IMG/VR virus record: IMGVR_UViG_3300010429_001356 | Span: 2,456-66,455 of that record | Reading direction: 5' to 3' (one strand) | Length of the DNA stretch: 64,000 bases | From: a virus | Taxonomy: Duplodnaviria > Caudoviricetes | In this document: one piece after another, positions 1 to 64,000 of the stretch | Layout of the letters: each line of letters opens with the position of its first letter | Position numbering within the stretch: the stretch's first letter is position 1 | Program-made: the position numbers and the translations under genes | Notes under the pieces: model-generated | Seen by the model: only the letters and a program-made list of their open reading frames with translations | Database searches by the model: none | Told to the model about the DNA's origin: nothing

Positions 1-99
1 GATGGACCTGGACCCGGTGCCGTCTCACAAGTCGTGCTCCTAGAAACTCTCTCGCGCGAGCGTGCGAATAGTCTCACAGAAAGTGCAGGTGAACGAGCC

Positions 100-789
100 A
101 TGACGAACCCCCAGCCCCCGACCAGCAACCCGTCGTCCCCCGACTTTGCGCCGACTGCCGTCGGCGGGCGGCCACCGGGCTTCGAGCAGTCGACGCCCAT
201 CGCCGGTACCCTCACCCACACGCGCGACGGGAAGCCCAGGGTGCTCCCGCCGGAGTTCCGGGTGCGCAAGGCGCGGCTCGAGGCGCACGAGCTGACCGCG
301 AAGCACGTCGAGATGTACCTCGAGACGCTGCGCACGACCGGCCGCAAGTACGACTCGTGCGCGGCCGCGGGGATGTCCTACACGTGGCTGAAGAAGCTCC
401 GCCAGGATCCTGAGTTCGTCGGCTGGGAGGAGGAGGCGATGGAGGCGTACCGCGACGCCATCTGCAAGGAGGCGCACCGGCGCGCGGTGGACGGGTGGGA
501 CGAGCCGATCATCGGTGGCAAGGACAAGGACGTGGTCGTGACGACCGTGCGTCGCTACTCCGACCGGCTGCTGGAGCTCCTGCTCAAGCGGCACATCCCC
601 GAGTTCCGGGAGAAGTGGGAGGGCGAGGTCAAGGTCACCGGCGGCGTGCTGGTTGCCCCGGCCGCCCCGGCGTCTCCCGAGGAGTGGGCGAAGCGGTGGG
701 GTGGCGAGCGCATCCCGGCTCCGCCCGACAGGGACGTCATCGATGCTCCTCCCACGCAGTCCCGCCCGGCGGAGCTCCCGTCGCAGTAG
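100..789 (+). CDS. terS: Terminase small subunit-like protein
   Basis: HTH-like N-half, then EAHRRAVDGWDEPI..VRRYSDRLLELLLKRHIPEFRE typical of TerS; upstream of terL; ATG at 100. Confidence 0.7.
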   Translation: MTNPQPPTSNPSSPDFAPTAVGGRPPGFEQSTPIAGTLTHTRDGKPRVLPPEFRVRKARLEAHELTAKHVEMYLETLRTTGRKYDSCAAAGMSYTWLKKLRQDPEFVGWEEEAMEAYRDAICKEAHRRAVDGWDEPIIGGKDKDVVVTTVRRYSDRLLELLLKRHIPEFREKWEGEVKVTGGVLVAPAAPASPEEWAKRWGGERIPAPPDRDVIDAPPTQSRPAELPSQ

Positions 790-880
790 ACAGACTTGGC
801 GGGGCTCCCGCCGGTGGACCTCCGGCCCTCGCCTCCGCGTATACTACGAGCAGACGAGAGACTGAACCGGAGGTGCGACC

Positions 881-1219
881 GTGGCAGGCAGCCAGGACTT
901 CACCGTTGTCGAGAACGACACGTGGGACTTCAACGTCGTGTGGCAGGACAGCGGTGGTGCGCCCATCGACCTGACCGGCTACTCGGCGCGGTGCCAGGTG
1001 CGCGCGGCCTTCGACGGGCCACTCCTGCTGGACCTCGCGGGCAGCATCCCGACCCCGGCCAACGGGACGGTGCTGTTCAGCGGCTTCGCGGCGCTCCCGC
1101 AGGGGACCTACGTGTACGACGTCGAGGTCACGCAGGGCTCACCGACGGTGACGTACCGGAAGACGCTGCTGCGGGGCTCGCTCACCATCCAGCCGGAGGT
1201 TGTCCAGAGTGCCGGGTGA
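881..1219 (+). CDS. Virion protein, BppU/baseplate-upper N-terminal-like domain
   Basis: NDTWDFNVVWQDSGGAPIDLTGYSARCQVR..YVYDVEV pattern; RBS GGAGG. Confidence 0.55.
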   Translation: MAGSQDFTVVENDTWDFNVVWQDSGGAPIDLTGYSARCQVRAAFDGPLLLDLAGSIPTPANGTVLFSGFAALPQGTYVYDVEVTQGSPTVTYRKTLLRGSLTIQPEVVQSAG

Positions 1220-2663
1220 TCCGTCCATCGTGGTCGTGAGCGAGGACCGCGTCACCTCGGTGACGGTGCAGCAGCCCGTCGTCCAGGTGGTGCAGGTCGC
1301 CGTGGTCGGCCCCCAGGGTCCGGCCGGACCAGCCGGTGCCACGACGCTGGGCGGCCTCAGCGACGTCACGATCACCGGCCCGCTGACCGGCCAGGCGCTG
1401 GTGTACAACGGGTCGCAGTGGGTCAACCAGGCGGTGTCGGCGGTCGGGTCGCTCGACGACCTGAGCGACGTGACCATCGCGACCCCGTCCTCCGCCCAGG
1501 TGCTGCGGTTCAACGGCTCCGCGTGGGTCAACGGGAGCGTGGCGTACTCTGAGCTGACCGGCATCCCGTCGACCTTCCCGCCCTCGGCGCACACGCACAC
1601 GGCCTCGCAGGTCACCGACTTCTCGTCCGCGGCGGACGCCCGCATCGCGGCCGCCAGCATCGACGCCCTGTCGGATGTCGCGATCTCGTCGCCCGCGGGC
1701 GGTCAGTACCTGAGGTGGGGCGGCTCGCAGTGGGTCAACGCGGCCATCGCCGTGACCGACCTCGAGAACGTCAACGTCCACGTGGAGACCCTCCTCACCT
1801 CCGCGGACGAGGCCGCGGCCCGCGCGGCCATCGGCGCTGCGCAGACCTGCAGCATCCTGAAGGTCCAGGGCGTGCTGGGGACCGATATCTCGGCCCTCTG
1901 GAACAAGCCCGCGGGCGCGAAGACCGTGCACGTCATCGCGATCGGTGGTGGTGGCGGTGGTGGCGGTGGCCGCCGCGGAGCTGCCGCCACGCTGCGCGGA
2001 GGCGGTGGTGGCGGTGGTGGCGGTGGCTACGCCGAGTGCGTCTTCGACGCCGCCGACGTCCCCGCGAGCGTGACCGTGACCGCTGGGCAGGGCGGCTCCG
2101 GAGGGACCAACGCCGGGGCCGACAACACGAACGGCGGGTCAGGTGCCTCGGGAGGCGCGAGCTCGTTCGGCGCGCTGCTGCGGGCCGGTCCCGGCAAGGC
2201 CGGGACCGGCGGCTCGACGAGCGCCGGTGGTGGCGGGAACGGCGGCCAGGGCATGATCGCGGGCGGAGCTGGCGGCAAGGGCGGGACGTCCCCGGCCGCG
2301 GGCGGCGCTGGCTCCAGGTCCGCCCCAGGTGGAGGTGGCGGCGCTGGCATCAGCGCGGGCAACGCGCGCGACGCCCTGTCGGGTGCTGGTGGCGCGCAGA
2401 ACATGAACGCGGCGACCGCGCGGCCCGGCGTCAACTCCGGCGACGGCGGGAACGGGGACTCGCTGACTGGCAGCGTGGGCGGGACGGGCGGCGCTGGCGG
2501 CGGCTCCGGCGACACGGCCGGAACGACTGCTGGCGGCGCGGGCGGCAACGGCGGCACCCCAGGCGCTGGCGGAGGTGGCGGCGGCGCGAGCACGAACGGC
2601 GCAGCCTCCGGCAAGGGCGGGAACGGTGCGCCGGGCATCGTGTACGTCATCACTTACTTCTGA
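1200..2663 (+). CDS. Glycine-rich tail fibre/receptor-binding-like protein (start may be 1209)
   Basis: Three ~33-aa LSDV-x-I...WVN repeats, then a Gly-rich C-terminal domain (GGGGGGGG...GAPGIVYVITY). Confidence 0.65.
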   Translation: MSRVPGDPSIVVVSEDRVTSVTVQQPVVQVVQVAVVGPQGPAGPAGATTLGGLSDVTITGPLTGQALVYNGSQWVNQAVSAVGSLDDLSDVTIATPSSAQVLRFNGSAWVNGSVAYSELTGIPSTFPPSAHTHTASQVTDFSSAADARIAAASIDALSDVAISSPAGGQYLRWGGSQWVNAAIAVTDLENVNVHVETLLTSADEAAARAAIGAAQTCSILKVQGVLGTDISALWNKPAGAKTVHVIAIGGGGGGGGGRRGAAATLRGGGGGGGGGGYAECVFDAADVPASVTVTAGQGGSGGTNAGADNTNGGSGASGGASSFGALLRAGPGKAGTGGSTSAGGGGNGGQGMIAGGAGGKGGTSPAAGGAGSRSAPGGGGGAGISAGNARDALSGAGGAQNMNAATARPGVNSGDGGNGDSLTGSVGGTGGAGGGSGDTAGTTAGGAGGNGGTPGAGGGGGGASTNGAASGKGGNGAPGIVYVITYF

Positions 2664-2681
2664 TGTCGAGACTCGGGCGAG

Positions 2682-2709
2682 TTGTCCGGGATCCCGGCTG
2701 GGGCATAAT
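2682..2709 (+). promoter_or_regulatory. sigma70-like promoter TTGTCC-N16-CATAAT
   Basis: Intergenic, 8 nt before ATG 2718. Confidence 0.55.
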
Positions 2710-2717
2710 AGACCATC

Positions 2718-4073
2718 ATGATCCACACCAAGCCAGGACGATCCTTCCAAGCGTCTCAGCTCGAGGAACTGCACGTGCTCCGGGTGTCGGTCGGCTACCC
2801 GAGCCACCCGGAGCACATCGCGAAGGGCGCGGAGCCCATCTCGTGGTGCGAGTTCCCCATCCGCGAGGTGGCCAGGGTGTCGTTCGACGAGGACGCGGGG
2901 CTGGCCCGCGAGAGCTGCCCCTACGGGGTGGTGACGCGGAAGGACGGTTACTCCCCGCAGTTCTTCCAGGGCATCCTGCGGTTCCACTCCGACCGGGGCG
3001 TCGAGGTGCCCGTGACCTTCGGAGACCCGCCGGTCAACGTGGGGGCCGCGGTGCAGAGGGCGTCCGAGATCGCCGCGGGGGTGGTGCTGCCCGCCGGGGT
3101 GCTGCCCCGCCAGACGCTCGAGAAGGTCGGGGCCACGCACGTCGACCTGACGCCGCGCGGGCAGGACGGGGAGCTGAAGACAACTAGGTCGATCGAGGTC
3201 TCGAAGGTGAGCGAGGCCCTGCCCGGCGAGCACGGCTACGTCGTGCTCCGCGACTCGACCGCGCAGCTGCACGGCGACGTCCGGGTCAAGGTTCCCAGCA
3301 TGGCCGCCCGCCTCGCCGACGCGGCCGCGGAGATCGGCGGAGCGAGGAAGCCTCGCGGGGACGAGGTCGCGTACCACCAGGGGGAGAACAAGGCGCTGCG
3401 CCACGTCGGCCAGCTCCTGGGCATGGTGGGGCCGTGCACCTACGCGGCCGTCACCAAGAAGATCAACGCCCTCCGCCGACAAGTCCGCGAGCTCGAGAGC
3501 AGGGTGCTGCCCGGGGAGCACGTCTTGTCCGACCTCGTGCGGGAGATCATCGAGCCCCTCCTCCCGGGGCAGGTGCTGAAGCGCGGTCTCACGCAGGCCG
3601 AGTACGCGAAGTGGCTCGAGGAGCTGCTGCGGGACAAGGTCGTCGTGGTGACGAGGCACAGCGTGGGGGCGATCTCCGAGACGACCGCGCAGATCTACGA
3701 CCCAGCGAGCCCGCCACCGCCGACGATCGGCTTCCGCTGCGACGGGACCGCCCGCACGAGCGACATCGAGTCGGTGCCGGGTGGGTTCGCGGCCCAGGTG
3801 ACGCAGACTGTCAGGAACCGCGGCTCAGACTACGGCCACCCGTCGACGAACCACCAGCTCACGGCCGACATGTGGAACGCCTACCTGTCCCGCCGCCTCG
3901 GCAAGGAAGTCCGGATGTCGGCGGAGGACGTCTGCATGCTGAACGTGCTGCAGAAGGCCAGCCGCCTCGCCGACGGGACCAAGGACGACTCCTGGCTGGA
4001 CATCGCGGGGTACACCGAGAACGTCGGCATGCTCCGCCGAGACCAGCGGAACGTGCGCACCCCGAAGGGGTAA
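2718..4073 (+). CDS. Hypothetical protein with C-terminal DUF6378-like domain
   Basis: RGSDYGHPSTNHQLTADMWNAYL..DVCMLNVLQKASRL..DSWLDIAGY; N-terminal ~350 aa unrecognised. Confidence 0.6.
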   Translation: MIHTKPGRSFQASQLEELHVLRVSVGYPSHPEHIAKGAEPISWCEFPIREVARVSFDEDAGLARESCPYGVVTRKDGYSPQFFQGILRFHSDRGVEVPVTFGDPPVNVGAAVQRASEIAAGVVLPAGVLPRQTLEKVGATHVDLTPRGQDGELKTTRSIEVSKVSEALPGEHGYVVLRDSTAQLHGDVRVKVPSMAARLADAAAEIGGARKPRGDEVAYHQGENKALRHVGQLLGMVGPCTYAAVTKKINALRRQVRELESRVLPGEHVLSDLVREIIEPLLPGQVLKRGLTQAEYAKWLEELLRDKVVVVTRHSVGAISETTAQIYDPASPPPPTIGFRCDGTARTSDIESVPGGFAAQVTQTVRNRGSDYGHPSTNHQLTADMWNAYLSRRLGKEVRMSAEDVCMLNVLQKASRLADGTKDDSWLDIAGYTENVGMLRRDQRNVRTPKG

Positions 4074-4101
4074 CATTCCTCGAACCAGCAAGGAGAACCA
4101 A

Positions 4102-4371
4102 GTGATCTACGTCGTCATCGCCCTGCTCCTGTGCCTCTGCGTCTCTGTCTTCCTCCACCTGCGGCCGCAGCCGACCACGGCCTACGTGGTTGTCCGGCCC
4201 GACCAGGGCAAGAACCCGCGGTGGAACTGGTACCTGTGCCGACCGGACGGCTCCACGATGGCGATGGGCTCCGGCTCGCACGCCGAGAAGTGGCAGGCCG
4301 AGGCCGCGGCGCAGGCCGCGATCGGGAAGATGCGGTCGGTCCAGCTCGTCGAGTACATCACCGGCAGCTGA
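4102..4371 (+). CDS. Small membrane-anchored protein, DUF1508/YegP-like
   Basis: N-terminal TM helix, then RWNWYLCRPDGSTMAMGSG..KWQAE; RBS AGGAG. Confidence 0.45.
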   Translation: MIYVVIALLLCLCVSVFLHLRPQPTTAYVVVRPDQGKNPRWNWYLCRPDGSTMAMGSGSHAEKWQAEAAAQAAIGKMRSVQLVEYITGS

Positions 4372-4374
4372 GCC

Positions 4375-4402
4375 TTGCTCGCTCGCAGAGGTGCGGCACA
4401 CT
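4375..4402 (+). promoter_or_regulatory. Promoter TTGCTC-N16-CACACT
   Basis: Intergenic, followed by GGAGGAG RBS and ATG 4421. Confidence 0.4.
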
Positions 4403-4420
4403 TACCCCGGAGGAGACTCG

Positions 4421-4726
4421 ATGGCTCGCCCCAACGTCAGAGTGAGGCTCGTGCAGGACACCGAGACCAAGAAGGTTGAGGTGGAGGTCGGCGTCCGGTC
4501 GAAGAAGAAGCCCGGCCTCTGGGCGACCCTGAAGGTCGACGCCGATGCCTCCGACCTCGACGACCTCGTGCAGCGGACGGCTCACGCCTGCGCCGTGCAC
4601 CTGATCGTGAACTACCAGGACGCCTGTGATCCCGACGAGTGCGGTCGGGTAGCCCGCGAGGCCCTGCGCGAGATCAAGATCCAGGCGGGCGTTGCTCACC
4701 GCAAGATCATCAGCATCGGAGGCTGA
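4421..4726 (+). CDS. Hypothetical protein
   Basis: Strong RBS, typical codon use. Confidence 0.6.
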   Translation: MARPNVRVRLVQDTETKKVEVEVGVRSKKKPGLWATLKVDADASDLDDLVQRTAHACAVHLIVNYQDACDPDECGRVAREALREIKIQAGVAHRKIISIGG

Positions 4727-4727
4727 G

Positions 4728-5156
4728 TTGCCCAAAGACGATGACACGGTCGATGTCCGCAACCGGCTCGAGGTGATCCGCAAGGTTGCCGAGAGCGAGG
4801 GTGCGGTCCTCGTGGAGCACTTCGTGTGCTGCCGCTGCGGTCACGCGCAGCAGAGCATTCACCTGTGGCTGGAGTCCCTGCGGTGCTGCCGCTGCGGGCA
4901 GATGAACGCCTCCAGGATCCCGCGGAAGCCCCAGAAGGGCGAGGTGACGGCCGAGCACCTGATCCAGGCGCTGCGAACCTACACGCGAGCGTACACGCTC
5001 CTGCTCGACGGTCGCGACGTGACGGACCTGGGGCTGGAGTGCGAGCGTACAATCTCTCGTGAAGACGCGAGCGCCGTCAAGTTCGCCCTCAAGACGATCG
5101 AGCGGGTGGCTGGCCTCGCTGATAAGCTGGCTGGTCAGGAGGACTCCATTGGCTGA
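4728..5156 (+). CDS. Hypothetical zinc-ribbon protein
   Basis: CCRCGH...CCRCGQ pairs; TTG start after GGAGG. Confidence 0.5.
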   Translation: MPKDDDTVDVRNRLEVIRKVAESEGAVLVEHFVCCRCGHAQQSIHLWLESLRCCRCGQMNASRIPRKPQKGEVTAEHLIQALRTYTRAYTLLLDGRDVTDLGLECERTISREDASAVKFALKTIERVAGLADKLAGQEDSIG

Positions 5157-5400
5157 AGACCCGCGGTGCCCATTCTCACCCGGAACCATCCTCGAGTGCG
5201 CCGGTCGCACCCGGCTCCGAGTCAAGAGGGCTCCTACGAAGGAGGAGCTCGAGACCATGTTCGGGCCGGACATCGCGTTCCTGTGGGACGTGTATGCCCT
5301 CTGCGACCCGAAGGAGCTCACCGACGAGGCGAAGGATCTGCACATCCTCGCCCGCGCGATCTTCGAGGAGGTGCTGGATGGCCCAGGGAACGCGAGCTGA
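5149..5400 (+). CDS. Hypothetical protein
   Basis: RBS AGGAGG, overlaps the previous stop. Confidence 0.5.
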   Translation: MAEDPRCPFSPGTILECAGRTRLRVKRAPTKEELETMFGPDIAFLWDVYALCDPKELTDEAKDLHILARAIFEEVLDGPGNAS

Positions 5401-5893
5401 GCAGCCTCAGTACGGAGACGACCCCTGGACCCAGCTCAAGCAGGCTGTGGCGAACGGCGGCCCGCACGCCTGCGAGTTCAACAAGTGCCCGCGGTGCGGC
5501 TCGATCGAGTTCGACGTGCATCCGTTCGCGGAGTCGCTGAGCTGCTCCAAGTGCGGCGGCCGCTACCCGTCGACGACCCGGCGATCGTGCGCGTTCCACG
5601 ACGCGGTCATCCAGAAGATGCAGGAGACGGTCCAGCAGGTGCGCGACTGGTACCCTCCGGATGTCTTCGGCGGGGCGGAGGAGCCCGACGCGGACGACCT
5701 CAGCAAGCTCGACCCGAAGATCCGAGCTCTGATCCAGAGGAAGTGCGTCAGGATGGCCCGTGTTGTCTGCGGGAATATACTTGCCGAGTTCGAGCGACTC
5801 CTGGAGTACGAGCTCGACGTGCCCGCTGATCCCCCGGAGAGCGGCGACAGCGACGAAGAGGAACCTGATGGAAGTCAGCCAGGTAGCAGTTGA
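5378..5893 (+). CDS. Hypothetical zinc-ribbon protein
   Basis: CPRCGS...CSKCGG; RBS GAGGAGG. Confidence 0.55.
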   Translation: MAQGTRAEQPQYGDDPWTQLKQAVANGGPHACEFNKCPRCGSIEFDVHPFAESLSCSKCGGRYPSTTRRSCAFHDAVIQKMQETVQQVRDWYPPDVFGGAEEPDADDLSKLDPKIRALIQRKCVRMARVVCGNILAEFERLLEYELDVPADPPESGDSDEEEPDGSQPGSS

Positions 5894-7367
5894 GTGGCGG
5901 GACGTCGAGGGCGAGCTTCGCCCGTTCGTCGGTGACCGCGACGTCACCTGGGCACCGCAGGCCGGTTCCCAGGAGGCGTTCCTCGCGTGCACCCTGTTCG
6001 AGGCGCTGTACGAGGGCACTCGCGGCCCCGGCAAGACCGACGCCCTGCTGATGGACTTCGCCCAGCACTGCGGCCACGGCTACGGCGCAGAGTGGCGAGG
6101 TGTGCTGTTCCGGCAGAGCTACCCTCAGCTCGCCGACGTCGTCAACAAGTCGAAGAAGTGGTTCCCGAGGATCTGGCCCGCGGCACAGTTCAACGAGGCG
6201 CAGATGCGGTGGCGGTGGCCTGGGGGCGAGGAGCTCATGTTCCGCCACATGAGCAGCCCCGACGACTACTACAACTACCACGGCCACGCCTACCCCTGGA
6301 TCGGCTGGGAGGAGCTGACCACCTGGCCCGACGACAAGTGCTACAAGGTCATGATGTCGTGCTCCCGCTCGACGCGGCCGGGCATGCCACGCAAGTATCG
6401 GAGCACGACGAACCCCTACGGCGTCGGTCACAACTGGGTCAAGGCCCGGTTCGGCCTCCCGGTCCCGCCGCGGCACGTCATCGGCAGGATCGTGCGGGAG
6501 ATCGGCCCGGATGGGAAGCCGCTGCCCGAGCGTGTGGCCATCCACGGCGACCTCCGCGAGAACAAGATCCTCCTGCACTCCGACCCCGGCTACATCGACA
6601 AGATCAAGGCCGCGGCCCGCAACCCCAGCGAGCTCGCCGCGTGGCTGCATGGCTCGTGGGACATCGTGGCGGGCGGCATGTTCGACGACGTCTGGCGTCC
6701 ATCGACGCACATCGTGCCGAACCTCACTGTCCACCAGATCCCGCGGGGCTGGCGCATCGACAGGGCCTACGACCACGGCCAGTCTCGCCCGTTCAGCGTG
6801 GGCTGGTACGCGGAGAGCAACGGCGAGCCGATCCGGATCGGTCCCCACATCATCGGTCGCGTCCCGGGCGACGTCGTCCGCATCTACGAGTGGTACGGCT
6901 GGTTCGGCTCCCCGAACGAGGGCATGCGGCTCCCGGCCTCGGAGATTGCCCGCGGCATCCTGGACCGCGAGCAGGACTGGGGTCTGCGGCTCCGGTGCAA
7001 GTACGGGGTGGCCGACTCGGCCATCTTCGACGACTACGAGCCCGGCCGCTCCGTGGCGGGCGACATGAAGAGGGTCGGCGTGCTCTGGACGCCGTCGGAC
7101 AAGGGTGCCGGTTCACGCGCTCAGGGGTGGCAGCAGATCCGCGAGTACCTGAAGGCCGCCATCCCGGGCATCGAGGGCGTCCGCGAGAAGCCCGGTCTCT
7201 TCGTCTGCGAGCGGTGCGACCAGTTCCTGCGGACGTTCCCAGTTCTTCCTCGTGACGAGCGGAACCTCGACGACGTCGACACGACTGCTGAGGATCACAT
7301 CGGCGACGAGGTTCGCTACCGGCTCCGCGGCCGCCGCATGGAGGTCAAGACGGGCCGCTGGAAGTAA
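5868..7367 (+). CDS. terL: Terminase large subunit
   Basis: WAPQAGSQ adenine-binding motif, Walker A EGTRGPGKT, Walker B WIGWEE, coupling TTNP, nuclease ...EDHIGDEVRY. Confidence 0.93.
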   Translation: MEVSQVAVEWRDVEGELRPFVGDRDVTWAPQAGSQEAFLACTLFEALYEGTRGPGKTDALLMDFAQHCGHGYGAEWRGVLFRQSYPQLADVVNKSKKWFPRIWPAAQFNEAQMRWRWPGGEELMFRHMSSPDDYYNYHGHAYPWIGWEELTTWPDDKCYKVMMSCSRSTRPGMPRKYRSTTNPYGVGHNWVKARFGLPVPPRHVIGRIVREIGPDGKPLPERVAIHGDLRENKILLHSDPGYIDKIKAAARNPSELAAWLHGSWDIVAGGMFDDVWRPSTHIVPNLTVHQIPRGWRIDRAYDHGQSRPFSVGWYAESNGEPIRIGPHIIGRVPGDVVRIYEWYGWFGSPNEGMRLPASEIARGILDREQDWGLRLRCKYGVADSAIFDDYEPGRSVAGDMKRVGVLWTPSDKGAGSRAQGWQQIREYLKAAIPGIEGVREKPGLFVCERCDQFLRTFPVLPRDERNLDDVDTTAEDHIGDEVRYRLRGRRMEVKTGRWK

Positions 7368-7425
7368 ACTTCGTGATTTAGGGAGTCGGTCGAGCCCGGG
7401 ATCGTCAACGAGCGAACAATCATTC

Positions 7426-7803
7426 ATGCTAACGGAGCACCAGGAGTACTGCCGCCGGTACGCCCGCGATCCCATGACGAGGATCCGGATCCTGGCTAAC
7501 AAAGCGAGGCGAAGGGCTGTTCGGCTCGGAGTCCAGTTCGATCCCGACCTCAGCGATCTGCTGCCTCCACCAACCGTATGTCCTGTGCTGGGGATAGAGC
7601 TCGACTACAAGAGCAATCCCGGGTCTGGTCCGCGCCGTGCTTCTCCGAGCATCGATCGGATCGACCCGAGGGGTGGCTACATCAAGGGCAACCGAATGAT
7701 CGTGAGTTGGCAGGCTAACCGCATCAAGACAGACGCTTCTCCGGAGGAGATCAGAGCGGTGGCGGATTTCTTCTCGAAGCTGAAGGAGAAGGCCCGTGGC
7801 TAA
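7426..7803 (+). CDS. Free-standing HNH-like endonuclease
   Basis: CPVLG..SPSIDRIDPRGGYIKGNRMIVSWQANRIK; visibly more AT-rich than flanks. Confidence 0.8.
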   Translation: MLTEHQEYCRRYARDPMTRIRILANKARRRAVRLGVQFDPDLSDLLPPPTVCPVLGIELDYKSNPGSGPRRASPSIDRIDPRGGYIKGNRMIVSWQANRIKTDASPEEIRAVADFFSKLKEKARG

Positions 7804-9238
7804 GAAGGAAGCCCCGACTCCGGCAACCCCCTCAATGGCGTATGAGGCAATGTGCCCCATGTGGCGCAAGGTGGAGACGCTGCTCGCCGGGACCGACGCG
7901 ATGCGAGCTGCGGGCGAGGAGTACCTCCCCCGGCACGAGGAGGAGGGTCAGCAGGCGTACATGGAGCGCCTCTCCCGCGCTACCCTGCTGAACATGACCC
8001 AGCTCACGCTCGACTCCTGGGTCGGGAAGCCGTTCGGGGATCCTGTCAAGGTCGGCGACGACGTGCCCGAGCAGATCAAGGAGCTGCTCGACAACGTCGA
8101 CATGCAGGGCAACGACATCACGGTGTTCTCCCGCGCGTGGTTCCGGGACGGTCTCGCCAAGGCGTTCAGCCACGTGCTGGTCGAGTTCCCGCGGGCTCAG
8201 CCCAGGGAGGACGGTCGGCCCCGCACCCTCGAGGACGACCGGCGGGACAACCTACGCCCCTACCTCGTGCACATCAAGCCGGAGAACCTGATCTTCGCCA
8301 GCGCCGAGGTCGTGAACGGCGTCGAGGTCGTCACGCACGTGCGCATCCGCGAGGAGCACGTGGTGCGGGACGGCTGGGGCGAGAAGGTCGTCGTGCACAT
8401 CCGGGTCATCGAGCCGGGTCTCGTCACCATCTTCGAGGAGCGGATCGACCCCAAGACGAAGAAGCCGGTGTACGTCCAGATCGACCAGTACCCGTACTCG
8501 CTCAACTTCGTGCCGCTGGTGACGTTCTACGCCGACCGTCAGTCGTTCATGATCGGCAAGCCGCCGCTCAACGACCTGGCCGACCTCAACATCGCACACT
8601 GGCAGTCGAGCTCCGACCAGACCTCGGTTCTGACGGTCGCGAGGTTCCCGATCCTCGCCGTGTCGGGCACGGTTGACGGCGACAAGCTCACCGTCGGACC
8701 GAACCAGTGGCTCAACACCCCGGACGCCGCGGGCCGGTTCTACTACGTCGAGCACACCGGAAAGGCAATCGCGGCCGGACGCCAGGATCTCCTCGACAAG
8801 GAGGAGACCATGGCCGAGTACGGCGCGGTCTTCCTGAAGCGGCGTCCCGGCGGGGCCTCGGCCACCGCGCGGGCGCTCGACAGCGCCGAGACGACCAGCC
8901 CGCTGCAGGACATGGCCATCCGGTTCCAGTCCTCGCTCCAGCAGGTGCTGGTGTTCATCGGTGCCTGGATGGGCATGACCGCCGATCAGGTCGGCACGAT
9001 GACCATCTCGACCGACTTCGGGATCACCGATCAGGACGGCAAGCAGCTCGACGCCCTGAAGGAAGCCCGGAAGAACCGCGACATCTCCCGCGCCCGCTAC
9101 CTCAAGGAGCTGCACCGCTTCGGCGTCCTGTCCGACGACTTCAACTTCGAGCAGAACGAGGAGGAGCTGGAGGAAGAGTCCGTCGAGATGCCGAACGGCG
9201 AGGCAGAGGAGGATCTCGATCCCGCAGCGTCTGAGTAG
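7796..9238 (+). CDS. Portal protein (DUF4055-like)
   Basis: Position after terL; YLPRHEEE..YMERLSRA, KPPLNDLADLNIAHWQSSSD; acidic tail. Confidence 0.88.
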   Translation: MAKKEAPTPATPSMAYEAMCPMWRKVETLLAGTDAMRAAGEEYLPRHEEEGQQAYMERLSRATLLNMTQLTLDSWVGKPFGDPVKVGDDVPEQIKELLDNVDMQGNDITVFSRAWFRDGLAKAFSHVLVEFPRAQPREDGRPRTLEDDRRDNLRPYLVHIKPENLIFASAEVVNGVEVVTHVRIREEHVVRDGWGEKVVVHIRVIEPGLVTIFEERIDPKTKKPVYVQIDQYPYSLNFVPLVTFYADRQSFMIGKPPLNDLADLNIAHWQSSSDQTSVLTVARFPILAVSGTVDGDKLTVGPNQWLNTPDAAGRFYYVEHTGKAIAAGRQDLLDKEETMAEYGAVFLKRRPGGASATARALDSAETTSPLQDMAIRFQSSLQQVLVFIGAWMGMTADQVGTMTISTDFGITDQDGKQLDALKEARKNRDISRARYLKELHRFGVLSDDFNFEQNEEELEEESVEMPNGEAEEDLDPAASE

Positions 9239-9252
9239 CGAGGAGGTTCCGC

Positions 9253-9660
9253 ATGCGAGCCGAGAAGGCGCGGGACTGGAGGGTCGCAGACCGCTCATGG
9301 TTCCGCAAGCTGGACGAGCAGTGCTTCCCGATCGACGACCCGTTCATGAACGGGCCGCGGTACCACTGGTGGATCCTCCGGGACGGCCGCGGCAAGAAGG
9401 TCGGCTACGCGGGTCTCGTCGTCACCGGGGACACCGCTCAGTTCACGAGGTGCGGCATCCTCCCCGAGCACCGCGGTCGGAATCTCCAGAGAGTGCTCCT
9501 GAAGTCTCGCCTCCGCTGGTGCCGGAGGCAGCGGCTCCGTGTCGTGACGACGTATACGATGCCGGACAACGTGCCGAGCCAGCGGAACCTGGAGCTCGAA
9601 GGATTCTCGAGCCGCAGGTCGCCTGATCGGAAGTACATCCTCCACCGACTGGAGCTCTAG
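9253..9660 (+). CDS. GNAT-family acetyltransferase
   Basis: Acetyl-CoA motif A ILPEHRGRNL, motif B DNVPSQRNLELEGF; RBS GAGGAGG. Confidence 0.8.
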   Translation: MRAEKARDWRVADRSWFRKLDEQCFPIDDPFMNGPRYHWWILRDGRGKKVGYAGLVVTGDTAQFTRCGILPEHRGRNLQRVLLKSRLRWCRRQRLRVVTTYTMPDNVPSQRNLELEGFSSRRSPDRKYILHRLEL

Positions 9661-9664
9661 GCAA

Positions 9665-10879
9665 GTGGCTGACGCGAATCAGGAATACTTCGACGCAGCA
9701 CTGCGGAGGCAAATCTCCGTCCGCGGCTACACGATGACCCAGATCCGCGAGATTCAGGCCATCCTGGAGAACGCTGACAGGAAGCTCGTCGAGGAGCTCC
9801 GCAAGCGGCTCGGCAAGATCGTCGGGGCCGCCGGTGGCATCGACTTCCAGAGCGCCCGGTTCAAGGAGCTGCTGAAGGACATCCGCGAGATGCGGGTCGA
9901 GGTCATCCGCGAGGCGAGGACCGAGCTGCGGACCAAGCTGCTTCAGTTCGGCCGCACCGAGGCAGACTTCGAGAAGGATCTCGTCGAGCTGACCGTCCCG
10001 ATCGAGCTGACGCTGAACGCGGTCGCCACCGACTCCATCCGGGACGCGGTGACCAAGCAGCCGTTCCAGGGCCGCACCCTGGGCCAGTGGTGGGACAGCC
10101 TGAGCGCCGCCGACCAGCGGGCGCTGACTGACGCCATCCAGATGGGCCTCGCGAACGGCGAAGACGTCGACACCATCGTCCGCCGCGTCGTCGGCACTCG
10201 GGCCAGGAACTACTCCGACGGTGCCCTAGCCATCACCCGGCGGAACGCGGAGGCGGTCGTACGAACCGCGATCAACCACGTCTCCAACGCGGCCCGCGAG
10301 GCGCTCTGGGAGGGCAACGAGGACATCATCCTCGCCCTGCGGTGGACCAGCGTGCTGGACGGGCGGACGAGCGCCGTCTGCCGCGGCCGCGATGGAGCTC
10401 TGGCCCCTGTGGGCGGCAAGCCGCTCCCGAAGGGGAGCCGGATGCTCCAGCCGCCCGACGCTCGACCTCCCGCCCATGTGAGCTGCCGCTCGATCATGGT
10501 CGCCGTCCTCGACGAGGCGGGCATCGTCGGCACGCGGCCGTTCGTCACGGACACGAGGACTTCGGAGCGCCGGAGGGTGGACTTCAGGGAGATTGCTCGT
10601 GAGAAGGGCATCTCCGTCCAGGAGGCCCGCTCCCGCTGGGCCGCGGCGAACATCGGACAGGTGCCCGCAGAGACATCGTACAACGACTGGCTCGCTCGGC
10701 AGAGCCACGCCTTCCAGGACCGTGTCCTCGGCAAGACCAAGGCGAGGCTGTTCCGGACGGGTAAGATTCGGCTCGACCAGTTCATCGATCGGAGGGGCAA
10801 CGAGCTCTCCCTCGACGAGCTGGCGAGCCAGCGGCCGGATGCGTTCCGCGCCGCGGGGCTGAACCCAGAGGAGTTCTAG
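9665..10879 (+). CDS. Minor head/head-morphogenesis protein (Mu F/SPP1 gp7 family)
   Basis: AVVRTAINHVSN, WTSVLDGRTSAVCRGRDG, PPAHVSCRS. Confidence 0.88.
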   Translation: MADANQEYFDAALRRQISVRGYTMTQIREIQAILENADRKLVEELRKRLGKIVGAAGGIDFQSARFKELLKDIREMRVEVIREARTELRTKLLQFGRTEADFEKDLVELTVPIELTLNAVATDSIRDAVTKQPFQGRTLGQWWDSLSAADQRALTDAIQMGLANGEDVDTIVRRVVGTRARNYSDGALAITRRNAEAVVRTAINHVSNAAREALWEGNEDIILALRWTSVLDGRTSAVCRGRDGALAPVGGKPLPKGSRMLQPPDARPPAHVSCRSIMVAVLDEAGIVGTRPFVTDTRTSERRRVDFREIAREKGISVQEARSRWAAANIGQVPAETSYNDWLARQSHAFQDRVLGKTKARLFRTGKIRLDQFIDRRGNELSLDELASQRPDAFRAAGLNPEEF

Positions 10880-10964
10880 CCGACAGCGGCGAGCGTCGCC
10901 GCGGGCTGGCAACTGGTGGGGTGATCCCCCAGCGAGCGTGATGCTCGGAAAGGACAGGTTCGAT

Positions 10965-11777
10965 ATGCAGTTCGATTTCGCCCAGAACACGACCGTGGAC
11001 AACATCGAGAAGGTGCCCGCCGACTTCCGGGGCCTCTACGCCGAGCACACCGAAGGCGACAAGAAGACCTTCAAGCTCGCCTCCGACAACCCGGCGGTCA
11101 AGTCCGCCGTCGCCGCCATCACCGGCCTGAACAGCGCCCTGAAGGCCGCCCGCGCCGAGGCCACCGCCGCCAAGGGCCAGCAGATCGACCTCGCTCCGCT
11201 GAGCGAGTTCGGCACGGACCCCGCCGCCATCGCCACGAAGGTCAAGGAAACCATCGAGGGGCTGCAGGGCCAGCTCAAGGGCGTCGACGTCAACAAGATC
11301 AAGGCCGACCTCGAGAAGCCGTGGTCTCAGAAGGTGACGGCCGCGGAGGAGCGGGCGAAGAAGGCCGAAGCGTCCTTCCACCAGCGCGTGGTGGTCGGGG
11401 ATGCGAAGTCCGCCATCGCCTCCGCCAAGGCTGACGAGCTCCTGCTCCCCTTCGTGCTGCAGAGCGCGAAGGTCGTCACCAAGGAGAACGGCGAGCTCGA
11501 CGTCGTCATCGTCGACGACCAGGGTGCCGTCCGGTACAGCGGCGTGACTGGCCAGCCGATGACGATCGCGGAGCGCGTCCAGGAGATGAAGGGCATCGAG
11601 AAGTTCGCCAAGCTCTTCCCCTCCGAAGCGCCCGCTGGCGGCGGTGCCGCCCCGGGCAGCGCCAGCCGGAACCCGCCCCAGACCCGGCCCGGCGTCGTCA
11701 AGACCGAGGACATGTCCCCGCAGCAGAAGATCGCCGCGGGTCTCTCGAAGGGACTCGCTGCGAAGGCGAAGCGGTAA
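10965..11777 (+). CDS. Capsid scaffolding protein
   Basis: Helical, Ala/Lys-rich; VPADFRGLY; low-complexity tail; just before the capsid gene. Confidence 0.75.
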   Translation: MQFDFAQNTTVDNIEKVPADFRGLYAEHTEGDKKTFKLASDNPAVKSAVAAITGLNSALKAARAEATAAKGQQIDLAPLSEFGTDPAAIATKVKETIEGLQGQLKGVDVNKIKADLEKPWSQKVTAAEERAKKAEASFHQRVVVGDAKSAIASAKADELLLPFVLQSAKVVTKENGELDVVIVDDQGAVRYSGVTGQPMTIAERVQEMKGIEKFAKLFPSEAPAGGGAAPGSASRNPPQTRPGVVKTEDMSPQQKIAAGLSKGLAAKAKR

Positions 11778-11804
11778 GCGTCTTCAGATTTCTCGAACTC
11801 AGCG

Positions 11805-11921
11805 CTTGTCCCGGACGAAAGACCGGGACAAGACTTCAGTGTGAGTGGGACAGGTGACCTGACCCACGTCGGCTCCGCGAGGGTGATCCAAGCGTGCCGG
11901 TGAGAACCGCCACTTGAAACA
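11805..11921 (+). ncRNA. Structured leader of the major capsid gene
   Basis: 10-bp stem with GAAA loop (11805-11832), GTGGG/CCCAC stem (11845-11867), GCGA- and GAGA-capped hairpins. Confidence 0.45.
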
Positions 11922-11963
11922 CCACAGGCTGCCCGGTGCGGCCGCATCGCAGGAGAATGACCC

Positions 11964-12932
11964 ATGGCTTCCGTGACTCTCGCTGAATCCGCCAAGCTCG
12001 CCCAGAACGAGCTCGTTGCTGGTGTGATCGAGTCGATCATCACCGTCAACCAGATGTTCCAGGTGCTGCCGTTCGACGGGATCAACGGCAACGCCCTCGC
12101 GTACAACCGCGAGAACGCCCAGGGTGGCGTGGTCGTGTCGGGCGTCGGCTCCGACCTGACCGCCGACCTCGGCACTGGTGCCCAGGGTGTCGGCGGCGGC
12201 GCTGGCTACGCCAAGTCGGCCGCGACCTTCACCCAGGTGACCAGCTCGCTCACCACGATCATCGGCGACGCCGAGGTGAACGGCCTGATCCAGGCGACCC
12301 GCAGCGGCGACGGTAACGACCAGACCGCCGTCCAGATCGCCAGCAAGGCGAAGCACGCGGGCCGCAAGTACCAGGACATGCTCATCAACGGCGACGGCAC
12401 GGGCAACACCTTCGCGGGTCTGCTCACGCTGTGCGCCGCGGGCCAGAAGGTCAACACCGGCACCGACGGCCAGAACCTGGCCTTCCGCGTGCTGGACGAC
12501 CTGATCGCTCTGGTGGTCGACAAGGACGGCGTGGTCGACTACTTCGCGATGAACGTCCGCACCATCAACAGCTACATGGAGCTGCTCCGCGGCCTCGGCG
12601 GCGCGTCGGTCAACGAGGTGGTCACCCTGCCCTCCGGCCAGGAGGTGCCCGCCTACCGCGGCGTGCCGATCTTCCGCAACGACTACATCCCGGTCAACCA
12701 GACCAAGGGTGCGTCGAGCAACTGCACCACGATCTTCGCGGGCACGCTCGACGACGGCTCCCGCTCCTACGGCATCGCGGGCCTGACCGCGGCCGAGATG
12801 GCGGGCATCAACGTGGTCGACGTCGGCGAGTCGGAGACCAAGGACGAGCACATCTGGCGTGTCAAGTGGTACGCCGGTCTCGCCCTCTTCAGCGAGAAGG
12901 GCCTGGCGCTCGCTGACGGCATCCGCAACTAA
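11964..12932 (+). CDS. Major capsid protein (HK97 fold)
   Basis: SVTLAESAKLAQNELVAGVIESI..YRGVPIFRND..WRVKWYAGLA; very biased codon use. Confidence 0.9.
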   Translation: MASVTLAESAKLAQNELVAGVIESIITVNQMFQVLPFDGINGNALAYNRENAQGGVVVSGVGSDLTADLGTGAQGVGGGAGYAKSAATFTQVTSSLTTIIGDAEVNGLIQATRSGDGNDQTAVQIASKAKHAGRKYQDMLINGDGTGNTFAGLLTLCAAGQKVNTGTDGQNLAFRVLDDLIALVVDKDGVVDYFAMNVRTINSYMELLRGLGGASVNEVVTLPSGQEVPAYRGVPIFRNDYIPVNQTKGASSNCTTIFAGTLDDGSRSYGIAGLTAAEMAGINVVDVGESETKDEHIWRVKWYAGLALFSEKGLALADGIRN

Positions 12933-12951
12933 TCCCGTGACCCAGAACCGA

Positions 12952-12977
12952 ACCCCCGGAGGGAAACCTCCGGGGGT
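12952..12977 (+). terminator. Hairpin after the capsid gene (11-bp stem, GAAA loop)
   Basis: ACCCCCGGAGG-GAAA-CCTCCGGGGGT; weak U-tract. Confidence 0.5.
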
Positions 12978-13018
12978 ATCATTCGTCCGAACCGAAGCAC
13001 CGATCTGGGAGACCCAGC

Positions 13019-13600
13019 ATGCCCGCATACATGGTCGAAGCCAACCGTGACGCCGCGACTCGCCGAGTCGACGGGGTCGACACGATGGTCGTGTTCGCTG
13101 CCGACGCCAGCACCGCCAAGAAGATGGCACAGGCTCGGTACACCGGCGACTCCGACGCGGTGTGGAACGGTGCAACCGTCACCGAGATCGTCGCTGCCGC
13201 CAACTGGATCGGCTGGGTCTTCAGCTGGGAGCTCATCGCGCCGAACGGCACGGTCTTCTCCTCGGGCTCGCTGACCGCCACCGGCGCTGGTCAGGACACC
13301 ATGGACGAGATCGGCGCGGCCCTCGTGACCGCGATCAACGCCACCGGCATCGACAACGCCGCCTACAACAGCACCTCGAACACCCTGACCGTCGCCGGTG
13401 CGGCGGACAACAAGGGCGACCACCGCCTGATCTTCAAGATCAAGCCACCGGCCGCCCAGAACGAGGGCGACGTGAACGTGAGCGACCTGGTCGGCACGAT
13501 CACGCACCAGGGCGCTGCCGGCGCTGCCGTCACCGTCGTGCTGCCCGCGGACGCCGCGGTCATCCCGCAGGTGTTCGCTCGCGGCGTTCGGGTCGCCTAA
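13019..13600 (+). CDS. Putative capsid decoration/virion protein
   Basis: Follows the capsid gene; beta-rich, biased codons. Confidence 0.55.
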   Translation: MPAYMVEANRDAATRRVDGVDTMVVFAADASTAKKMAQARYTGDSDAVWNGATVTEIVAAANWIGWVFSWELIAPNGTVFSSGSLTATGAGQDTMDEIGAALVTAINATGIDNAAYNSTSNTLTVAGAADNKGDHRLIFKIKPPAAQNEGDVNVSDLVGTITHQGAAGAAVTVVLPADAAVIPQVFARGVRVA

Positions 13601-13644
13601 GCGGCGTCCCATCAGAGCAAGAACCACAGAGGAGCCACCGTCCA

Positions 13645-14262
13645 GTGAACACCGAGATCCAGACCAAGACGTTCGTCCTCACCGGCCCCCTCGCCGGGAA
13701 GACGATGCAGATCAACGGCCGCAACTTCGTCAACGGGAGGTGCCAGATCACCTCCCCGGCGAACCTGATGGGCGGTGCGGAGCACTACCTGGGCACGTAC
13801 TACCAAGCGTACCCGGAGGGCTCCGCGAAGCTCCTCGCGGCGCAGGCGAAGGAGAAGCCCAATGGCCAGCGTGGTGTTCAGACCGGCGACGTCAAGGACC
13901 AACCACACGCGGTACACGGCGGAGTTCAGCCGACAGGGGAAGGGTCTGGGGCGGAAGCCCCCGCTCCCGGCTCAGTCGATGCTGGAGCCTCGACCGGGTC
14001 CGCCGATGGTGTGGCCGTTGGGGACGGACAACCGAGCGCCAAGGCTCCCTCGGGAGACCAGGTGAAGAAGATCCAGGACGCCCTGGGCAAGCTGGACCCG
14101 AAGGTCGCCGAGCACTGGTCCGAGGACCACAAGCCCGCGGTCGACGTCGTCAGCAAGCTCGCTGGCTTCCCGGTGACGCGGGCCGAGATCGATGCGATCA
14201 CCGGCGGCGCGACGAACCCGCTTCGCCAGGAGGACCGTCAGCCCGCGAAGAAGGCCAAGTGA
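13645..14262 (+). CDS. Hypothetical virion-module protein
   Basis: GTG start after AGAGGAG; low-complexity linker, then LDPKVAEHWSEDHKPAVD..VTRAEID helical domain. Confidence 0.6.
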   Translation: MNTEIQTKTFVLTGPLAGKTMQINGRNFVNGRCQITSPANLMGGAEHYLGTYYQAYPEGSAKLLAAQAKEKPNGQRGVQTGDVKDQPHAVHGGVQPTGEGSGAEAPAPGSVDAGASTGSADGVAVGDGQPSAKAPSGDQVKKIQDALGKLDPKVAEHWSEDHKPAVDVVSKLAGFPVTRAEIDAITGGATNPLRQEDRQPAKKAK

Positions 14263-14318
14263 TTCGAGTCCCCGGAGCTCCATGAGCTCCGCGACGCAAG
14301 TTCCGAAGGAGCTCTCCT

Positions 14319-14486
14319 ATGGCGAACAAGATCCCGAACGGTCGACAGGCATCCGGCGGCATGCGCCGCGGCCCCTCGCAGAAGAACGTGGTCACCGGCG
14401 GCCGCCGCAAGGCGAACCCGACCGGCGAGGCCACGTCCATGATGCGCAAGGGCAAGATGAAGGGTCCGGGGGTCGACGGACGGTAA
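14319..14486 (+). CDS. 55-aa basic protein (below the ORF-track cut-off)
   Basis: RBS AAGGAG; MANKIPNGRQASGGMRRGPSQKNVVTGGRRKANPTGEATSMMRKGKMKGPGVDGR. Confidence 0.65.
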   Translation: MANKIPNGRQASGGMRRGPSQKNVVTGGRRKANPTGEATSMMRKGKMKGPGVDGR

Positions 14487-14496
14487 GGAGCTCCCC

Positions 14497-14958
14497 GTGG
14501 CGACCCCACGCGGGGGCCTCGGTGCCCGCGCTGCCCAGTACGGTCGCGGCGACAACAACGCCGCGAGCTATGCATTCCAGAGCGGGAGCGCGGCCGCCGG
14601 TGGCTACATTCCTCCGCCAGCGTCACCGCCGCCAACTGAGCCTTCCCCTCCATCGATCACGCAGATCACGTTCGACCAAGGTGGATCTCTCCTGAACATC
14701 ACATTCGACAGAGCCCTAGATCCCAGCCCGGCGGACATTTCTGGCTGGTTCTTCAACTTCGGAGAAGACAGGTACGAGACGGGCGGCGTCGTGGGCGCGT
14801 TCGGCAACATCCTGCAGCTGAGCGTGGTGTCGGTCGGAGCGGCTGGCAAGGAAGGCGATCTGCTTTGGAACTGGAACGGGGACGACGGCCCCATCCTGTT
14901 CCTGGACAGCTCGACCTTCCCCGGCCCGGTCGTCGACTTCCCGATCTTCGAAGCGTAG
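14497..14958 (+). CDS. Hypothetical: basic Gly-rich N-terminus, Pro linker, Ig-like beta domain
   Basis: RBS AAGGAG; LNITFDRALD pattern. Confidence 0.6.
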   Translation: MATPRGGLGARAAQYGRGDNNAASYAFQSGSAAAGGYIPPPASPPPTEPSPPSITQITFDQGGSLLNITFDRALDPSPADISGWFFNFGEDRYETGGVVGAFGNILQLSVVSVGAAGKEGDLLWNWNGDDGPILFLDSSTFPGPVVDFPIFEA

Positions 14959-14975
14959 AGGGCTATAGTTCAGCC

Positions 14976-15458
14976 ATGGCGTCCAAGCAGTACAGGGTGG
15001 GTCAGGGTGCCGGTGGCGTGACCGGCCGTGCTGCTCAGCTCGCCAAGCAGACGCGAGGTGCGAACGTGCCCAAGATCTCCTTCAGTGGTTCATTCTCCGG
15101 CAGCATCAGCATCCCAGACGCCGTTTCCATCGTGGACGTCACGTTCACGGTCGAGGAATCCACTCCGATCGAGGCGCGACTGGTCTTCAACACCCCCATG
15201 AACACGAGCAAGGGGCTCGTGAACCCGAACGGAGATTGGCTGTTCAGCGAAGACCAGGCCAACTTCCAGTGGCGGTACGACACTGCGACCTGGATCTCTC
15301 CGACGGTCCTCAAGCTGACGGGGTTCTCTCCCGTCGGCATCGGTCCCCATCCCCAGCAGGATCAGGTCATCTACGAGGGATCTGGCGCGGACCAGATCCG
15401 CTCTGCCAGCAACGCGGTGCTGCCCACCGGGTACTCCGCCCCGCACCCAGGATACTAG
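14976..15458 (+). CDS. Hypothetical: basic Gly-rich N-terminus plus beta domain
   Basis: TATAGT 6 nt before ATG (leaderless-like); shares GGxxxRAAQ with the previous gene. Confidence 0.6.
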   Translation: MASKQYRVGQGAGGVTGRAAQLAKQTRGANVPKISFSGSFSGSISIPDAVSIVDVTFTVEESTPIEARLVFNTPMNTSKGLVNPNGDWLFSEDQANFQWRYDTATWISPTVLKLTGFSPVGIGPHPQQDQVIYEGSGADQIRSASNAVLPTGYSAPHPGY

Positions 15459-15469
15459 GAGACTGAGCG

Positions 15470-16108
15470 ATGCCGTTCACGCCGGAGACAGGTCAGGGTC
15501 TGGAGGATGCGAACGCCTACATCAGCGTCGCCTTCGCGGACACGTACCACTCCGACCGCGGCCACGTCTCGTGGACGGCGCTCAGCACCGCGAAGAAGGA
15601 GCAGTGCATCGTCCGGGCGACGGACTACATCGACAAGCGGTTCGGCCGCCGGTTCCGCGGCTCCCGTCGCTCCCAGCGCCAGGCGCTTGAGTGGCCGCGG
15701 CTCGATGCCTTCGACGACGACCGCTTCCTGCTCTCCGAGGCCGATGAGATCCCCCGCTCGCTCTCGAAGGCGTGCGCTGAGTACGCCCTCCGTGCCGCCC
15801 TCCTGGGCGAGCTCGCCCCCGACCCGCCGCTGCCGGTTCCGGTGCAGGATCTCGGGGTGAACAGCCCCGCGACTCCGCCCTCCGGCGACATCGTGACTGG
15901 GCAGGTCAGCTCCAAGGCCGTCAAGGTCGGGCCGATCGAGGAGAAGACCGCGTACCAGACCGCGAGTGAGGTTGCCTCCCGCACGCGGAACAAGCAGGCG
16001 ATGGGCTTCACCGTCTCCGACTTCAACATTCCGGAGTACCCCGCGGCCGACCTGCTGCTCGAGGAGCTCCTGAAGACCAACGCTCAGCGGAGGCTCGCGA
16101 GGGGCTGA
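15470..16108 (+). CDS. Head-tail adaptor (DnaT-like annotated family)
   Basis: ETGQGLEDANAYISVAFADTYH..RATDYID..QALEWPR. Confidence 0.8.
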   Translation: MPFTPETGQGLEDANAYISVAFADTYHSDRGHVSWTALSTAKKEQCIVRATDYIDKRFGRRFRGSRRSQRQALEWPRLDAFDDDRFLLSEADEIPRSLSKACAEYALRAALLGELAPDPPLPVPVQDLGVNSPATPPSGDIVTGQVSSKAVKVGPIEEKTAYQTASEVASRTRNKQAMGFTVSDFNIPEYPAADLLLEELLKTNAQRRLARG

Positions 16109-16485
16109 TGGCATACGACTACTCCAGCCTGTCTGCCACCGCCAAGCGGCTCATCGAGCGCTTCGGTCGCCCCGTCACCCTCAAGCGGCAGACGACCACC
16201 CCGACCGATCCCGCGAAGCCGTGGCGCGGGGGTGCTCAGGCCGCGGACGTGTCGACCGCTGTCGTGGCCGTGCTCGTGGACTACACGCTCCAGGAGGCGA
16301 CGAGCGACCACGTCCAGCGCGGCGACAAGCGGGCATACGTCGCCCAGGCCAGCGGCCCTGGGATCGACTTCGCAACCTACGATCGACTCGTCGAGGCCGA
16401 CGGCCAGACCTGGCAGATCGTCCGGGCGGAGACCATCAACCCGGGCGACACGAAACTGCTCTTTGATCTTCAGCTGCGCCAATGA
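16108..16485 (+). CDS. Head-closure/head-tail joining protein
   Basis: Position; ATAKRLIERFGRPVTL..GDKRAY..INPG..LQLR. Confidence 0.7.
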   Translation: MAYDYSSLSATAKRLIERFGRPVTLKRQTTTPTDPAKPWRGGAQAADVSTAVVAVLVDYTLQEATSDHVQRGDKRAYVAQASGPGIDFATYDRLVEADGQTWQIVRAETINPGDTKLLFDLQLRQ

Positions 16486-16832
16486 AACATTCGGAAGAAC
16501 AACTCCAGAAACGCCGTGAATATGACCGGAAGTATCGGCGTGGGAACCCAGCTGCTGTGCGAGCAGTACAGAGGAAGGCATACCTCAAGAGGAACTTCGG
16601 AATCACACCGGAGCGGTACACAGAGCTGGAGCAATCGCAGAATAGCAAATGTGCAATCTGCCACGGTGTTCAGCCATCCGGTCGCAGGCTGGCAGTAGAT
16701 CACTGCCACGACACCGGAAAGGTTCGTGGTCTCCTGTGCAATCCCTGTAACACTGCGATCGGCCTTCTCGGAGATGATCCCGAGCGGCTCAGGGCAGCCG
16801 TATCATACCTCGAGCGTTCGAGGAATCACTGA
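16482..16832 (+). CDS. Endonuclease VII-family HNH endonuclease
   Basis: FGITPERY..CAICH..LAVDHCHDTGKVRGLLCNPCNTAIG; AT-richer. Confidence 0.88.
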   Translation: MKHSEEQLQKRREYDRKYRRGNPAAVRAVQRKAYLKRNFGITPERYTELEQSQNSKCAICHGVQPSGRRLAVDHCHDTGKVRGLLCNPCNTAIGLLGDDPERLRAAVSYLERSRNH

Positions 16833-17276
16833 ATGGCGACGACGGCACAGGCCCGCGACGAGATCCTCACCCGCCTGAAGGCGGTCGCGGATGCTGTCAC
16901 GCCTACTCCTCTGAAGCTCGTGTTCGACGACGCACCCGGTCAGCCCGCTCGGACCGAGGGAACCACCTCCCGAGTCGCCCCGTGGGCTCGCGCTCGCGTC
17001 CAGCACACCACGGGCCGCCAGGCTTCTCTCTCCGGAGCAAACGGAGTGAAGCGTTGGGAGCGGGGCGGGTTCCTCATCGTCCAGCTCTTCACGCCGATGC
17101 TGGAGGGGCAGAACCTCGCCGACTCCCTGGGGAGTATCATTCGAGGCGCGTTCGAGGGGTACTCGACGCCCAGCGGCGTTTGGTTCCGCAACCCGCGGAT
17201 CAACGAGGTTGGGTCGGACGGCACCTGGTACCAGACGAACATCTTCGTCGACTTCCAGTACGACGAGGTCAAGTAG
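16833..17276 (+). CDS. Tail terminator protein
   Basis: Just before the tail tube; GFLIVQLFTP..G..WYQTNIFVDFQYD. Confidence 0.75.
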   Translation: MATTAQARDEILTRLKAVADAVTPTPLKLVFDDAPGQPARTEGTTSRVAPWARARVQHTTGRQASLSGANGVKRWERGGFLIVQLFTPMLEGQNLADSLGSIIRGAFEGYSTPSGVWFRNPRINEVGSDGTWYQTNIFVDFQYDEVK

Positions 17277-17292
17277 ACGGGAGACCTGAACC

Positions 17293-18882
17293 ATGGCGAC
17301 GCTGAACAAGATCGACTCGAACATCACTGGTCTCCGCTACGCTGTGGAGTCCAGCCTCGGTGTGCTGCCCGCGGCCGCGTCGCAGTTCTGGTTCCCCTTC
17401 GAACCGAACAGCTACAGCGACTTCGGCGGTCAGATCACCACGGTCGCGCGGAACCCGATCAACCCGTCCCGCCAGCGCAAGAAGGGCGTCGTGACCGACC
17501 TCGACGCCAGCGGCGGCTTCAACACCGACCTCACCCAGACGAACCTGCGGGACATCCTGCAGGGCTTCATGTTCGCCGACCTCCGGACGAAGCAGTCGTT
17601 CACCGGCGTTCAGACGGTCGCGACGTCCGACGACAGCTACGGCGCAACCGGCATCCACACCGGCTTCTTCGCCGGTGACCTGATCCTCGCCAGCGGGTAC
17701 ACGAACAACGCGAACAACGGTCTCAAGAACGTCGTCACGGCGTCCGCCAACAAGGTCACGGTCAGCCAGAACCTGGTCGACGAAACCTCGCCCGCCACGG
17801 CCAAGATCCAGGCCGTCGGCTTCCAGTTCGGCGCTGGCGAGGTCGAGATCGTCGTCCCGGGTGGCGGCTCGCTGCCGTACCTGAACCGAGCTTCGGGCTC
17901 GAAGGACTTCACTCAGCTCGGGCTGATCCCCGGCGAGTTCGTCTTCATCGGCGGCGACTCGGCCCCGACTCAGTTCGCCACCGCCGCGAACAACGGTCTC
18001 GCTCGAGTCCGGGCCGTGACGACCACGACCATCACCTTCGACAAGACGCAGGGCACGATGGTCGCCGACAACGGGGCGACCAAGACGATCCAGATCTTCA
18101 AGCCCGCGGCCCTCCTCAAGAACGAGACCGGCACGCTCATCAAGCGTCGCTCGTACACTCTGGAGCGCACGCTCGGCGCGAACAACGATTCCGACCTGAC
18201 CCGCGAGCAGGCCGAGTACCTCACGGGTGCAATCGGCTCCGAGTTCACGATCAACGTCCCGACGGCCGAGAAGCTCAACGTCGACCTGTCCTTCCAGTCG
18301 CTCCGCAACTCGACCATCGACGAGAACATCACTGGCGCGAACACGCTCCTGAGCAAGGCGGCCGTGGTCGCTGGCTCCGCGGCCAACGCCCCGGCGATCG
18401 TCGAGGCCGACGCCTTCAACACGAGCTCGGACGTCAGCCGCATCAAGCTGGCCACGTTCACCGAAGGCACGACGAACCCCGCTCCGCTCTTCGCGTTCGC
18501 CCAGGAGCTCACGCTCACGGTGAACAACAACCTGAGCCCCAACAAGGCGATCGGTGTGCTCGGTGCCTTCGAGGTCACCGCGGGCACCTTCGAGGTCGGT
18601 GGCTCGATCACTGCCTACTTCGCCGACGTCGCCGCGGTCCAGGCCGTTCGCAACAACGCCGACATCACCCTCGACGCCCACTTCATCAAGGCGAACGCGG
18701 GCATCAGCTTCGACGTCCCGCTCATCACTCTGGGCGATGCCCGGCTCAACGTCGAGCAGGACGCCCCGATCACCCTCCCGCTCGAGAACGCGGCGGCCAC
18801 CGGCGCGAAGATCCACCCGACCCTGAACCACACCCTCATGATCATGTTCTGGGACTACCTCCCGGCGGCCGCGGACGCCTAA
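17293..18882 (+). CDS. Major tail tube protein
   Basis: EPNSYSDFGGQITTVARNPINPSRQRKKGVVTDLDASGGF; biased codons. Confidence 0.85.
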   Translation: MATLNKIDSNITGLRYAVESSLGVLPAAASQFWFPFEPNSYSDFGGQITTVARNPINPSRQRKKGVVTDLDASGGFNTDLTQTNLRDILQGFMFADLRTKQSFTGVQTVATSDDSYGATGIHTGFFAGDLILASGYTNNANNGLKNVVTASANKVTVSQNLVDETSPATAKIQAVGFQFGAGEVEIVVPGGGSLPYLNRASGSKDFTQLGLIPGEFVFIGGDSAPTQFATAANNGLARVRAVTTTTITFDKTQGTMVADNGATKTIQIFKPAALLKNETGTLIKRRSYTLERTLGANNDSDLTREQAEYLTGAIGSEFTINVPTAEKLNVDLSFQSLRNSTIDENITGANTLLSKAAVVAGSAANAPAIVEADAFNTSSDVSRIKLATFTEGTTNPAPLFAFAQELTLTVNNNLSPNKAIGVLGAFEVTAGTFEVGGSITAYFADVAAVQAVRNNADITLDAHFIKANAGISFDVPLITLGDARLNVEQDAPITLPLENAAATGAKIHPTLNHTLMIMFWDYLPAAADA

Positions 18883-18903
18883 TCCGGGGCGAGAGGAGCT
18901 GAG

Positions 18904-19101
18904 TTGGTTGTCGCGGCATTCATCGGTGCGATACTCTGGGGGAGCGCCTGCTACAGAACGTGGGAGGCGGAGCGCCGGGATTGCCTGACGAATCATCGGC
19001 ACAGCACCGTCGACCAGTACGAGGCGTGCTATCATGAGGCGACCAGGAGGCTGCGCAACTGCCTCCCGAAGATCGAGCAAGCAGAGGAGCAAGTTCCATG
19101 A
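18904..19101 (+). CDS. Small putative membrane/lipoprotein
   Basis: Hydrophobic N-terminus ending WGSAC; RBS GAGGAG. Confidence 0.4.
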   Translation: MVVAAFIGAILWGSACYRTWEAERRDCLTNHRHSTVDQYEACYHEATRRLRNCLPKIEQAEEQVP

Positions 19102-19526
19102 GCACGTACAAGCAGTTCCAGACCGACACCAGCCTCGAGACGTCCGGCATCCGGCTCAACCTGGGTGCCGCGGGCACGTTCATCATCGCCCGCGCTGGCG
19201 GCTCGAACGAGAAGTTCGCCCGCCGGATGCTCTCCGCGACCAAGCCCTTCCGGCGGGCCATCGCGAACGAGACGATGGACCACAAGGAAGCCGACCGCCT
19301 CACGGCCCGCGTGTTCGCCGAGACGGTCGTCCTGGGCTGGGAGGGCGTGACCGGCCCCGACGGCAAGGAGCTGGCCTTCAACGTGGACAACGCCGTGAAG
19401 CTCTTCACCGACCTACCGGACCTCTTCGCCGAGATCCGTCGAGCCTCCAGCGACGCGGCCCTGTTCCGCAAGGAGATCCTGGAGTCCGAAGCGGGAAACT
19501 CGTCTCCTGCCTCCAGTACGCCCTGA
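19098..19526 (+). CDS. Tail assembly chaperone (gpG-like)
   Basis: Between tube and tape measure; ends at slippery site. Confidence 0.8.
   Translation: MSTYKQFQTDTSLETSGIRLNLGAAGTFIIARAGGSNEKFARRMLSATKPFRRAIANETMDHKEADRLTARVFAETVVLGWEGVTGPDGKELAFNVDNAVKLFTDLPDLFAEIRRASSDAALFRKEILESEAGNSSPASSTP
19493..19499 (+). other. -1 ribosomal frameshift slippery site G_GGA_AAC
   Basis: X_XXY_YYZ in frame; the -1 frame stays open to 19885. Confidence 0.85.
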
Positions 19527-19885
19527 CCCAGGGGCCTGGAGAGCAGAAGATCCTCGAGCAGTGCTGGGCGAGCAGGCTTCCGATCCCCCGGGCGATCCAG
19601 AACGCCCCGGAGCTGAACCTGGGGCTGGAGTTCACCTACACGGCCTTCTGGGAGCTCAGCACCTCCCGCCCTGTCGGGTGGAGCCCTGGTCCGATCCCGT
19701 GGCACGTCATCCACGAGTACGCCAAGTCACAGGGACTCGACGACGAGGAAGAGGCGGACTTCGTCTTCCTCGTCCGCAAGATGGACCGAGCGTTCCTGGA
19801 GTGGAACGAGGCCCAGCAGAAGGGCGCGAAGAAGGCGGACGCCGGTGGGCGGAACAAGCTCGGGGCGACGAAGTCTGCCTCTTAG
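19493..19885 (+). CDS. Frameshift extension of the tail chaperone (gpGT-like)
   Basis: AFWELSTSRPVGWSPGPIPW..LVRKMDRAFL. Confidence 0.8.
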   Translation, partial: GKLVSCLQYALTQGPGEQKILEQCWASRLPIPRAIQNAPELNLGLEFTYTAFWELSTSRPVGWSPGPIPWHVIHEYAKSQGLDDEEEADFVFLVRKMDRAFLEWNEAQQKGAKKADAGGRNKLGATKSAS

Positions 19886-19931
19886 AGCTTCCTCGGACGT
19901 ATACTTCGAGAGCTCCAGGAGCCCTCCGACC

Positions 19932-20372
19932 ATGGCCGACCCGTCCACTTTCGCCAAGCGGATGCAGATCCGCGCCGACCGAGTCGGCGGGAGCATCGAC
20001 CGCATCGCTCGGAAGGCCGCCCTCGCGGTCGACCAGGCGCTGGTGCTGGCGACCCCGGTGGACACTGGCCGCGCCCGCTCCAACTGGCGGGCCGAGGTCG
20101 GTGGAGCTCCGAGCGGGACCATCCAGCCCTACTCCCCCGGCGACAAGCTCGGGATCGGGGAGCAGGCCAACGCGGCCGCCGCGATGCAGCAGGCCGCGGG
20201 GCAGGTTGCGGGGTGGCGTCCGTCTTCCGAAGTTCCGCTGTTCATCTCGAACAACGTCGACTACATCGGCAAGCTGAACGAGGGCTCCTCGAAGCAGGCA
20301 CCCGCCAACTTCGTCGAGCAGGCAATCGCGGCGGGTATCGGTGCGATCGCTAACGCGAAGGTGCTCTCCTAA
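19932..20372 (+). CDS. HK97 gp10-like tail completion protein
   Basis: TPVDTGRARSNW..LFISNNVDYIGKLNEGSSKQAPANFV. Confidence 0.8.
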   Translation: MADPSTFAKRMQIRADRVGGSIDRIARKAALAVDQALVLATPVDTGRARSNWRAEVGGAPSGTIQPYSPGDKLGIGEQANAAAAMQQAAGQVAGWRPSSEVPLFISNNVDYIGKLNEGSSKQAPANFVEQAIAAGIGAIANAKVLS

Positions 20373-23032
20373 TGGCCACTGAACGCTTTGACATCGTGTT
20401 CACGGCCAAGGGTGCCCGCGAGGTGCGGAGGGAGATCTCCGGCATTGGCAGCGACTCGTCCTTCGCCGCCAGCTCGGTGAACTTCCTCAAGAACGCGCTG
20501 GTTGCGCTCGGATCCGCACAGGTCATCCGGGGCCTGGTCAACATCGCCGATACGTACCAGAACGTGCAGAACCGCCTCCGCCAGGTGACCAACGGAACGG
20601 AGGAGCTCCGGATCGTCACTCAGGAGCTGTTCGACATCTCGAACCGGACGCGCACTTCGTTCGAGGAAACCAGCCAGCTCTACTTCCGTTCTGCCCGCGC
20701 CGCTCAGGTGCTTGGCAAGAGCCAGAAGGAAGTGCTGGACTTCACGACGACGCTCTCCGAAGCCGTGGCGCTCTCGGGTGCCTCGGTTCGCGAGGCCAAC
20801 CTCGCGGTGCTCCAGTTCACGCAGGGCCTGGCGTCCAACCGGCTCGCAGGTGACGAGCTCCGCTCAGTCCTGGAGCAGCTGCCCAACATCGCCGCGTCTA
20901 TCGCGAAGCAGCTCGGAGTCACCATCGGTGAGCTGCGCAACCTCGCCGCCTCCGGCGCGATCACCACCGACCAGATCTTCGCCGCCTTCTCGGGCGACGA
21001 GGCCGCCCGCATCGCCGCCGAGTTCCAGAAGACCATCCCCACCGTCGAGCAGTCGCTCGTCGTGCTGAAGAACCGGGTCATCGAGCTGGTCGGAGAGTTC
21101 AACCAGGCCACGGGTGCCACCCAGAAGCTCGTCGCCGTGATCAACGCCGTGGGCGAGAATGCCGACGTGATCGGCCGCGCGATCCTCGGCGGCACCTTCG
21201 TGATCGGTGTCACGAAGGCGATCCTCGCCGTGCAGCTTCTGACGCTGGTCATTGCCGCCAACCCCGTCGGCTTCCTCCTGACTGCGCTGACCGCGGGCAT
21301 CGTGGCGCTCGTCGCTTTCAGCGACCGCATCGTGTCGCTCCAGGACGGGCTCACGACGCTTCAGGACTTCTTCCAGGCGTTCGGTGAGTTCCTGGTGTCC
21401 CGGTTCACCGAGCTGATGGACTTCATCAGCAGCTTCTTCGGCGAGCTCCCCGACCTTGCGAGCGTGTCTTTCGAGGATATCCTCGTCGGAGCGGCCCAGT
21501 TCCTCGACAACTTCCTGGGCGTCTTCCTTGGCACGTTCTACGCCATCGGAGCGCTGCTCAGCAACGTGGGCGAGAACTGGCCCGAGCTGATCACCTTCGC
21601 CATCAAGCAGATGGTGAATGCCGCCATCAACGCCCTCAACTTCCTGCCGAAGGCCATCAATGCCCTGATCGACGGGCTCATCGCGTCCTTCAGCTCGTTC
21701 TTCAAGCGGCTGGAGCTTGCCTGGATCTACTGGTCGCAGGCCGTGAACAACGCCTTCGACGGCAACTTCGATGCCGCGCTGGAGAACATCAAGGACGCGA
21801 GCTTCCAGGTCGAGAACGCGGTTGTGAATATCGGCGACAACGTGCGCCGAGCCTACGACAAGTACAAGGACATCAACCTCATCCCAACGCTGGAGATCTC
21901 CGGTGCCGAGCAGGCGGCCGCGGAGCAGCTCGGGCAGGACGTCATCGACGCCTTCCTGAAGGGCTTCAACGAGCCGGGTGCGGCCGAGGCCAACATCCAG
22001 TCGATCCTGGCCCGTGCCCGCGAGATCGCGAGCGAGCGAGCTTCCGCAGCTCAGGCTCAGGCGGCGCGCGATGCGGCGGCGCGCGAGGGGCTGAACGCTC
22101 CCGGCGCTGACATGACGGGCGAGATCCGCGCCCGCGTGCTGAAGGAGATCACCGACGGCCTCACCCGCGAGGCCAGCCTCCTTTCCCTGGGCAACCGGGA
22201 GCGAGAGGTTCGCAACGCCCTCGACAAGGTCCAGGAAGAGCTCCAGTCGAAGAAGGTCACGGCAACCCCGGACGAGCTGAACGCCCTACAGCGGCAGATC
22301 GAGCTCAACTTCGCCCTGAAGGACCAGGCCCGCATCCTGGAGGAGATCAAGGGTCCGCAGGAGGACATCAAGAACAACATCGCAGCGATCAACGCCCTCT
22401 ACTCCCAGGGCAAGATCACGATTGACGAGTACAACGAGGCGCTCCGCAACCAGCGCATCCAGGCGCTGGAGAGCGACCGCTCGGTCGCTGGTGGCTTCGA
22501 GCGAGGCTTCCTGAAGCTCCAGAACCAGATCGGGGACTTCGCGGCCCAGGCGGAGACGACGCTCGTCAACGCCTTCAGCTCGGCGGAGGACGCGCTGGTG
22601 GAGTTCGTCCAGACCGGAGAGTTCAACTTCTCGAAGCTGGTCGACTCGATCCTCGCGGACCTGACCCGGCTGCTCGCCCGCCAGGCGCTCTTCGCCCTGC
22701 TGAACGCCTTCACGGGAGGAGCGGGTGGCTCGGCGGCCGGTCTGCTCGGTGGTCTGTTCGGCGGCGCTCGTGCCGAGGGCGGTCCCGTCTCGCCCGGCAA
22801 GAGCTACCTGGTCGGCGAGAATGGACCGGAGATCTTCCAGCCCAACGTGGGCGGCACTATCGTTCCCAACGGGGCGACGATGGCGGCCCCGCAGGTGAAC
22901 GTCTCCGTCGTCAACGTCACCGACCCCGACGAGGTTGGCTCGGCGCTGAACGATCCGCGGAATCAGGAGATCATCGTGAACATCATCGGTCGCAACCGTC
23001 AGGCCGTCAACCGCTCGCTGGGGAATGGATAA
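20372..23032 (+). CDS. Tape measure protein (886 aa)
   Basis: N-terminal tape-measure domain (ADTYQNVQNRL..LAGDELRSVLEQLP); lambda-like C-terminus AFSSAEDALVEFVQTG. Confidence 0.92.
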   Translation: MATERFDIVFTAKGAREVRREISGIGSDSSFAASSVNFLKNALVALGSAQVIRGLVNIADTYQNVQNRLRQVTNGTEELRIVTQELFDISNRTRTSFEETSQLYFRSARAAQVLGKSQKEVLDFTTTLSEAVALSGASVREANLAVLQFTQGLASNRLAGDELRSVLEQLPNIAASIAKQLGVTIGELRNLAASGAITTDQIFAAFSGDEAARIAAEFQKTIPTVEQSLVVLKNRVIELVGEFNQATGATQKLVAVINAVGENADVIGRAILGGTFVIGVTKAILAVQLLTLVIAANPVGFLLTALTAGIVALVAFSDRIVSLQDGLTTLQDFFQAFGEFLVSRFTELMDFISSFFGELPDLASVSFEDILVGAAQFLDNFLGVFLGTFYAIGALLSNVGENWPELITFAIKQMVNAAINALNFLPKAINALIDGLIASFSSFFKRLELAWIYWSQAVNNAFDGNFDAALENIKDASFQVENAVVNIGDNVRRAYDKYKDINLIPTLEISGAEQAAAEQLGQDVIDAFLKGFNEPGAAEANIQSILARAREIASERASAAQAQAARDAAAREGLNAPGADMTGEIRARVLKEITDGLTREASLLSLGNREREVRNALDKVQEELQSKKVTATPDELNALQRQIELNFALKDQARILEEIKGPQEDIKNNIAAINALYSQGKITIDEYNEALRNQRIQALESDRSVAGGFERGFLKLQNQIGDFAAQAETTLVNAFSSAEDALVEFVQTGEFNFSKLVDSILADLTRLLARQALFALLNAFTGGAGGSAAGLLGGLFGGARAEGGPVSPGKSYLVGENGPEIFQPNVGGTIVPNGATMAAPQVNVSVVNVTDPDEVGSALNDPRNQEIIVNIIGRNRQAVNRSLGNG

Positions 23033-24555
23033 TGCCGTTCATCTTCGGAACCAGCTCTGACTACCAGGCGTTCGCCTCCATCCTGCGGCGAGTGGCCATC
23101 GGCACCTCGCTGCAGTCGGTGGACTCAGTCGCTGGCGGCGGCACCGGCTACACCGTCGGCGACATCCTGACGGTGAGCGGCGGCACCTCAGTGATCGCGG
23201 CGACCCTCGAGGTGCTCGCAGCGCCCGCGGGCGTGATCAGCTCGGTGCGCATCCGCAACGCGGGCCTCTACACGACCGCCCCGGGCGACCCCGTGAGCGT
23301 CACTGGCGGCACCGGCACCGGCGCGACCTTCAACCTGACCTTCGACACGAACGGCTGGATCGACCGCCGAGCCAACGGCTGCCCCGAGTGCGCGGTCTCC
23401 GCCACCGTCGGCGCTGGAGGCACCGGCTACACCGTCGGCGACCAGCTCACGGTCAGCGGCGGCACCTTCGGCCGCCCCGCCATCTTCCAGGTGGCGACCG
23501 CCCCTGCTGGCGTGGTCGCGACGGTCACGCTGGTCGACCGAGGCGACTACACGACCACCCCCGGCAACCCGGCGAGCACGACTGGCGGCACCGGCACCGG
23601 CTGCACGCTGAACATCACCTACGGATCGGGTGAGCGAGAGGTCATTCTCGAGGGCGAGGGCTCCGGCTCCGACGAGATCTACGTCGGCTACCGCTCGTTC
23701 TTCGACTCCGGCTCCGGCGCTCGCAACCTCTGCCTGAACGGATTCACCGGCTTCTCGGCTGCCCTTTCCTACGAGGATCAGCCCGGGCGCTCCCCGGGGC
23801 TCGACACCTCCTCCGCTGGAGTTGACCTCGGCGGTGCCTACGTCCTGCTGACGAGCTCCACCGTCACGTGGTGGATCAGCGTCACGCCGCGGCGCATCAT
23901 CGGCGTGGCCAAGACGGGCACCTGCTACTCGTCCTTCCACCTCGGATTCCTGAACCCGTTCGCGACCGGCGGCGAGTGGCCCTACCCGCTGTTCATCTGC
24001 GGCACGACCAGCGAGCGGTTCCGCACGCCCGGCACCACGATCATCTCCTCCTCGGGGATCATCGACCCCGTGCGAGACTCCACGGCTGACGTCGGTCCCG
24101 GCCTCGTCCGGCTCGCCTCCGGCACGTGGGCAGATGTCTACAACTCGACGAACGGCAGCCCCCGAAGCGCCGCAACCCAGGGAGTCGTGATCTCGCCCGC
24201 GGGTCGCCTGACCGGCATCACCTTCGGGTCTGGCGACGACTGGTACAACACCTCGACCAACACCTGGGATCAGTACATCCCCGTCAGCGGAGACCCCGGC
24301 ACTGTGTCGAATCGTCTCCTGCGGACTACTAACAGCGGGGGTGACCTCATCATCACCGTCCAGGCGACGCTGATCTGGTCGAACGGCGCGACACCGCAGG
24401 GCGTCCTCGGGGAGATCGACGGGGCCTTCTGGTTCGACACCGCGGGCACCGTCGTGGCGGAGAACCGTTTCACGGACAGCGGAGTTCGCTACACCGCCTT
24501 CCAGAACGGCATCCGCGCCGACAACTGGGCACTGTGGGCTCTGCGGGAGGACTAA
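23032..24555 (+). CDS. Virion tail protein with a duplicated ~70-aa domain
   Basis: Two copies of GGTGYTVGD-x-LTVSGGT...TGGTGTG. Confidence 0.7.
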   Translation: MPFIFGTSSDYQAFASILRRVAIGTSLQSVDSVAGGGTGYTVGDILTVSGGTSVIAATLEVLAAPAGVISSVRIRNAGLYTTAPGDPVSVTGGTGTGATFNLTFDTNGWIDRRANGCPECAVSATVGAGGTGYTVGDQLTVSGGTFGRPAIFQVATAPAGVVATVTLVDRGDYTTTPGNPASTTGGTGTGCTLNITYGSGEREVILEGEGSGSDEIYVGYRSFFDSGSGARNLCLNGFTGFSAALSYEDQPGRSPGLDTSSAGVDLGGAYVLLTSSTVTWWISVTPRRIIGVAKTGTCYSSFHLGFLNPFATGGEWPYPLFICGTTSERFRTPGTTIISSSGIIDPVRDSTADVGPGLVRLASGTWADVYNSTNGSPRSAATQGVVISPAGRLTGITFGSGDDWYNTSTNTWDQYIPVSGDPGTVSNRLLRTTNSGGDLIITVQATLIWSNGATPQGVLGEIDGAFWFDTAGTVVAENRFTDSGVRYTAFQNGIRADNWALWALRED

Positions 24556-24558
24556 AGC

Positions 24559-25557
24559 ATGGCGTACCAGACCGGCACAGCATCGAGCCAGGAAGACCTG
24601 ATGAACGTGCTCCAGACGTTCGCAGCCGCGAACGGCTGGACCGTGGACATCATGTCCACGACGAACGACTGGATGGCGCTCAACAACGGCTCGGTCTTCG
24701 TGCAGTTCCGCTGGGACAACTCGACCGGCATCGCCATGTTCCAGTCGACCGCCTTCAGCGGAACCGGCGTCGCCCCGGGCAACCACACTGGCGACGACGG
24801 CTGCGGGCTCCTCGATGCCTCGGCTCCCTACAACTCGACCGTGAGCTCCGGTCGGCGGATCACCGTGGGCAACGGTCCCTACACCGCCTACCACTTCTTC
24901 ACCGACGGCACCACGAAGTACATCCACGTCGTCCTCGAGTACTCGCCCGGCCTGTACCGCCACTTCTCGTTCGGCACGATCAACAAGGTCGGCACGTGGA
25001 CCGGCGGGCAGTACGCGGCCGCCATGGCGATCGGGGCGAACCCCGGCCTCGTGAACACCAGCACCCACAACATCCTCTGGTCCGGCTGCAACAGCGGCAC
25101 GACGACGACCGACGCGACCAACTCCAGCTGCATCCGCGTCGAAGGCATGCCCAACCAGACGGGGAGCATGAAGTGGATGCTGCTCACGCTGCAGACGTCG
25201 AACCTCGGCAACGACCGCGCTGGCAACGCCCGCATCGCTTGCCCGGGTGGTTTCCTCGGGTGCAACCCCTGGCTGACGCGGTACGGATTCTTCCGGGCGA
25301 GCCTCCTCAACGGCTTCCTCCCACTGATCAAGATCCCGATCTTCTGGCGGGACACGGCTCCCGCCCCGGACACGTACATGCTGCTCGGCTTCGTCCCTGA
25401 CGTGTTCCACATTCAGATGGCGAACCTCGCCCCTGGGCAGGAGTTCACGATCGGTGGCGACACCTACATGGTGTTCCCGGTCATCCGCAAGCAGAACACC
25501 TCGAGCAGCGTCGAGGAGAGCAAGAACGCTGGGGTGGTGTACCGCAAGGTGGTGTAA
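24559..25557 (+). CDS. Virion tail protein
   Basis: MAYQTGTASSQEDLMNVLQTFAAANGW start, as in YuA-like tail proteins. Confidence 0.7.
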   Translation: MAYQTGTASSQEDLMNVLQTFAAANGWTVDIMSTTNDWMALNNGSVFVQFRWDNSTGIAMFQSTAFSGTGVAPGNHTGDDGCGLLDASAPYNSTVSSGRRITVGNGPYTAYHFFTDGTTKYIHVVLEYSPGLYRHFSFGTINKVGTWTGGQYAAAMAIGANPGLVNTSTHNILWSGCNSGTTTTDATNSSCIRVEGMPNQTGSMKWMLLTLQTSNLGNDRAGNARIACPGGFLGCNPWLTRYGFFRASLLNGFLPLIKIPIFWRDTAPAPDTYMLLGFVPDVFHIQMANLAPGQEFTIGGDTYMVFPVIRKQNTSSSVEESKNAGVVYRKVV

Positions 25558-25560
25558 CGC

Positions 25561-27279
25561 ATGTCGTCCTTCCCGGCCTACGTCAGCGATGTCCTCACTG
25601 GGCTGCGAATCGCCCAGAGTGGCAACATGGCCGGGCCGCTCGTGCGGATGGAGAACGCGGTCCCGGCGGTTACGCTCAACGCTCTCGACAACCCGGACGA
25701 GTCGGCGAGCCTGTTCGACGGCTCCCCGACTCCCGGCCCTCCGGTTGATGCCCACCCCTGCTACGTGACCGAGGACATCGGCGATGTCTGGTTCGACATC
25801 ATCCACATCCTCCCGCGGTCGATCGTCCTCGGGAACATCCTGACGACGGTCACTCAGCAGATCGACATCTACAACGCCTTCCTCTACGAGCCGCACGACC
25901 TCCAGGCGTTCATCAACAACGCTGGCGTCGGCACCAGCATCACTGACCTGCCCACCCTGCCGTTCACGATCCCCCCGCAGGAGTCCCTCCTGCTGACCCT
26001 CCAGGTCACGCCCGACGGCGCTCCGACGATCAACACCACCCTGGACTTCGATACCGACGAGCCGTATCTTCTCCAGATCCCGATCCAGGGCACGCGAATC
26101 GTCATGTTCCCCTTCGAGCCGGAGACCCCGCTCATCGAGCGGCTCCAGTTCCTGACCGACGTCTTCATCCACAAGGACGGCACCGAGCAGCGAGTTTCGC
26201 TCCGGAAGGCACCTCGGCAGGTGTTTGACATGAAGCTCCGCCGCGAGGATGGGGTTGAGCGGCAGCGCGTCGACTTCCTGCTCTTCGACTGGCAGAGCCG
26301 CGTGTTCGGCCTCCCGATGTGGCACGAGCCGACCCTGCTCACTGGCGACGTCACCGCCGGGGCGACGAGCATCAACGTGCAGGACACGACGCTCTCCGAC
26401 TTCCGAGTCGGCGGCCTCGCCATCATCTACGAGAGCGAGACGAAGTTCGACGCCCTGGAGGTCACGGCTGTGGGGCCGACCTCGATCTCGTTCAACACCC
26501 CGGTCACGCAGGACTACTCTGCTGCCGCGGGCATCCGCGTGATGCCGCTCCGAACCGCAATCACGAGCCAGCCCGCGAAGGAGAGCAAGTACGCCGTCAA
26601 CCTCTGCGACTTCGACCTGACCATGCGGGTGCTTGACAACGACGTCGACCTGAGCGACCTGACCGGCTGGCCGACGTACAACAGCAAGATCCTGCTCAGC
26701 GACGCGAACGCGATCACCGGCACCCTGGATGGACTGATCGAGCGGGAGCTCACGGTCTTCGATGGCTCCGGTGGCGGCAAGTTCTCGCAGGTCAGCACCT
26801 GGAACCGAGCTCGCCACAGCTCCGCGAAGACCTTCGTCAGCACCACCCGCAGCCGCCTCTGGGCGATCCGCAAGCTGCTCCACGCCCTGCGGGGACGTCA
26901 GGTCAGCTTCTACCTCCCGACCTTCACGAAGGACATCACGCTCGCCAGCCTGTACCTCTCGGGGAGCTCCGCCCTGGCCATCGTGAACGTGGGGTACTCC
27001 CGCTACGCGAAGCAGCGCACGCCGAAGGTGGACATCCGGATCATCCTGAACGACGGCACCATCTTCACGAGGACCGTGACGGCCTCTTCCGAGGTGGACG
27101 CGAACACCGAGCAGCTCACGCTCAGCTCGGTCATCGCCCAGAACATCGCTCCGGCGGACGTGGCCCGCATCGAGTTCCTCGAGAAGGTTCGCATCGACAG
27201 CGACGAGATCGTGATCGAGCACCGCTCGGCGAACGGTGAGGCTAACATTGGCTTCCCGGTCAGGGGCGTGCTGGAGTAG
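25561..27279 (+). CDS. Distal tail/baseplate protein
   Basis: ERLQFLTDVFIHKDGTEQRVSLRKAPRQ..FYLPTF. Confidence 0.72.
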   Translation: MSSFPAYVSDVLTGLRIAQSGNMAGPLVRMENAVPAVTLNALDNPDESASLFDGSPTPGPPVDAHPCYVTEDIGDVWFDIIHILPRSIVLGNILTTVTQQIDIYNAFLYEPHDLQAFINNAGVGTSITDLPTLPFTIPPQESLLLTLQVTPDGAPTINTTLDFDTDEPYLLQIPIQGTRIVMFPFEPETPLIERLQFLTDVFIHKDGTEQRVSLRKAPRQVFDMKLRREDGVERQRVDFLLFDWQSRVFGLPMWHEPTLLTGDVTAGATSINVQDTTLSDFRVGGLAIIYESETKFDALEVTAVGPTSISFNTPVTQDYSAAAGIRVMPLRTAITSQPAKESKYAVNLCDFDLTMRVLDNDVDLSDLTGWPTYNSKILLSDANAITGTLDGLIERELTVFDGSGGGKFSQVSTWNRARHSSAKTFVSTTRSRLWAIRKLLHALRGRQVSFYLPTFTKDITLASLYLSGSSALAIVNVGYSRYAKQRTPKVDIRIILNDGTIFTRTVTASSEVDANTEQLTLSSVIAQNIAPADVARIEFLEKVRIDSDEIVIEHRSANGEANIGFPVRGVLE

Positions 27280-27282
27280 CAG

Positions 27283-28092
27283 ATGGCCTACAACACGCAG
27301 GAAATCTCGGTCGAGAGCGGACAGCCCATCGAGCTGTTCGACTTCCGCATCGGCACCGAGTCGTACCTCTACACCAGCAACCCGAACGCGGTCACGTACA
27401 ACAGCCTGACGTATCAGCCCTTCGAGGTCGAGCGGCAGAACCTGAACTTCAGCGCCGAGCAGCGGGCCGAGACCCTGCAGATCAACGTGCCCGCCACTGA
27501 GCCGCTGGTTCGCAAGTACATCAACTCCGTCCCCGGTCAGCGAGCCACCCTCACCATTCGTCGCGTGCATCGGAACGACGGAGCGAACGAAGTGATCGAG
27601 CTCTGGAAGGGCACCGTCCGCACGGTCGGGTTCGATCAGAACGGCGTGCGAGCGAACATCGCTGTCGTGCCGCTCACCGCCGAGCTGGCGAACGCGATCC
27701 CTCGGTTCAAGTACAGCGCCGTCTGCAACCACGTGCTGTACGACCAGGGCTGCACAGTTGCCCAGTCGCTCTTCCGTCACCAGGAGGAGGTAACGGGAGT
27801 CGCCGGAGACACGATCACGGTGCAGGGCCTGGCCGCGAAGGGCACCGGGTGGGCCAACGGTGGCTACATCGCCCTCCCCTCCGGGGACTTCCGGCTGGTC
27901 ATCGAGCATACCGGCGACACCGTGCGGGTGCTCAAGCCGTTCCCGAGCTCTCCGCTCGGGCTCACCGTCGAGGTGTTCGCTGGGTGCGACCACAGCATCA
28001 ACACCTGCTCGTCCAAGTTCAACAACGTGGCCAACTTCGGCGGGTTCGCCTGGGTGCCGCTGCGGAACATCTTCTCCACGGGGCTGAAGTGA
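27283..28092 (+). CDS. Baseplate hub protein (DUF2163/BR0599-like)
   Basis: CNHVLYDQGC..FAGCDHSINTCSSKFNNVANFGGFAWVP. Confidence 0.88.
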   Translation: MAYNTQEISVESGQPIELFDFRIGTESYLYTSNPNAVTYNSLTYQPFEVERQNLNFSAEQRAETLQINVPATEPLVRKYINSVPGQRATLTIRRVHRNDGANEVIELWKGTVRTVGFDQNGVRANIAVVPLTAELANAIPRFKYSAVCNHVLYDQGCTVAQSLFRHQEEVTGVAGDTITVQGLAAKGTGWANGGYIALPSGDFRLVIEHTGDTVRVLKPFPSSPLGLTVEVFAGCDHSINTCSSKFNNVANFGGFAWVPLRNIFSTGLK

Positions 28093-31000
28093 TGCTTCGA
28101 ATCAGGCGGCTCGCCGCCCTCGCCATCCTGCTGCTCGTCATGTTCGGCCCGGCCGTCGTGCGGCCGCACATCGATCTCGGCCCGCTGGAGCTGCAGGTGC
28201 CGATGGCGTCCTCCAGGGAGGAGCTCCGAGCGCCGGAGCCTCAGAAGGCGTTCATCGAGACGCTGATCCTGTTCGTCGTCTTCCTGGTCCTCAGCGAGAT
28301 CCTGAAGCCGAAGCCGAAGATCGAGAACGCTCGCCCGGCTGGCCTCGGAGACTTCAAGTTCCCGACCGCGACCGAGGGCCGCCCCGTGTCGCTCATCTGG
28401 GGAACGGTCAAGGTCGAGGGGCCTAACGTCGTGTGGTACGGAGACCTCAGGCAGCAGGCCATCACCGAGAAGGTCAAGACCGGCCTCTTCTCCAGCACTC
28501 GCGTCACCAAGGGCTACAAGTACTACGTCGGCATGCAGATGGCAGTGTGCCGCGGTGGATCCTCCCCGGTCGGTGCCCTGCTCCGCATCTGGGTCGGTGA
28601 CGACATCCTCTGGACCGGCAACGTGACGGCGGACGGAACCGCGATCGACATCAACGAGCCCGAGTTCCTCGGCGGCGAGGATCTCGGACAGGGCGGCATC
28701 GTCGGCACGCTCCGGTTCTTCTCGGGCAGCATGACGCAGAACGCGCCCGCCTACCTCACGAACCACCAGTCGGTCGGAGGCGTCACCCCCACTTACCGTG
28801 GCACCTGCTACATGCTCTGGGAGCAGGGCTGGCTCGGCAACTCCACCAGCATCGGCCCGTGGGCATTCGAGCTCCGCCGCATCCCCAACGGCCTCGGGCT
28901 GGGCACGCCCAGCGTCAACGGCGGCAACGACGCGAACCCGATGAACGTCATCTACGAGATCCTCACGAACACGGAGTGGGGTCTCGGACTGCCAGCCTCG
29001 GACATCGACACCGCCAACTTCACCACCGCTGCGAACACGCTCCGAACCGAGGGAAACGGGTTCAGCTTCGTGCTGGACAGCGAGATCGAGGCGGCCGAGC
29101 TGCTCCGCGAGATCGAGCGACAGATCGATGGCGTCATCTACCTCGACCGCTCGACCGGGAAGTGGAAGTGCAACCTCGCCCGCGGCGGCTACTCGGTGCC
29201 CAGCCTGACGGCGATCAACGCGAGCAACATCATCGAGGTGCGGTCGTTCAGCCGCGGAACGTGGGACGACACCACGAACAACGTGCTCGTCAAGCTGAAC
29301 AACCGAGCGCTCGACTACAAGGAGACCTACGCGGGAGCTCAGGACATGGCGAACGTCCGGCTCCAGGGCAACAAGATGGTGTCCGTCGAGAAGATCTACC
29401 CCGGCGTCAAGGACGCCGCGTGCGCCAACACGCTCGCCTGGCGTGACCTCCGGCTCCTCAGCTCCCCCATCGCGCGGGCCGAGCTCGTCGTGGACCGCAC
29501 CCTCCACGCGAAGAACATCGGGGACGTCCTCCGCTGGACCGATCCCGACCTCGGGATCACAGACCTCCCGGTGCGGATCACGAAGATCGACCTCGGAAAG
29601 TTCAACGACGGACAGATCTCCATCTCCGTTGTCGAGGACATCTTCGTCTTCGACGAGGGCGTCTTCCAGGCTCCGGGTGCCACGAACTGGACGCCCCCGC
29701 CCCAGACCGTCGTCGCGATCCCGACCGCCGACTCCGTCGTCATCGAGGCCCCGCGGAAGTTCTGCATCCTGGACGAGGACCAGCCCGAGGTCGTCAACCG
29801 CATCTGGGCTGGCGCTCGCTTCCAGAACGACGCCGCCACGCTCATGGACATCGCCACGCGCCCCAACTCCGGCTCGTACACCGACGCTGGCGACATCGCG
29901 GGCTTCCTCGTGGCGGGCGAGCTCGCCTCCGGCATCGACGAATCGGGAAACCAGGGCTCGATCTCGTTCAACGTCGACGCCGACCTCGACTCGCTGTCGC
30001 TCCTCATCGCCGCAATGACCCCGAGCGTGACCGCAGAGGACGTCGGCACGCGGCTGGCGAACCTCGTGCTCATCGACAACGAGTTCTTCGCCTTCCGCAC
30101 CGCAACGACGGGAGGCGGCCAGCTCCAGCTGAGCTCCGGCTACCGCGGCCTCCTGGACTCGGCTCCGGCCGCGCACTCCGCCAACGCTCGCGTGTGGATT
30201 CTCTTGGGCAACCTCACCGAGCGGGTGTTCTCGCCGGGCACCCTCGTGAACGTCAAGCTCCTCCCCCGCAGCGCCACTCAGTCGCTCCCCGAGGGTTCGG
30301 CGACCGCGATCAACGTCACGATGTCGAACCGCGCTGACTGCCCCTACCCTCCCGTGGCGCTCCGGTTCAACACCACGCTCTACCCGACCGGGAACGTCGA
30401 CCTCGACAGCTCGGGCAGCGGCGGCCCGGGGACGGGGCTGGACGACCGCGGCATCGCTGTCAGCTTCGTCCGCCGAGACTTCCGCAACGGCGACGAGGCG
30501 AAGGCCGTCGTCGACGAGACCAACCTTCCCCCGGACTTCCCCTCCGCGAACACGACTGAGTACGCCGTCGAGGTGCGCAACGACCCGAACGGCACGAACA
30601 CCCTGCTCTTCACGACCGGCTACCAGAGCACCGTCCCGATCGAGATCAGCCGGACGAGGATCCTCCGCCACGCTGGATCCCTACCTTCTCGCCTCCGCAT
30701 GACGGTGCTGACGCGGCACACCAAGGACAGCGTGCTCCGCAGCGCGATCCAGAACCCGCGGTGGGACTTCAACGTCCAGTCCTCCCTGATCTCCGGCGAC
30801 TTCAACTTCGGCGTCCGAGCGAACGGCGTGTCATCCTCGTCCTACACGGCTGCGAGCACCGGCACCCACACGCTGAACATCGGCACCGCCCTCAGTACAG
30901 GGAACGTCCAGGTCTCCATCAACGGCGGCGCGTTCAACACCGTCATCGCCGCAGGCCTGACCACCGGCACTTTCGCTGCGACTGCTGGTGACGGCATCGT

Positions 31001-31097
31001 GATCCGGCACACCCAGACCGGCTCGAACACCTCGGAGACCTTCGTCGAGCTCACCTTCGGCGGCACCAGCGTGGCCTACGGCGTCTTCACGTACTGA
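28092..31097 (+). CDS. Tail tip/central fibre protein (Phage-tail_3-like)
   Basis: FPTATEGRPVSLIWGTVKVEGPNVVWYGD, DANPMNVIYEILTN, IDGVIYLDRSTGKW. Confidence 0.85.
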   Translation: MLRIRRLAALAILLLVMFGPAVVRPHIDLGPLELQVPMASSREELRAPEPQKAFIETLILFVVFLVLSEILKPKPKIENARPAGLGDFKFPTATEGRPVSLIWGTVKVEGPNVVWYGDLRQQAITEKVKTGLFSSTRVTKGYKYYVGMQMAVCRGGSSPVGALLRIWVGDDILWTGNVTADGTAIDINEPEFLGGEDLGQGGIVGTLRFFSGSMTQNAPAYLTNHQSVGGVTPTYRGTCYMLWEQGWLGNSTSIGPWAFELRRIPNGLGLGTPSVNGGNDANPMNVIYEILTNTEWGLGLPASDIDTANFTTAANTLRTEGNGFSFVLDSEIEAAELLREIERQIDGVIYLDRSTGKWKCNLARGGYSVPSLTAINASNIIEVRSFSRGTWDDTTNNVLVKLNNRALDYKETYAGAQDMANVRLQGNKMVSVEKIYPGVKDAACANTLAWRDLRLLSSPIARAELVVDRTLHAKNIGDVLRWTDPDLGITDLPVRITKIDLGKFNDGQISISVVEDIFVFDEGVFQAPGATNWTPPPQTVVAIPTADSVVIEAPRKFCILDEDQPEVVNRIWAGARFQNDAATLMDIATRPNSGSYTDAGDIAGFLVAGELASGIDESGNQGSISFNVDADLDSLSLLIAAMTPSVTAEDVGTRLANLVLIDNEFFAFRTATTGGGQLQLSSGYRGLLDSAPAAHSANARVWILLGNLTERVFSPGTLVNVKLLPRSATQSLPEGSATAINVTMSNRADCPYPPVALRFNTTLYPTGNVDLDSSGSGGPGTGLDDRGIAVSFVRRDFRNGDEAKAVVDETNLPPDFPSANTTEYAVEVRNDPNGTNTLLFTTGYQSTVPIEISRTRILRHAGSLPSRLRMTVLTRHTKDSVLRSAIQNPRWDFNVQSSLISGDFNFGVRANGVSSSSYTAASTGTHTLNIGTALSTGNVQVSINGGAFNTVIAAGLTTGTFAATAGDGIVIRHTQTGSNTSETFVELTFGGTSVAYGVFTY

Positions 31098-31150
31098 TTG
31101 GCGCAGCGGCTCTCCCTGGGCTATAGTTCACGAGCCGGAGGATCCCGCCC

Positions 31151-31420
31151 ATGCCCGACCGAAACCCGCAGGAACAGGTTGTGCTGAGCCGAGAGGAGCT
31201 CGAGGCCCTCGTGAAGAGGACCGTGAACGAGACCCTCACCTCCATCGGACTCGACCACAAGAATCCCATCGAGCTGCAGAAGGACTTCCAGTCCCTCCGG
31301 GAGTGGCGTCAGGCCATGCAGGAGGTTCGGAAGAAGACTCTCATCACGATGATCGGCATCCTGGTCACGGGGCTGGCGGCCGCGATCTGGATCGGCCTGA
31401 AGACGATGTTCTCGCCGTAG
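31151..31420 (+). CDS. Holin-like single-TM protein
   Basis: C-terminal TM helix; immediately after the tail module; TTGGCG-N18-TATAGT upstream. Confidence 0.4.
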   Translation: MPDRNPQEQVVLSREELEALVKRTVNETLTSIGLDHKNPIELQKDFQSLREWRQAMQEVRKKTLITMIGILVTGLAAAIWIGLKTMFSP

Positions 31421-31430
31421 AGGAGCCCAC

Positions 31431-33008
31431 ATGGAGATGCGCGACAAGGTTCGTCTGTCCCTGGAGAAGCACGGCGGGAACGTAAGCGCCGTCTCCAGGG
31501 AGCTGGGTATCAACAGGTCGACCGTCGCGTACCATCGCGCCAAGCTGGGCATGGACAAGCCCCTCGCGTCGGGTCAGGTGCGAGCCCTCGACGAGGAGGT
31601 GCTCGACCTGCCGAAGAAGGGCAAGGTCAAGCGATACCTGCTCACGTCCGCCCAGAACAACACGCGGCTGCACGGGCACCTGTGGGACAACCTGCTGGCC
31701 TTCGCCGAGCACGTCAACGCCGAGATCCTCGTCAGCACCTACACGTACAACAAGACTGCCTACGGCAAGCTCGCCGTCAAGCGTGGCACCGCCGACCACG
31801 ACAAGGAGCTCTGGTACGACGAGCGGATCGAGGACTTCGTCTGCGACCGGCGCACCGTGCTCGCTCCCGGGCTGGTATTCTGCGGCGAGATGAACATCCT
31901 GCCGACTGCGGAGAACCCGCTGGAGGGCTTCGAGACTTACACCGGCCGCCGGAGCGGCATCTTCCCCCACGCCAAGTTCGCGATGCGGTCCATCGCGACC
32001 ATGAAGGGCGAGGGCACGAAGTTCAACTACACAACCGGCACGTGCACCCAGCGCAACTACATCCAGAAGAAGGCGGGCCTCAAGGCTGAGCACCGACACT
32101 CGTACGGAGCCCTCCTCGTCGAGGTGGACAGCGACGGCCACTGGTGGGTGCGTCAGCTCAACGCCGACGACCGCGGCTCGTTCCAGGATCTGGACGTGCG
32201 GGTCGAGGGAGGTAAGTGCATCGAGGGTCAGCAGGTCGAGGCGATCACCTGGGGCGACGTCCACGTGGCTCAGCTGGAGCCGACCGTCCGCTCCCTCGCC
32301 TGGGGCGAGCAGGGGATGCTCGACACCCTCCGGCCGAAGTTCCAGTTCATCCACGACCTGCTGGACGGAGTCTCGTTCACCCACCACGACCGTGGCAACC
32401 CGCACGTGCGGTTCAAGAAGTTCCTCGCTGGGCAGGACGACGTCGTCGCCGAGCTGAAGGAAGCCGCGGCGTTCCTGAAGGAGGCCGAGCGCCCATGGTG
32501 CCAGACGGTGGTCGTCGACTCGAACCACGACGGGTGGCTGATGCGGTGGCTCCGGGAGCACGACTACCGCACCGACCCCCGGAACGCTGTGTTCTTCCTG
32601 GAGTCACAGCTCGCCGTGTACCGCGCCCTCGAGAGCCGAGAACGCGGATTCTGCCTGGTCGAACACGTGATGCGGAAACTTGACTGCCCGCGAGGGACGA
32701 AGTTCCTCCGCACCGACGAGTCCTTCAAGACGTGCCGCAACTCGATCGAGAACGGCATGCATGGCCACCTCGGCCCAGACGGGGCTCGCGGCAATGCGCA
32801 GAGCTTCAGTCGGATGGGCCGCAAGGCGAACACCGCCCACAGCCACAGCGCGTCGATCCACGACGGCCTGTACGTCGCTGGTGCTTCGTGCAGCCTGGAC
32901 CAGGACTACAACGCTGGCCCGAGCTCCTGGTCGCACTCGCACATCGTCACGTACCCCTCCGGGAAGCGGGCGATCGTGACCGTGTGGGCCGGGAAGTGGC
33001 GGGCCTGA
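31431..33008 (+). CDS. HTH plus calcineurin-like metallophosphoesterase (T5 A1-like nuclease)
   Basis: N-terminal HTH GGNVSAVSRELGINRSTV; WGDVH, HDLLD, DSNHD, MHGH, AHSH metal motifs. Confidence 0.65.
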   Translation: MEMRDKVRLSLEKHGGNVSAVSRELGINRSTVAYHRAKLGMDKPLASGQVRALDEEVLDLPKKGKVKRYLLTSAQNNTRLHGHLWDNLLAFAEHVNAEILVSTYTYNKTAYGKLAVKRGTADHDKELWYDERIEDFVCDRRTVLAPGLVFCGEMNILPTAENPLEGFETYTGRRSGIFPHAKFAMRSIATMKGEGTKFNYTTGTCTQRNYIQKKAGLKAEHRHSYGALLVEVDSDGHWWVRQLNADDRGSFQDLDVRVEGGKCIEGQQVEAITWGDVHVAQLEPTVRSLAWGEQGMLDTLRPKFQFIHDLLDGVSFTHHDRGNPHVRFKKFLAGQDDVVAELKEAAAFLKEAERPWCQTVVVDSNHDGWLMRWLREHDYRTDPRNAVFFLESQLAVYRALESRERGFCLVEHVMRKLDCPRGTKFLRTDESFKTCRNSIENGMHGHLGPDGARGNAQSFSRMGRKANTAHSHSASIHDGLYVAGASCSLDQDYNAGPSSWSHSHIVTYPSGKRAIVTVWAGKWRA

Positions 33009-33776
33009 GTGCGGACCAGCCCCTCGCAGCTCGTCCGGCTGCAGCAGTGTCCCCGGCTCTGGTGGTTCAGGTACGTGCGGAAGCTCCCCTTCCCCGAGAC
33101 CAAGCCGCTCGCCCTCGGGAACGCCCTGCACGCCCTCTGCGCCGCCTCGCTGGCGGGCCGCCCGAGACCGGCCGGGTGGGACCACCACCTCAGCAGGCAG
33201 GAGCGAGAGCTCGCCCTCCGGCTCCTCGAGGCGGGGGCCACGGCCCTCAAGCCTCGACCGGGTCTCGAGGTCGAGATCGACGTCGCTCTCCGGAGCGGGG
33301 AGCACGAGATCTGCGGCCGCATCGACTGCCTCGACCCCTCGCCGGATTCTCTCGAGGTGACTGACCACAAGACTGCCTCCAGCGCCCGCTGGCTGAAGCA
33401 GCCGGAAGATCTCCGTACCGATGTGCCGATGATGCTGTACGCAGGCTACGCCCTGTGGCGAGCTCCGTCCGCAACGGAGGTGAAGCTCCGCCACAACCAG
33501 TTCATCGAGGACGACCCTCGGCTCGAGAGCGCATCGGTCTCAGTCAGCCGAGACGAGGTGCGATCCTTCTGGGCTCAGACGATCGTCCCCCTCCTGCGCA
33601 CTTCGGACGCCGTGAAGGACATCGAAGGCTGGCAGGATGTTCCTGGCCACCCAGCGTGCTCTAAGGCATGCCACGCCTACAACGGGTGCAAGTTCGCGGC
33701 CATATGCCACGGGGGCATGCCGATCCAGGACTTCACGCCGGAGCGGGCCGCGGCCCACGGGTGGGCACCTTTCTGA
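33009..33776 (+). CDS. Cas4-like PD-(D/E)XK nuclease
   Basis: SPSQL..QCPRLW, LGNALH, GRIDCL..DHKT, C-terminal Cys cluster. Confidence 0.8.
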   Translation: MRTSPSQLVRLQQCPRLWWFRYVRKLPFPETKPLALGNALHALCAASLAGRPRPAGWDHHLSRQERELALRLLEAGATALKPRPGLEVEIDVALRSGEHEICGRIDCLDPSPDSLEVTDHKTASSARWLKQPEDLRTDVPMMLYAGYALWRAPSATEVKLRHNQFIEDDPRLESASVSVSRDEVRSFWAQTIVPLLRTSDAVKDIEGWQDVPGHPACSKACHAYNGCKFAAICHGGMPIQDFTPERAAAHGWAPF

Positions 33777-34212
33777 CCGGCCACACGTAGCCCTCGGGAC
33801 CGCACGGTTCCTCAGCCCAGCCGAACTGAGCGTAGTGCTCGGGATCCTTCTGCTTCAGCCGAGCGCGGTGCGAGGCGTGGACATCCTCTCGCCCCCACCA
33901 CTCCGGCAGCGAGGCAGATCTTCCCTCCAGGACGAGCTTCTCCCGCAGCTCTTCGAACCACGGGAGCATGGTGTCGTTCTTGCCGCGGCGGATCCACTCT
34001 TTCCGCATCTCGATGGCGTAGAGGCAGAGCTGGAGCTCGTGCCGTCGCCACATGAGGACGGCCGGGTGGTTCGCCCACCCGATCTTCGCGTCGGGTGGAG
34101 CGAGGAGCACGTTGAGTATCTGCTTGCACTCCAGGCCCTGCTTGTTGAGGCGCTTGTCGTCGAGCACCTGGGCGCTGGCTGCGAATCCGGGATGTGGGAG
34201 GAAGGTCTGCAA
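33733..34212 (-). CDS. Pyrimidine-dimer DNA glycosylase (T4 endonuclease V-like, MSMEG_6728-type)
   Basis: MQTFLP..LDDKRLNKQGLECKQIL..WANHPAVLMW; TTG start. Confidence 0.85.
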   Translation of the reverse strand: MQTFLPHPGFAASAQVLDDKRLNKQGLECKQILNVLLAPPDAKIGWANHPAVLMWRRHELQLCLYAIEMRKEWIRRGKNDTMLPWFEELREKLVLEGRSASLPEWWGREDVHASHRARLKQKDPEHYAQFGWAEEPCGPEGYVWPVRKVPTRGPRPAPA

Positions 34213-34277
34213 ACAGACCCGGACCTCTGCCGAGAGCCGGGGCTGCCAACAACTGCTGCGCTCTCGCAGCCGGACAA

Positions 34278-34586
34278 TGGAGCCGGGGGGATTCGAACCC
34301 CCGTGTTCGCTACTTCACCGAGTGCGTCTACGTGCGTAGCCGGATCAGGCAACCGGCGGCCATACTGAAGTTCCCCGACCTAAGTTAGCCTCCCAGCTCG
34401 GGGGAGCGGAGGGATCTCGCCGATGTCGCCGTCGGCCCCGGTATCGGCGTCCCGGGCGACGGGCAGGCTCAGGCGGCCTTGCGGAGGGAAACAGTGTTGC
34501 CAGTTACTTGGCTGCCCTGTTGGGGAACGGGCGTCCCTGCACGCTGCATCACGATCTCCATAGCGAGTCGATTCCGGATCGGCCCC
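34278..34586 (-). ncRNA. ssrA: tmRNA, 309 nt, tag (A)GNTVSLRKAA
   Basis: 5' GGGGCCGAUCCGGAAUCGAC; 3' GGGGGUUCGAAUCCCCCCGGCUCCA; G3.U wobble; pk1 GGGAC/GCCC/GUUCCC/GGGC; tag frame 34501-34469. Confidence 0.95.
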
Positions 34587-34594
34587 GCGGAGGA

Positions 34595-34622
34595 ACCATA
34601 GCACACCTCTGGTCGGAGGCAA
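34595..34622 (-). promoter_or_regulatory. tmRNA promoter TTGCCT-N16-TATGGT (TGn extended -10)
   Basis: 8 nt upstream of the mature tmRNA 5' end. Confidence 0.75.
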
Positions 34623-34630
34623 GCCCGTCG

Positions 34631-34914
34631 CGACTCAGCCGACTCAGCCGCCCAGCGGGTTGCTCGATCCTAGCTCCTAGGTCTTACCCCCTTCTTTGAC
34701 GAAGTCGAGTCGAGCACTGAGTCGCCCCCGACCCAGCGACCTCCGCTGGGCGACTTTCGGACGGGTGGAGATAGTGGACTCAGCGCGACTCGAACAGAAA
34801 GCAACTGGGAGAATCTGCAACCCGAACGCTTGCCCAACACTGATTCATAAGGCAAGATTGAGCCGAAGTCTAGCTGACGAACCTGAGTCGCGCAAAGTCG
34901 CGCCTGAGTCGCGC
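34631..34914. repeat. CGACTCAG/CTGAGTCG repeat cluster, candidate origin
   Basis: Ten GANTC sites; CCTGAGTCGCGC twice with 21-bp period; non-coding, AT-richer core. Confidence 0.55.
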
Positions 34915-34924
34915 GGAGGATCCC

Positions 34925-35287
34925 ATGGCGAGGAAGACACCCATCCGGGGCACGGTCGAGGGGCTGACGATAGAGGTAGAGCTCCACCACGAGGCGACCG
35001 GCCTGGTCACGACCGAGGAGCTGCCGATCGACGCCAGCGTCGGGGGCTGGTACTCGTACTCGCCGGGGACGTACCACGATCCACCGGAGTCCGATTCGGA
35101 AGTCACCCTCGACATGTCCCACCGGGAGCTGGTGGCGGCCGCGGTGGAGGCAGCGAGGGAGATTGACCTCGGACTCTGCACGGTCCTCACCTCGCCGAAG
35201 GACATCGCCTCTCAGCTCCACGAGCTCGCGGAGGAGGCTGTTCTCGACAACATTGACCGATACCTCGACGAGGGCGATTGCGACTAG
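34925..35287 (+). CDS. Hypothetical acidic protein
   Basis: RBS GGAGGA. Confidence 0.6.
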   Translation: MARKTPIRGTVEGLTIEVELHHEATGLVTTEELPIDASVGGWYSYSPGTYHDPPESDSEVTLDMSHRELVAAAVEAAREIDLGLCTVLTSPKDIASQLHELAEEAVLDNIDRYLDEGDCD

Positions 35288-35305
35288 CCGCGGGTGCGGT
35301 ATAGT
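35278..35305 (+). promoter_or_regulatory. Promoter TTGCGA-N16-TATAGT
   Basis: Upstream of ORF 35352. Confidence 0.55.
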
Positions 35306-35351
35306 TGCCCTCTCTCAGTAGAGCACCCACTTTCACGAAGGAGCATCAGCA

Positions 35352-36008
35352 GTGCAGATCAACGTACCGAACAAGGTCATCGTCGTCATCGCGGCTCTCG
35401 TGGCCGCCCCCGTGCTGTTCGCCGCAGGGCAGGTCAGCCAGATCGCCAAGCAGCAGGCAGCTCCGCCGGAGGAAACCCGTCGGCAGATCGTCGACACGAT
35501 CCGTCGTCAGGCCGACCAGCCGCCGGAGCCCAGGGCTGGTATCGCTTCGCAGGTCCAGCCTCCCCCGGTCTCCAGCACCGAGCTCAGTCGGCAGCCCATG
35601 GCGGCCGTGCTGAAGACCGATCCCGTCCCGGCGGTCGCCGCGGTCGAGGAGCCAGTCACCCGTGCGGCCGGGGTCGGCGACGTCGTCGCCCTGTGGGTCA
35701 AGAGCTCGGAGTGGAGCCGCTCGATCGCCCTCTCCGCGCACCAGGACAGCGGCATGGCCGCGAAGCCGATCATGGTGGTCGGGATGATCACGAACCTCAC
35801 CGAGAACCACGTCACCCTCGGTGGCCGGAAGTGGTTCAACGGCCGGTCCTACGAGGACGACAAGTTCTACGACATCGAGCTGATCCCTCGTGACATCGTC
35901 TACCGGGTGCAGGTGATCGGCGTCGCGGGTCAGGACTTCGACCAGGACGTCGTCGTGAACACGGCTCCGACGAGCGGCTTCGCTCCGCTGCCTCCCGGCA
36001 TGCGGTGA
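35352..36008 (+). CDS. Signal-anchored protein with possible Sm-like C-terminal barrel
   Basis: N-terminal hydrophobic helix; VGDVVALW..VVGMI..ENHVTL..IPRDIV. Confidence 0.5.
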   Translation: MQINVPNKVIVVIAALVAAPVLFAAGQVSQIAKQQAAPPEETRRQIVDTIRRQADQPPEPRAGIASQVQPPPVSSTELSRQPMAAVLKTDPVPAVAAVEEPVTRAAGVGDVVALWVKSSEWSRSIALSAHQDSGMAAKPIMVVGMITNLTENHVTLGGRKWFNGRSYEDDKFYDIELIPRDIVYRVQVIGVAGQDFDQDVVVNTAPTSGFAPLPPGMR

Positions 36009-36022
36009 GGTATAGTTAGCTC

Positions 36023-37576
36023 GTGGAAGCCGCAACGGTCGACCTAGCTCAGTTCAAGACAGCGCCCTTCGAGCACCAGCTGCGAGAGTGGCTGGCCAGT
36101 CGAGGGGCGCATTCTCGCGCCATCTTCTGGGAGCAGGGGACTGGCAAGACCTGGCTCGCGATCAACACGGCCGCCTCGCTGTTCCGCGAGGGCAAGATCG
36201 ACGCGGTCGTGATCGTCGCCCCGAACGGCGTTCACCGCAACTGGGTGACGGAGGAGATCCCACGCCACCTGGCCGAAGACGTCTCTGGGCGGTCCCGGCT
36301 CTTCTGCTACAGGACTGACAAGGCGACGGCGAAGTGGCACCAGGACGAGTGCCTCCAGCTCCTGAAGCACCAGGGGCTGGCTTGGCTCGCCATGTCCTTC
36401 GACGCGGTCGTGACCGACCCGATCATGGAGCGGGACAAAGACACGGGCTCCCGCCGCACGGTCTGGCGGGGCGGCAAGAAGTTCCTCTGGGACTTCCTGT
36501 CCACCCGGAAGGTGCTGTACATCGTCGACGAGGCTCGCCGCATCAAGAACCCGAAGGCCGACCGCACCAAGGTCGTCGTCAAGAGCGGTCGCTACGCCCC
36601 GTACCGCCGGATCCTGAACGGCACCCCGGTGCCGAACGGCCCATTCGACCTGTTCCCTCAGCTGCAGTTCCTGGACGAGAAGTTCTGGGATCAGCATGGC
36701 GTCGGCCTGTGGACGACCTACAAGGCGTTCTTCGGCCGGTTCCAGAGGGCGCAGGTGCGCAACAAGCAGGGCAAGCTCGTCGAGTTCGATCAGCTCATCG
36801 GCTACCAGAACCTCGACATCCTGAACCGCATCGTCGACACCATCGGCACCCGGGTGCTGAAGGAAGACGTCCTCGACCTGCCGCCGAAGGTCTACACCAG
36901 ACGCGAGTTCGACCTCACCGACACTCAGGCGAAGGCGTACAGGGCCATTCGCGACGACTTCATGGTCATGCTGGAGGGCGGCCAGCTCGTGACGGCCCCG
37001 CTCGCACTGACGCGGCTCCTCCGCCTCCAGCAGGTCGCCAGCGGGTTCGTCGCGACCGACGACGGCGAGCCAGCGGTCGACATCGGCAAGGTCAACCCGC
37101 GGCTGGACCTCGTGCTCGAGATCGCGGAAGACCTTCCCCACAAGGCCATCATCTGGACGAAGTTCCGCCGCACAGTCGACAAGCTCATGGACGCCCTGGG
37201 CGAGAGGGCGGTGCGGTACGACGGCGCTGTCGACGAGGACGCCCGCGGCCGCGCGGTCACGGCCTTCAACAAGGGCGACGCCCAGTTCTTCGTGGCCAAC
37301 CAGCAGACGGCCTGCGAGGGGCTCACCCTCCTGGGCGATCAGGCCCAGGACTCGCTCGCCTGCAAGACCTCCATCATCGCGGAGCACACCTTCGACCTGG
37401 CGGTGCGGCTCCAGCTCGAGGACCGCAACCACCGCATCGGTCAGAAGTTCTCGACCGAGTACATCGACGTCTGCGGCGCGGGCACGATCGACCGGCACAT
37501 CGTGAGGGCGCTCCTCGAGAAGTTCGATGTGAGCTGCCAGGTCACGGGGGATCGCGTCAAGCAGTGGCTTGCCTAG
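36023..37576 (+). CDS. SNF2-like SF2 helicase
   Basis: EQGTGKT, IVDEA, LNGTP, QLEDRNHRIGQ; TATAGT 6 nt before GTG. Confidence 0.9.
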   Translation: MEAATVDLAQFKTAPFEHQLREWLASRGAHSRAIFWEQGTGKTWLAINTAASLFREGKIDAVVIVAPNGVHRNWVTEEIPRHLAEDVSGRSRLFCYRTDKATAKWHQDECLQLLKHQGLAWLAMSFDAVVTDPIMERDKDTGSRRTVWRGGKKFLWDFLSTRKVLYIVDEARRIKNPKADRTKVVVKSGRYAPYRRILNGTPVPNGPFDLFPQLQFLDEKFWDQHGVGLWTTYKAFFGRFQRAQVRNKQGKLVEFDQLIGYQNLDILNRIVDTIGTRVLKEDVLDLPPKVYTRREFDLTDTQAKAYRAIRDDFMVMLEGGQLVTAPLALTRLLRLQQVASGFVATDDGEPAVDIGKVNPRLDLVLEIAEDLPHKAIIWTKFRRTVDKLMDALGERAVRYDGAVDEDARGRAVTAFNKGDAQFFVANQQTACEGLTLLGDQAQDSLACKTSIIAEHTFDLAVRLQLEDRNHRIGQKFSTEYIDVCGAGTIDRHIVRALLEKFDVSCQVTGDRVKQWLA

Positions 37577-37597
37577 CGGAAGGCCGCGGGGTATCAT
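37569..37597 (+). promoter_or_regulatory. Promoter TTGCCT-N17-TATCAT
   Basis: Upstream of ORF 37620. Confidence 0.55.
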
Positions 37598-37619
37598 GAG
37601 GGGCACAGAGGAGCAACCA

Positions 37620-38165
37620 ATGTCAGCGAATCCATACGCCGCGTTCAAGGACACCGCCCGCCCGGCCGAAGAGGCCATGGCGGCGCTCCGAGCGCTGATC
37701 GATCAGGCCAAGGAGAAGGAAGCCGCCATCGAGGATCTCTCTGCCAGACTGAAGGCCGAGCAGGAGGCGCTCCGCGACCTGACCTGGACGAAGATCCCCA
37801 CGCTCATGGACGAGATGGGCGTCGAGGAGATCAAGACGCCCGACGGCATCAAGGTCAAGGTGAAGGAAGAGATCGAGGCTGGCATCAGCGCCGAGCGTCG
37901 CCCCCTGGCTCACAAGTGGCTCGAGGAGAACGGCCACGCGGGGCTGATCAAGCGGGAGATCTCCGTCGCGTTCAACCGGGACCAGTCGGAGCAGGCAGCC
38001 GAGCTCGTGAACGAGCTCCAGGGCCGCTTCGCCGGGGTCTCGCAGGACAGCAAGGTGCACCCCGCGACCCTGAAGGCGTGGGTGAAGGAGATGCTGGCGA
38101 AGGGGAACGAGCTCCCGCTCGACCTCTTCGGGGTGTTCCGTCGGCGCATCGCGAAGATGGACTAA
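37620..38165 (+). CDS. Conserved phage replication-module protein
   Basis: IPTLMDEMGVEEI..WLEENGHAGLIK..VHPATLKAWVKE; usual neighbour of the next gene. Confidence 0.7.
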   Translation: MSANPYAAFKDTARPAEEAMAALRALIDQAKEKEAAIEDLSARLKAEQEALRDLTWTKIPTLMDEMGVEEIKTPDGIKVKVKEEIEAGISAERRPLAHKWLEENGHAGLIKREISVAFNRDQSEQAAELVNELQGRFAGVSQDSKVHPATLKAWVKEMLAKGNELPLDLFGVFRRRIAKMD

Positions 38166-38168
38166 TCT

Positions 38169-38257
38169 GCAGGGGTAGCTCAGTTGGTAGAGCGCTGCTG
38201 TCCAGGGGCCACCGCCCCTGGTTGCGGAGGTCGGGGGTTCGATTCCCTCCCCCAGCG
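38169..38257 (+). tRNA. tRNA-shaped RNA with a 16-nt insertion in the anticodon loop (possible Trp-CCA origin)
   Basis: U8A9, D arm GCUC/GAGC, variable AGGUC, T arm GGGGG-UUCGAUU-CCCUC, acceptor GCAGGGG/CCCCAGC, G73; no encoded CCA. Confidence 0.75.
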
Positions 38258-38348
38258 TTGTGAAGGTTGCCGGGGCACCTGTTGGAAGCCCCGGGGTCTA
38301 ACGTCCGGGTGACTTGAAACAACCGGCGAACGTGAAAGGATCGAGATC

Positions 38349-39179
38349 ATGGCCAAGCAGAACAGCGAGATCGAAACCAAGAAGGCGGGCGGCGCGCTCG
38401 CGACCTACGACTACGGCCAGATGGCCGGGTCGGGGTTCGAGAACACCACCACCGACGACCTGTCCATCCCGTTCCTGGCTGTCCTGCAGCCCATGAGCCC
38501 GGAGGTCCAGCCCGGTGAGGACCGCGTCCAGGGTGCCGAGGCGGGCATGCTCTTCAACACCGTCACCCGCGAGCTCTTCGATCCGAAGGAGGGCGTCTGC
38601 TTCCAGCCGGTGTGCACCCAGCACTGCTTCATGGAGTGGCGTCCCCGCAACCAGGGCGGCGGCCTCGTCGCTCGCCACGCCATCGACAGCGAGGTCGTCG
38701 CCAAGGCCCAGGCCGCGGCGAAGGCCGCGAACGCCGAGTTCGGCAAGCTCAAGACGGCCGCGGGCAATGACCTCATCGAGACCCGCTACGTCCTGGGCTA
38801 CATCCTCCGCGACCCCGAGCAGAAGGAGCCCGGCGAGCCGATCATGATCGCCTTCACCTCGACCAAGATGAAGGTCTACAAGAACATCACCACGCGGCTG
38901 TACACGTTCCAGGGTCGCCCGCCGCTCTTCGCCCACCGCCTCCGCATCACCACGGTGCTGGAGGAGAACCCGAAGGGCAAGTTCTACAACTTCAAGATCG
39001 AGCCGTACTTCGGCACGATCCAGCAGTCGCTCATCAACCCCGCGGGCGATGCGGCCAAGCTCCTCACCGACGCCTCGGCCCTGAAGCAGTCCTTCGAGAA
39101 GGGCGAGACGAAGGTCAACTACGAGAAGCAGGGCGGCGCGTCCGGCGGCTCCGGCTCCGGCGAAGAAGTCCCCTTCTGA
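38349..39179 (+). CDS. ssDNA-binding/annealing-like protein
   Basis: DDLSIPFLAVLQPMSPE..EWRPRNQGGG; C-terminal SGEEVPF tail. Confidence 0.65.
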   Translation: MAKQNSEIETKKAGGALATYDYGQMAGSGFENTTTDDLSIPFLAVLQPMSPEVQPGEDRVQGAEAGMLFNTVTRELFDPKEGVCFQPVCTQHCFMEWRPRNQGGGLVARHAIDSEVVAKAQAAAKAANAEFGKLKTAAGNDLIETRYVLGYILRDPEQKEPGEPIMIAFTSTKMKVYKNITTRLYTFQGRPPLFAHRLRITTVLEENPKGKFYNFKIEPYFGTIQQSLINPAGDAAKLLTDASALKQSFEKGETKVNYEKQGGASGGSGSGEEVPF

Positions 39180-39206
39180 CCTGCACCTGACAGTTGGTAG
39201 CTCTGC

Positions 39207-39238
39207 GCCGGGGCGAGGTTCATGCGCCTCGCCCCGGC
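39207..39238 (+). terminator. 12-bp hairpin after the SSB-like gene
   Basis: GCCGGGGCGAGG/CCTCGCCCCGGC followed by CCCTTT. Confidence 0.55.
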
Positions 39239-39259
39239 CCCCTTTGGTCAGGAGGTCAG

Positions 39260-40522
39260 ATGCAGTTCTCCCCTCAGCAGGAAGAAGCCCTGCGGCGAGT
39301 GGCCCGCTGGCTCGAGAATCCCGACAAGCCCTGGTTCTACCTCGCGGGCTACGCGGGCACCGGCAAGACCACGCTGGCGAAGGAGTTCGCCTCCGGGGTC
39401 GGCGGCGGTGTCTGCTTCGCGGCCTACACCGGCAAGGCGGCCTACGTGCTTCAGAGCAAGGGCTGCGTCGGAGCCACGACGCTGCACCGGCTCATCTACA
39501 AGCCGAAGGACAAGTCGCGGCAGCGGCTCCAGGAGCTGCAGGAGCAGCTCGACGACCTGGTACACCAGCTCACCGCCGAGGAGAAGATCGGCTACCCCGA
39601 CGACCCCGGCAACCCCGCAATCGCCGAGGCCGTCAGCAGGCACCCGCAGGTCATCAAGCTGAAGGCGGAGGTCGACGCCGAGCGCTCGTCGCTGGAGCGC
39701 CCGCTGTTCGCCCTGAACCTCGAGAGCGAGGTGCGCAACGCGAAGCTCGTCATCATCGACGAGTGCTCGATGGTCGACGAGCAGATGGGCGAAGACCTGC
39801 TCAGCTTCCAGGTGCCGGTGCTCGTCCTGGGCGACCCGGCCCAGCTCCCTCCCGTGCGGGGCGAGGGGTTCTTCACGAAGCGGGAGCCCGACTTCCTGCT
39901 GACCGAGATCCACAGGCAGGCGAAGGACAACCCGATCCTCCGGCTGGCCACCGACGTGCGGGAGGGCCGCGGGCTCCCCGTGGGCGAGTACGGAGACAGC
40001 CGGGTGATCGAGCTGGCGAGCGCCGACGAGTCGCTCTACCTGGCCCACGACCAGATGCTGGTCGGCAGGAACGAGATGCGGAAGGGCTGCAACCGGAAGA
40101 TCCGGCGGCTCCGAGGCCGCGAGGCCCCGATGCCCGTGCCCGGCGACCGGCTCGTGTGCCTGCGCAACAACCACGAGGTCGGCCTCCTGAACGGCGGCAT
40201 CTGGGAGACTCAGGACGCGGTGCAGATCGACGCCGACGAGATCGGTCTCACGCTCAAGAGCGAGGACGGTGGCTCGCCCATCACGACGACTGCGCACACC
40301 CACTACTTCCTCGGGGAGAAGCCCCCGTTCTACCACATCCGCGAGCGGGACTGCTTCGACTTCGGCTACGCCCTGACCGTGCACAAGTCTCAAGGTTCTC
40401 AGTGGGACAGCGTTCTCATCTTCGACGAGAGCTGGTTCATGAAGAATCTCGCCAGGAACTGGATGTACACCGCGATCACGCGCGCTGCGAAGCGCGTGAC
40501 GATCGTCCGCCAGCGTCGCTGA
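39260..40522 (+). CDS. Dda/RecD-like SF1B helicase
   Basis: GYAGTGKT, IIDECSM, GDPAQLPPV, LTEIHRQ, YALTVHKSQGS, YTAITRA. Confidence 0.92.
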   Translation: MQFSPQQEEALRRVARWLENPDKPWFYLAGYAGTGKTTLAKEFASGVGGGVCFAAYTGKAAYVLQSKGCVGATTLHRLIYKPKDKSRQRLQELQEQLDDLVHQLTAEEKIGYPDDPGNPAIAEAVSRHPQVIKLKAEVDAERSSLERPLFALNLESEVRNAKLVIIDECSMVDEQMGEDLLSFQVPVLVLGDPAQLPPVRGEGFFTKREPDFLLTEIHRQAKDNPILRLATDVREGRGLPVGEYGDSRVIELASADESLYLAHDQMLVGRNEMRKGCNRKIRRLRGREAPMPVPGDRLVCLRNNHEVGLLNGGIWETQDAVQIDADEIGLTLKSEDGGSPITTTAHTHYFLGEKPPFYHIRERDCFDFGYALTVHKSQGSQWDSVLIFDESWFMKNLARNWMYTAITRAAKRVTIVRQRR

Positions 40523-40577
40523 CGGCTACAATCCAGTCCGCACCCACCCAAGCGAAAGAAGACGGAGGATCGACGCG

Positions 40578-42383
40578 ATGTCATACGGCCCCACCCTGCC
40601 CATCTCCCAAGAGACTCACGCTGAGAAGTATCGCCTGCCTGGCGAGAGCTTCGAGGAAGGGACGAGACGGGTTGCGGTCGGTCTTGCGGACGACAACGAC
40701 CACCTGGGCAGGCTCGCCCCCATCCTGCTGCACCAGCGGTTCATGGCGGGCGGGCGGGTCCAGGCGGCCATCGGCTCGCCCAAGGACGTCACCGCGTACA
40801 ACTGCTTCGTGTCCGGCACGATCGACGACTCGTTCGTCGAGGGTGCCGGGAGCATCATGGCTCGCCTGCACCAGGCCGCCGCGACGATGCGCAAGGGCGG
40901 CGGCATCGGATACGACTTCAGCACTCTCCGGCCGGAGAAGGCGCTGATCCGCAAGCTCATGTCGGCGAGCTGCGGCCCGATCCCGTTCATCCGCATCTTC
41001 GACGCGAACGGTCGCTGCATCAGCAGCGCCGGGCACCGCCGCGGTGCGCAGATGGGGGTGATGCGGGTCGACCATCCGAACATCCGAGACTTCATCCGCA
41101 TGAAGCAGCCTCCCGCTGAGGCCGCCCCCGTGATGGAGGCCATGGATGCCTGCGAACCGGGCAGCCCCGAGTGGATGAAGTGGTACTCCTGCCTGCAGAA
41201 GCTCCTCGACGTGAAGGGGTTCAACATCTCCGTCGCCCTGACCGACGAGTTCATGGAGTGCGTCCAGCAGGGCAGCCCGTTCAACCTCCGGTTCGGCGGC
41301 AAGGTGTACGAGACCGTCGAGGCCCGTGAGCTCTGGGAGCTCATGATGCGGTCGACGTGGGACTGGGCCGAGCCCGGCGCTCTGTTCATCGACACCATCA
41401 ACAGGATGAACAACCTGTGGTACTGCGAGCGCATCGCGGCCACGAACCCGTGCGGCGAGCAGCCCCTGCCGCCCTTCGGTGCCTGCCTCCTGGGCAGCTT
41501 CAACCTCGTGAAGTACATCGCGACTCGCAGCGACGGCACCCGGTACTTCGACTTCAACCAGCTCCGGGACGACATCCGCCCGGTGGTGCGCGCCATGGAC
41601 AACGTGGTCGACCGAACCCGTTACCCGCTCCGCGAGCAGGAAGCGGAAGCCCAGTCGAAGCGGCGGATGGGCCTCGGGGTCACGGGCCTCGCGAACGCCC
41701 TCGAGGCGCTCGGCCACCCCTACGGCTCGACCGAGTTCCTGCAGATGCAGCACCAGATCCTCTCCCTCATCGCCCGGTGGTGCTACATCGCGAGCACCGA
41801 GCTGGCGGAGGAGAAGGGCTCGTTCCCGCTGCTCGATGTCGACAAGTTCCTGCAGAGCGGCTTCATGAAGACCATGGACGAGGAGGTTCGTGACCTCGTC
41901 CGTCGCCGCGGCATCCGCAATAGCCACCTCCTGTCGATCGCCCCGACCGGGACCATCAGCCTCTCGGCTGACAACGTCAGCTCGTCCATCGAGCCGGTGT
42001 TCGCGTACCAGACCGAGCGGAAGATCAACATGCCCGGCGGCATGATCACCGAGGTGATTCCCGACTACGGGGTTGCCCAGTTCGGGGTGCGGGGCAAGCG
42101 GTGCTCCGACGTGACGGTCGCCGAGCACCTCGCCGTCCTCGAAACGGCGACCCGGCACGTCGACTCTGCGGTCTCCAAGACCTGCAACGTCCCGGCTGAC
42201 ACCCGCTGGTCCGACTTCCAGGACATCTACATGGAGGCTTGGCGCAGGGGCTGCAAGGGCATCACGACCTACCAGGTCGGGGGCCGCCGGGCGGGCATCC
42301 TCAAGTCCGCGGACGCGAAGGAGGAGAAGCCGGTGGAGGTCTGCCACGTCGATCCGAAGACTGGCGCAAGAAACTGCGAGTGA
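40578..42383 (+). CDS. nrdJ: Class II (B12-dependent) ribonucleotide reductase
   Basis: YNCFV, RRGAQMG, TNPCGEQ, CLLGSFNL, APTGTIS, KGITTY; no small-subunit gene nearby. Confidence 0.85.
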   Translation: MSYGPTLPISQETHAEKYRLPGESFEEGTRRVAVGLADDNDHLGRLAPILLHQRFMAGGRVQAAIGSPKDVTAYNCFVSGTIDDSFVEGAGSIMARLHQAAATMRKGGGIGYDFSTLRPEKALIRKLMSASCGPIPFIRIFDANGRCISSAGHRRGAQMGVMRVDHPNIRDFIRMKQPPAEAAPVMEAMDACEPGSPEWMKWYSCLQKLLDVKGFNISVALTDEFMECVQQGSPFNLRFGGKVYETVEARELWELMMRSTWDWAEPGALFIDTINRMNNLWYCERIAATNPCGEQPLPPFGACLLGSFNLVKYIATRSDGTRYFDFNQLRDDIRPVVRAMDNVVDRTRYPLREQEAEAQSKRRMGLGVTGLANALEALGHPYGSTEFLQMQHQILSLIARWCYIASTELAEEKGSFPLLDVDKFLQSGFMKTMDEEVRDLVRRRGIRNSHLLSIAPTGTISLSADNVSSSIEPVFAYQTERKINMPGGMITEVIPDYGVAQFGVRGKRCSDVTVAEHLAVLETATRHVDSAVSKTCNVPADTRWSDFQDIYMEAWRRGCKGITTYQVGGRRAGILKSADAKEEKPVEVCHVDPKTGARNCE

Positions 42384-42388
42384 CGGTG

Positions 42389-42416
42389 TTGCCTTCCTGT
42401 CGCTGACGGGTATACT
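42389..42416 (+). promoter_or_regulatory. Promoter TTGCCT-N16-TATACT
   Basis: Intergenic, near consensus. Confidence 0.75.
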
Positions 42417-42449
42417 TGTCGAGTCAGACCAGTTCAGGAGGATCTCGAC

Positions 42450-43265
42450 ATGAAGTTCAGCAGCAGCGTCGGCCCGGTCGGGCTCGAAGACATCGCGACC
42501 CTCAGCGGGTCACAACTTCTCCTCGTGCACAACGAGCTCCGTGCCGCGAACGGCGACTCGACCACGAAGAGGTTCGCGGACAGCAAGAGCGGCCGCGAGC
42601 GGACCACCAGAGCCTTCGAGCTCTGGAAGTCCCGGCAGCCCCAGCGGGCCACGCCGATCACGCCGACCATGGCTCCCGCCCCGCTCAAGGCGAAGCCGCT
42701 CCTGCGGCCGCAGGAGCCCGTCCGCGCGACCCCCGCCCCGGCAGCCCGCATCGTCTCAGCTCCCTCGGCGACCGAGGACGGGCTGATCCGCCTCCCGGCC
42801 CGCGGCGACATCCGCACCCACAAGCCGAGCACGAACCGCGGCAAGATCATCACTCTGGGCAGCCGGGAGCAGGGCGTGACGATGGCGGAGATGCGCCAGC
42901 TCACGGGTTGGGTTCCACAGCAGATCCGCTCCTGCCTCCGCCAGATCAACGACTACTCCGGCCACGGGGTCGAGGAGCGGACGCCGGACCACTTCTTCAT
43001 CACCGGCGCTCCCAGGAGCCGCAAGGAGATGAGCTGGCCCGCTCGCGGCGACATCCGCGAGCACCGCAAGGGGACGAAGCGGGCGACGGTCCTCGAGATG
43101 CTCCGTCGGCCCGAGGGCGCTTCCTTCGAGGACATCAAGGCGGCCTGCGGGTGGAACGACATCCAGGCGTACGAGGGCATCAAGCTCCTGCACGGCTACC
43201 TGGGCTACGGCATCGAGGAGAAGGGCGGGGTCATCCGAGCCTACACCAAGGAGGAGCGGAAGTGA
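42450..43265 (+). CDS. Tandem winged-HTH protein (DUF3489-like x2)
   Basis: Two repeats PARGDIR-x-H...GW...G(H/Y)G(V/I)EE; ATVLEMLRRPEGASFEDI. Confidence 0.6.
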   Translation: MKFSSSVGPVGLEDIATLSGSQLLLVHNELRAANGDSTTKRFADSKSGRERTTRAFELWKSRQPQRATPITPTMAPAPLKAKPLLRPQEPVRATPAPAARIVSAPSATEDGLIRLPARGDIRTHKPSTNRGKIITLGSREQGVTMAEMRQLTGWVPQQIRSCLRQINDYSGHGVEERTPDHFFITGAPRSRKEMSWPARGDIREHRKGTKRATVLEMLRRPEGASFEDIKAACGWNDIQAYEGIKLLHGYLGYGIEEKGGVIRAYTKEERK

Positions 43266-43555
43266 CGAGGCAAGAGCTGTCGCTCCTCCTGTTCCTCGAG
43301 ACCCAGGCCGTGGACAACGGCGGCAAGGTGCGGATCAACCGCATGAACAAGGAGGAGCTCGAGATCGCCAAGCGGTGGAACGACGAGGGCTTCCTGCAGT
43401 TCGGTCGCCTGAAGATGGCTGACATCGACAGCGAGCGGACGCAGGACGTCTCGACCCACTGGGTGCGGCTCTCCGACGTCGCCTGGACCACGGCTCATGC
43501 CGAGCGTCGGAAGCGGGCCGAGCGGTGCGAGCGCGTGAAGGAATACCCGAAGTGA
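43262..43555 (+). CDS. Hypothetical protein
   Basis: GTGA overlap; RBS GGAGGAG. Confidence 0.65.
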   Translation: MTRQELSLLLFLETQAVDNGGKVRINRMNKEELEIAKRWNDEGFLQFGRLKMADIDSERTQDVSTHWVRLSDVAWTTAHAERRKRAERCERVKEYPK

Positions 43556-43866
43556 AGTACCTCTGGGAGATCCTGGTCCCGACAGTCCGCCGCAAGGACG
43601 GCAAGCCGATCCGCACCCGGTACCACCGGGTCTGGGACGGGAAGGTCAGGGCCATCGCTGGTGGGCTGACCATACTGCAGCCCGCGAAGGGGCAGTGGGT
43701 CTCGCCCAGCGGGGAGCTCTTCTCGGAGCGCATGATCCCGGTGAGGGTCGCGTGCTCCGAGGAGCAGATCGACAAGATCGCTGACATGACTGCGGTATAC
43801 TACGACCAGCTCGCGGTGATGTACTACCGCGTGGCGGACAAGGTGACGGTGAAGCACTATGGGTAG
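43552..43866 (+). CDS. Hypothetical protein
   Basis: GTGA overlap; GGLTILQPAKGQWVS..ERMIPVR. Confidence 0.65.
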   Translation: MKYLWEILVPTVRRKDGKPIRTRYHRVWDGKVRAIAGGLTILQPAKGQWVSPSGELFSERMIPVRVACSEEQIDKIADMTAVYYDQLAVMYYRVADKVTVKHYG

Positions 43867-44155
43867 GTTCCCCGAAGAGTACATCGCCATCAGGAGCCGC
43901 ATCCGGGATCTGTACCGCGAGCTCAACACCGGAGACTACGACCGCGCGGAGGTGACGATCGGTGGGTTCGAGATCCGCCTCTGGAAGGAGACAGTCAACT
44001 GCCGGACGAGGACGATCCTCGGCTGGAAGATGCCCTGGCACAGGGGCTACAAGTACACGAACGTCCTGGAGCTCACGGAGATGCTCTACTGCTACGAGAG
44101 CGCCCGGACGTGCCCGAACCTGAAGAGGAGCAACAGTGGGAACGCGCAAGTATGA
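43859..44155 (+). CDS. Hypothetical protein
   Basis: Tightly coupled in the operon. Confidence 0.55.
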   Translation: MGRFPEEYIAIRSRIRDLYRELNTGDYDRAEVTIGGFEIRLWKETVNCRTRTILGWKMPWHRGYKYTNVLELTEMLYCYESARTCPNLKRSNSGNAQV

Positions 44156-45071
44156 CAAGCTGAGCATCGAGGACTTCGGCGCTCACCTGCTCGACAACCT
44201 CGACCTCGACCCGATCTACGTCGCCCTCAGCCGCCTCAAGTGCGTCGAGGGCGGCTGGGATCTCGCTCGCCTGAACCGCTGGCTCATCGCCTACTGGTGC
44301 TTCTACCACGCCGGGGCCGCGTGCTACATCGCGTCCCGCCCGCGGGAGGAGTTCTGGGACTGGATGGAGCGGGCCGCCGCGAACCGCGTCGAGGAGCCGT
44401 GCCCGCTGGGCGGGAACGCCGTGAACGGGGGCTGGCCCCGCGGCCACGAGCGCCGCCACTTCCGCGGAGCCCAGGGCTACACCGCGGTCAAGGAGCTGAA
44501 GGCGAAGTACCCGGAGCCCGAGGACTTCGTGGTCGCCCTCCAGAGAGTCGACGCCGGAACGAGCGTCCCGTTCTCCAAGCTCTCCGAGAAGATCCGCGAG
44601 CACAGGAGCTTCGGCCCCTGGATCGCGTTCAAGGTCGGAGACATGCTGGAGCGGGTGCTCGGCAAGCAGGTCGACTTCACCGAGGCCGAGGTGTTCATGT
44701 TCGAAGCCCCGCGGGAGGCGGCTCTCCTGCTCTGGCGCACGAAGCAGAACCTCCCAGAGGGTGCGAGGCCGAAGGACGAAACTCAGGTCATCAAGCAGGT
44801 CGTGCGGTATCTCGCCGACCACTTCAACGGCGAGCACGTGGTCGGCAACCCGCCGGTGAAGCAGAAGATCGGCTTCCGAGCTCCACCCCTCTTCGACCGC
44901 CCGCTCGGCCTGCAGGAGATCGAGACGATCCTCTGCAAGTGGAAGAGCCACATGACGGGGTCGTACCCGCTGTGGAACGACATCGACGAGATCAACTCCG
45001 GCCTCGCCCTCTGGGCCGACACGTGCCCAGCGGTCGGGGAGTTCCTCCAGCACATGCCCAAGCGCCGATGA
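44136..45071 (+). CDS. Amino acid:DNA transferase (aGPT-Pplase2 family)
   Basis: DLDPIYVAL, YWCFYH, WPRGHERRHFRG, FGPWIAFKVGDMLERV, ETILCKW; context. Confidence 0.85.
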   Translation: MGTRKYDKLSIEDFGAHLLDNLDLDPIYVALSRLKCVEGGWDLARLNRWLIAYWCFYHAGAACYIASRPREEFWDWMERAAANRVEEPCPLGGNAVNGGWPRGHERRHFRGAQGYTAVKELKAKYPEPEDFVVALQRVDAGTSVPFSKLSEKIREHRSFGPWIAFKVGDMLERVLGKQVDFTEAEVFMFEAPREAALLLWRTKQNLPEGARPKDETQVIKQVVRYLADHFNGEHVVGNPPVKQKIGFRAPPLFDRPLGLQEIETILCKWKSHMTGSYPLWNDIDEINSGLALWADTCPAVGEFLQHMPKRR

Positions 45072-45268
45072 AGAAGATCCTGCCAATCCTCCTGACGGCG
45101 GCCCTGGGTGGCTGCTCGGCAACCCCGAGCAGCCCCCGGGTGACCGCCGGTCCCGAAGTCCCGCTCGAGAGCCCGAGCGCCTGGAGGAGTGGTATCGTTG
45201 ACCAGTCCATCAGGGAAGCGCGGGAGCGGCAGCTCATCCGCGAGCTCGGCAAGGAGATCCGCAGGTGA
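45068..45268 (+). CDS. Small lipoprotein (66 aa)
   Basis: MKK, hydrophobic core, lipobox LGGC; ATGA/GTGA coupling on both sides. Confidence 0.7.
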   Translation: MKKILPILLTAALGGCSATPSSPRVTAGPEVPLESPSAWRSGIVDQSIREARERQLIRELGKEIRR

Positions 45269-46113
45269 AGACCATCAACGTCGTCGGTGCAGGCATCGCC
45301 GGATCCCTGGTCGCTCGCGTCCTCCGCGCCCGCGGGCACGAGGTGCGGGTCATCGACGACTGCGACGTCAACTCCGCGAGCCGCGCCAGCAGCAACCTGT
45401 ACATCGGGAGCTGGCTGAAGAAGTTCAGCAGCTCCGCGGCGTCGAACGGCATCCGCGTCGTCGAGGAGCTCTTCGCCGGGAAGATCGACCAGCCCTTCAG
45501 CCGCGGCATCGCGGACGCCATGAAGGTGCGGCACATCGCCCAGCGGCACCTGCTGGTGGAGCCGGACGTCGTGACCACCGTGGTTCAGGCCGACGTCTTC
45601 ACCTCCAGCGCCGTGAAGCCCGGAGTCCCGGGGGTTGGTACCGCCGAGAAGTTCTACGAGGGTCCAGTCGTCCTGTGCACGGGCCACCGCGGAGCCGAGC
45701 TCGTCCCCGGCCTGAAGGTTGACGTCAAGGTCGGCCACTGCATCCACTTCCGCGGCCGCCTCCCCGAGGGGAGGAGCTCGCTCACGCTGGCCTCGCCCTA
45801 CGTCCACGCCAAGCTGTACCAGCTCGACGAGGACACGATCTACTTCGCTGACTCCGTCGCCGTGACGCGGGATGCCTACGCCAAGCGGAGCAAGGAGCTC
45901 ATGGACCGGACGATGGCGAGGGCCGTTGCCCTCCTGGGCTACGAGCCGGAGGTGAAGTCGATCCTCGTCGGCTACCGACCGTTCGTCGCCGGGCACGACT
46001 TCGGCTACCTCGCTCAGGTGAAGCCCGACGTGTGGGTGCTGAACGGTGGCGGCAAGAACGGGATCATCGCCTACGCCGACGCGGCGGACAGGCTCGCCAA
46101 GGAGATCGCATGA
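45265..46113 (+). CDS. FAD-dependent oxidoreductase/lyase (DAO-like)
   Basis: VVGAGIAG Rossmann motif, GYRP, NGGGKNG. Confidence 0.85.
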   Translation: MKTINVVGAGIAGSLVARVLRARGHEVRVIDDCDVNSASRASSNLYIGSWLKKFSSSAASNGIRVVEELFAGKIDQPFSRGIADAMKVRHIAQRHLLVEPDVVTTVVQADVFTSSAVKPGVPGVGTAEKFYEGPVVLCTGHRGAELVPGLKVDVKVGHCIHFRGRLPEGRSSLTLASPYVHAKLYQLDEDTIYFADSVAVTRDAYAKRSKELMDRTMARAVALLGYEPEVKSILVGYRPFVAGHDFGYLAQVKPDVWVLNGGGKNGIIAYADAADRLAKEIA

Positions 46114-46577
46114 GCAGCCCCATCCAGAAGATCAAGATCCGCCCGGCCACGAAGGCTGACCACGACCGGCTCGCGCAGATCGCCCGCAGCCACCGCGCCG
46201 GGCAGGGGTTCACGCACTTCATGTTCAGCGGCGACGCCGCGTACGAGAAGGGCTGGATCCGGGTCGCGGTCGTCGACGGCGGCGACATGGACGGGGACAT
46301 CGTCGGCTTCACGTGCGTCCGCCACAAGAAGCGGGAGCCGAAGACGATGCTGTACTACATCATCGTCGAGACGTGGGCTCGCCGGGACTCGAAGCCGGGC
46401 GTCCGCATCGGTCAGGCTCTCCTCGACGACCTGATCGCAACTTCTCCGCACAGGTGCATCGAGCTGAGTTGCCTCAAGGACAACGCTGAGGCACTTCAGT
46501 TCTATGCAAAGAACGGGTTCGAGCAGAAGGGTGAGGCTCTCAAGGGGAAGGGTTGGCACCTGGAGCTCCGCTGGTGA
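46110..46577 (+). CDS. GNAT acetyltransferase of the modification cluster
   Basis: IRPAT, IVGF, RIGQALL, DNAEALQFYAKNGF. Confidence 0.88.
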   Translation: MSSPIQKIKIRPATKADHDRLAQIARSHRAGQGFTHFMFSGDAAYEKGWIRVAVVDGGDMDGDIVGFTCVRHKKREPKTMLYYIIVETWARRDSKPGVRIGQALLDDLIATSPHRCIELSCLKDNAEALQFYAKNGFEQKGEALKGKGWHLELRW

Positions 46578-46963
46578 ACCAAGCCGAGTACATGCGCGAG
46601 TATCGCAAGGTTCCGAGGAACATCAGGCGTCGCCGCGAGTACATGCGCTCCCGGGAGGTCAGGAAGCAGATCATGCTCCGAGACGCGAAGAAGAGAGCCA
46701 AGAGGCAGGGGGTACCGTTCAGACTGAAGCTGGAACACCTCGAGATACCTGAGCGGTGCCCCGCGCTCGGTATCCGGCTGAGGCACGGCGTCAAGAAGTT
46801 CGTCGACGGCTCTCCTACGCTGGATCGGATCGTCCCGAGCAGAGGGTACGTTCCAGGAAACGTCGTTGTCGTAAGTCACAAGGCGAATCGCATCAAGAGC
46901 AATGCAACAGCTCGAGAGGTGTTGCTTGTCGCTCGGTTCTACATGCGGAAGACTAAATCATGA
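46574..46963 (+). CDS. Free-standing HNH-like endonuclease (paralog of 7426-7803)
   Basis: CPALG..SPTLDRIVPSRGYVPGNVVVVSHKANRIK. Confidence 0.8.
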   Translation: MNQAEYMREYRKVPRNIRRRREYMRSREVRKQIMLRDAKKRAKRQGVPFRLKLEHLEIPERCPALGIRLRHGVKKFVDGSPTLDRIVPSRGYVPGNVVVVSHKANRIKSNATAREVLLVARFYMRKTKS

Positions 46964-47619
46964 TTGTGAACATCCGCGGCACATCTGGCTCCGGCAAGAC
47001 GACCCTCATCCGTGAGCTGTTCAAGCTCGCCCGGGACCGCTCGGTCTGGGATCCGCTCTGGTCGGAGATCCCCGAGTCGCTCCTGCCCAGGAACGACAAG
47101 GGCGAGCTGAAGAAGCGCAAGCAGCCCTGGGGCTACGTCCTCGAGATGCCGGAGCCTTTCCGCCGGAACGTGGTCGTCATCGGCCACTACGAGACGGCGT
47201 GCGGCGGGTGCGACACCATCCCGTCGTTCGACTTGGGCTTCGCTCTCATCCGGGCCGCCCACAAGTGCAACTACGACGTGGTGTACGAGGGCCTGCTCTA
47301 CTCGGCCGACGCCGAGCGCACGCTCGCTCTCCACCGGGAGGGACTCGACCTCCACGTCATCGCCCTGAACACCCCGCTGGACGTCTGCATCGCCTCGGTC
47401 AACGAGCGGCGTCAGGGCAGCAAGCGGGCGCTCAAGCGAGCCGAGAAGGGCGAGGAGAAGCTGCCCGACGTCAACCCGAAGAACACCGAGTCGAAGTTCA
47501 AGGGCACCCAGAGCACGATGGCGAAGCTCCAGGCCGCGGGCGTCGACGCTCACTGGTGCAGCCGGGAGGGTGCGGTGCAGCGCCTGGTCCAGCTCCTCAC
47601 GGAGGGGCGAGCCGCTTGA
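46960..47619 (+). CDS. P-loop kinase, 5-hmdU DNA kinase type
   Basis: IRGTSGSGKTT, IGHYETACGGCDTI, EGLLYS; context. Confidence 0.75.
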   Translation: MIVNIRGTSGSGKTTLIRELFKLARDRSVWDPLWSEIPESLLPRNDKGELKKRKQPWGYVLEMPEPFRRNVVVIGHYETACGGCDTIPSFDLGFALIRAAHKCNYDVVYEGLLYSADAERTLALHREGLDLHVIALNTPLDVCIASVNERRQGSKRALKRAEKGEEKLPDVNPKNTESKFKGTQSTMAKLQAAGVDAHWCSREGAVQRLVQLLTEGRAA

Positions 47620-48494
47620 ACCAGGACAACGTCAACCTATTCTTCCGGATCGCTCGGGAGCGATACTCGATCAAGCTCCTCCGAGAGAAGATGCCGCACA
47701 GCCCCGAGCTCTGGACGGACGACGAGATCTTCCGCCGGTGGCGGTTCTGCAACGTCTTCCGCGAGGACGACAAGACAACCGCGTGGTTCCGCCGGAACAT
47801 CCGCGGCCCGCTCTCGCTGCGGGGGCCGGACGTCATGCTGGCCACGGCGCTCTTCCGCTGGTTCAACCGCATCGACACGGCCGACAAGATCGTCGAGTTC
47901 ATGACGGTCGAGGGGTACAGCGAGGACGGGATCCGGAAGGCGCTGGAGGGTCACAAGCCCCTCGTGACCGGGGCCTACATGATCAAGACGCCCGCGGGCA
48001 TGAACAAGCTCGAGGGCATCCTCTGGTGCATGCGGCCCTACGTCAAGGACGTCGTGCACCTCGCGACCCACGTCGAGCCGGAGACCACCCTGGAGGGCAT
48101 GTGGACCGTCCTCCGGATGTACCCGTACCTCGGCTCGTTCATGTCCTACGAGATCGTCAGCGACCTCCGCCACACCTGCCTCCTGCGCAACGCCCCCGAC
48201 ATCATGACCTGGGCCGCGGCCGGACCCGGCTGCGCCCGCGGGCTGGGCTGGGTCGTCGCGGGCGAACCCGAGGCGTATGGCTACACCTCCGCCAAGGACC
48301 AGCTGCGGATGCTGGCTCTGATGAAGGAGCTCCTCGCCATCAGCCAGAGCGAGGCCCAGTGGCCGAAGTGCTGGCCGAAGTGGGAGATGCGGGAGGTCGA
48401 GCACTGGCTCTGCGAGACCTGGAAGTACGTGCGGTGCCGGGACTACGGCCAGCCGCCCAAGGAGAAGTTCCGGTGCACCACCCCAGCAACCTGA
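47616..48494 (+). CDS. 5-hmdU DNA kinase helical domain (aGPT-Pplase1 family)
   Basis: WTDDEIFRRWRFCNVFREDDKT, FRWFNR, TGAYMI, GPGCARGL, EVEHWLCE. Confidence 0.85.
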   Translation: MNQDNVNLFFRIARERYSIKLLREKMPHSPELWTDDEIFRRWRFCNVFREDDKTTAWFRRNIRGPLSLRGPDVMLATALFRWFNRIDTADKIVEFMTVEGYSEDGIRKALEGHKPLVTGAYMIKTPAGMNKLEGILWCMRPYVKDVVHLATHVEPETTLEGMWTVLRMYPYLGSFMSYEIVSDLRHTCLLRNAPDIMTWAAAGPGCARGLGWVVAGEPEAYGYTSAKDQLRMLALMKELLAISQSEAQWPKCWPKWEMREVEHWLCETWKYVRCRDYGQPPKEKFRCTTPAT

Positions 48495-48955
48495 GCAAGG
48501 CCGAGCTCGACGCGGCCTTCGACAACTCCGACTCCCGGCTGACGATCGCCGTCGACTTCGACGGCACGATCGTCGATCACCGCTACCCGGACATCGGAGC
48601 GCCCGCGTGCGGCGCGTTCGACTGGCTCCGCGAGCTGAAGCGGCGGGGGGTCAAGCTCATCCTCTGGACGATGCGGTCGGACTCGTCGAAGGACGGCCCC
48701 ACCCTGACGAACGCGGTCGAGTTCTGCCGGAAGCACGGCGTCGAGTTCGACCACGTCAACGAGAACCCGGGTCAGCGCACGTGGACCACGTCCCCGAAGT
48801 GCTACGCCCACATGTACGTCGACGACGCCGCGGTGGGGGTGCCCCTCCGCGACTCGCCCCGGGCCGGTGGGCGTCCAGTCGTCGACTGGCACCGGCTCGG
48901 ACCGATGATCCTCGAGCGGGTGCACGCTCACAACGACCGGAGGAAGAAGCCGTGA
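48473..48955 (+). CDS. HAD-superfamily phosphatase
   Basis: IAVDFDGTIV, ILWTMR, MYVDD. Confidence 0.85.
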   Translation: MHHPSNLSKAELDAAFDNSDSRLTIAVDFDGTIVDHRYPDIGAPACGAFDWLRELKRRGVKLILWTMRSDSSKDGPTLTNAVEFCRKHGVEFDHVNENPGQRTWTTSPKCYAHMYVDDAAVGVPLRDSPRAGGRPVVDWHRLGPMILERVHAHNDRRKKP

Positions 48956-49122
48956 ACGAATCCTGGTACAACCCGCTGTCCCTCATGCGAGCGATGCTCG
49001 GGCACCAGAAGCCCGACATCCTCACCGCCGACCCCAGCGAGTACGGCCGCAAGACCCGCACCCGCATCCAGCAGCTCCGGAACCGCAAGCGGTTCAAGCA
49101 GCGGAAGTCCCGGAGCCGCTGA
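48952..49122 (+). CDS. Small basic hypothetical protein (56 aa)
   Basis: GTGA overlap; Arg/Lys-rich tail. Confidence 0.45.
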   Translation: MNESWYNPLSLMRAMLGHQKPDILTADPSEYGRKTRTRIQQLRNRKRFKQRKSRSR

Positions 49123-49124
49123 GC

Positions 49125-49565
49125 GTGCCGCAGCGCCCGCCAGCGTACCTGCCGCCCGTCACCGACGACAAGGTTGTCGCGAGGTTCACCTCGCGCCTGT
49201 CCATGCCGGGGAACGACGCCTGCTGGTTCTGGTGGGGGCACGTTTCGGAGAAAGGATACGGCCAGTTCTGGATGGACGGCCGCGCCCACTGGGCGCACCG
49301 GGTCGCCTACGCGATCTGGGTCGGGGAGATACCGGCGGGCATGACGCCCGACCACACCTGCGGACGCGGGTGCTGCGTCAACCCGCGGCACCTGACGCTC
49401 GTCACGGTCTCGGAGAATGCGAGGAGGCGATGGGAGAGGGAGCGGGCAAGTTGCCCTCCGTCGACCGACGGCTATACTCAGGCGAAGGAAACGCAACATG
49501 CTGACGATCAAAGCACGCAACGTCCACCAGGCACTCCCCGAGATGCTGTATCAGCTCCGCGCTAG
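49125..49565 (+). CDS. HNH_3-type endonuclease
   Basis: CWFWWG..GYGQF..AHRVAY..DHTCGRGCCVNPRHL..EN. Confidence 0.85.
   Translation: MPQRPPAYLPPVTDDKVVARFTSRLSMPGNDACWFWWGHVSEKGYGQFWMDGRAHWAHRVAYAIWVGEIPAGMTPDHTCGRGCCVNPRHLTLVTVSENARRRWERERASCPPSTDGYTQAKETQHADDQSTQRPPGTPRDAVSAPR
49451..49478 (+). promoter_or_regulatory. Promoter TTGCCC-N16-TATACT for the hydroxymethylase operon
   Basis: Lies inside the HNH 3' end, 19 nt before ATG 49498. Confidence 0.65.
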
Positions 49566-50544
49566 CGGGGTGCGCCGGGAGAGCCGCAACGGGCCGGTGC
49601 TGGTCTTCCCGCACCCGGTCGTCGTGGAGTACACGCGGCCGCAGGAGCGGGTCATGTACTGGCCCGAGCGGGACTGCAACCCGTTCTTCCACTTCTTCGA
49701 GGCGCTGTGGATGCTCGGCGGCCGCAACGACGTGGCCTTCCCGGTGCGGTTCAACAGCACCTTCGGCCAGTTCAGCGACGACGGCGTGACCTTCAACGCG
49801 GCCTACGGGCACCGCTGGCGTCGGTACTTCGGCTACGACCAGCTCGAGATCGTCGCCCAGAGGTTGAAGGAGAACCCCGACGACCGGCGCGTCGTCCTCG
49901 GGATGTGGGATCCGCACGAGGATCTCGGCTCGTCGAGCAAGGACGTGCCCTGCAACCTGAGCGCCTGCTTCCAGCGGGGTGCGGACGGCGAGCTGAACAT
50001 GACGGTCTACAACCGCTCCAACGACATCGTCTGGGGCGCGCTCGGGGCGAACGCGGTCCACTTCAGCGTGCTGCAGGAGTTCCTGGCGCTCGCCATCGGG
50101 TGCCCGGTGGGCCGGTACTGGCAGATCTCCTGCAACATGCACGGCTACCTGAAGACGGTCGAGCCCCTCATGTCGCTCGCGGACAGGGCGTTCCCGTCGA
50201 CCCAGGCCCAGGCGTCCGACCCCTACGAGCAGGGCGTCGTCCAGCCGCTCGAGATGTTCCCCTCCGGCACGGGGGGCGACTTCGTCAGCGACCTGGCGAT
50301 GTTCCTCGACGAGGGCGAGCGGGCGATGGGGTACAAGACGAAGTTCATGCGTCGTGTCGCGATGCCGCTGCTGCGGTCGTGGCTCGCGTTCAAGGACAGC
50401 AGCGACCCGGCGCGGTTCCACAACGCGCGGAAGATCGTCCAGGTGGACTGCCACGCGAAGGACTGGGCGCTCGCCTGCGACCAGTGGCTCGTCCGCCGGG
50501 AGGAGAAGGCGCGGGCCAAGGCGGCCGCGACCCAGGAGGAGTGA
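49498..50544 (+). CDS. Thymidylate-synthase-fold dUMP hydroxymethyltransferase
   Basis: ESRNG, NPFFHFFEALWMLGGRND, DVPCN, NRSNDIVWGALGANAVHF (Asn implies uracil specificity), NMHGY. Confidence 0.85.
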   Translation: MLTIKARNVHQALPEMLYQLRASGVRRESRNGPVLVFPHPVVVEYTRPQERVMYWPERDCNPFFHFFEALWMLGGRNDVAFPVRFNSTFGQFSDDGVTFNAAYGHRWRRYFGYDQLEIVAQRLKENPDDRRVVLGMWDPHEDLGSSSKDVPCNLSACFQRGADGELNMTVYNRSNDIVWGALGANAVHFSVLQEFLALAIGCPVGRYWQISCNMHGYLKTVEPLMSLADRAFPSTQAQASDPYEQGVVQPLEMFPSGTGGDFVSDLAMFLDEGERAMGYKTKFMRRVAMPLLRSWLAFKDSSDPARFHNARKIVQVDCHAKDWALACDQWLVRREEKARAKAAATQEE

Positions 50545-50547
50545 GCC

Positions 50548-51018
50548 GTGCCCGACCAGAAGCCCCGAGTCTACCTGATCTGCCCCGTCCGCCGCTGCAC
50601 CCCCGAGGTGCGAGCGGAGATGGACGCCTACGTCGCTGGCCTCGAGGCCCGCGGGTACGAGGTGCACTACCCTCCCCGCGACGTCGACCAGCGGAACGAC
50701 GACGGCGGTGTGCGGATCTGCATGGAGCACCTCGACGCGATGATGGGCTGCGACGAGATCCACGCCTGGTGGGATCCCGCGAGCTCCGGCTCACACTTCG
50801 ACCTGGGCATGGCGTACATGCTCCACGCCATCCGGTTCGTGCTGCACGCCCGCCTGGGCCGAGCTGGCATCGACGAGCTGCGGGAGAAGCACGACATCCG
50901 CGTCTCCGACATCCCGACCTTCGTGGTGGCCAATCCCCACCAGGTCAAGCCCGACCCCGAGAAGTCGTTCACCAACGTGCTGCTGGAGCTCGCGGCGCGG
51001 CCGAGGATCCTGACATGA
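50548..51018 (+). CDS. Nucleoside 2-deoxyribosyltransferase-like nucleotide N-hydrolase
   Basis: VYLICP..EVHYPPRD..SSGSHFDLGMAY. Confidence 0.7.
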   Translation: MPDQKPRVYLICPVRRCTPEVRAEMDAYVAGLEARGYEVHYPPRDVDQRNDDGGVRICMEHLDAMMGCDEIHAWWDPASSGSHFDLGMAYMLHAIRFVLHARLGRAGIDELREKHDIRVSDIPTFVVANPHQVKPDPEKSFTNVLLELAARPRILT

Positions 51019-51755
51019 CGAAGTACAATCCCGCTAAGGCGAAGGAGTACGTGCAGCGACCTGAAGTTCGCGAGAAGCGGGCCGCGTACTACCGCAAGCC
51101 GGAGGTGCGAGATCGAAGGAACGCGAAGCAGCGAGCAGCGAATAGGGGACCGACCAACTACAAGAGGCGTCTCCGCAAGCTCCTCGCTCTTGGCCTCACC
51201 GCCCAGGAAGCAGAGCGACAGCTCGCCAAGACGATCTGCGACTGTTGCGGGGATCCGTTCGGTGAGGAGACTTCGCACATCGACCACGACCACAAGACGA
51301 ACGAGTTCCGAGGGATGATCCACCTCCAGTGCAACGTCGCGATCGGTATGTTCCGAGATCGCGTCGGGGCAATGGTGCTCGCCTCTCGATACGTCGATCC
51401 CTTCAACCGATCTCCACTCTCGGTGGACAGCGGGCCTCGGTTCCTCGAGTACCTCGACGCAATCGCAGCAGAAGACGCTGAGGGGTTGCACGTGGCTGCG
51501 AAGAGCTACGGGCCTTCATGGAAGCAGGGCGGCGGCAGCAACGCCTTCGCCATGCTCAAGCGGAAGTGGGACCGGCTGGTCAATCGGCTGGTTCGCCCCG
51601 AGATCAACGGAGACATCTTCAAGGGGATCGCGACGGACGACCGCGGCGAGGGCGTGATCGACGACGTCCGCGACCTCCGGCGATACCTCCTGCTAGTCGA
51701 GGCTGAGATGCGGGCGCGGGGGTTCCGCCGCGTGCATCGGGACAACAAGCGATGA
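51015..51755 (+). CDS. Endonuclease VII fused to a Nmad1/DUF1599-like domain
   Basis: CDCCG..HIDHDHKTNEFRGMIHLQCNVAIG, then SYGPSW..RKWDRL..EGVIDDVRDLRRY. Confidence 0.7.
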   Translation: MTKYNPAKAKEYVQRPEVREKRAAYYRKPEVRDRRNAKQRAANRGPTNYKRRLRKLLALGLTAQEAERQLAKTICDCCGDPFGEETSHIDHDHKTNEFRGMIHLQCNVAIGMFRDRVGAMVLASRYVDPFNRSPLSVDSGPRFLEYLDAIAAEDAEGLHVAAKSYGPSWKQGGGSNAFAMLKRKWDRLVNRLVRPEINGDIFKGIATDDRGEGVIDDVRDLRRYLLLVEAEMRARGFRRVHRDNKR

Positions 51756-51850
51756 ACGTATGCTGGACTCGCTGGCGGCTTGCGAGTTCGGTCGAGTTCC
51801 AAGCCGCAGGCAACCGCTAGAAAGCGGTCACATCCTAGAAAGGATCTGCC

Positions 51851-52660
51851 ATGAGTAAGTTGTCGAACCGTCCGAAGCTGACCGATCCGAATCGCCTGAA
51901 CCCGCAGACCGGGAAGACGCATGGCATCGCCATCTCGTTCTTCAAGACTCTGTGCCGGGCCATCTACTTCACCCCGGAGGGTCAGCGGGGGAGCCGAGTC
52001 GAGGTGGTCAAGGAGGCTCTCGAGATCATGCCCTGGTTTCCCGAGGAGCACAAGAGGCTCCGAGGCAGCCTCCCGACCGATTCCCAGTACCTGAACTGGG
52101 TGTCGACCACCGTCGGGTTCAAGTACGCCAGCACTCCTGAGTTGGCAATGAAACTCCTGCGGGAGTCGAAGAGCCAGGACGCGGAGGGCGAGGATCCTCG
52201 ACTGTCGCTTCAGAAGAAGATCGAGCTCCTGGTGGCTCGTCAGCTCATCGCAAGGGATCAGTCACTGGACAGCCTTGACCACCTGAGGCAGCTCCTGCTG
52301 GACAACGGCTTCCGCCCCACCGGGCGATACGTCGAGGGCACCGGATTCGAGTTCGTCTACGTCATCTCGATGGGGGATCGCACCAAGGTGGGCTTCACTA
52401 CGGACATCGAGGATCGCCTCGCTTCGTACAAGACCCACACCCCGAACAAGCTGGAGGTGTTCGCGATCCGCCTCTTCCCCGGCGATGGACGTCCGCTGGA
52501 GCAGCAGGTTCACAAGATGCTTGCTTCGACTCCGCTCCGCGTGGATGCACGTAACGAGTGGTATTTCATGCCCGCGGCGGTCGCCGAGGCTATCGTGATC
52601 GGCACGGCCGCCCAGATGGGCCTGTCCGTGGCTGGTGCCGAGAATCGCCAGACCGTGTGA
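51851..52660 (+). CDS. GIY-YIG (T5orf172-like) endonuclease
   Basis: FVYVI..TKVGFTTDIEDRL..LEQQVH..NEWY; AT-richer. Confidence 0.75.
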   Translation: MSKLSNRPKLTDPNRLNPQTGKTHGIAISFFKTLCRAIYFTPEGQRGSRVEVVKEALEIMPWFPEEHKRLRGSLPTDSQYLNWVSTTVGFKYASTPELAMKLLRESKSQDAEGEDPRLSLQKKIELLVARQLIARDQSLDSLDHLRQLLLDNGFRPTGRYVEGTGFEFVYVISMGDRTKVGFTTDIEDRLASYKTHTPNKLEVFAIRLFPGDGRPLEQQVHKMLASTPLRVDARNEWYFMPAAVAEAIVIGTAAQMGLSVAGAENRQTV

Positions 52661-52665
52661 TTGAA

Positions 52666-52695
52666 CGAGTCCAGAGACGAAAGCCTCTGGACTCG
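52666..52695 (+). promoter_or_regulatory. 11-bp hairpin ending 5 nt before the polA start
   Basis: CGAGTCCAGAG-ACGAAAGC-CTCTGGACTCG; no SD visible. Confidence 0.45.
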
Positions 52696-52700
52696 ATTAG

Positions 52701-54614
52701 ATGCAGCTCCCCATGTTCCGCCCATCCTGCTCGTGGGAGCCGACTCCCGTCTCGCAGCTGCCCTCCTGGGCCGGTGCGGAGCGGGTGTGCGTCGACCTCG
52801 AGACCCGCGATCCGCAGCTGAAGAAGCTGGGGCCGGGCGTCCGCCGCGACGGCAAGGTGGCGGGCATCGCCTTCACCATCGAGGACGGCCCGAGCCACTA
52901 CCTCCCGATCGGCCACAGCGAGGACAACCTCGACCCGGCGCACGTCTGGGCCTACATCCGGGACCAGTTCCGCGCCTTCCGGGGGTGGGTCGTCGGCTCC
53001 AACTTCCAGTACGACCTGGACTACCTCTGGCAGAACGGCGTGGAGATGCCCAACATCAAGGGCATCCGCGACATCCAGGTGGCCGAGCCGCTGATCGACG
53101 AGCTCCAGGACGAGTACAACACCGACGCCATCGCGGCCCGGTACGGCCTGCCCGGGAAGAACGAGACGATCCTGCGCGACGCGGCTACGGCCTTCGGGGT
53201 CGACGCGAAGAAGGGGCTGTACCTCCTCCCCGGCCGGTACGCGGCCGAGTACGCGATGCAGGACACGCGGGTGCCGCTCCAGGTGCTCCGCCGCCAGGAG
53301 CGCCGGATCGAGGAGGCGGGCCTCTGGAAGATCTTCGACCTGGAGACGAGGCTCCTCCCCGTGCTCGTCAAGATGCGACGCCGCGGCGTGCGGGTCGACT
53401 TCGACAAGCTCGCGGAGGTCGAGAAGTGGACCATCGAGCAGCAGCACACCGCGCTGCTGAAGGTGAAGCACGAGACCGGGATCACGCTCGCCCTGACGGA
53501 TGTGACGAAGCCGCAGGCGCTCGCGAAGGTTCTCACCCACATCGGGGTCGAGTGCCCCACGACGCCGAAGACCGGCCAGCCCAGCGTGTCGAAGGAGCTC
53601 CTCGCGTCCATCAAGCACCCGGTCGGAGCCCTGCTCCTCCGGGCCAGGAAGATGGACAAGCTCCGCAACACGTTCGTCTCCTCCGTCCGCGAGCACGCGG
53701 TCAACGGCCGCATCCACACGACCTTCAACCAGCTCCGCAAGAGCTCGGACGACGAGGACGAGGACGACACCGGCGCTCGGTACGGCCGCCTGAGCTCGAC
53801 CGACCCGAACCTGCAGCAGCAGCCCGCCCGCGACCCGGAGATCGGGCCGTTCTGGCGGTCCATCTACATCCCCGACGAGGGGATGCTTTGGGCCGCGATG
53901 GACTACTCCCAGCAGGAGCCCAGGCAGGTAGTTCACTTCGCCGAGCTCTGCAAGCTGCCCGTGGCAGACGTCATGGGCCACAAGTTCCGCACCGACCCCA
54001 AGACCGACAACCACACCGAGATGGCCCGCATCATCGCGGGCGCTGGCGACGACTGGAAGCCTGACAAGACCATCCGCAGCCACGCGAAGGAGATCTTCCT
54101 CGGGCTGTGCTACGGCATGGGCGGGGCCAAGCTCTGCCGCAAGCTCGGCAAACCGACCGAGTGGGTCATGTCGCCGCGTCTGGGCAAGATGATCGAGGTC
54201 GCCGGTCCAGAGGGGAAGGCCATCCTCGAGGAGTTCGACCGCAAGGTGCCCTACGTGCGGATGCTCGCCCGCCTCTGCGAGGAGAAGGCGAAGAAGGACG
54301 GCGTCATCAAGACCCTGATGGGTCGCCACTGCCACTTCCCGAAGAAGGACGACGGCACCTACGACTGGACCCACAAGGCGCTGAACCGGCTGATCCAGGG
54401 CAGCTCCGCCGATCAGACCAAGCTCGCCGTGGTCATGCTGGACGAGGCAGGGTGGACCCCGCAGCTGCAGATCCACGACGAGATCGACGACAGCGTCCCC
54501 ACCCCGGAGGACGCGGAGAAGCGGGCCGACGTCATGCGGCACTGCATCGAGCTGACGGTTCCCAGCAAGGTCGACGTCGAGATCGGCGACTCCTGGGGCG
54601 GGAGCATGAAGTGA
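52701..54614 (+). CDS. polA: Family A DNA polymerase (3'-5' exonuclease plus polymerase)
   Basis: DLET, GRLSSTDPNLQQ, DYSQQE, AKEIFLGLCYG, NRLIQGSSAD, IHDE. Confidence 0.95.
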   Translation: MQLPMFRPSCSWEPTPVSQLPSWAGAERVCVDLETRDPQLKKLGPGVRRDGKVAGIAFTIEDGPSHYLPIGHSEDNLDPAHVWAYIRDQFRAFRGWVVGSNFQYDLDYLWQNGVEMPNIKGIRDIQVAEPLIDELQDEYNTDAIAARYGLPGKNETILRDAATAFGVDAKKGLYLLPGRYAAEYAMQDTRVPLQVLRRQERRIEEAGLWKIFDLETRLLPVLVKMRRRGVRVDFDKLAEVEKWTIEQQHTALLKVKHETGITLALTDVTKPQALAKVLTHIGVECPTTPKTGQPSVSKELLASIKHPVGALLLRARKMDKLRNTFVSSVREHAVNGRIHTTFNQLRKSSDDEDEDDTGARYGRLSSTDPNLQQQPARDPEIGPFWRSIYIPDEGMLWAAMDYSQQEPRQVVHFAELCKLPVADVMGHKFRTDPKTDNHTEMARIIAGAGDDWKPDKTIRSHAKEIFLGLCYGMGGAKLCRKLGKPTEWVMSPRLGKMIEVAGPEGKAILEEFDRKVPYVRMLARLCEEKAKKDGVIKTLMGRHCHFPKKDDGTYDWTHKALNRLIQGSSADQTKLAVVMLDEAGWTPQLQIHDEIDDSVPTPEDAEKRADVMRHCIELTVPSKVDVEIGDSWGGSMK

Positions 54615-55111
54615 AGTTCAAGGCAGTCACCAAGGTGAAGAGGCGATACCCCACGAGCACCCCGGGGCTGATCGCCCAGGGCGAGTTCCGCGTCAGGGGA
54701 GGTGGCTCCCTCTGGGCGAAGGTGCTCGTGTTCGAGCGCCCGCGCGACCTCCAGCGGTTCTTCGCGGAGGATCTCGGCCGCCCCGTCGGGAGGAAGTGCC
54801 TCGGCGCTGTGAGCTCGATGTCAACGTCGTTCTACGACGTGCGGCCGGGGCGGGAGATCAAGGAGCGCGTCGAGTTCGACCGCCGCTACTTCTGCCTGAT
54901 CGGCCTCACCCGCGAGAACGTGACGATGCGTGTCCTCAGCCACGAGGCGGTGCACGCCGGGTTCTGCCACGCGAAGCGAGCCAGGAAGACCGACTGGGAC
55001 AGGGAGGCACTTGGCTTCGACGAGGAGGCTGTCGCATATCCTGCCGGTGAGGTGGCACGCGAGCTCGTTGTCTTCCTGGAGCGAGAGGGTATACTCGAGA
55101 CGCAGCCATGA
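54611..55111 (+). CDS. Hypothetical with zincin-like HExxH motif
   Basis: LSHEAVHAG..DEEAVAY. Confidence 0.5.
   Translation: MKFKAVTKVKRRYPTSTPGLIAQGEFRVRGGGSLWAKVLVFERPRDLQRFFAEDLGRPVGRKCLGAVSSMSTSFYDVRPGREIKERVEFDRRYFCLIGLTRENVTMRVLSHEAVHAGFCHAKRARKTDWDREALGFDEEAVAYPAGEVARELVVFLEREGILETQP
55068..55095 (+). promoter_or_regulatory. Promoter TTGTCT-N16-TATACT
   Basis: 12 nt before ATG 55108. Confidence 0.6.
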
Positions 55112-55428
55112 ACGAGAACGCCCCAGAGTTCTACAGCGAGCGCCGCGTCAAGACGCGGAAGCCGCACCGCTGCTACGAGACTCGTCGAGACATCCCGAAG
55201 GGAGCTCAGGCAGTCATCGTGACAGGCAAGTGGGACGGGGAGGTCAGGTCCATGTACTTCCTCCCAGAGGCAATGGAGCTCTGGAAGCAGGTCGACCAGC
55301 AGTACCGCAAGATGGACGAGGAGCTATGCTTCGGCGGGCTGCACGAGCACTTCGTCCAGCAGAAGCACTACAACCCCGACGACCCGCTCGTCGCTCGGTG
55401 GGAGGAGCTATGTCAGAAGCCAGCGTGA
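55108..55428 (+). CDS. Hypothetical protein
   Basis: KTRKPHRC..GKWDG pattern. Confidence 0.6.
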   Translation: MNENAPEFYSERRVKTRKPHRCYETRRDIPKGAQAVIVTGKWDGEVRSMYFLPEAMELWKQVDQQYRKMDEELCFGGLHEHFVQQKHYNPDDPLVARWEELCQKPA

Positions 55429-55910
55429 AGTGGGACCAGCGGTTCCTCCAGATGGCGGCCGTGGTCGCCGGGTGGAGCAAGGATCCGAGCACCAAGTGCG
55501 GCGCGGTGATCGTGGCCCCCGACCGGAGGGTCATCTCCCTCGGCTTCAACGGGTTCCCGCAGCGCATGCCGGACAGCCCCGAGCTCTACGCGAACCGCGA
55601 GGAGAAGTACAGCCGCATCGTCCACTGCGAGATGAACGCCGCTCTCTTCGCCAAGGAGAGCCTGCGGGGTGCGACGCTCTACACGTGGCCCTGCCTGTCG
55701 TGCGACCGCTGCGCGGTCCACATGATCCAGGCTGGCATCGTGCGGTGCGTCGCTCCGCTCCCGTCTGACGACATGCTCTCCCGCTGGGCACCGATGCTCG
55801 CCAAGACCCGCCAGTACTTCCTGGAGGCTGGCGTCCAGTTCAGCGAGTACCAGCTCACCGGGCACGCGGCCTTCACCATCCCGGAGATCGCGAGCTCGCA
55901 CAAGCCATGA
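55410..55910 (+). CDS. dCMP deaminase
   Basis: SKDPSTKCGA, GFNG, HCEMNA, PCLSCDRC. Confidence 0.92.
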   Translation: MSEASVKWDQRFLQMAAVVAGWSKDPSTKCGAVIVAPDRRVISLGFNGFPQRMPDSPELYANREEKYSRIVHCEMNAALFAKESLRGATLYTWPCLSCDRCAVHMIQAGIVRCVAPLPSDDMLSRWAPMLAKTRQYFLEAGVQFSEYQLTGHAAFTIPEIASSHKP

Positions 55911-56488
55911 TCAAGCGCATCAACCTATACGGAGGCCCCGGCTCCGGCAAGTCGACCGCGGCCCACTTCCTGATGTGGCGGCTCAAGTCGGCTGGCCTGC
56001 AGGCGGAGCTCTCGCGGGAGTGGATCAAGCGGCTCGCGTTCCGCGGCCCCGCGCCCGAGAGGATCTTCCTCCAGCCCGTCGCCTGCGGCGCTCAGCTCGA
56101 CGAGGAGCTCCAGGCGCTCGCGACCGGAGCAGTCGTGGTGACCGACTCACCGCTGCTGCTCCAGGCCGCCTACGCCGAGTGCGAGCTCGACCTGAAGAGG
56201 TCGGTCGTGACGGCCCAGGAGATGGAGAAGCGGCACCCGGCCGTCCACATACTCCTGGACCGCGGCAACAAGCCGTTCGCCCAGGAGGGTCGCTGGGAGG
56301 ACGAGGAGGCCGCCAAGGCGAAGGACCAGACCATGGTCGACCTGCTCCAGCTCGCGGGGTTCCGGTACCACACGGTGCCGCACAACCACTGGGAGCGGCT
56401 CTGGTCGGTCGTTGCGGGCGAGCTCGGGCGTCCCGAGCTCGTCGACGGGCACCCTGAGTGGTGCCGCTGCGTGATGTGCCTGCACTGA
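55907..56488 (+). CDS. NadR/AAA_28-like P-loop nucleotide kinase
   Basis: INLYGGPGSGKST, VTDSPL, GRW. Confidence 0.75.
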   Translation: MIKRINLYGGPGSGKSTAAHFLMWRLKSAGLQAELSREWIKRLAFRGPAPERIFLQPVACGAQLDEELQALATGAVVVTDSPLLLQAAYAECELDLKRSVVTAQEMEKRHPAVHILLDRGNKPFAQEGRWEDEEAAKAKDQTMVDLLQLAGFRYHTVPHNHWERLWSVVAGELGRPELVDGHPEWCRCVMCLH

Positions 56489-56496
56489 GGAATACG

Positions 56497-56910
56497 TTGG
56501 CCGAGAAGGCGACCAACTCCAGGATCCTGAAGGCGCTCCGAGGAGCCCGCCTCGACCCCGTGCGGATCGAGAACGGCGACACCTCCCCGGGGACGCCCGA
56601 CATCAACTTCGTCTGGGGGTGGATCGAGGACAAGTTCCTCGACCACTGGCCGAGGCGGGGCGGCATCGTCAAGGTGCCGCACTTCGTGCAGGAGCAGAGG
56701 GTGTGGCTCACCCGTCGGCGGATAGCTGGCGGTGGAGCGTGGTTGTTCCTCCAGGTGGGACGGGAGTACCTGCTGTTCGACGGCAGGACCGCCGCGGAGG
56801 TGCTGGGGCTGACGGATGAAGAGACCCTCCGTCGTGCCGCCATCAAGGTATGGACAAGCGGTCTCAACGATTCGGAGCTGATAGAATGTCTGCGAAGTAC
56901 ACGACCCTGA
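56497..56910 (+). CDS. VRR-NUC/Holliday-junction-resolvase-like nuclease
   Basis: RIEN..GTPD..WIEDK..EQRVW. Confidence 0.7.
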   Translation: MAEKATNSRILKALRGARLDPVRIENGDTSPGTPDINFVWGWIEDKFLDHWPRRGGIVKVPHFVQEQRVWLTRRRIAGGGAWLFLQVGREYLLFDGRTAAEVLGLTDEETLRRAAIKVWTSGLNDSELIECLRSTRP

Positions 56911-57230
56911 CGACGAGCTCGCTCACTCCCGGAGAGCGGCTGTTCATCCAGAGACGCCGGGAAGGCTGGACGGTTGGCCAGGCGGCCAAGCGCGCGAAGA
57001 CTACGGTGTACCAGTACCGAGCCTGGGAGCAGGACCGCGAGAGCGGCGCTCCCTCGCCGGGCCTGGGCCAGCTGACCCCGCAGGAGAAGTGCGTCATCGC
57101 ACGTCGCCGCTCGGGGAAGACCACGGCCCAGGTGGCGAAGGACGTGGGCTGCTGCCGCCTCTGGCTCCGCCAGATGGAGGACGGCAGGGCTCCTGTTGAG
57201 CGCCTGCAGGAGCACTGGCGCGTTCGATGA
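56886..57230 (+). CDS. Tandem XRE-HTH transcription regulator
   Basis: LTPGERLFIQRRREGWT..WE and LTPQEKCVIARRRSGKT..MEDG. Confidence 0.75.
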   Translation: MSAKYTTLTTSSLTPGERLFIQRRREGWTVGQAAKRAKTTVYQYRAWEQDRESGAPSPGLGQLTPQEKCVIARRRSGKTTAQVAKDVGCCRLWLRQMEDGRAPVERLQEHWRVR

Positions 57231-59656
57231 GCAGCGTTGCACCCAACTACTCCGACTCGCTGGCCTTCCTGGAGCGGTGGCTCCCAGGAGGGCCGTGGCT
57301 CCTCACTGCCATCGGCCTGGACAAGACGGGGATCGAGACCCGCGCGTTCAGGGCCGACCAGAAGGACGAGCTGCGCAAGTGGCTGGAGCAGCAGGGTGCG
57401 CACCGCAACATCTACTTCAGCGTCAACACGTGCTTCCCCGAGTACCTCGCGAGGGCTGACGGGACTCGGTCGAAGAAGACCGAAGCCACCGACATCCAGC
57501 GGATGGTATGCCTGCACGTGGACCTCGACCCCCGCGAGGGCGAGGACCGGACGAAGGAGCAGGAGCGGATCAAGGCTCGGCTCACGAGCAACCTCCCGCA
57601 GGGGGTGCCGTCACCGTCGCTCGTGGTGTTCTCCGGCGGCGGCTACCAGGGCTTCTGGCTCCTGAAGGAGCCCGTCGTCCTCGACGGTAGCAAGCCGATG
57701 GCGGAGGACGCCAAGCGGTGGAACCTCCAGATGGAGGTGCTCTTCGGAGCCGACCACTGCCACAACATCGACCGCATCATGCGGCTGCCGGGCACGGTCA
57801 ACCGGCCGGACGCCAAGAAGAAGGCGAAGGGTCGAGTCGAGGCGCTGGCGGAGGTGGTCGAGTGGCACGCTGACCGGGTGTACGAGATCGGCCAGTTCAC
57901 CAAGGCCCCGGAGGTTCAGACTCCCGGCGGCGGGGACGCCAGCACCTCGGGCGTGGCCCAGCGGGTGAAGGTCAGCGGCAACGTCAAGCGGTACAACGGC
58001 GACATCGACGCGGTCCCCGGCGCGGACAAGCTCCCCGGCAAGGCTCGCGTCGTCATCGTCCAGGGACTCGACCCCGACGAGCCGCACAAGTTCGGCAACA
58101 GCAGGAGCGAGTGGCTCCTGTTCGCTTGCTGCGCGATGGTTCGGGCCGGGTTCGACGACGACACGATGTACGCCGTGATCACCGACCCGCGGTTCGGGAT
58201 CAGCGCCTCGGTCCTCGACAAGGGGAGCGCCACCGAGAAGTACGCCATCCGCCAGATCGAGCGGGCCAAGGAGGAGGCCGTCGACCCCTGGCTCCGGAAG
58301 CTCAACGAGAAGCACGCGGTCATCCGCAACTGGGCCGGGAAGACCCGCATCATCGAGGAGGTCTGGGATCCGATCCTCAGCCGCCACAAGGTCACGCGGA
58401 TGTCGTTCGACGACTTCCGCAACGGCTACATGCACGAGCAGGTCCAGATCGGGCAGACCGACAAGGGCGTGCCGATCACGAAGCCAGTCGGGCAGTGGTG
58501 GCTCCAGAACAACCAGCGGCGTCAGTACGAGACGCTCGTGTTCGCTCCCGGGAAGGAAGTGCCCGGCGCGTACAACCTCTGGCGCGGGTTCGCGTGCGAG
58601 GCACGGCCAGGAGACTGCAGCAAGTTCCTGAACCACCTCGAGCACATCCTGTGCCGCGGCGTCAAGGAGCACTACGACTACCTCATCGGCTGGATGGCCC
58701 GCTGCGTCCAGCAGCCCGCCAGCCCCGGGTACTCCGCCGTCGTCATGCGGGGCGGCATGGGCACCGGCAAGAGCTACGTCGCGAAGATGTTCGGCTCGCT
58801 GTTCGGTCGGCACTACATGTCCGTCACCGACCCGAAGCACCTCGTGGGGGCGTTCAACGCGCACCTCCGTGACTGCGTGCTACTCCTGGGCGAGGAGGCG
58901 TTCTACGCTGGCGACAAGAAGCACGAGTCGATCCTGAAGATGCTGATCACCGAGGAGCTGATCACGATCGAGGCGAAGGGCGTCGACGCGGAGGCGAGCG
59001 GCAACTGCGTCCACCTGATGATGGCCTCGAACGAGGACTGGGTGGTGCCGACGAGCTTCGACGACCGCCGGTTCTTCGTCCTCGACATCAGCGAGGACCG
59101 GAAGGAGGATCACGCCTACTTCCAGGAGATCACGGAGCAGATGGACAAGGGTGGCCGCGAGGCGCTGCTGTACTTCCTGCTCAACTACGACCTGAAGGGC
59201 TTCAACGTGCGGAAGGTGCCGAAGACGGCGGGCCTCCAGCAGCAGAAGCTCCTCTCCATGGACCCCATGGAGGCGTGGTGGTACGAGAAGCTCCAGAACG
59301 GGAAGCTGCTGGTTGAGCACGACAACTGGCGGCCAGAGCTCGCCTGCCAGGATCTCCAGACGGACTTCTTCGAGCACTGCAGGCAGCTCAACATCGCCCG
59401 CCGCGGCGACAACACCAAGCTCGGGGAGGCGCTGAAGAAGTTCTGCCCGCCCGAGGCGCTCAAGGTGACGCAGGGTCGCTCCCCGGTCGAGGTCATGATG
59501 CCCGGCGGGCAGAAGAAGATGATCAACCGCCCGTACTACTACAAGTTCCCCTCTCTCGAGGAGTGCCGCGAGTGGTGGGACAGGAAGTTCGGCGGCCCGT
59601 ACCAGTGGCGCAAGGCGGAGGACGGCGAGCCGAAGAAGGACGAGGTGCCGTTCTGA
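57227..59656 (+). CDS. Primase-helicase (RepB/AEP-like primase plus SF3 helicase)
   Basis: [24 protein letters not shown]; [23 protein letters not shown]. Confidence 0.88.
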
Positions 59657-60036
59657 TGCGCCTGCTCGTCTGCGGAGGTCGCGACTTCTCCGACGTCGCT
59701 CTCCTCGAGAGTATCCTGGACGACATTCACTCGAAGACTCCTGTGACGTGCCTCGTGCACGGCGCTGCGAGAGGAGCCGACGCGCTCGCGGCCCAGTGGG
59801 CGGCGAGCAGGGGCGTCCCGGCGCTCGCGTTCCCGGCCGACTGGGAGCGGGACGGGAGGGCGGCCGGTCCCCTCCGGAACGGCCGCATGCTGGAGGAGGG
59901 CCGCCCCGATTCGGTCGTCGCCTTCCCCGGCGGCCGCGGGACCGCCGACATGGTGGCGAGGTCCAGGCGGGCCGGGCTGCCCGTCACGGGGCCGGGAGCT
60001 CCTCCACCCCCTCCAACCGAGCCTCGGCTCTTCTGA
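59656..60036 (+). CDS. SLOG-superfamily protein (DUF2493-like)
   Basis: [32 protein letters not shown]. Confidence 0.85.
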
Positions 60037-60046
60037 CCATGCAGGG

Positions 60047-60126
60047 TTGCTCATGGGCGATCGTGCTGTATAGTTCGTGCACAGGGCGACGATTGTGTCG
60101 CCCTATACAGCGAAAGGATCACGATC
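60047..60126 (+). promoter_or_regulatory. Promoter TTGCTC-N16-TATAGT embedded in nested inverted repeats
   Basis: GCTGTATAG/CTATACAGC, AGGGCGAC/GTCGCCCT, GATCGTG/CACGATC. Confidence 0.6.
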
Positions 60127-61161
60127 ATGGCTCATGAGATTACTGTCAAGGACGTCTTCGGCGAGGTTCGGGCGCGCGGCGAGCGAGCCTGGCACGGGCT
60201 GGGCGTCGAGATGCCCCCGGGCCTCGGCGCGTGGGAGGGCTTCCAGCGCATCGGCCTCGACTGGGAGACCGAGCTCCTCCCGATGCAGGCGGTCCTCCCC
60301 GAGGGCGGCGTGATCGCGGCTGACGACGTCAAGATGCACGTCCGCAAGGACACCCGCGACTTCCTGGGCACGGTCAGCTCCGGCTACCGCCCCATCAGCA
60401 ACCGCCGACTGGCCGAGTGGATGGACGAGCTCTGCGGCGCTGACGCCGCGGTCCAGCTCGAGACCGCTGGCTCCCTCCGCGGCGGCCGCCGGGTGTTCTG
60501 CTCGGTCAAGCTCCCGAAGACGATCGAGGTCGTGAACGACGACATCCTCGAGCTCTACATCATCGGCTCCAACGCCCACGACGGCTCCGCCCGCTTCAAC
60601 ACCTACGGCAGCAGCATCCGTCCCGTGTGCGCCAACACGCTCGGCTTCTCGGAGCGCGACCTGCACCGCGGCGTGTCCTTCCAGCACACTGGTGACGTCG
60701 ACATCAAGATCGAGAAGGCCCGCGCCGCGCTGGGCATCGTCCTGAAGGAAGCCGATCGGTACGAGACCGAGTGCCAATCGCTCGTCCGCCTGAACCTCAA
60801 CAAGGAGCAGATCTCCGCCTACTTCGAGGCGGTGTACGACAAGACGTTCGGCGTGATCCACGACAGCCTCCCCAAGGAGGAGCAGGAGCGCCGGGCCGAG
60901 CACAAGAAGAAGACGCTGGCCCAGTGGATGCTCCTGATGGACGACGCGAAGCAGAACATCAAGGGCATCACCGGCACCGCGTGGGCCGCCTTCAACGCCT
61001 ACTCGCAGTGGTCCGACCACGAGCGCGGCCGCTTCGGCGGGGTCGACGAGAGCGACGACCGCGTGCACTCGAACCTCTTCGGCGTCTCCGCCATCGGCAA
61101 GAAGAAGGCGTGGAAGCAGGCCCTGAGCCTCATCAACGGGAAGACGCTGGTCACCGCCTGA
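60127..61161 (+). CDS. DUF932/DUF945-family protein
   Basis: ERAWHGLG, ETAGSLRGGRRVF, NAHDGS, IRPVCANT, GTAWAAFNA. Confidence 0.85.
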   Translation: MAHEITVKDVFGEVRARGERAWHGLGVEMPPGLGAWEGFQRIGLDWETELLPMQAVLPEGGVIAADDVKMHVRKDTRDFLGTVSSGYRPISNRRLAEWMDELCGADAAVQLETAGSLRGGRRVFCSVKLPKTIEVVNDDILELYIIGSNAHDGSARFNTYGSSIRPVCANTLGFSERDLHRGVSFQHTGDVDIKIEKARAALGIVLKEADRYETECQSLVRLNLNKEQISAYFEAVYDKTFGVIHDSLPKEEQERRAEHKKKTLAQWMLLMDDAKQNIKGITGTAWAAFNAYSQWSDHERGRFGGVDESDDRVHSNLFGVSAIGKKKAWKQALSLINGKTLVTA

Positions 61162-61180
61162 TCCGATCGGTCCTTCGCTG

Positions 61181-61211
61181 GGGAGGGGTGGCTCAACCGG
61201 CCGCTCCTCCC
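61181..61211 (+). terminator. 12-bp hairpin after the DUF932 gene
   Basis: GGGAGGGGTGGC/GCCGCTCCTCCC. Confidence 0.45.
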
Positions 61212-61386
61212 GTTCCCCGGGAATCGCCCAACGCCCGGGACGGCCAACGACCTGTGCCGCGGGAAGCGGGACGTAGATCCCCTCGTCGAGACAATCGGCG
61301 GACCTCTCAACCATCTCCACCCGGAGGATGCTGCCCGAACGGGTCGATCCGGGAGAGTCGGAGCGGATGAAAGTTCGCTCCGCCTC

Positions 61387-61414
61387 TTGCCTTCTGTTCG
61401 CTGTGAGCGATGAT
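61387..61414 (+). promoter_or_regulatory. Promoter TTGCCT-N16-GATGAT
   Basis: Spacer resembles that of the 63136 promoter. Confidence 0.5.
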
Positions 61415-61431
61415 TGAGCCAGGAGCAACCC

Positions 61432-62139
61432 ATGACTACGATGAAGTTCGATCTCGAAGCCGTCCGCGTCCGCCTCAGCGAGGCATTCCGGGTGCTCCGC
61501 GCCAAGGGATACTTCGCCAAGAAGAACTGGAAGTGCTGCCAGAGCTGCGGCTGCGCCGCGATGCCCCAGGGGACGGAGAAGTACGTCTTCTACCACGCCC
61601 AGGACAGGCAGGACCTGATGGACGGAGAGAAGTTCTACCTCGCCTGGGGCGGCGACTCGCGAGAGATTGTCGCGGCGCTCCGCGAAGCGGGCCTGCTCGT
61701 GGAGCACGACGGCTCGAACAGCACCCGCATCGCGGTGCTCGGTGCCGACAGCGAGAAGTGGGCCGCGACCGGGTACAAGGTCGGTCAGCGGGTCATGGTG
61801 CGCGGCGACCGCGCCGACTCCTGGCGGCACGCCGAGATCGTCGCCGAGAAGCCGTACCGCGGCACCGCTGGGTTCGACGTGACGAACCTGGACGTCGACC
61901 CTCACAACCCCGCCGACTCGAAGGGCGGCTGGACGTACCCCGCGTTCATGCGGCCGATCCCGCAGGACCGCCCGATCATCGCCATACGGCCGACGTCCAT
62001 GAAGGGCCAGGTGCTCTTCCAGATGTGGCGGCCGGAGGACACCTTCAAGCCGACGGTGTCACTCCAGATGCCCCAGGACTACGCCGAGTGGCTCGCGAAG
62101 CTCGCGGCCGCCGACGAGAACGGGCCTGGCGTCCGGTGA
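61432..62139 (+). CDS. DUF6891-like multidomain hypothetical protein
   Basis: LSEAFRVLRAKGYFAKKNWKCCQSCG. Confidence 0.55.
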   Translation: MTTMKFDLEAVRVRLSEAFRVLRAKGYFAKKNWKCCQSCGCAAMPQGTEKYVFYHAQDRQDLMDGEKFYLAWGGDSREIVAALREAGLLVEHDGSNSTRIAVLGADSEKWAATGYKVGQRVMVRGDRADSWRHAEIVAEKPYRGTAGFDVTNLDVDPHNPADSKGGWTYPAFMRPIPQDRPIIAIRPTSMKGQVLFQMWRPEDTFKPTVSLQMPQDYAEWLAKLAAADENGPGVR

Positions 62140-62198
62140 ACGGCCTGACCGACAACCACGTTGACATGTTCGCCCGACTGTGGAATGAGTTACGACCC

Positions 62199-63122
62199 AT
62201 GGCAGAGAAGTCAGTCCTGCTCGCACCCTCCAAGCTCCCGAAGCCGGAGGATCTCCAGTACCCCATGCTCGCCAGCCTGAAGTTCGACGGCCTGCGCATG
62301 CTCGTACGACCCGGCGACATGCTCACCCGGTCGATGAAGCCGCAGCCGAACCTCAACCTGCGGAGCCACCTGGGCGAGCTCATGCAGTTCCTCGTGTCGA
62401 ACAAGCTGGTGCTCGACGGCGAGCTCTACTCGGACGAGATCGACTTCTCCGAGCTGAGCGGGCTCCTCCGCTCGACCGACCAGCCGATCCCCGACCACGT
62501 GCACTTCCACGTCTTCGACGTGCTCACGGTCGACGAGTGGGAGCGCGGCGAGATGCCCGGGTTCTTCGACCGAGTGTCGTTCCTCAACCAGCTCAAGCTC
62601 GATCGGTTCCCCCGCGTCCGCACCGTTGAGCAGCGGCGGGTGGCCTGCGCCGACGACGTGCGGGCGATGTACGCCGAGGCTCTCGAGGCGGGCTTCGAGG
62701 GCGTGATGCTCCGCTCCATGCGGGGGAAGTACAAGCAGGGGCGAGCCACCGAGAAGGAGAACATCATCTTCAAGCAGAAGCCGTTCGACAACCACGACGC
62801 GGTCGTCATCGGCTTCGAGCAGCAGCGGGCGATCCGCGACGACATCGAGCGCGGCGTCAACGAGCTCGGTCGCACCAAGCGCACCCACCGAGCGGAGCAC
62901 TTCGGTCTCGCCGACAACATCGGCAACCTCCGGCTCCGCGACGAGAAGGGCCGGGAGTTCAACTGCGGCTGGGGCCGCGGCTGGACCCACGCGAAGAGAA
63001 AGGAGCTCTGGGACAAGAGGGACTCACTCCTCGGGCGCTGGGTGGAGTTCCGCTGCATGGGCGTGGGCGAGAAGGATCTGCCCCGGATGCCCCAGCTGGT
63101 GAGGTTCCGCGACGACAAGTAG
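62199..63122 (+). CDS. ATP-dependent DNA ligase (start may be GTG 62136)
   Basis: KFDGLR, LDGEL, FDVL, EGVML, KQKP, LPRMP. Confidence 0.92.
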   Translation: MAEKSVLLAPSKLPKPEDLQYPMLASLKFDGLRMLVRPGDMLTRSMKPQPNLNLRSHLGELMQFLVSNKLVLDGELYSDEIDFSELSGLLRSTDQPIPDHVHFHVFDVLTVDEWERGEMPGFFDRVSFLNQLKLDRFPRVRTVEQRRVACADDVRAMYAEALEAGFEGVMLRSMRGKYKQGRATEKENIIFKQKPFDNHDAVVIGFEQQRAIRDDIERGVNELGRTKRTHRAEHFGLADNIGNLRLRDEKGREFNCGWGRGWTHAKRKELWDKRDSLLGRWVEFRCMGVGEKDLPRMPQLVRFRDDK

Positions 63123-63135
63123 TCCTCGCAGTCAC

Positions 63136-63163
63136 TTGCCTTCTGCGAGCTGTGAGGCATACT
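63136..63163 (+). promoter_or_regulatory. Promoter TTGCCT-N16-CATACT
   Basis: Intergenic, followed by AAGGAG RBS. Confidence 0.7.
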
Positions 63164-63183
63164 TGAGGCGAAGGAGCTGACCC

Positions 63184-63465
63184 ATGAGCGAAGCCGAGCA
63201 GAACCCTGTAGCCCCAGCGAGCAGCGAGCCCGCGGCCGCCAAGAAGATCCAGCTCAACAGCAAGACGCGGCGGGGCCTCGCCCTGATGCGGATGCTGCTG
63301 ATCGCTGCATCCGACCCGAGCATGCCTCCCTACCAGACCCTCGTCGACCGCCTCAAGAAGCGGAACGTGGACGAGCTCAACCAGGCGCTCGCCTGGGCCG
63401 AGCAGAACGAGGACTGGGAGTCGGTCGAGAAGTGCTGGGAGATGATGAAGGAGAAGAAGTCGTGA
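63184..63465 (+). CDS. Hypothetical protein
   Basis: Promoter and RBS. Confidence 0.6.
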   Translation: MSEAEQNPVAPASSEPAAAKKIQLNSKTRRGLALMRMLLIAASDPSMPPYQTLVDRLKKRNVDELNQALAWAEQNEDWESVEKCWEMMKEKKS

Positions 63466-64000
63466 AGGGCGTCACCGTCGTCAGCGAGCGGGAGATCACC
63501 ATCCGCATCCGGGACGAGCGCCGTCGCCAGTACACGCTCGAGGATCGACCCGGAGTCTTCGCCCTCCCGTCCCACCGCTGGTGGAGGAAGGGCAAGCGGC
63601 CGAAGCGTGACAGCATGCGGCAGAAGTGCTACGACGCAGAGGCCGAGGTGCGTCTGCCGATGAGCGGACGCAAGCTCGAGAACCTGGAGGACGCGGCTGC
63701 ATACCTCCGCGACACCATGGAGACGGACTGGTTCCAGCGCCGCTGGCCGAAGTTCGTGGAGCTCAGGATCAAGTACAGCCCGCAGACCGGCGGAGCCAAC
63801 GCCTCGCCGAACCGATCCAACGTCTTCTACCTGAGAGAGCCGGACGCGCGGCTCCCCGTCGCCGTGACCCTGCCGACCGCCGGGCGGATCACGGCCGGTC
63901 CCTGGGCGGTGCCCCGGGAGGAGGTCTGGCTGCACGAGCTCGCCCACTGCATCATCCCCGGCGGGCACCACCACGACCGCCTCTGGGTCAGGACGTTCCT
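63462..64000 (+). CDS. SprT-like HExxH metallohydrolase (truncated by the window end)
   Basis: Open frame from GTG 63462; RDSMRQKCYDAE..WLHELAHC..HHHD. Confidence 0.65.
   Translation, partial: MKGVTVVSEREITIRIRDERRRQYTLEDRPGVFALPSHRWWRKGKRPKRDSMRQKCYDAEAEVRLPMSGRKLENLEDAAAYLRDTMETDWFQRRWPKFVELRIKYSPQTGGANASPNRSNVFYLREPDARLPVAVTLPTAGRITAGPWAVPREEVWLHELAHCIIPGGHHHDRLWVRTF

Follow-up and report, generated by a model that had tools for sequence, protein, structure and literature searches.

An apparently selected and non-decoding tRNA-shaped RNA with a sealed anticodon arm ahead of a probable single-stranded DNA-binding protein gene in an uncultured phage

The tRNA genes of phages are usually taken as a codon supply, and the locus described here raises the question of what a full-size tRNA shape does in a phage genome when its anticodon loop is replaced by a closed helix; as argued below, this shape appears to be selected for a job other than decoding. 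The locus belongs to an IMG/VR record of 66,455 bp (completeness 100% according to CheckV), of which we analysed a stretch of 64,000 bases with a GC content of 66%, hereafter called the window. The replication genes of this phage are distant kin of those of Pseudomonas YuA/M6/Pam3-like and Bordetella siphophages, and its host is probably a proteobacterium; most of the DNA runs with near-identical sequence were sampled from wastewater, activated sludge or anaerobic digesters, and some from hot springs and microbial mats. The whole record gives one tmRNA match and one tRNA-type match, the latter being the element considered here, an RNA gene of 89 nt on the + strand (38169-38257) that does not encode its CCA end.

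On the window, ARAGORN calls positions 38168-38258 (+) a tRNA-Trp(cca) with intron, an output that illustrates how tRNA finders mislabel elements of this kind. The Rfam tRNA model RF00005 matches 38169-38257 with 48 bits (gathering score 29; model positions 1-71) and the minimum free energy fold of the element is a cloverleaf. The acceptor stem GCAGGGG/CCCCAGC pairs 38169-38175 with 38250-38256 and contains an A3.A70 mismatch (38171/38254), U8 and A9 are present, the D arm GCUC-AGUUGGUA-GAGC (38178-38193) has its G18 and G19, the variable loop is AGGUC, the T arm GGGGG-UUCGAUU-CCCUC occupies 38233-38249, and the discriminator G73 at 38257 is followed by a trailer, UUGUGA (38258-38263), of which UUGU is kept in 8/8 carriers of the element. 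C30 and G40 are separated by 25 nt, where RF00005 has 9 (positions 31-39), and the Rfam alignment skips them. They belong to an extended anticodon arm (38195-38227) made of a basal 4-bp stem, CUGC/GCGG (38195-98 / 38224-27), an internal loop, UGU/UU, and a perfect, sealed 8-bp hairpin, CCAGGGGC-CACC-GCCCCUGG (38202-38221), which takes the place of the anticodon loop. Folded alone, this arm reaches -21.2 kcal/mol (z = -3.4) and none of 200 shuffled sequences is as stable. Measured against RF00005, the element therefore has the cloverleaf with a 7-bp acceptor stem, a D arm with G18 G19 and a T arm with UUCRA, but not the 5-bp anticodon stem with a 7-nt loop carrying U33, an anticodon and a purine at 37; as a stable helix takes the place of the open anticodon loop, the RNA should be unable to decode. 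A preliminary description of this region, made from its letters, proves correct in all that it stated about the sequence of 38169-38257 when compared with the sequence itself, ARAGORN, Rfam and the fold, and the 3-nt distance from the preceding stop codon and the following TTGT, similar to that of the tmRNA, are both confirmed.

The genes of this neighbourhood are all on the + strand. A gene for a SNF2 helicase (36023-37576) is followed by a gene similar to gp33 of phage Pam3 (DUF7307; 37569-38165; Pfam PF23984 5e-32, phrog_2378 1e-50), the stop codon TAA of which is at 38163-38165, with the tRNA-like RNA beginning 3 nt beyond. On the 3' side of the element lies a Pam3 gp34-like gene (38349-39179; PF23977 8e-55), then a Dda/RecD-like helicase gene and the gene for the RNR large subunit. 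An AlphaFold (AF2) model of the gp34-like protein (pLDDT 85), searched against the PDB with Foldseek, has the RB69 gp32 core as best match (prob 0.99, E 0.012), no match being found at E <= 0.001, and VIA alignments to the RB69 and T4 gp32 cores give Z 6.1-6.2 over ~155 residues. On account of this top Foldseek match and of a VIA Z of ~6, the gp34-like protein is probably a gp32-type single-stranded DNA-binding protein (SSB), an assignment to which the models lend moderate support. The gene order is conserved in cultured relatives, and the two flanking genes are annotated in phage Lydia as 'DNA ends-protecting protein' and 'ssDNA-binding protein, T4 gp32-like'. As a separate observation, the best VIA-align match of the gp34-like model (38349-39179, mb4ae2d84104c) is the phiC31 recombination directionality factor in an excisive synapse (9teh_I), the Z of which, 7.5, is slightly higher than the 6.1-6.2 of the gp32 cores.

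Homologous junctions were collected from two IMG/VR contigs (L001 and L002) and from ENA/Logan/JGI contigs reached via protein relatives. Eight loci carry the element, namely the window, L001, L095, L108 (on a contig that is 5'-incomplete), L098, L096, L002 and L099; the seven homologues occupy the same spot as the element of the window, between the gp33-like and the gp32-like SSB genes, and the SSB identity to that of the window ranges among the carriers from 99% to ~60%. In the SSB tree, seven carriers form one clade (support 100/100) and L099 is placed outside it, in a polytomy, ~0.9 changes per site apart from the seven-member clade. The element is absent from L100, L109, L110, L112, L114 and L115 (SSB identity ~50-57%), no tRNA-like RNA is found at the junction of the cultured relatives (Yuavirus Lydia, Bordetella FP1, Rhizobium RHph_I65 and phage Simon; <=45% identity), and scanning metagenomes for gp34-like relatives turned up a single distant locus, from which the element is missing. 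The family of sealed-arm elements is small and its phages are uncultured.

Within this family, the cloverleaf can be folded in 8/8 homologues. In an alignment of the eight that was model-fitted to the structure, which favours the pairing result, 96% of the pair cells are standard pairs and 9/28 pairs are changed on both sides; none of 500 shuffles (0/500) reaches any of the pairing or covariation measures of the family, and slid controls are 48-58% paired. These changes on both sides concern pairs 3:70 and 5:68 of the acceptor, 3/4 pairs of the basal anticodon stem and, in the T arm, pairs 50:64 and 51:63, which covary. The D-loop G18 G19, the T-loop UUCGA, U8 and A14 are invariant, and the D stem is identical in all eight except for one G-U pair (L002) and an A inserted in the 3' strand (L099). 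Outside the arm, the body of the diverged homologues (the near-identical L001 being left out) is 82-95% identical to that of the window, as opposed to 55-72% for the fourfold-degenerate sites of the neighbouring gene. The tRNA body thus appears to be under purifying selection. The preliminary description had set random decay, with no compensatory change in the hairpin, as the outcome that would speak against its reading; compensatory changes were found among the homologues and decay is rejected. The acceptor stem is less regular: five of the seven complete members have exactly one mismatch each, A3.A70 twice, C4.A69 twice (L095 and L098) and G1.A72 once (L096), with fully paired D and T stems, and the discriminator is either G or U. 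Such a mismatch may act as an anti-determinant for charging or for EF-Tu, or may simply be tolerated.

One might ask whether the element is a tolerated relic, that is, a former phage tRNA gene that lost its anticodon and is harmless, its fold being kept since a misfolded insert would harm the transcript. Its absence from sister lineages that have the same leader, the frequency of the acceptor mismatches and the high variability of the arms are what this explanation expects. However, the element has been retained both in L099 and in the seven-member clade in spite of the distance between them, the identity of its body is well above that of the synonymous sites, and compensatory changes occur in every helix, including a matched deletion of one base pair in the hairpin, and we regard a relic as improbable.

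The arm itself follows another pattern. Extended and closed, it measures 22-43 nt among the homologues, against 17 in a tRNA, and differs in sequence, length and loop. The L001 hairpin, CCGGGGGC/GCUCCUGG, has two G-U pairs, which form in the + strand RNA only; that of L095, CCAGGAGC/GCUCCUGG, presents a swap from G-C to A-U of which the G-U intermediate is seen in L001; and that of L108, CCAGGGC/GCCCUGG, has lost one base pair, on both strands. Elsewhere the hairpin is GGAGC-CACC-GCUCU (L098) or CCAGAC-CGCAA-GUCUGG (L096), the arm of L099 is an 11-pair helix with a GCA cap, and in that of L002 a bulged stem of 7 bp carries the 7-nt loop CUGAGAA. The 'anticodon', CCA in the window, is CCG in L001, whose neighbouring protein is 99% identical, and the calls of ARAGORN across the family are Trp, '???', '???', Gly, Leu(tag) and Leu(gag), with none for L099 and for the 5'-incomplete L108. 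Anticodon and identity elements are in consequence not conserved among the orthologues.

These data bear directly on the explanation implied by the ARAGORN label, in which the RNA is a tRNA-Trp precursor with a short intron, a 16-nt insert at 37/38 that an unknown splicing route of the bacterium or the phage would remove to give a decoding tRNA. Read linearly, the sequence does give U33-CCA-G37, in agreement with the call of a tRNA-Trp(cca) with intron. Against this, CCA is replaced in L001 and the other homologues receive a different call or none, positions 31 and 39 would form a U.U mismatch, and removal of the hairpin leaves 5-9 nt with no consistent anticodon loop and no spliced product common to the family. 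The insert, which forms a perfect helix, has no group I core (over 200 nt would be expected, for an insert of 16 nt) and no bulge-helix-bulge, and no intron family appears in the Rfam scan. A search of the phage record for genes for SmpB, a CCA-adding enzyme, RtcB, PTH2 and a T4-type RNA ligase found none; the phage is thus without RtcB or RNA ligase, and its sole ligase is an ATP-dependent DNA ligase. A sub-threshold 'RNA_ligase' match at 61410-63122 was traced to this enzyme (570 aa; PF01068, PF14743), which is not an RNA repair enzyme. The pre-tRNA needing an unknown splicing route, which the preliminary description had offered as one option, is hence rejected and we consider it extremely improbable: as the anticodon varies, no common loop results and RtcB or RNA ligase are missing, neither a spliced pre-tRNA nor simple decay accounts for the family.

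Since the body is kept with compensatory changes while the arms differ and the 'anticodon' is not conserved, the element is best described, judging from the compared sequences, as a selected, non-decoding tRNA mimic and not as a spliced pre-tRNA or a decaying pseudogene. Free variation of the arm is as expected if the scaffold alone matters. The earlier idea of a deliberate anticodon-less tRNA mimic holds as a structural statement, the body being selected and the arm always a closed helix; for the decoy targets that had been named with it (anticodon nucleases, synthetases, EF-Tu and RelA) we find no support.

The 90 nt between the tRNA-like RNA and the SSB start codon are also conserved and contain an H-type pseudoknot (38264-38295, +), in which S1, AGGU (38264-67) / ACCU (38277-80), is separated by a 1-nt loop from S2, GCCGGGGC (38269-76) / GCCCCGG (38288-94). 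The rest of the leader (38296-38348, +) comprises a near-invariant GUCUAACG, a hairpin CCGGGUG..CAACCGG (38305-38326) and an SD-like GAAAGGA (38334-38340), then the ATG. Among the homologues the two stems show strong covariation: S1 becomes UGGGU/ACCCA, CUGGU/ACCAG or AAACGGU/ACCGUUU, and the variants of S2 include GCCUCGCC/GGCGAGGC and GUUGUCGC/GCGACGAC; both stems hold, with differing sequences, in 11 parsed homologues, 3/11 of which are without the tRNA-like element, and L114 and L115, read by eye, fit the pseudoknot and are also without it. In all, L100, L109, L110, L114 and L115 retain the pseudoknot without the tRNA-like RNA. In every carrier the 3' end of the element lies 4-8 nt 5' of S1. 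Kissing between the CACC loop and a GGUG of the leader was considered and dropped, the loops CGCAA, GCA and CUGAGAA not covarying with the leader. Searches with the leader motif GTCTAACGNCCGGGTGAC returned just the known relatives and one chance coding match from viral contigs, and chance matches alone from genome contigs. In one sister lineage (L110 and L111, 2122-2400 of each), an extra ORF of 92 aa with no known family is found in place of the tRNA-like RNA, directly 5' of the same leader pseudoknot.

A pseudoknot 5' of an SSB start codon is the arrangement of a gp32-type operator. In T4, gp32 represses the translation of its own mRNA via a 5' pseudoknot, RNase E cuts all gene 32 transcripts at -71, directly upstream of this pseudoknot, the RNA upstream of the cut is broken down, and the mRNA that the cut leaves has exceptional stability (PMC3014915; PMC535899). 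The leader studied here looks like an independent analogue of this autoregulatory operator: in both cases an SSB gene has a 5' pseudoknot, and the 3' end of the tRNA-like element lies at the equivalent of the T4 processing point. The two differ in that they share no sequence homology and that the cutters proposed here are tRNA enzymes, as opposed to RNase E in T4.

We tentatively interpret the element as a tRNA-like processing mark ahead of the SSB gene, cut by RNase P and RNase Z/BN, a reading to which we give a little less than an even chance. Release of the SSB-like mRNA by such processing was also among the options of the preliminary description, and of these it is the mechanism that we prefer. 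The element would be embedded in a polycistronic transcript of the replication genes, transcribed as one RNA. Host RNase P would cut at G1 (38169), ending the gp33-like mRNA just past its stop codon, and RNase Z/BN, or RNase E with exonucleases, would cut after G73 (38257). The SSB mRNA would be released with a new 5' end ~6 nt ahead of its pseudoknot operator, in a manner similar to the -71 cut of T4, and the by-product would be a stable RNA of ~92 nt with a CCA tail. The two cuts would separate the gp33-like message from the SSB message, with a possible benefit for SSB expression.

Several observations are consistent with a processing mark. In 7/7 carriers with a 5' end, G1 lies 1-6 nt past the upstream stop codon, which leaves no room for an intergenic promoter; because the element abuts this stop codon and no terminator-like site was found after it, it should be transcribed inside the operon mRNA. 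As in t-elements, a non-decoding tRNA-like fold is found between cistrons on the coding strand. The element keeps the acceptor/T-arm helix, the elbow of D-loop and T-loop, and the discriminator followed by UUGU, and these are the parts known to be recognised by RNase P, RNase Z/BN and the CCA-adding enzyme; RNase P and the 3' tRNA-processing enzymes accept any tRNA body that folds correctly, whatever its anticodon arm. RNase P prefers a U at -1, a preference that fits the U found there in 5/7 carriers, and the CCA-less tRNAs of T4 depend on RNase BN/Z. The phage tmRNA (34275-34586, - strand; Rfam 76 bits; predicted tag GNTVSLRKAA), which has G3.U70, a discriminator A and no encoded CCA, needs 3' processing and a CCA tail for its function, and its end, followed by TTGT, resembles the CCA-less end of the element. 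Metatranscriptome contigs of a ~95%-similar relative span 37600-38224 and 38204-38558, thus bridging the junctions of gene with element and of element with gene, and hint weakly at one transcript, DNA carry-over being possible; many RNA-library matches at 38175-38250 are unrelated tRNAs of the communities.

Other observations are less easily reconciled with a processing mark. As relatives exist that have the pseudoknot and not the element, the latter is not needed for SSB expression, and as there is just one such element in the 66-kb genome it is not part of a general punctuation system. A complete D arm, the tertiary nucleotides and a lengthened, closed arm exceed what a cleavage signal needs, and the acceptor mismatch of 5/7 complete members might lower the efficiency of cleavage.

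The systems nearest to the element can be compared with it on these same points. The t-elements of plant mitochondria were reportedly described by Hanic-Joyce in 1990. They are cis-acting, tRNA-like signals for RNase P/Z, located where mRNAs end; the limits of the fold match the mRNA termini that RNase P and RNase Z produce, and once excised the elements receive non-templated C/A residues (PMC1920247, Forner et al. 2007). Like these t-elements and the tRNA punctuation of mitochondria, the element is a non-decoding tRNA-like fold between coding regions; unlike the t-elements, which are degenerate cloverleaves retaining the top half only, it is a complete cloverleaf with its tertiary nucleotides and a lengthened, sealed anticodon arm, and it is set in a phage. 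With canonical and phage tRNAs it shares the acceptor, D, variable and T regions that give the 48-bit match, and a CCA-less 3' end, common in phage tRNAs; it differs from a canonical tRNA by its lack of a 7-nt anticodon loop, of U33 and of a conserved anticodon, and by its acceptor mismatch. An artificial design has the same architecture: tRNA scaffolds in which the anticodon arm has been swapped for arbitrary hairpins are correctly processed and accumulate in E. coli (PMC3753655). As in this engineered scaffold of Ponchon and Dardel, the acceptor, T and D arms are kept and a hairpin stands for the anticodon stem-loop, but the scaffold carries a chosen payload, whereas the element has a plain helix for an insert, variable and devoid of a conserved payload. 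The mascRNA of the MALAT1 3' module is likewise tRNA-like and non-decoding; RNase P and RNase Z cut it out and in doing so set the end of the neighbouring long RNA, and it is then CCA-tailed; it is eukaryotic and its anticodon arm is shortened, in contrast to the lengthened arm of the element. The Rfam scan at E<=1 lists RF00005 and not mascRNA (RF01684), four lower-scoring overlapping matches of the same clan being left unlisted. The tRNA-like domain of tmRNA is also a bacterial and phage mimic of tRNA that does not decode, but it has G3.U70 and an mRNA module, whereas the element has A3.A70 and no tag ORF, in a phage without SmpB. YrlA-type Y RNAs are bacterial tRNA mimics without decoding as well (PMC4201824); they are permuted and end in a Ro-binding stem, whereas the ends of the element form a normal acceptor stem, and it has no YrlA match in Rfam. 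No specific Rfam family, but the generic tRNA model alone, is listed for the element, and the literature searched contains neither sealed-anticodon tRNA mimics of phages nor phage tRNA-like punctuation. The element belongs with the known non-decoding tRNA-like processing or mimic elements, as a new form. Were it a processing mark, the host tRNA-maturation enzymes would be the site-specific mRNA cutter of the phage, maturing an SSB message with a pseudoknot operator; bacterial viruses would then have an equivalent of the tRNA punctuation of organelles, and T4 gene 32 would be joined by a second, independent example of a pseudoknot with an upstream cut.

The surplus of structure over what cleavage needs leads to a different possibility, namely that the excised, sealed RNA is itself the product and acts in trans, occupying or decoying a host factor that reads the shape of a tRNA or its acceptor end. 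This factor could be a defence nuclease or toxin directed at tRNA, or else a processing or modifying enzyme, and the lack of an anticodon would keep the RNA outside translation. We consider such a role rather unlikely, and nonetheless a serious rival because the element is dispensable in sister lineages, over-complete and mismatched in its acceptors, and because similar genes occur in tRNA clusters. The whole L-shape is conserved (D arm, G18 G19, G15-C48, U8-A14) and not the top half alone, and the arm, which no member has lost, remains a closed helix throughout and is often lengthened; sealed-arm tRNA-like genes are also numerous elsewhere in phage contigs, and some of these stand within tRNA clusters, a setting without an mRNA to be cut. 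On the other hand, neither the arm nor the loop has any portion that all members share, which argues against a specific payload; the single copy within an mRNA ties its dosage to that transcript; none of the tRNA-related partners looked for (SmpB, CCA-adding enzyme, RtcB, PTH2, RNA ligase) is encoded by the phage; and close relatives live without the element. No synthetase identity is kept either: the discriminator is G in some members and U in others, the acceptor pairs are variable and mismatched, and this variability, as read in the homologues, argues against charging. A more specific version, that the ~92-nt excised RNA is one of a broad, undescribed class of phage 'sealed-anticodon' mimics that act in trans, titrating or misleading a host factor that recognises tRNA (a defence nuclease, a toxin or a processing enzyme) while their closed arm keeps them off the ribosome, seems to us still less probable.

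The other sealed-arm genes were reached by a pattern scan of IMG/VR for the D-arm sequence of the element with an enlarged spacing between the D and T arms, which gave 87 DNA stretches, many with closed arms and loops of 3-5 nt; in L031 and L064, for instance, the arm is GGCCC-GAAA-GGGCC. A covariance model of the family, R1, is not family-specific, as ordinary and other odd phage tRNAs score as high as 67 bits with it and the family members 57-110; its weak matches at 57080-57166 of the window and within the tmRNA are not family members. Seen against this background, the proposal of the preliminary description that the element is a new RNA class is too strong, the family being small and similar sealed mimics being common in phage metagenomes. 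As these mimics are frequent there and were not found in the literature searched, a covarying family with a defined neighbour offers a testable entry point to them.

Closed or lengthened arms with the same D arm are seen in unrelated contigs at L031:959-1039, L064:6937-7019, L071:7843-7922, L009:1205-1305, L007:5031-5123, L043:516-608 and others, with loops that are GAAA, of UUCG type or otherwise small, the genes standing in tRNA clusters or alone. A separate group with inserts of 52-53 nt (L016, L033 and others) looks pseudoknotted.

Follow-up and report, generated by a model that had tools for sequence, protein, structure and literature searches.

Gene content of the modification cluster

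The window, a stretch of 64,000 nucleotides, spans nearly all of a 66,455-bp source record that CheckV rates as 100% complete, and carries between positions 44136 and 50544 a cluster of six modification genes, all on the + strand and in reading frames backed by third-position GC (GC3). The genes encode an amino-acid:DNA transferase (AADT), a FAD oxidase, a GNAT acetyltransferase, a P-loop kinase, a kinase helical-domain protein and a thymidylate synthase (TS)-fold enzyme, and are orthologous, in unchanged order, to gp46-gp51 of Pseudomonas phage PaMx11, with amino-acid identities of 43%, 24%, 38-41%, 44%, 52% and 51%, respectively. In PaMx11 these are the PUGT/AADT gp46, the N-alpha-glycinylthymidine oxidase (NGTO) gp47, the acetyltransferase gp48, the 5-hmdU DNA kinase (5-HMUDK) gp49, gp50 and gp51 (PMC8989533, PMC11472151). 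A single-chain ribonucleotide reductase (RNR; 40578..42383, +; PF02867, E 2.5e-100) and a dCMP deaminase (55425..55910, +; PF00383, E 8e-16; phrog_174, E 2e-41) complete the set listed in an earlier note on this DNA, all of whose members are recovered. The neighborhood of helicase, RNR, cluster, PolA and dCMP deaminase is likewise that of PaMx11, and collinearity extends genome-wide at 22-65% amino-acid identity (60% for TerL, 65% for the major capsid protein and 56% for PolA). PaMx11 matches are found in collinear order for 33 of the approximately 75 called genes. Judged by these protein matches, this uncultured siphophage-type virus is a distant, Mesyanzhinovviridae-like relative of the PaMx11/M6 group.

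Five further ORFs absent from the earlier note are intercalated in the cluster, which sets it apart from that of PaMx11. A 66-aa ORF with a lipoprotein-type signal (MKKILPILLTAALGGC) lies at 45068..45268 (+; GC3 0.86) and shares ATGA/GTGA overlaps with both neighbors; it is not present in PaMx11 and gave no match in family searches, and its counterparts in the relatives L008 and L009 are 90% and 59% identical. An HNH homing endonuclease gene (46574..46963, +; phrog_3322, E 6e-32) separates the GNAT and kinase genes, has a GC3 below that of its neighbors, and has no counterpart in L008, a relative with 96% identity whose GNAT and kinase genes adjoin. A small HAD-superfamily phosphatase-like protein with a DFDGT motif (48473..48955, +; phrog_1238, E 5e-29) is absent from PaMx11, matches HAD and PNK-phosphatase families weakly, has HAD-like phage proteins among its Atlas neighbors, and may function as a nucleotidase. 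It is followed by a 56-aa ORF (48952..49122, +; GC3 0.96) that is 100% conserved in L008 and gave no family match, and by a second HNH homing endonuclease (49125..49565, +; PF13392, E 2.6e-11; phrog_1872, E 7e-28) that overlaps the start of the TS-like gene. A promoter-like site matching the consensus GTTGCCTTCC-N-GGGTATACT lies at 42389..42416 (+), upstream of the block leading into the modification genes, and the same extended motif recurs at 55068 and at 49451..49478 (+), 20 nt upstream of the TS-like start codon. The three + strand sites compare with 1.0 +/- 1.0 in shuffled sequence and would represent candidate promoters; the site at 49451 supports 49498 as the TS-like start codon, which has the ribosome-binding site AAGGAAA.

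The proposed pathway and its late steps

The phage probably carries a thymidine hypermodification pathway of the PaMx11 type, with a mechanism like that reconstituted for PaMx11 and M6. Under this scheme, dUMP would be converted to 5-hmdUMP by the combined action of the dCMP deaminase and the TS-fold enzyme, and 5-hmdU would be incorporated in place of T by the phage PolA. Its phosphorylation in DNA by the P-loop kinase with its helical partner would be followed by exchange of the phosphate for glycine by the AADT, yielding N-alpha-glycinylthymidine. The FAD oxidase is predicted to oxidize the N-C-alpha bond of this adduct, such that imine hydrolysis would release glyoxylate and leave 5-aminomethyl-dU, and the GNAT enzyme would then acetylate the amine, making 5-acetylaminomethyl-dU (5-AcNmdU) the most likely product. 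When the PaMx11 pathway was reconstituted in vitro, the product was 5-AcNmdU, which the authors were unable to compare with PaMx11 virion DNA (PMC8989533). We infer all of the enzymatic activities and the final base here, from genes whose presence, order, orthology and catalytic residues, along with the oxidase fold, are directly observed. The earlier proposal that the phage makes the PaMx11-type base or a variant of it gains support from the gp46-gp51 orthology, the collinear genome and the conservation of residues that contact glycine, metal, thymine and the glycyl carboxylate in the gp46 and gp47 crystal structures.

The predicted FAD-dependent N-alpha-glycinylthymidine oxidase/lyase (45265..46113, +; PF01266, E 1.2e-13) is only 24% identical to gp47 and falls in a clade separate from it, yet its sole sequence matches in the PDB are the PaMx11 gp47 structures 8z2o and 8z79 (E 6.5e-13). 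An AF2 model (pLDDT 93.6) has 8z2o as its top Foldseek match (TM 0.85, E 9e-22), far ahead of glycine oxidases at about 1e-12. Relative to gp47, W51, P179, Y180, R242 and K268 are kept and Q182 is replaced by His; the thymine cage W51/Y180/K268 and the carboxylate-binding R242 are common to PaMx11, Stenotrophomonas phage Sonora and 21 metagenomic homologues. Among the weaker Foldseek matches is the MnmC structure 3pvc (TM 0.59); no significant sequence match to MnmC was obtained in the PDB search. The FAD domain of MnmC, which converts cmnm5U to nm5U in tRNA, is of the same fold class, and its chemistry is that proposed for gp47 (PMC8989533); unlike the compact gp47-type oxidase, MnmC has a tRNA substrate and is a far larger two-domain protein. 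Each of the 19 IMG/VR loci that encode a full-length relative of the oxidase also has an AADT gene within about 1.5 kb of it, directly upstream in 18, and the association is also seen in Logan contigs. AADT and the gp47-type oxidase thus form a tightly linked module, which co-occurs both with TS-type hydroxymethylases and with Tet/JBP enzymes.

The GNAT enzyme (46110..46577, +; PF13508/PF00583) is encoded directly downstream of the oxidase, with its start codon overlapping the oxidase stop codon, and is a predicted 5-aminomethyl-dU N-acetyltransferase. It aligns with gp48 over the full length at 38% identity by tblastn (E 1.4e-28) and at 41%, with conserved blocks, in a global alignment. As the acyl donor cannot be read off the sequence and identity to gp48 is modest, the early steps could be shared while the final base differs from 5-AcNmdU, whether through use of another acyl-CoA or substrate or through termination at 5-aminomethyl-dU. 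Such an outcome is also suggested by the occurrence of the oxidase clade both with and without a recognizable GNAT gene, which is missing from L042 and L043, two of the five IMG/VR loci that are TS-linked and have an oxidase at least 43% identical, and by phage Sonora, which has AADT and FAD enzymes without GNAT. This alternative is nevertheless judged unlikely, as the GNAT protein is a clear full-length gp48 orthologue in unchanged position, is translationally coupled to the oxidase, and is kept in the relatives L008, L009 and L010. A related reading, in which the oxidase clade and its GNAT partner make another thymidine derivative (e.g., a different N-acyl-aminomethyl-dU) and/or the phage infects Planctomycetota, a phylum for which the analysis came across no cultured phage with thymidine hypermodification, is given a similarly small chance.

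The AADT/PUGT-like protein (44136..45071, +; PF18724, E 1.6e-23), a clade-2 AADT and predicted glycine:5-phosphomethyl-dU transferase, matches the M6-type AADT structure 25qc (1e-85) and PaMx11 gp46 (8z2m, 3e-75). Pairwise alignment with gp46 reveals conservation of D24, Y47, Y51, E92, R94, H95, R97, R141, FGPW146, K150 and F173, as well as E243, T244, C247, D262 and E265, with D175 changed to A and K261 to N. The residues that in gp46 contact glycine (D24, W146, K150), bind metal (E243, T244) and act as nucleophile (C247) are all identical. In other phages, serine or putrescine serves as the AADT substrate (PMC8989533), identity to the glycine enzymes is just 43-46% (43% for PaMx11, 46% for M6), and D175 and K261 are not kept, so that a different amino acid or amine could be transferred, presenting the oxidase with a different adduct. 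This is very improbable given the retained glycine contacts, including W146 (Tyr in the putrescine-using enzyme from phiW-14), the glycine specificity of both nearest characterized relatives, and the retained oxidase arginine that binds the glycyl carboxylate.

Predicted phosphorylation and origin of 5-hmdU

The predicted P-loop 5-hmdU DNA kinase (46960..47619, +; weak PF18748, E 5e-4) is a gp49 orthologue with 44% identity (E 9e-47), and its Walker A motif (GTSGSGKT), among other columns, is unchanged relative to M6 gp54, which has been tested biochemically. The helical-domain protein, orthologous to gp50 at 52% identity (47616..48494, +; PF18723, E 2.3e-37), occupies a frame supported by GC3; this frame differs from that of the long ORF at 47570-48955. 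The helical protein is 33% identical to that of M6 and the kinase is 28-30% identical to those of Bhz59 and Sonora, with no tblastn match for the kinase in M6. The two-gene kinase described in the earlier note is present, but it is not a departure from PaMx11, as gp49 and gp50 in that phage, and gp54 and gp55 in M6, are arranged alike.

The TS-fold enzyme (49498..50544, +; PF00303, E 2e-20; phrog_5131, E 1e-122) is a predicted dUMP 5-hydroxymethylase with 51% identity to both M6 gp58 and PaMx11 gp51. Among solved proteins it is closest to the CMP hydroxymethylase MilA (1.4e-19), with TS behind (5e-13); the catalytic Cys is present, Asn occupies the U/C-specificity site, and a one-residue insertion is held in common with SPO1-like and ViI enzymes. 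A phylogeny against M6 and PaMx11 proteins, which had been suggested as a check, places it with the M6/PaMx11 clade (bootstrap 90/95) and E. coli ThyA with the Xp12 group separately (93/99), in a tree whose deeper forks are not resolved. The dUMP supply would come from the dCMP deaminase, which is 46% identical to PaMx11 gp56. This phage lacks the HD-domain and MazG-type genes of PaMx11, the position of the HD-domain gp52 being occupied by a nucleoside-2-deoxyribosyltransferase-like protein, and their absence was counted against the pathway reading on grounds of dTTP exclusion. That the enzyme is an ordinary thymidylate synthase, with the cluster inactive or directed at a target other than phage DNA, is scarcely credible: its family is annotated as thymidylate synthase in records and sequence alone cannot prove hydroxymethylase activity or rigorously separate it from methylase activity, but its cultured-phage relatives belong to the M6, PaMx11, SPO1-like and ViI-like groups that use 5-hmdU, it is nearer the solved hydroxymethylase than TS and stands apart from E. 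coli ThyA and the Xp12 group, all cluster genes are intact with coding-type GC3, and without 5-hmdU the kinase and AADT would have no substrate, there being no Tet/JBP gene.

Related systems and host

The M6/YuA pathway to 5-NedU comprises gp51 (AADT), gp52 (PLP decarboxylase), gp53 (radical SAM isomerase), gp54 (kinase), gp55 and gp58, and shares its first three steps, from 5-hmdU through phosphorylation to glycinylation, with the pathway proposed here. The genome backbone, the AADT, the TS-like enzyme and the RNR (59% identical to M6 gp46 and single-chain as in M6, which distinguishes it from PaMx11) are also shared, whereas the kinase and helical proteins are much nearer to PaMx11. Where M6 has its PLP and radical SAM genes, this phage has the FAD oxidase and GNAT. 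The claim that PLP decarboxylase and radical SAM genes are absent, a feature shared with PaMx11, holds across the complete 66,455-bp record, in which Radical_SAM (PF04055), PALP (PF00291) and Tet_JBP gave no family match and M6 gp52 and gp53 no tblastn match. In phage Sonora, the cluster of AADT, FAD, kinase, helical protein, Nmad5 and TS likewise has a gp47-type FAD gene right after the AADT gene, its product being 26% identical to the oxidase here; the cluster carries the Nmad5 protein and no GNAT, and its pathway probably ends at 5-aminomethyl-dU or departs from the present one beyond that point.

The phage adds one more example to a known system, with no new chemistry revealed; PaMx11-like contigs from metagenomes have been reported previously (PMC8989533). 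The PaMx11-type pathway now reaches a phage lineage of much greater divergence, and the divergent oxidase and GNAT widen the range of sequences available to enzymology and to enzyme-assisted methods for detecting 5-hmU and its derivatives. A high-GC host different from that of PaMx11, as proposed earlier, is suggested by the protein divergence, but the GC content (66.5% compared with 64.5% in PaMx11) is by itself no argument for it. A tmRNA encoded by the phage points weakly to a Planctomycetota host, which, if true, would extend thymidine hypermodification to phages of that phylum.

Gene content and kinship with PaMx11

The thymidine hypermodification cluster at 44136-50544 of this uncultured phage belongs to the known PaMx11-type pathway as a new and divergent member, with its gene content confirmed and this interpretation supported. 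The window spans bases 2456-66455 of a 66,455-bp IMG/VR record rated 100% complete by CheckV, with a GC content of about 66% and nearly all genes on the + strand. As long stretches of DNA this rich in GC are all open in several frames, genes were called by third-position GC (GC3). Family matches and GC3 frames recover all six genes named in the earlier note, each on the + strand: the amino-acid:DNA transferase (AADT; 44136-45071; PF18724, E 1.6e-23; phrog_6364, E 5e-91), the FAD/DAO-type enzyme or oxidase (45265-46113), the GNAT (46110-46577), the P-loop kinase (46960-47619), the helical kinase domain (47616-48494; PF18723, E 2.3e-37) and the thymidylate synthase (TS)-fold enzyme (49498-50544; PF00303, E 2e-20; phrog_5131, E 1e-122). 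The same strand also carries a 66-aa lipoprotein-like ORF with a lipobox-type signal peptide (45068-45268), HNH endonuclease genes at 46574-46963 and 49125-49565, a small putative phosphatase with HAD-like motifs (48473-48955) and a 56-aa ORF (48952-49122), and neighbouring genes overlap by 4 to 22 bases throughout from the AADT to the 56-aa ORF. The supporting dCMP deaminase (55425-55910, +) and single-chain ribonucleotide reductase (40578-42383, +) are likewise present. The reported lack of PLP and radical-SAM genes also holds, as Radical_SAM and PALP, like Tet_JBP, have no match in the whole record and the PLP and rSAM proteins of Pseudomonas phage M6 have no tblastn match.

Several alternative gene models and labels were discarded. 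The 461-aa ORF at 47570-48955 is not a single gene, as the GC3 frame plot resolves it into 47616-48494 and 48473-48955, genes that use different frames, and the TS start at 49417, which gives the longest ORF, was rejected in favor of 49498 on the basis of a ribosome-binding site, a promoter-like site and the alignment with PaMx11 gp51. The 160-aa phosphatase was rejected as a homologue of M6 gp56 or of Nmad5 of the Stenotrophomonas phage Sonora, and its PHROG label "phosphoheptose isomerase" was set aside in view of its HAD-like motifs.

A megablast search with the cluster as query against 50,697 phage records gives no match at the DNA level, and relatives are found at the protein level only. 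The genome is collinear with that of Pseudomonas phage PaMx11 from terminase to ligase with 22-65% protein identity, and by DNA polymerase its closest cultured relatives are PaMx11-like phages (56%). Identities to the PaMx11 cluster proteins are 43% for the AADT (gp46), 24% for the FAD enzyme (gp47), 38% for the GNAT (gp48; 41% in a full-length alignment), 44% for the P-loop kinase (gp49), 52% for the helical protein (gp50) and 51% for the TS-like enzyme (gp51). This range of 24-52%, the collinearity of the genomes and the retention of functional residues support the proposed assignment to the PaMx11-type pathway. The split of the kinase over two genes, which had been viewed as a departure, is instead the normal state of the group, since PaMx11 (gp49 and gp50) and M6 (gp54 and gp55) encode the P-loop and helical parts in the same way; M6 gp54 alone is sufficient as a kinase in vitro. 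This phage lacks the HD-domain and MazG-type genes found in PaMx11.

Conserved residues and the predicted route

Crystal structures of gp46 and gp47 name the functional residues of the AADT and the FAD enzyme (PMC11472151). The AADT, whose two PDB matches are both glycine transferases (an M6-type AADT and PaMx11 gp46), is identical to gp46 at D24, W146 and K150, which contact glycine, and at E243 and T244, which bind the metal. It also keeps the proposed nucleophile C247, the base-flipping residues R94, H95 and F173, and the FGPW motif, and differs at D175 and K261. The FAD enzyme has diverged much further, but gp47 is its sole PDB sequence match (E 6.5e-13), and its AlphaFold model (pLDDT 93.6) aligns to gp47 with a TM of 0.85 (E 9e-22), the next hits, glycine oxidases and similar enzymes, reaching TM 0.55-0.70 and about 1e-12. 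It retains W51, P179, Y180 and K268 of the thymine cage and R242, the proposed holder of the glycyl carboxylate. When PaMx11, Sonora and 21 homologues from metagenomes are compared, W51, P179, R242 and K268 are invariant and position 180 is Tyr in most and Phe in three. Q182 is replaced by His in the clade of this phage. The GNAT is alignable to gp48 over its full length, and the kinase retains the Walker A motif together with other columns common to M6 gp54.

The TS-fold enzyme has the catalytic Cys, carries Asn where Asp stands in T4 gp42, which is cytosine-specific, and in the enzyme of Xp12, and shares a one-residue insertion with the SPO1-like and ViI enzymes. Its best solved relative is the hydroxymethylase MilA (1.4e-19), with thymidylate synthases behind (5e-13), and its relatives among cultured phages rank from M6/PaMx11-like through Rhizobium phages and SPO1-like to ViI-like phages; the M6-like, SPO1-like and ViI-like groups use 5-hmdU. 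A small tree joins it to the clade of M6 and PaMx11 (90/95) and separates it from E. coli ThyA and Xp12 (93/99), the tree being used only for this separation as its deep nodes lack resolution and its branches are long. Given the nearness of MilA, the relatives in 5-hmdU phages and the tree grouping, the enzyme is a predicted hydroxymethylase, an activity well supported by orthology though not proven.

In the route taken from reconstitution of the PaMx11 and M6 pathways (PMC8989533), the dCMP deaminase and TS-like enzyme would supply 5-hmdUMP, and polymerisation would place 5-hmdU in DNA, where the kinase would phosphorylate it. The AADT would then exchange the phosphate for glycine via an exocyclic methylene intermediate, the oxidase would cut the N-C-alpha bond to yield 5-aminomethyl-dU, and the GNAT would acetylate this product. 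These activities are predicted from gene content, orthology, residues and fold. More speculatively, the exclusion of thymidine nucleotides could involve pool control by the HAD phosphatase, by a nucleoside-2-deoxyribosyltransferase-like protein in place of gp52 and by an AAA_28 P-loop protein. The deoxyribosyltransferase-fold protein (50548-51018) occupies the site of the HD-domain hydrolase of PaMx11 and M6 and may be its non-orthologous replacement; by eye from the translation, the position that we take to hold the catalytic Glu of the family appears to be Asp. The AAA_28 protein (55907-56488; E 1e-14) immediately follows the dCMP deaminase, is without a PaMx11 homologue and could act as a nucleotide kinase on 5-hmdUMP.

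Inserted genes and wider distribution of the oxidase

The HNH gene between the GNAT and the kinase is missing in L008, a relative at 96% identity, indicating a recent insertion. A stretch of 6 kb around the modification and TS genes contains four genes of homing-endonuclease type, two HNH, one EndoVII-domain and one T5orf172/MUG113 (46574-46963, 49125-49565, 51015-51755 and 51851-52660). Near these genes no RNA family, group I introns included, reaches the Rfam threshold. In the related locus L010, a single 269-aa gene (11316-12125) joins a deoxyribosyltransferase-like N-terminal domain to a C-terminal domain. It corresponds here to two ORFs, 50548-51018 and 51015-51755, the second of which begins with an EndoVII/HNH module; the gene appears to have been divided between its two domains by an inserted endonuclease. 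The 66-aa ORF between AADT and oxidase is translationally coupled to both and is kept in two relatives, while absent from PaMx11, M6 and L010. In the latter locus (60% identical) the genes follow the clean order AADT, FAD, GNAT, kinase, helical protein, TS, PolA.

Metagenomic homologues of the oxidase number about 60, with identities of 25-89%. Each of the 19 IMG/VR loci that carry a full-length relative also has an AADT within about 1.5 kb, directly upstream in 18 of them. The five closest loci have a TS-type enzyme wherever the contig extends to the gene, and three of them a GNAT, whereas 13 of the 14 more distant loci have Tet/JBP in place of the TS-type enzyme. Such Tet/JBP-linked loci are a different route to the same intermediate. 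The AADT/oxidase pairs of the IMG/VR loci L045-L057 and L060 and of L011, all with more distant relatives of the oxidase, adjoin a Tet/JBP dioxygenase, mostly without a recognisable GNAT.

Host and regulation

The earlier note proposed a probably different, high-GC host, but GC does not separate the two phages (66.5% versus 64.5%). The phage encodes a full-length tmRNA at 34275-34586 on the - strand (Rfam RF00023, 76 bits, E 1e-27), whose tag ARAGORN predicts as GNTVSLRKAA, the resume codon being an unusual Gly. An exact match to its first 20 bases occurs in just 9 of about 185,000 species genomes, eight of them Planctomycetota. None of 301 Planctomycetota genomes closely matches the body of the tmRNA, with only the tRNA-like ends similar, and a BLAST comparison of 20 kb of the phage with five such genomes gives weak short matches only and none that is spacer-like. 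The tmRNA is a weak hint of a planctomycete host.

Three promoter-like sites on the + strand (42389-42416, 49451-49478 and 55068-55095) share the extended motif GTTGYCYTCC-N12-GGSTATACT, in which TATACT is rare for the GC-rich genome of this phage. Each site closely precedes a block of genes, at a DUF3489 gene, at the TS-like gene and at the gene that comes before the dCMP deaminase, respectively. A long tRNA-Trp(CCA) gene of about 90 nt (38168-38258, +) is located between two replication-module genes, and the late replication module includes a YAcAr/SLOG-family protein and a DUF932 protein (59656-60036 and 60127-61161).
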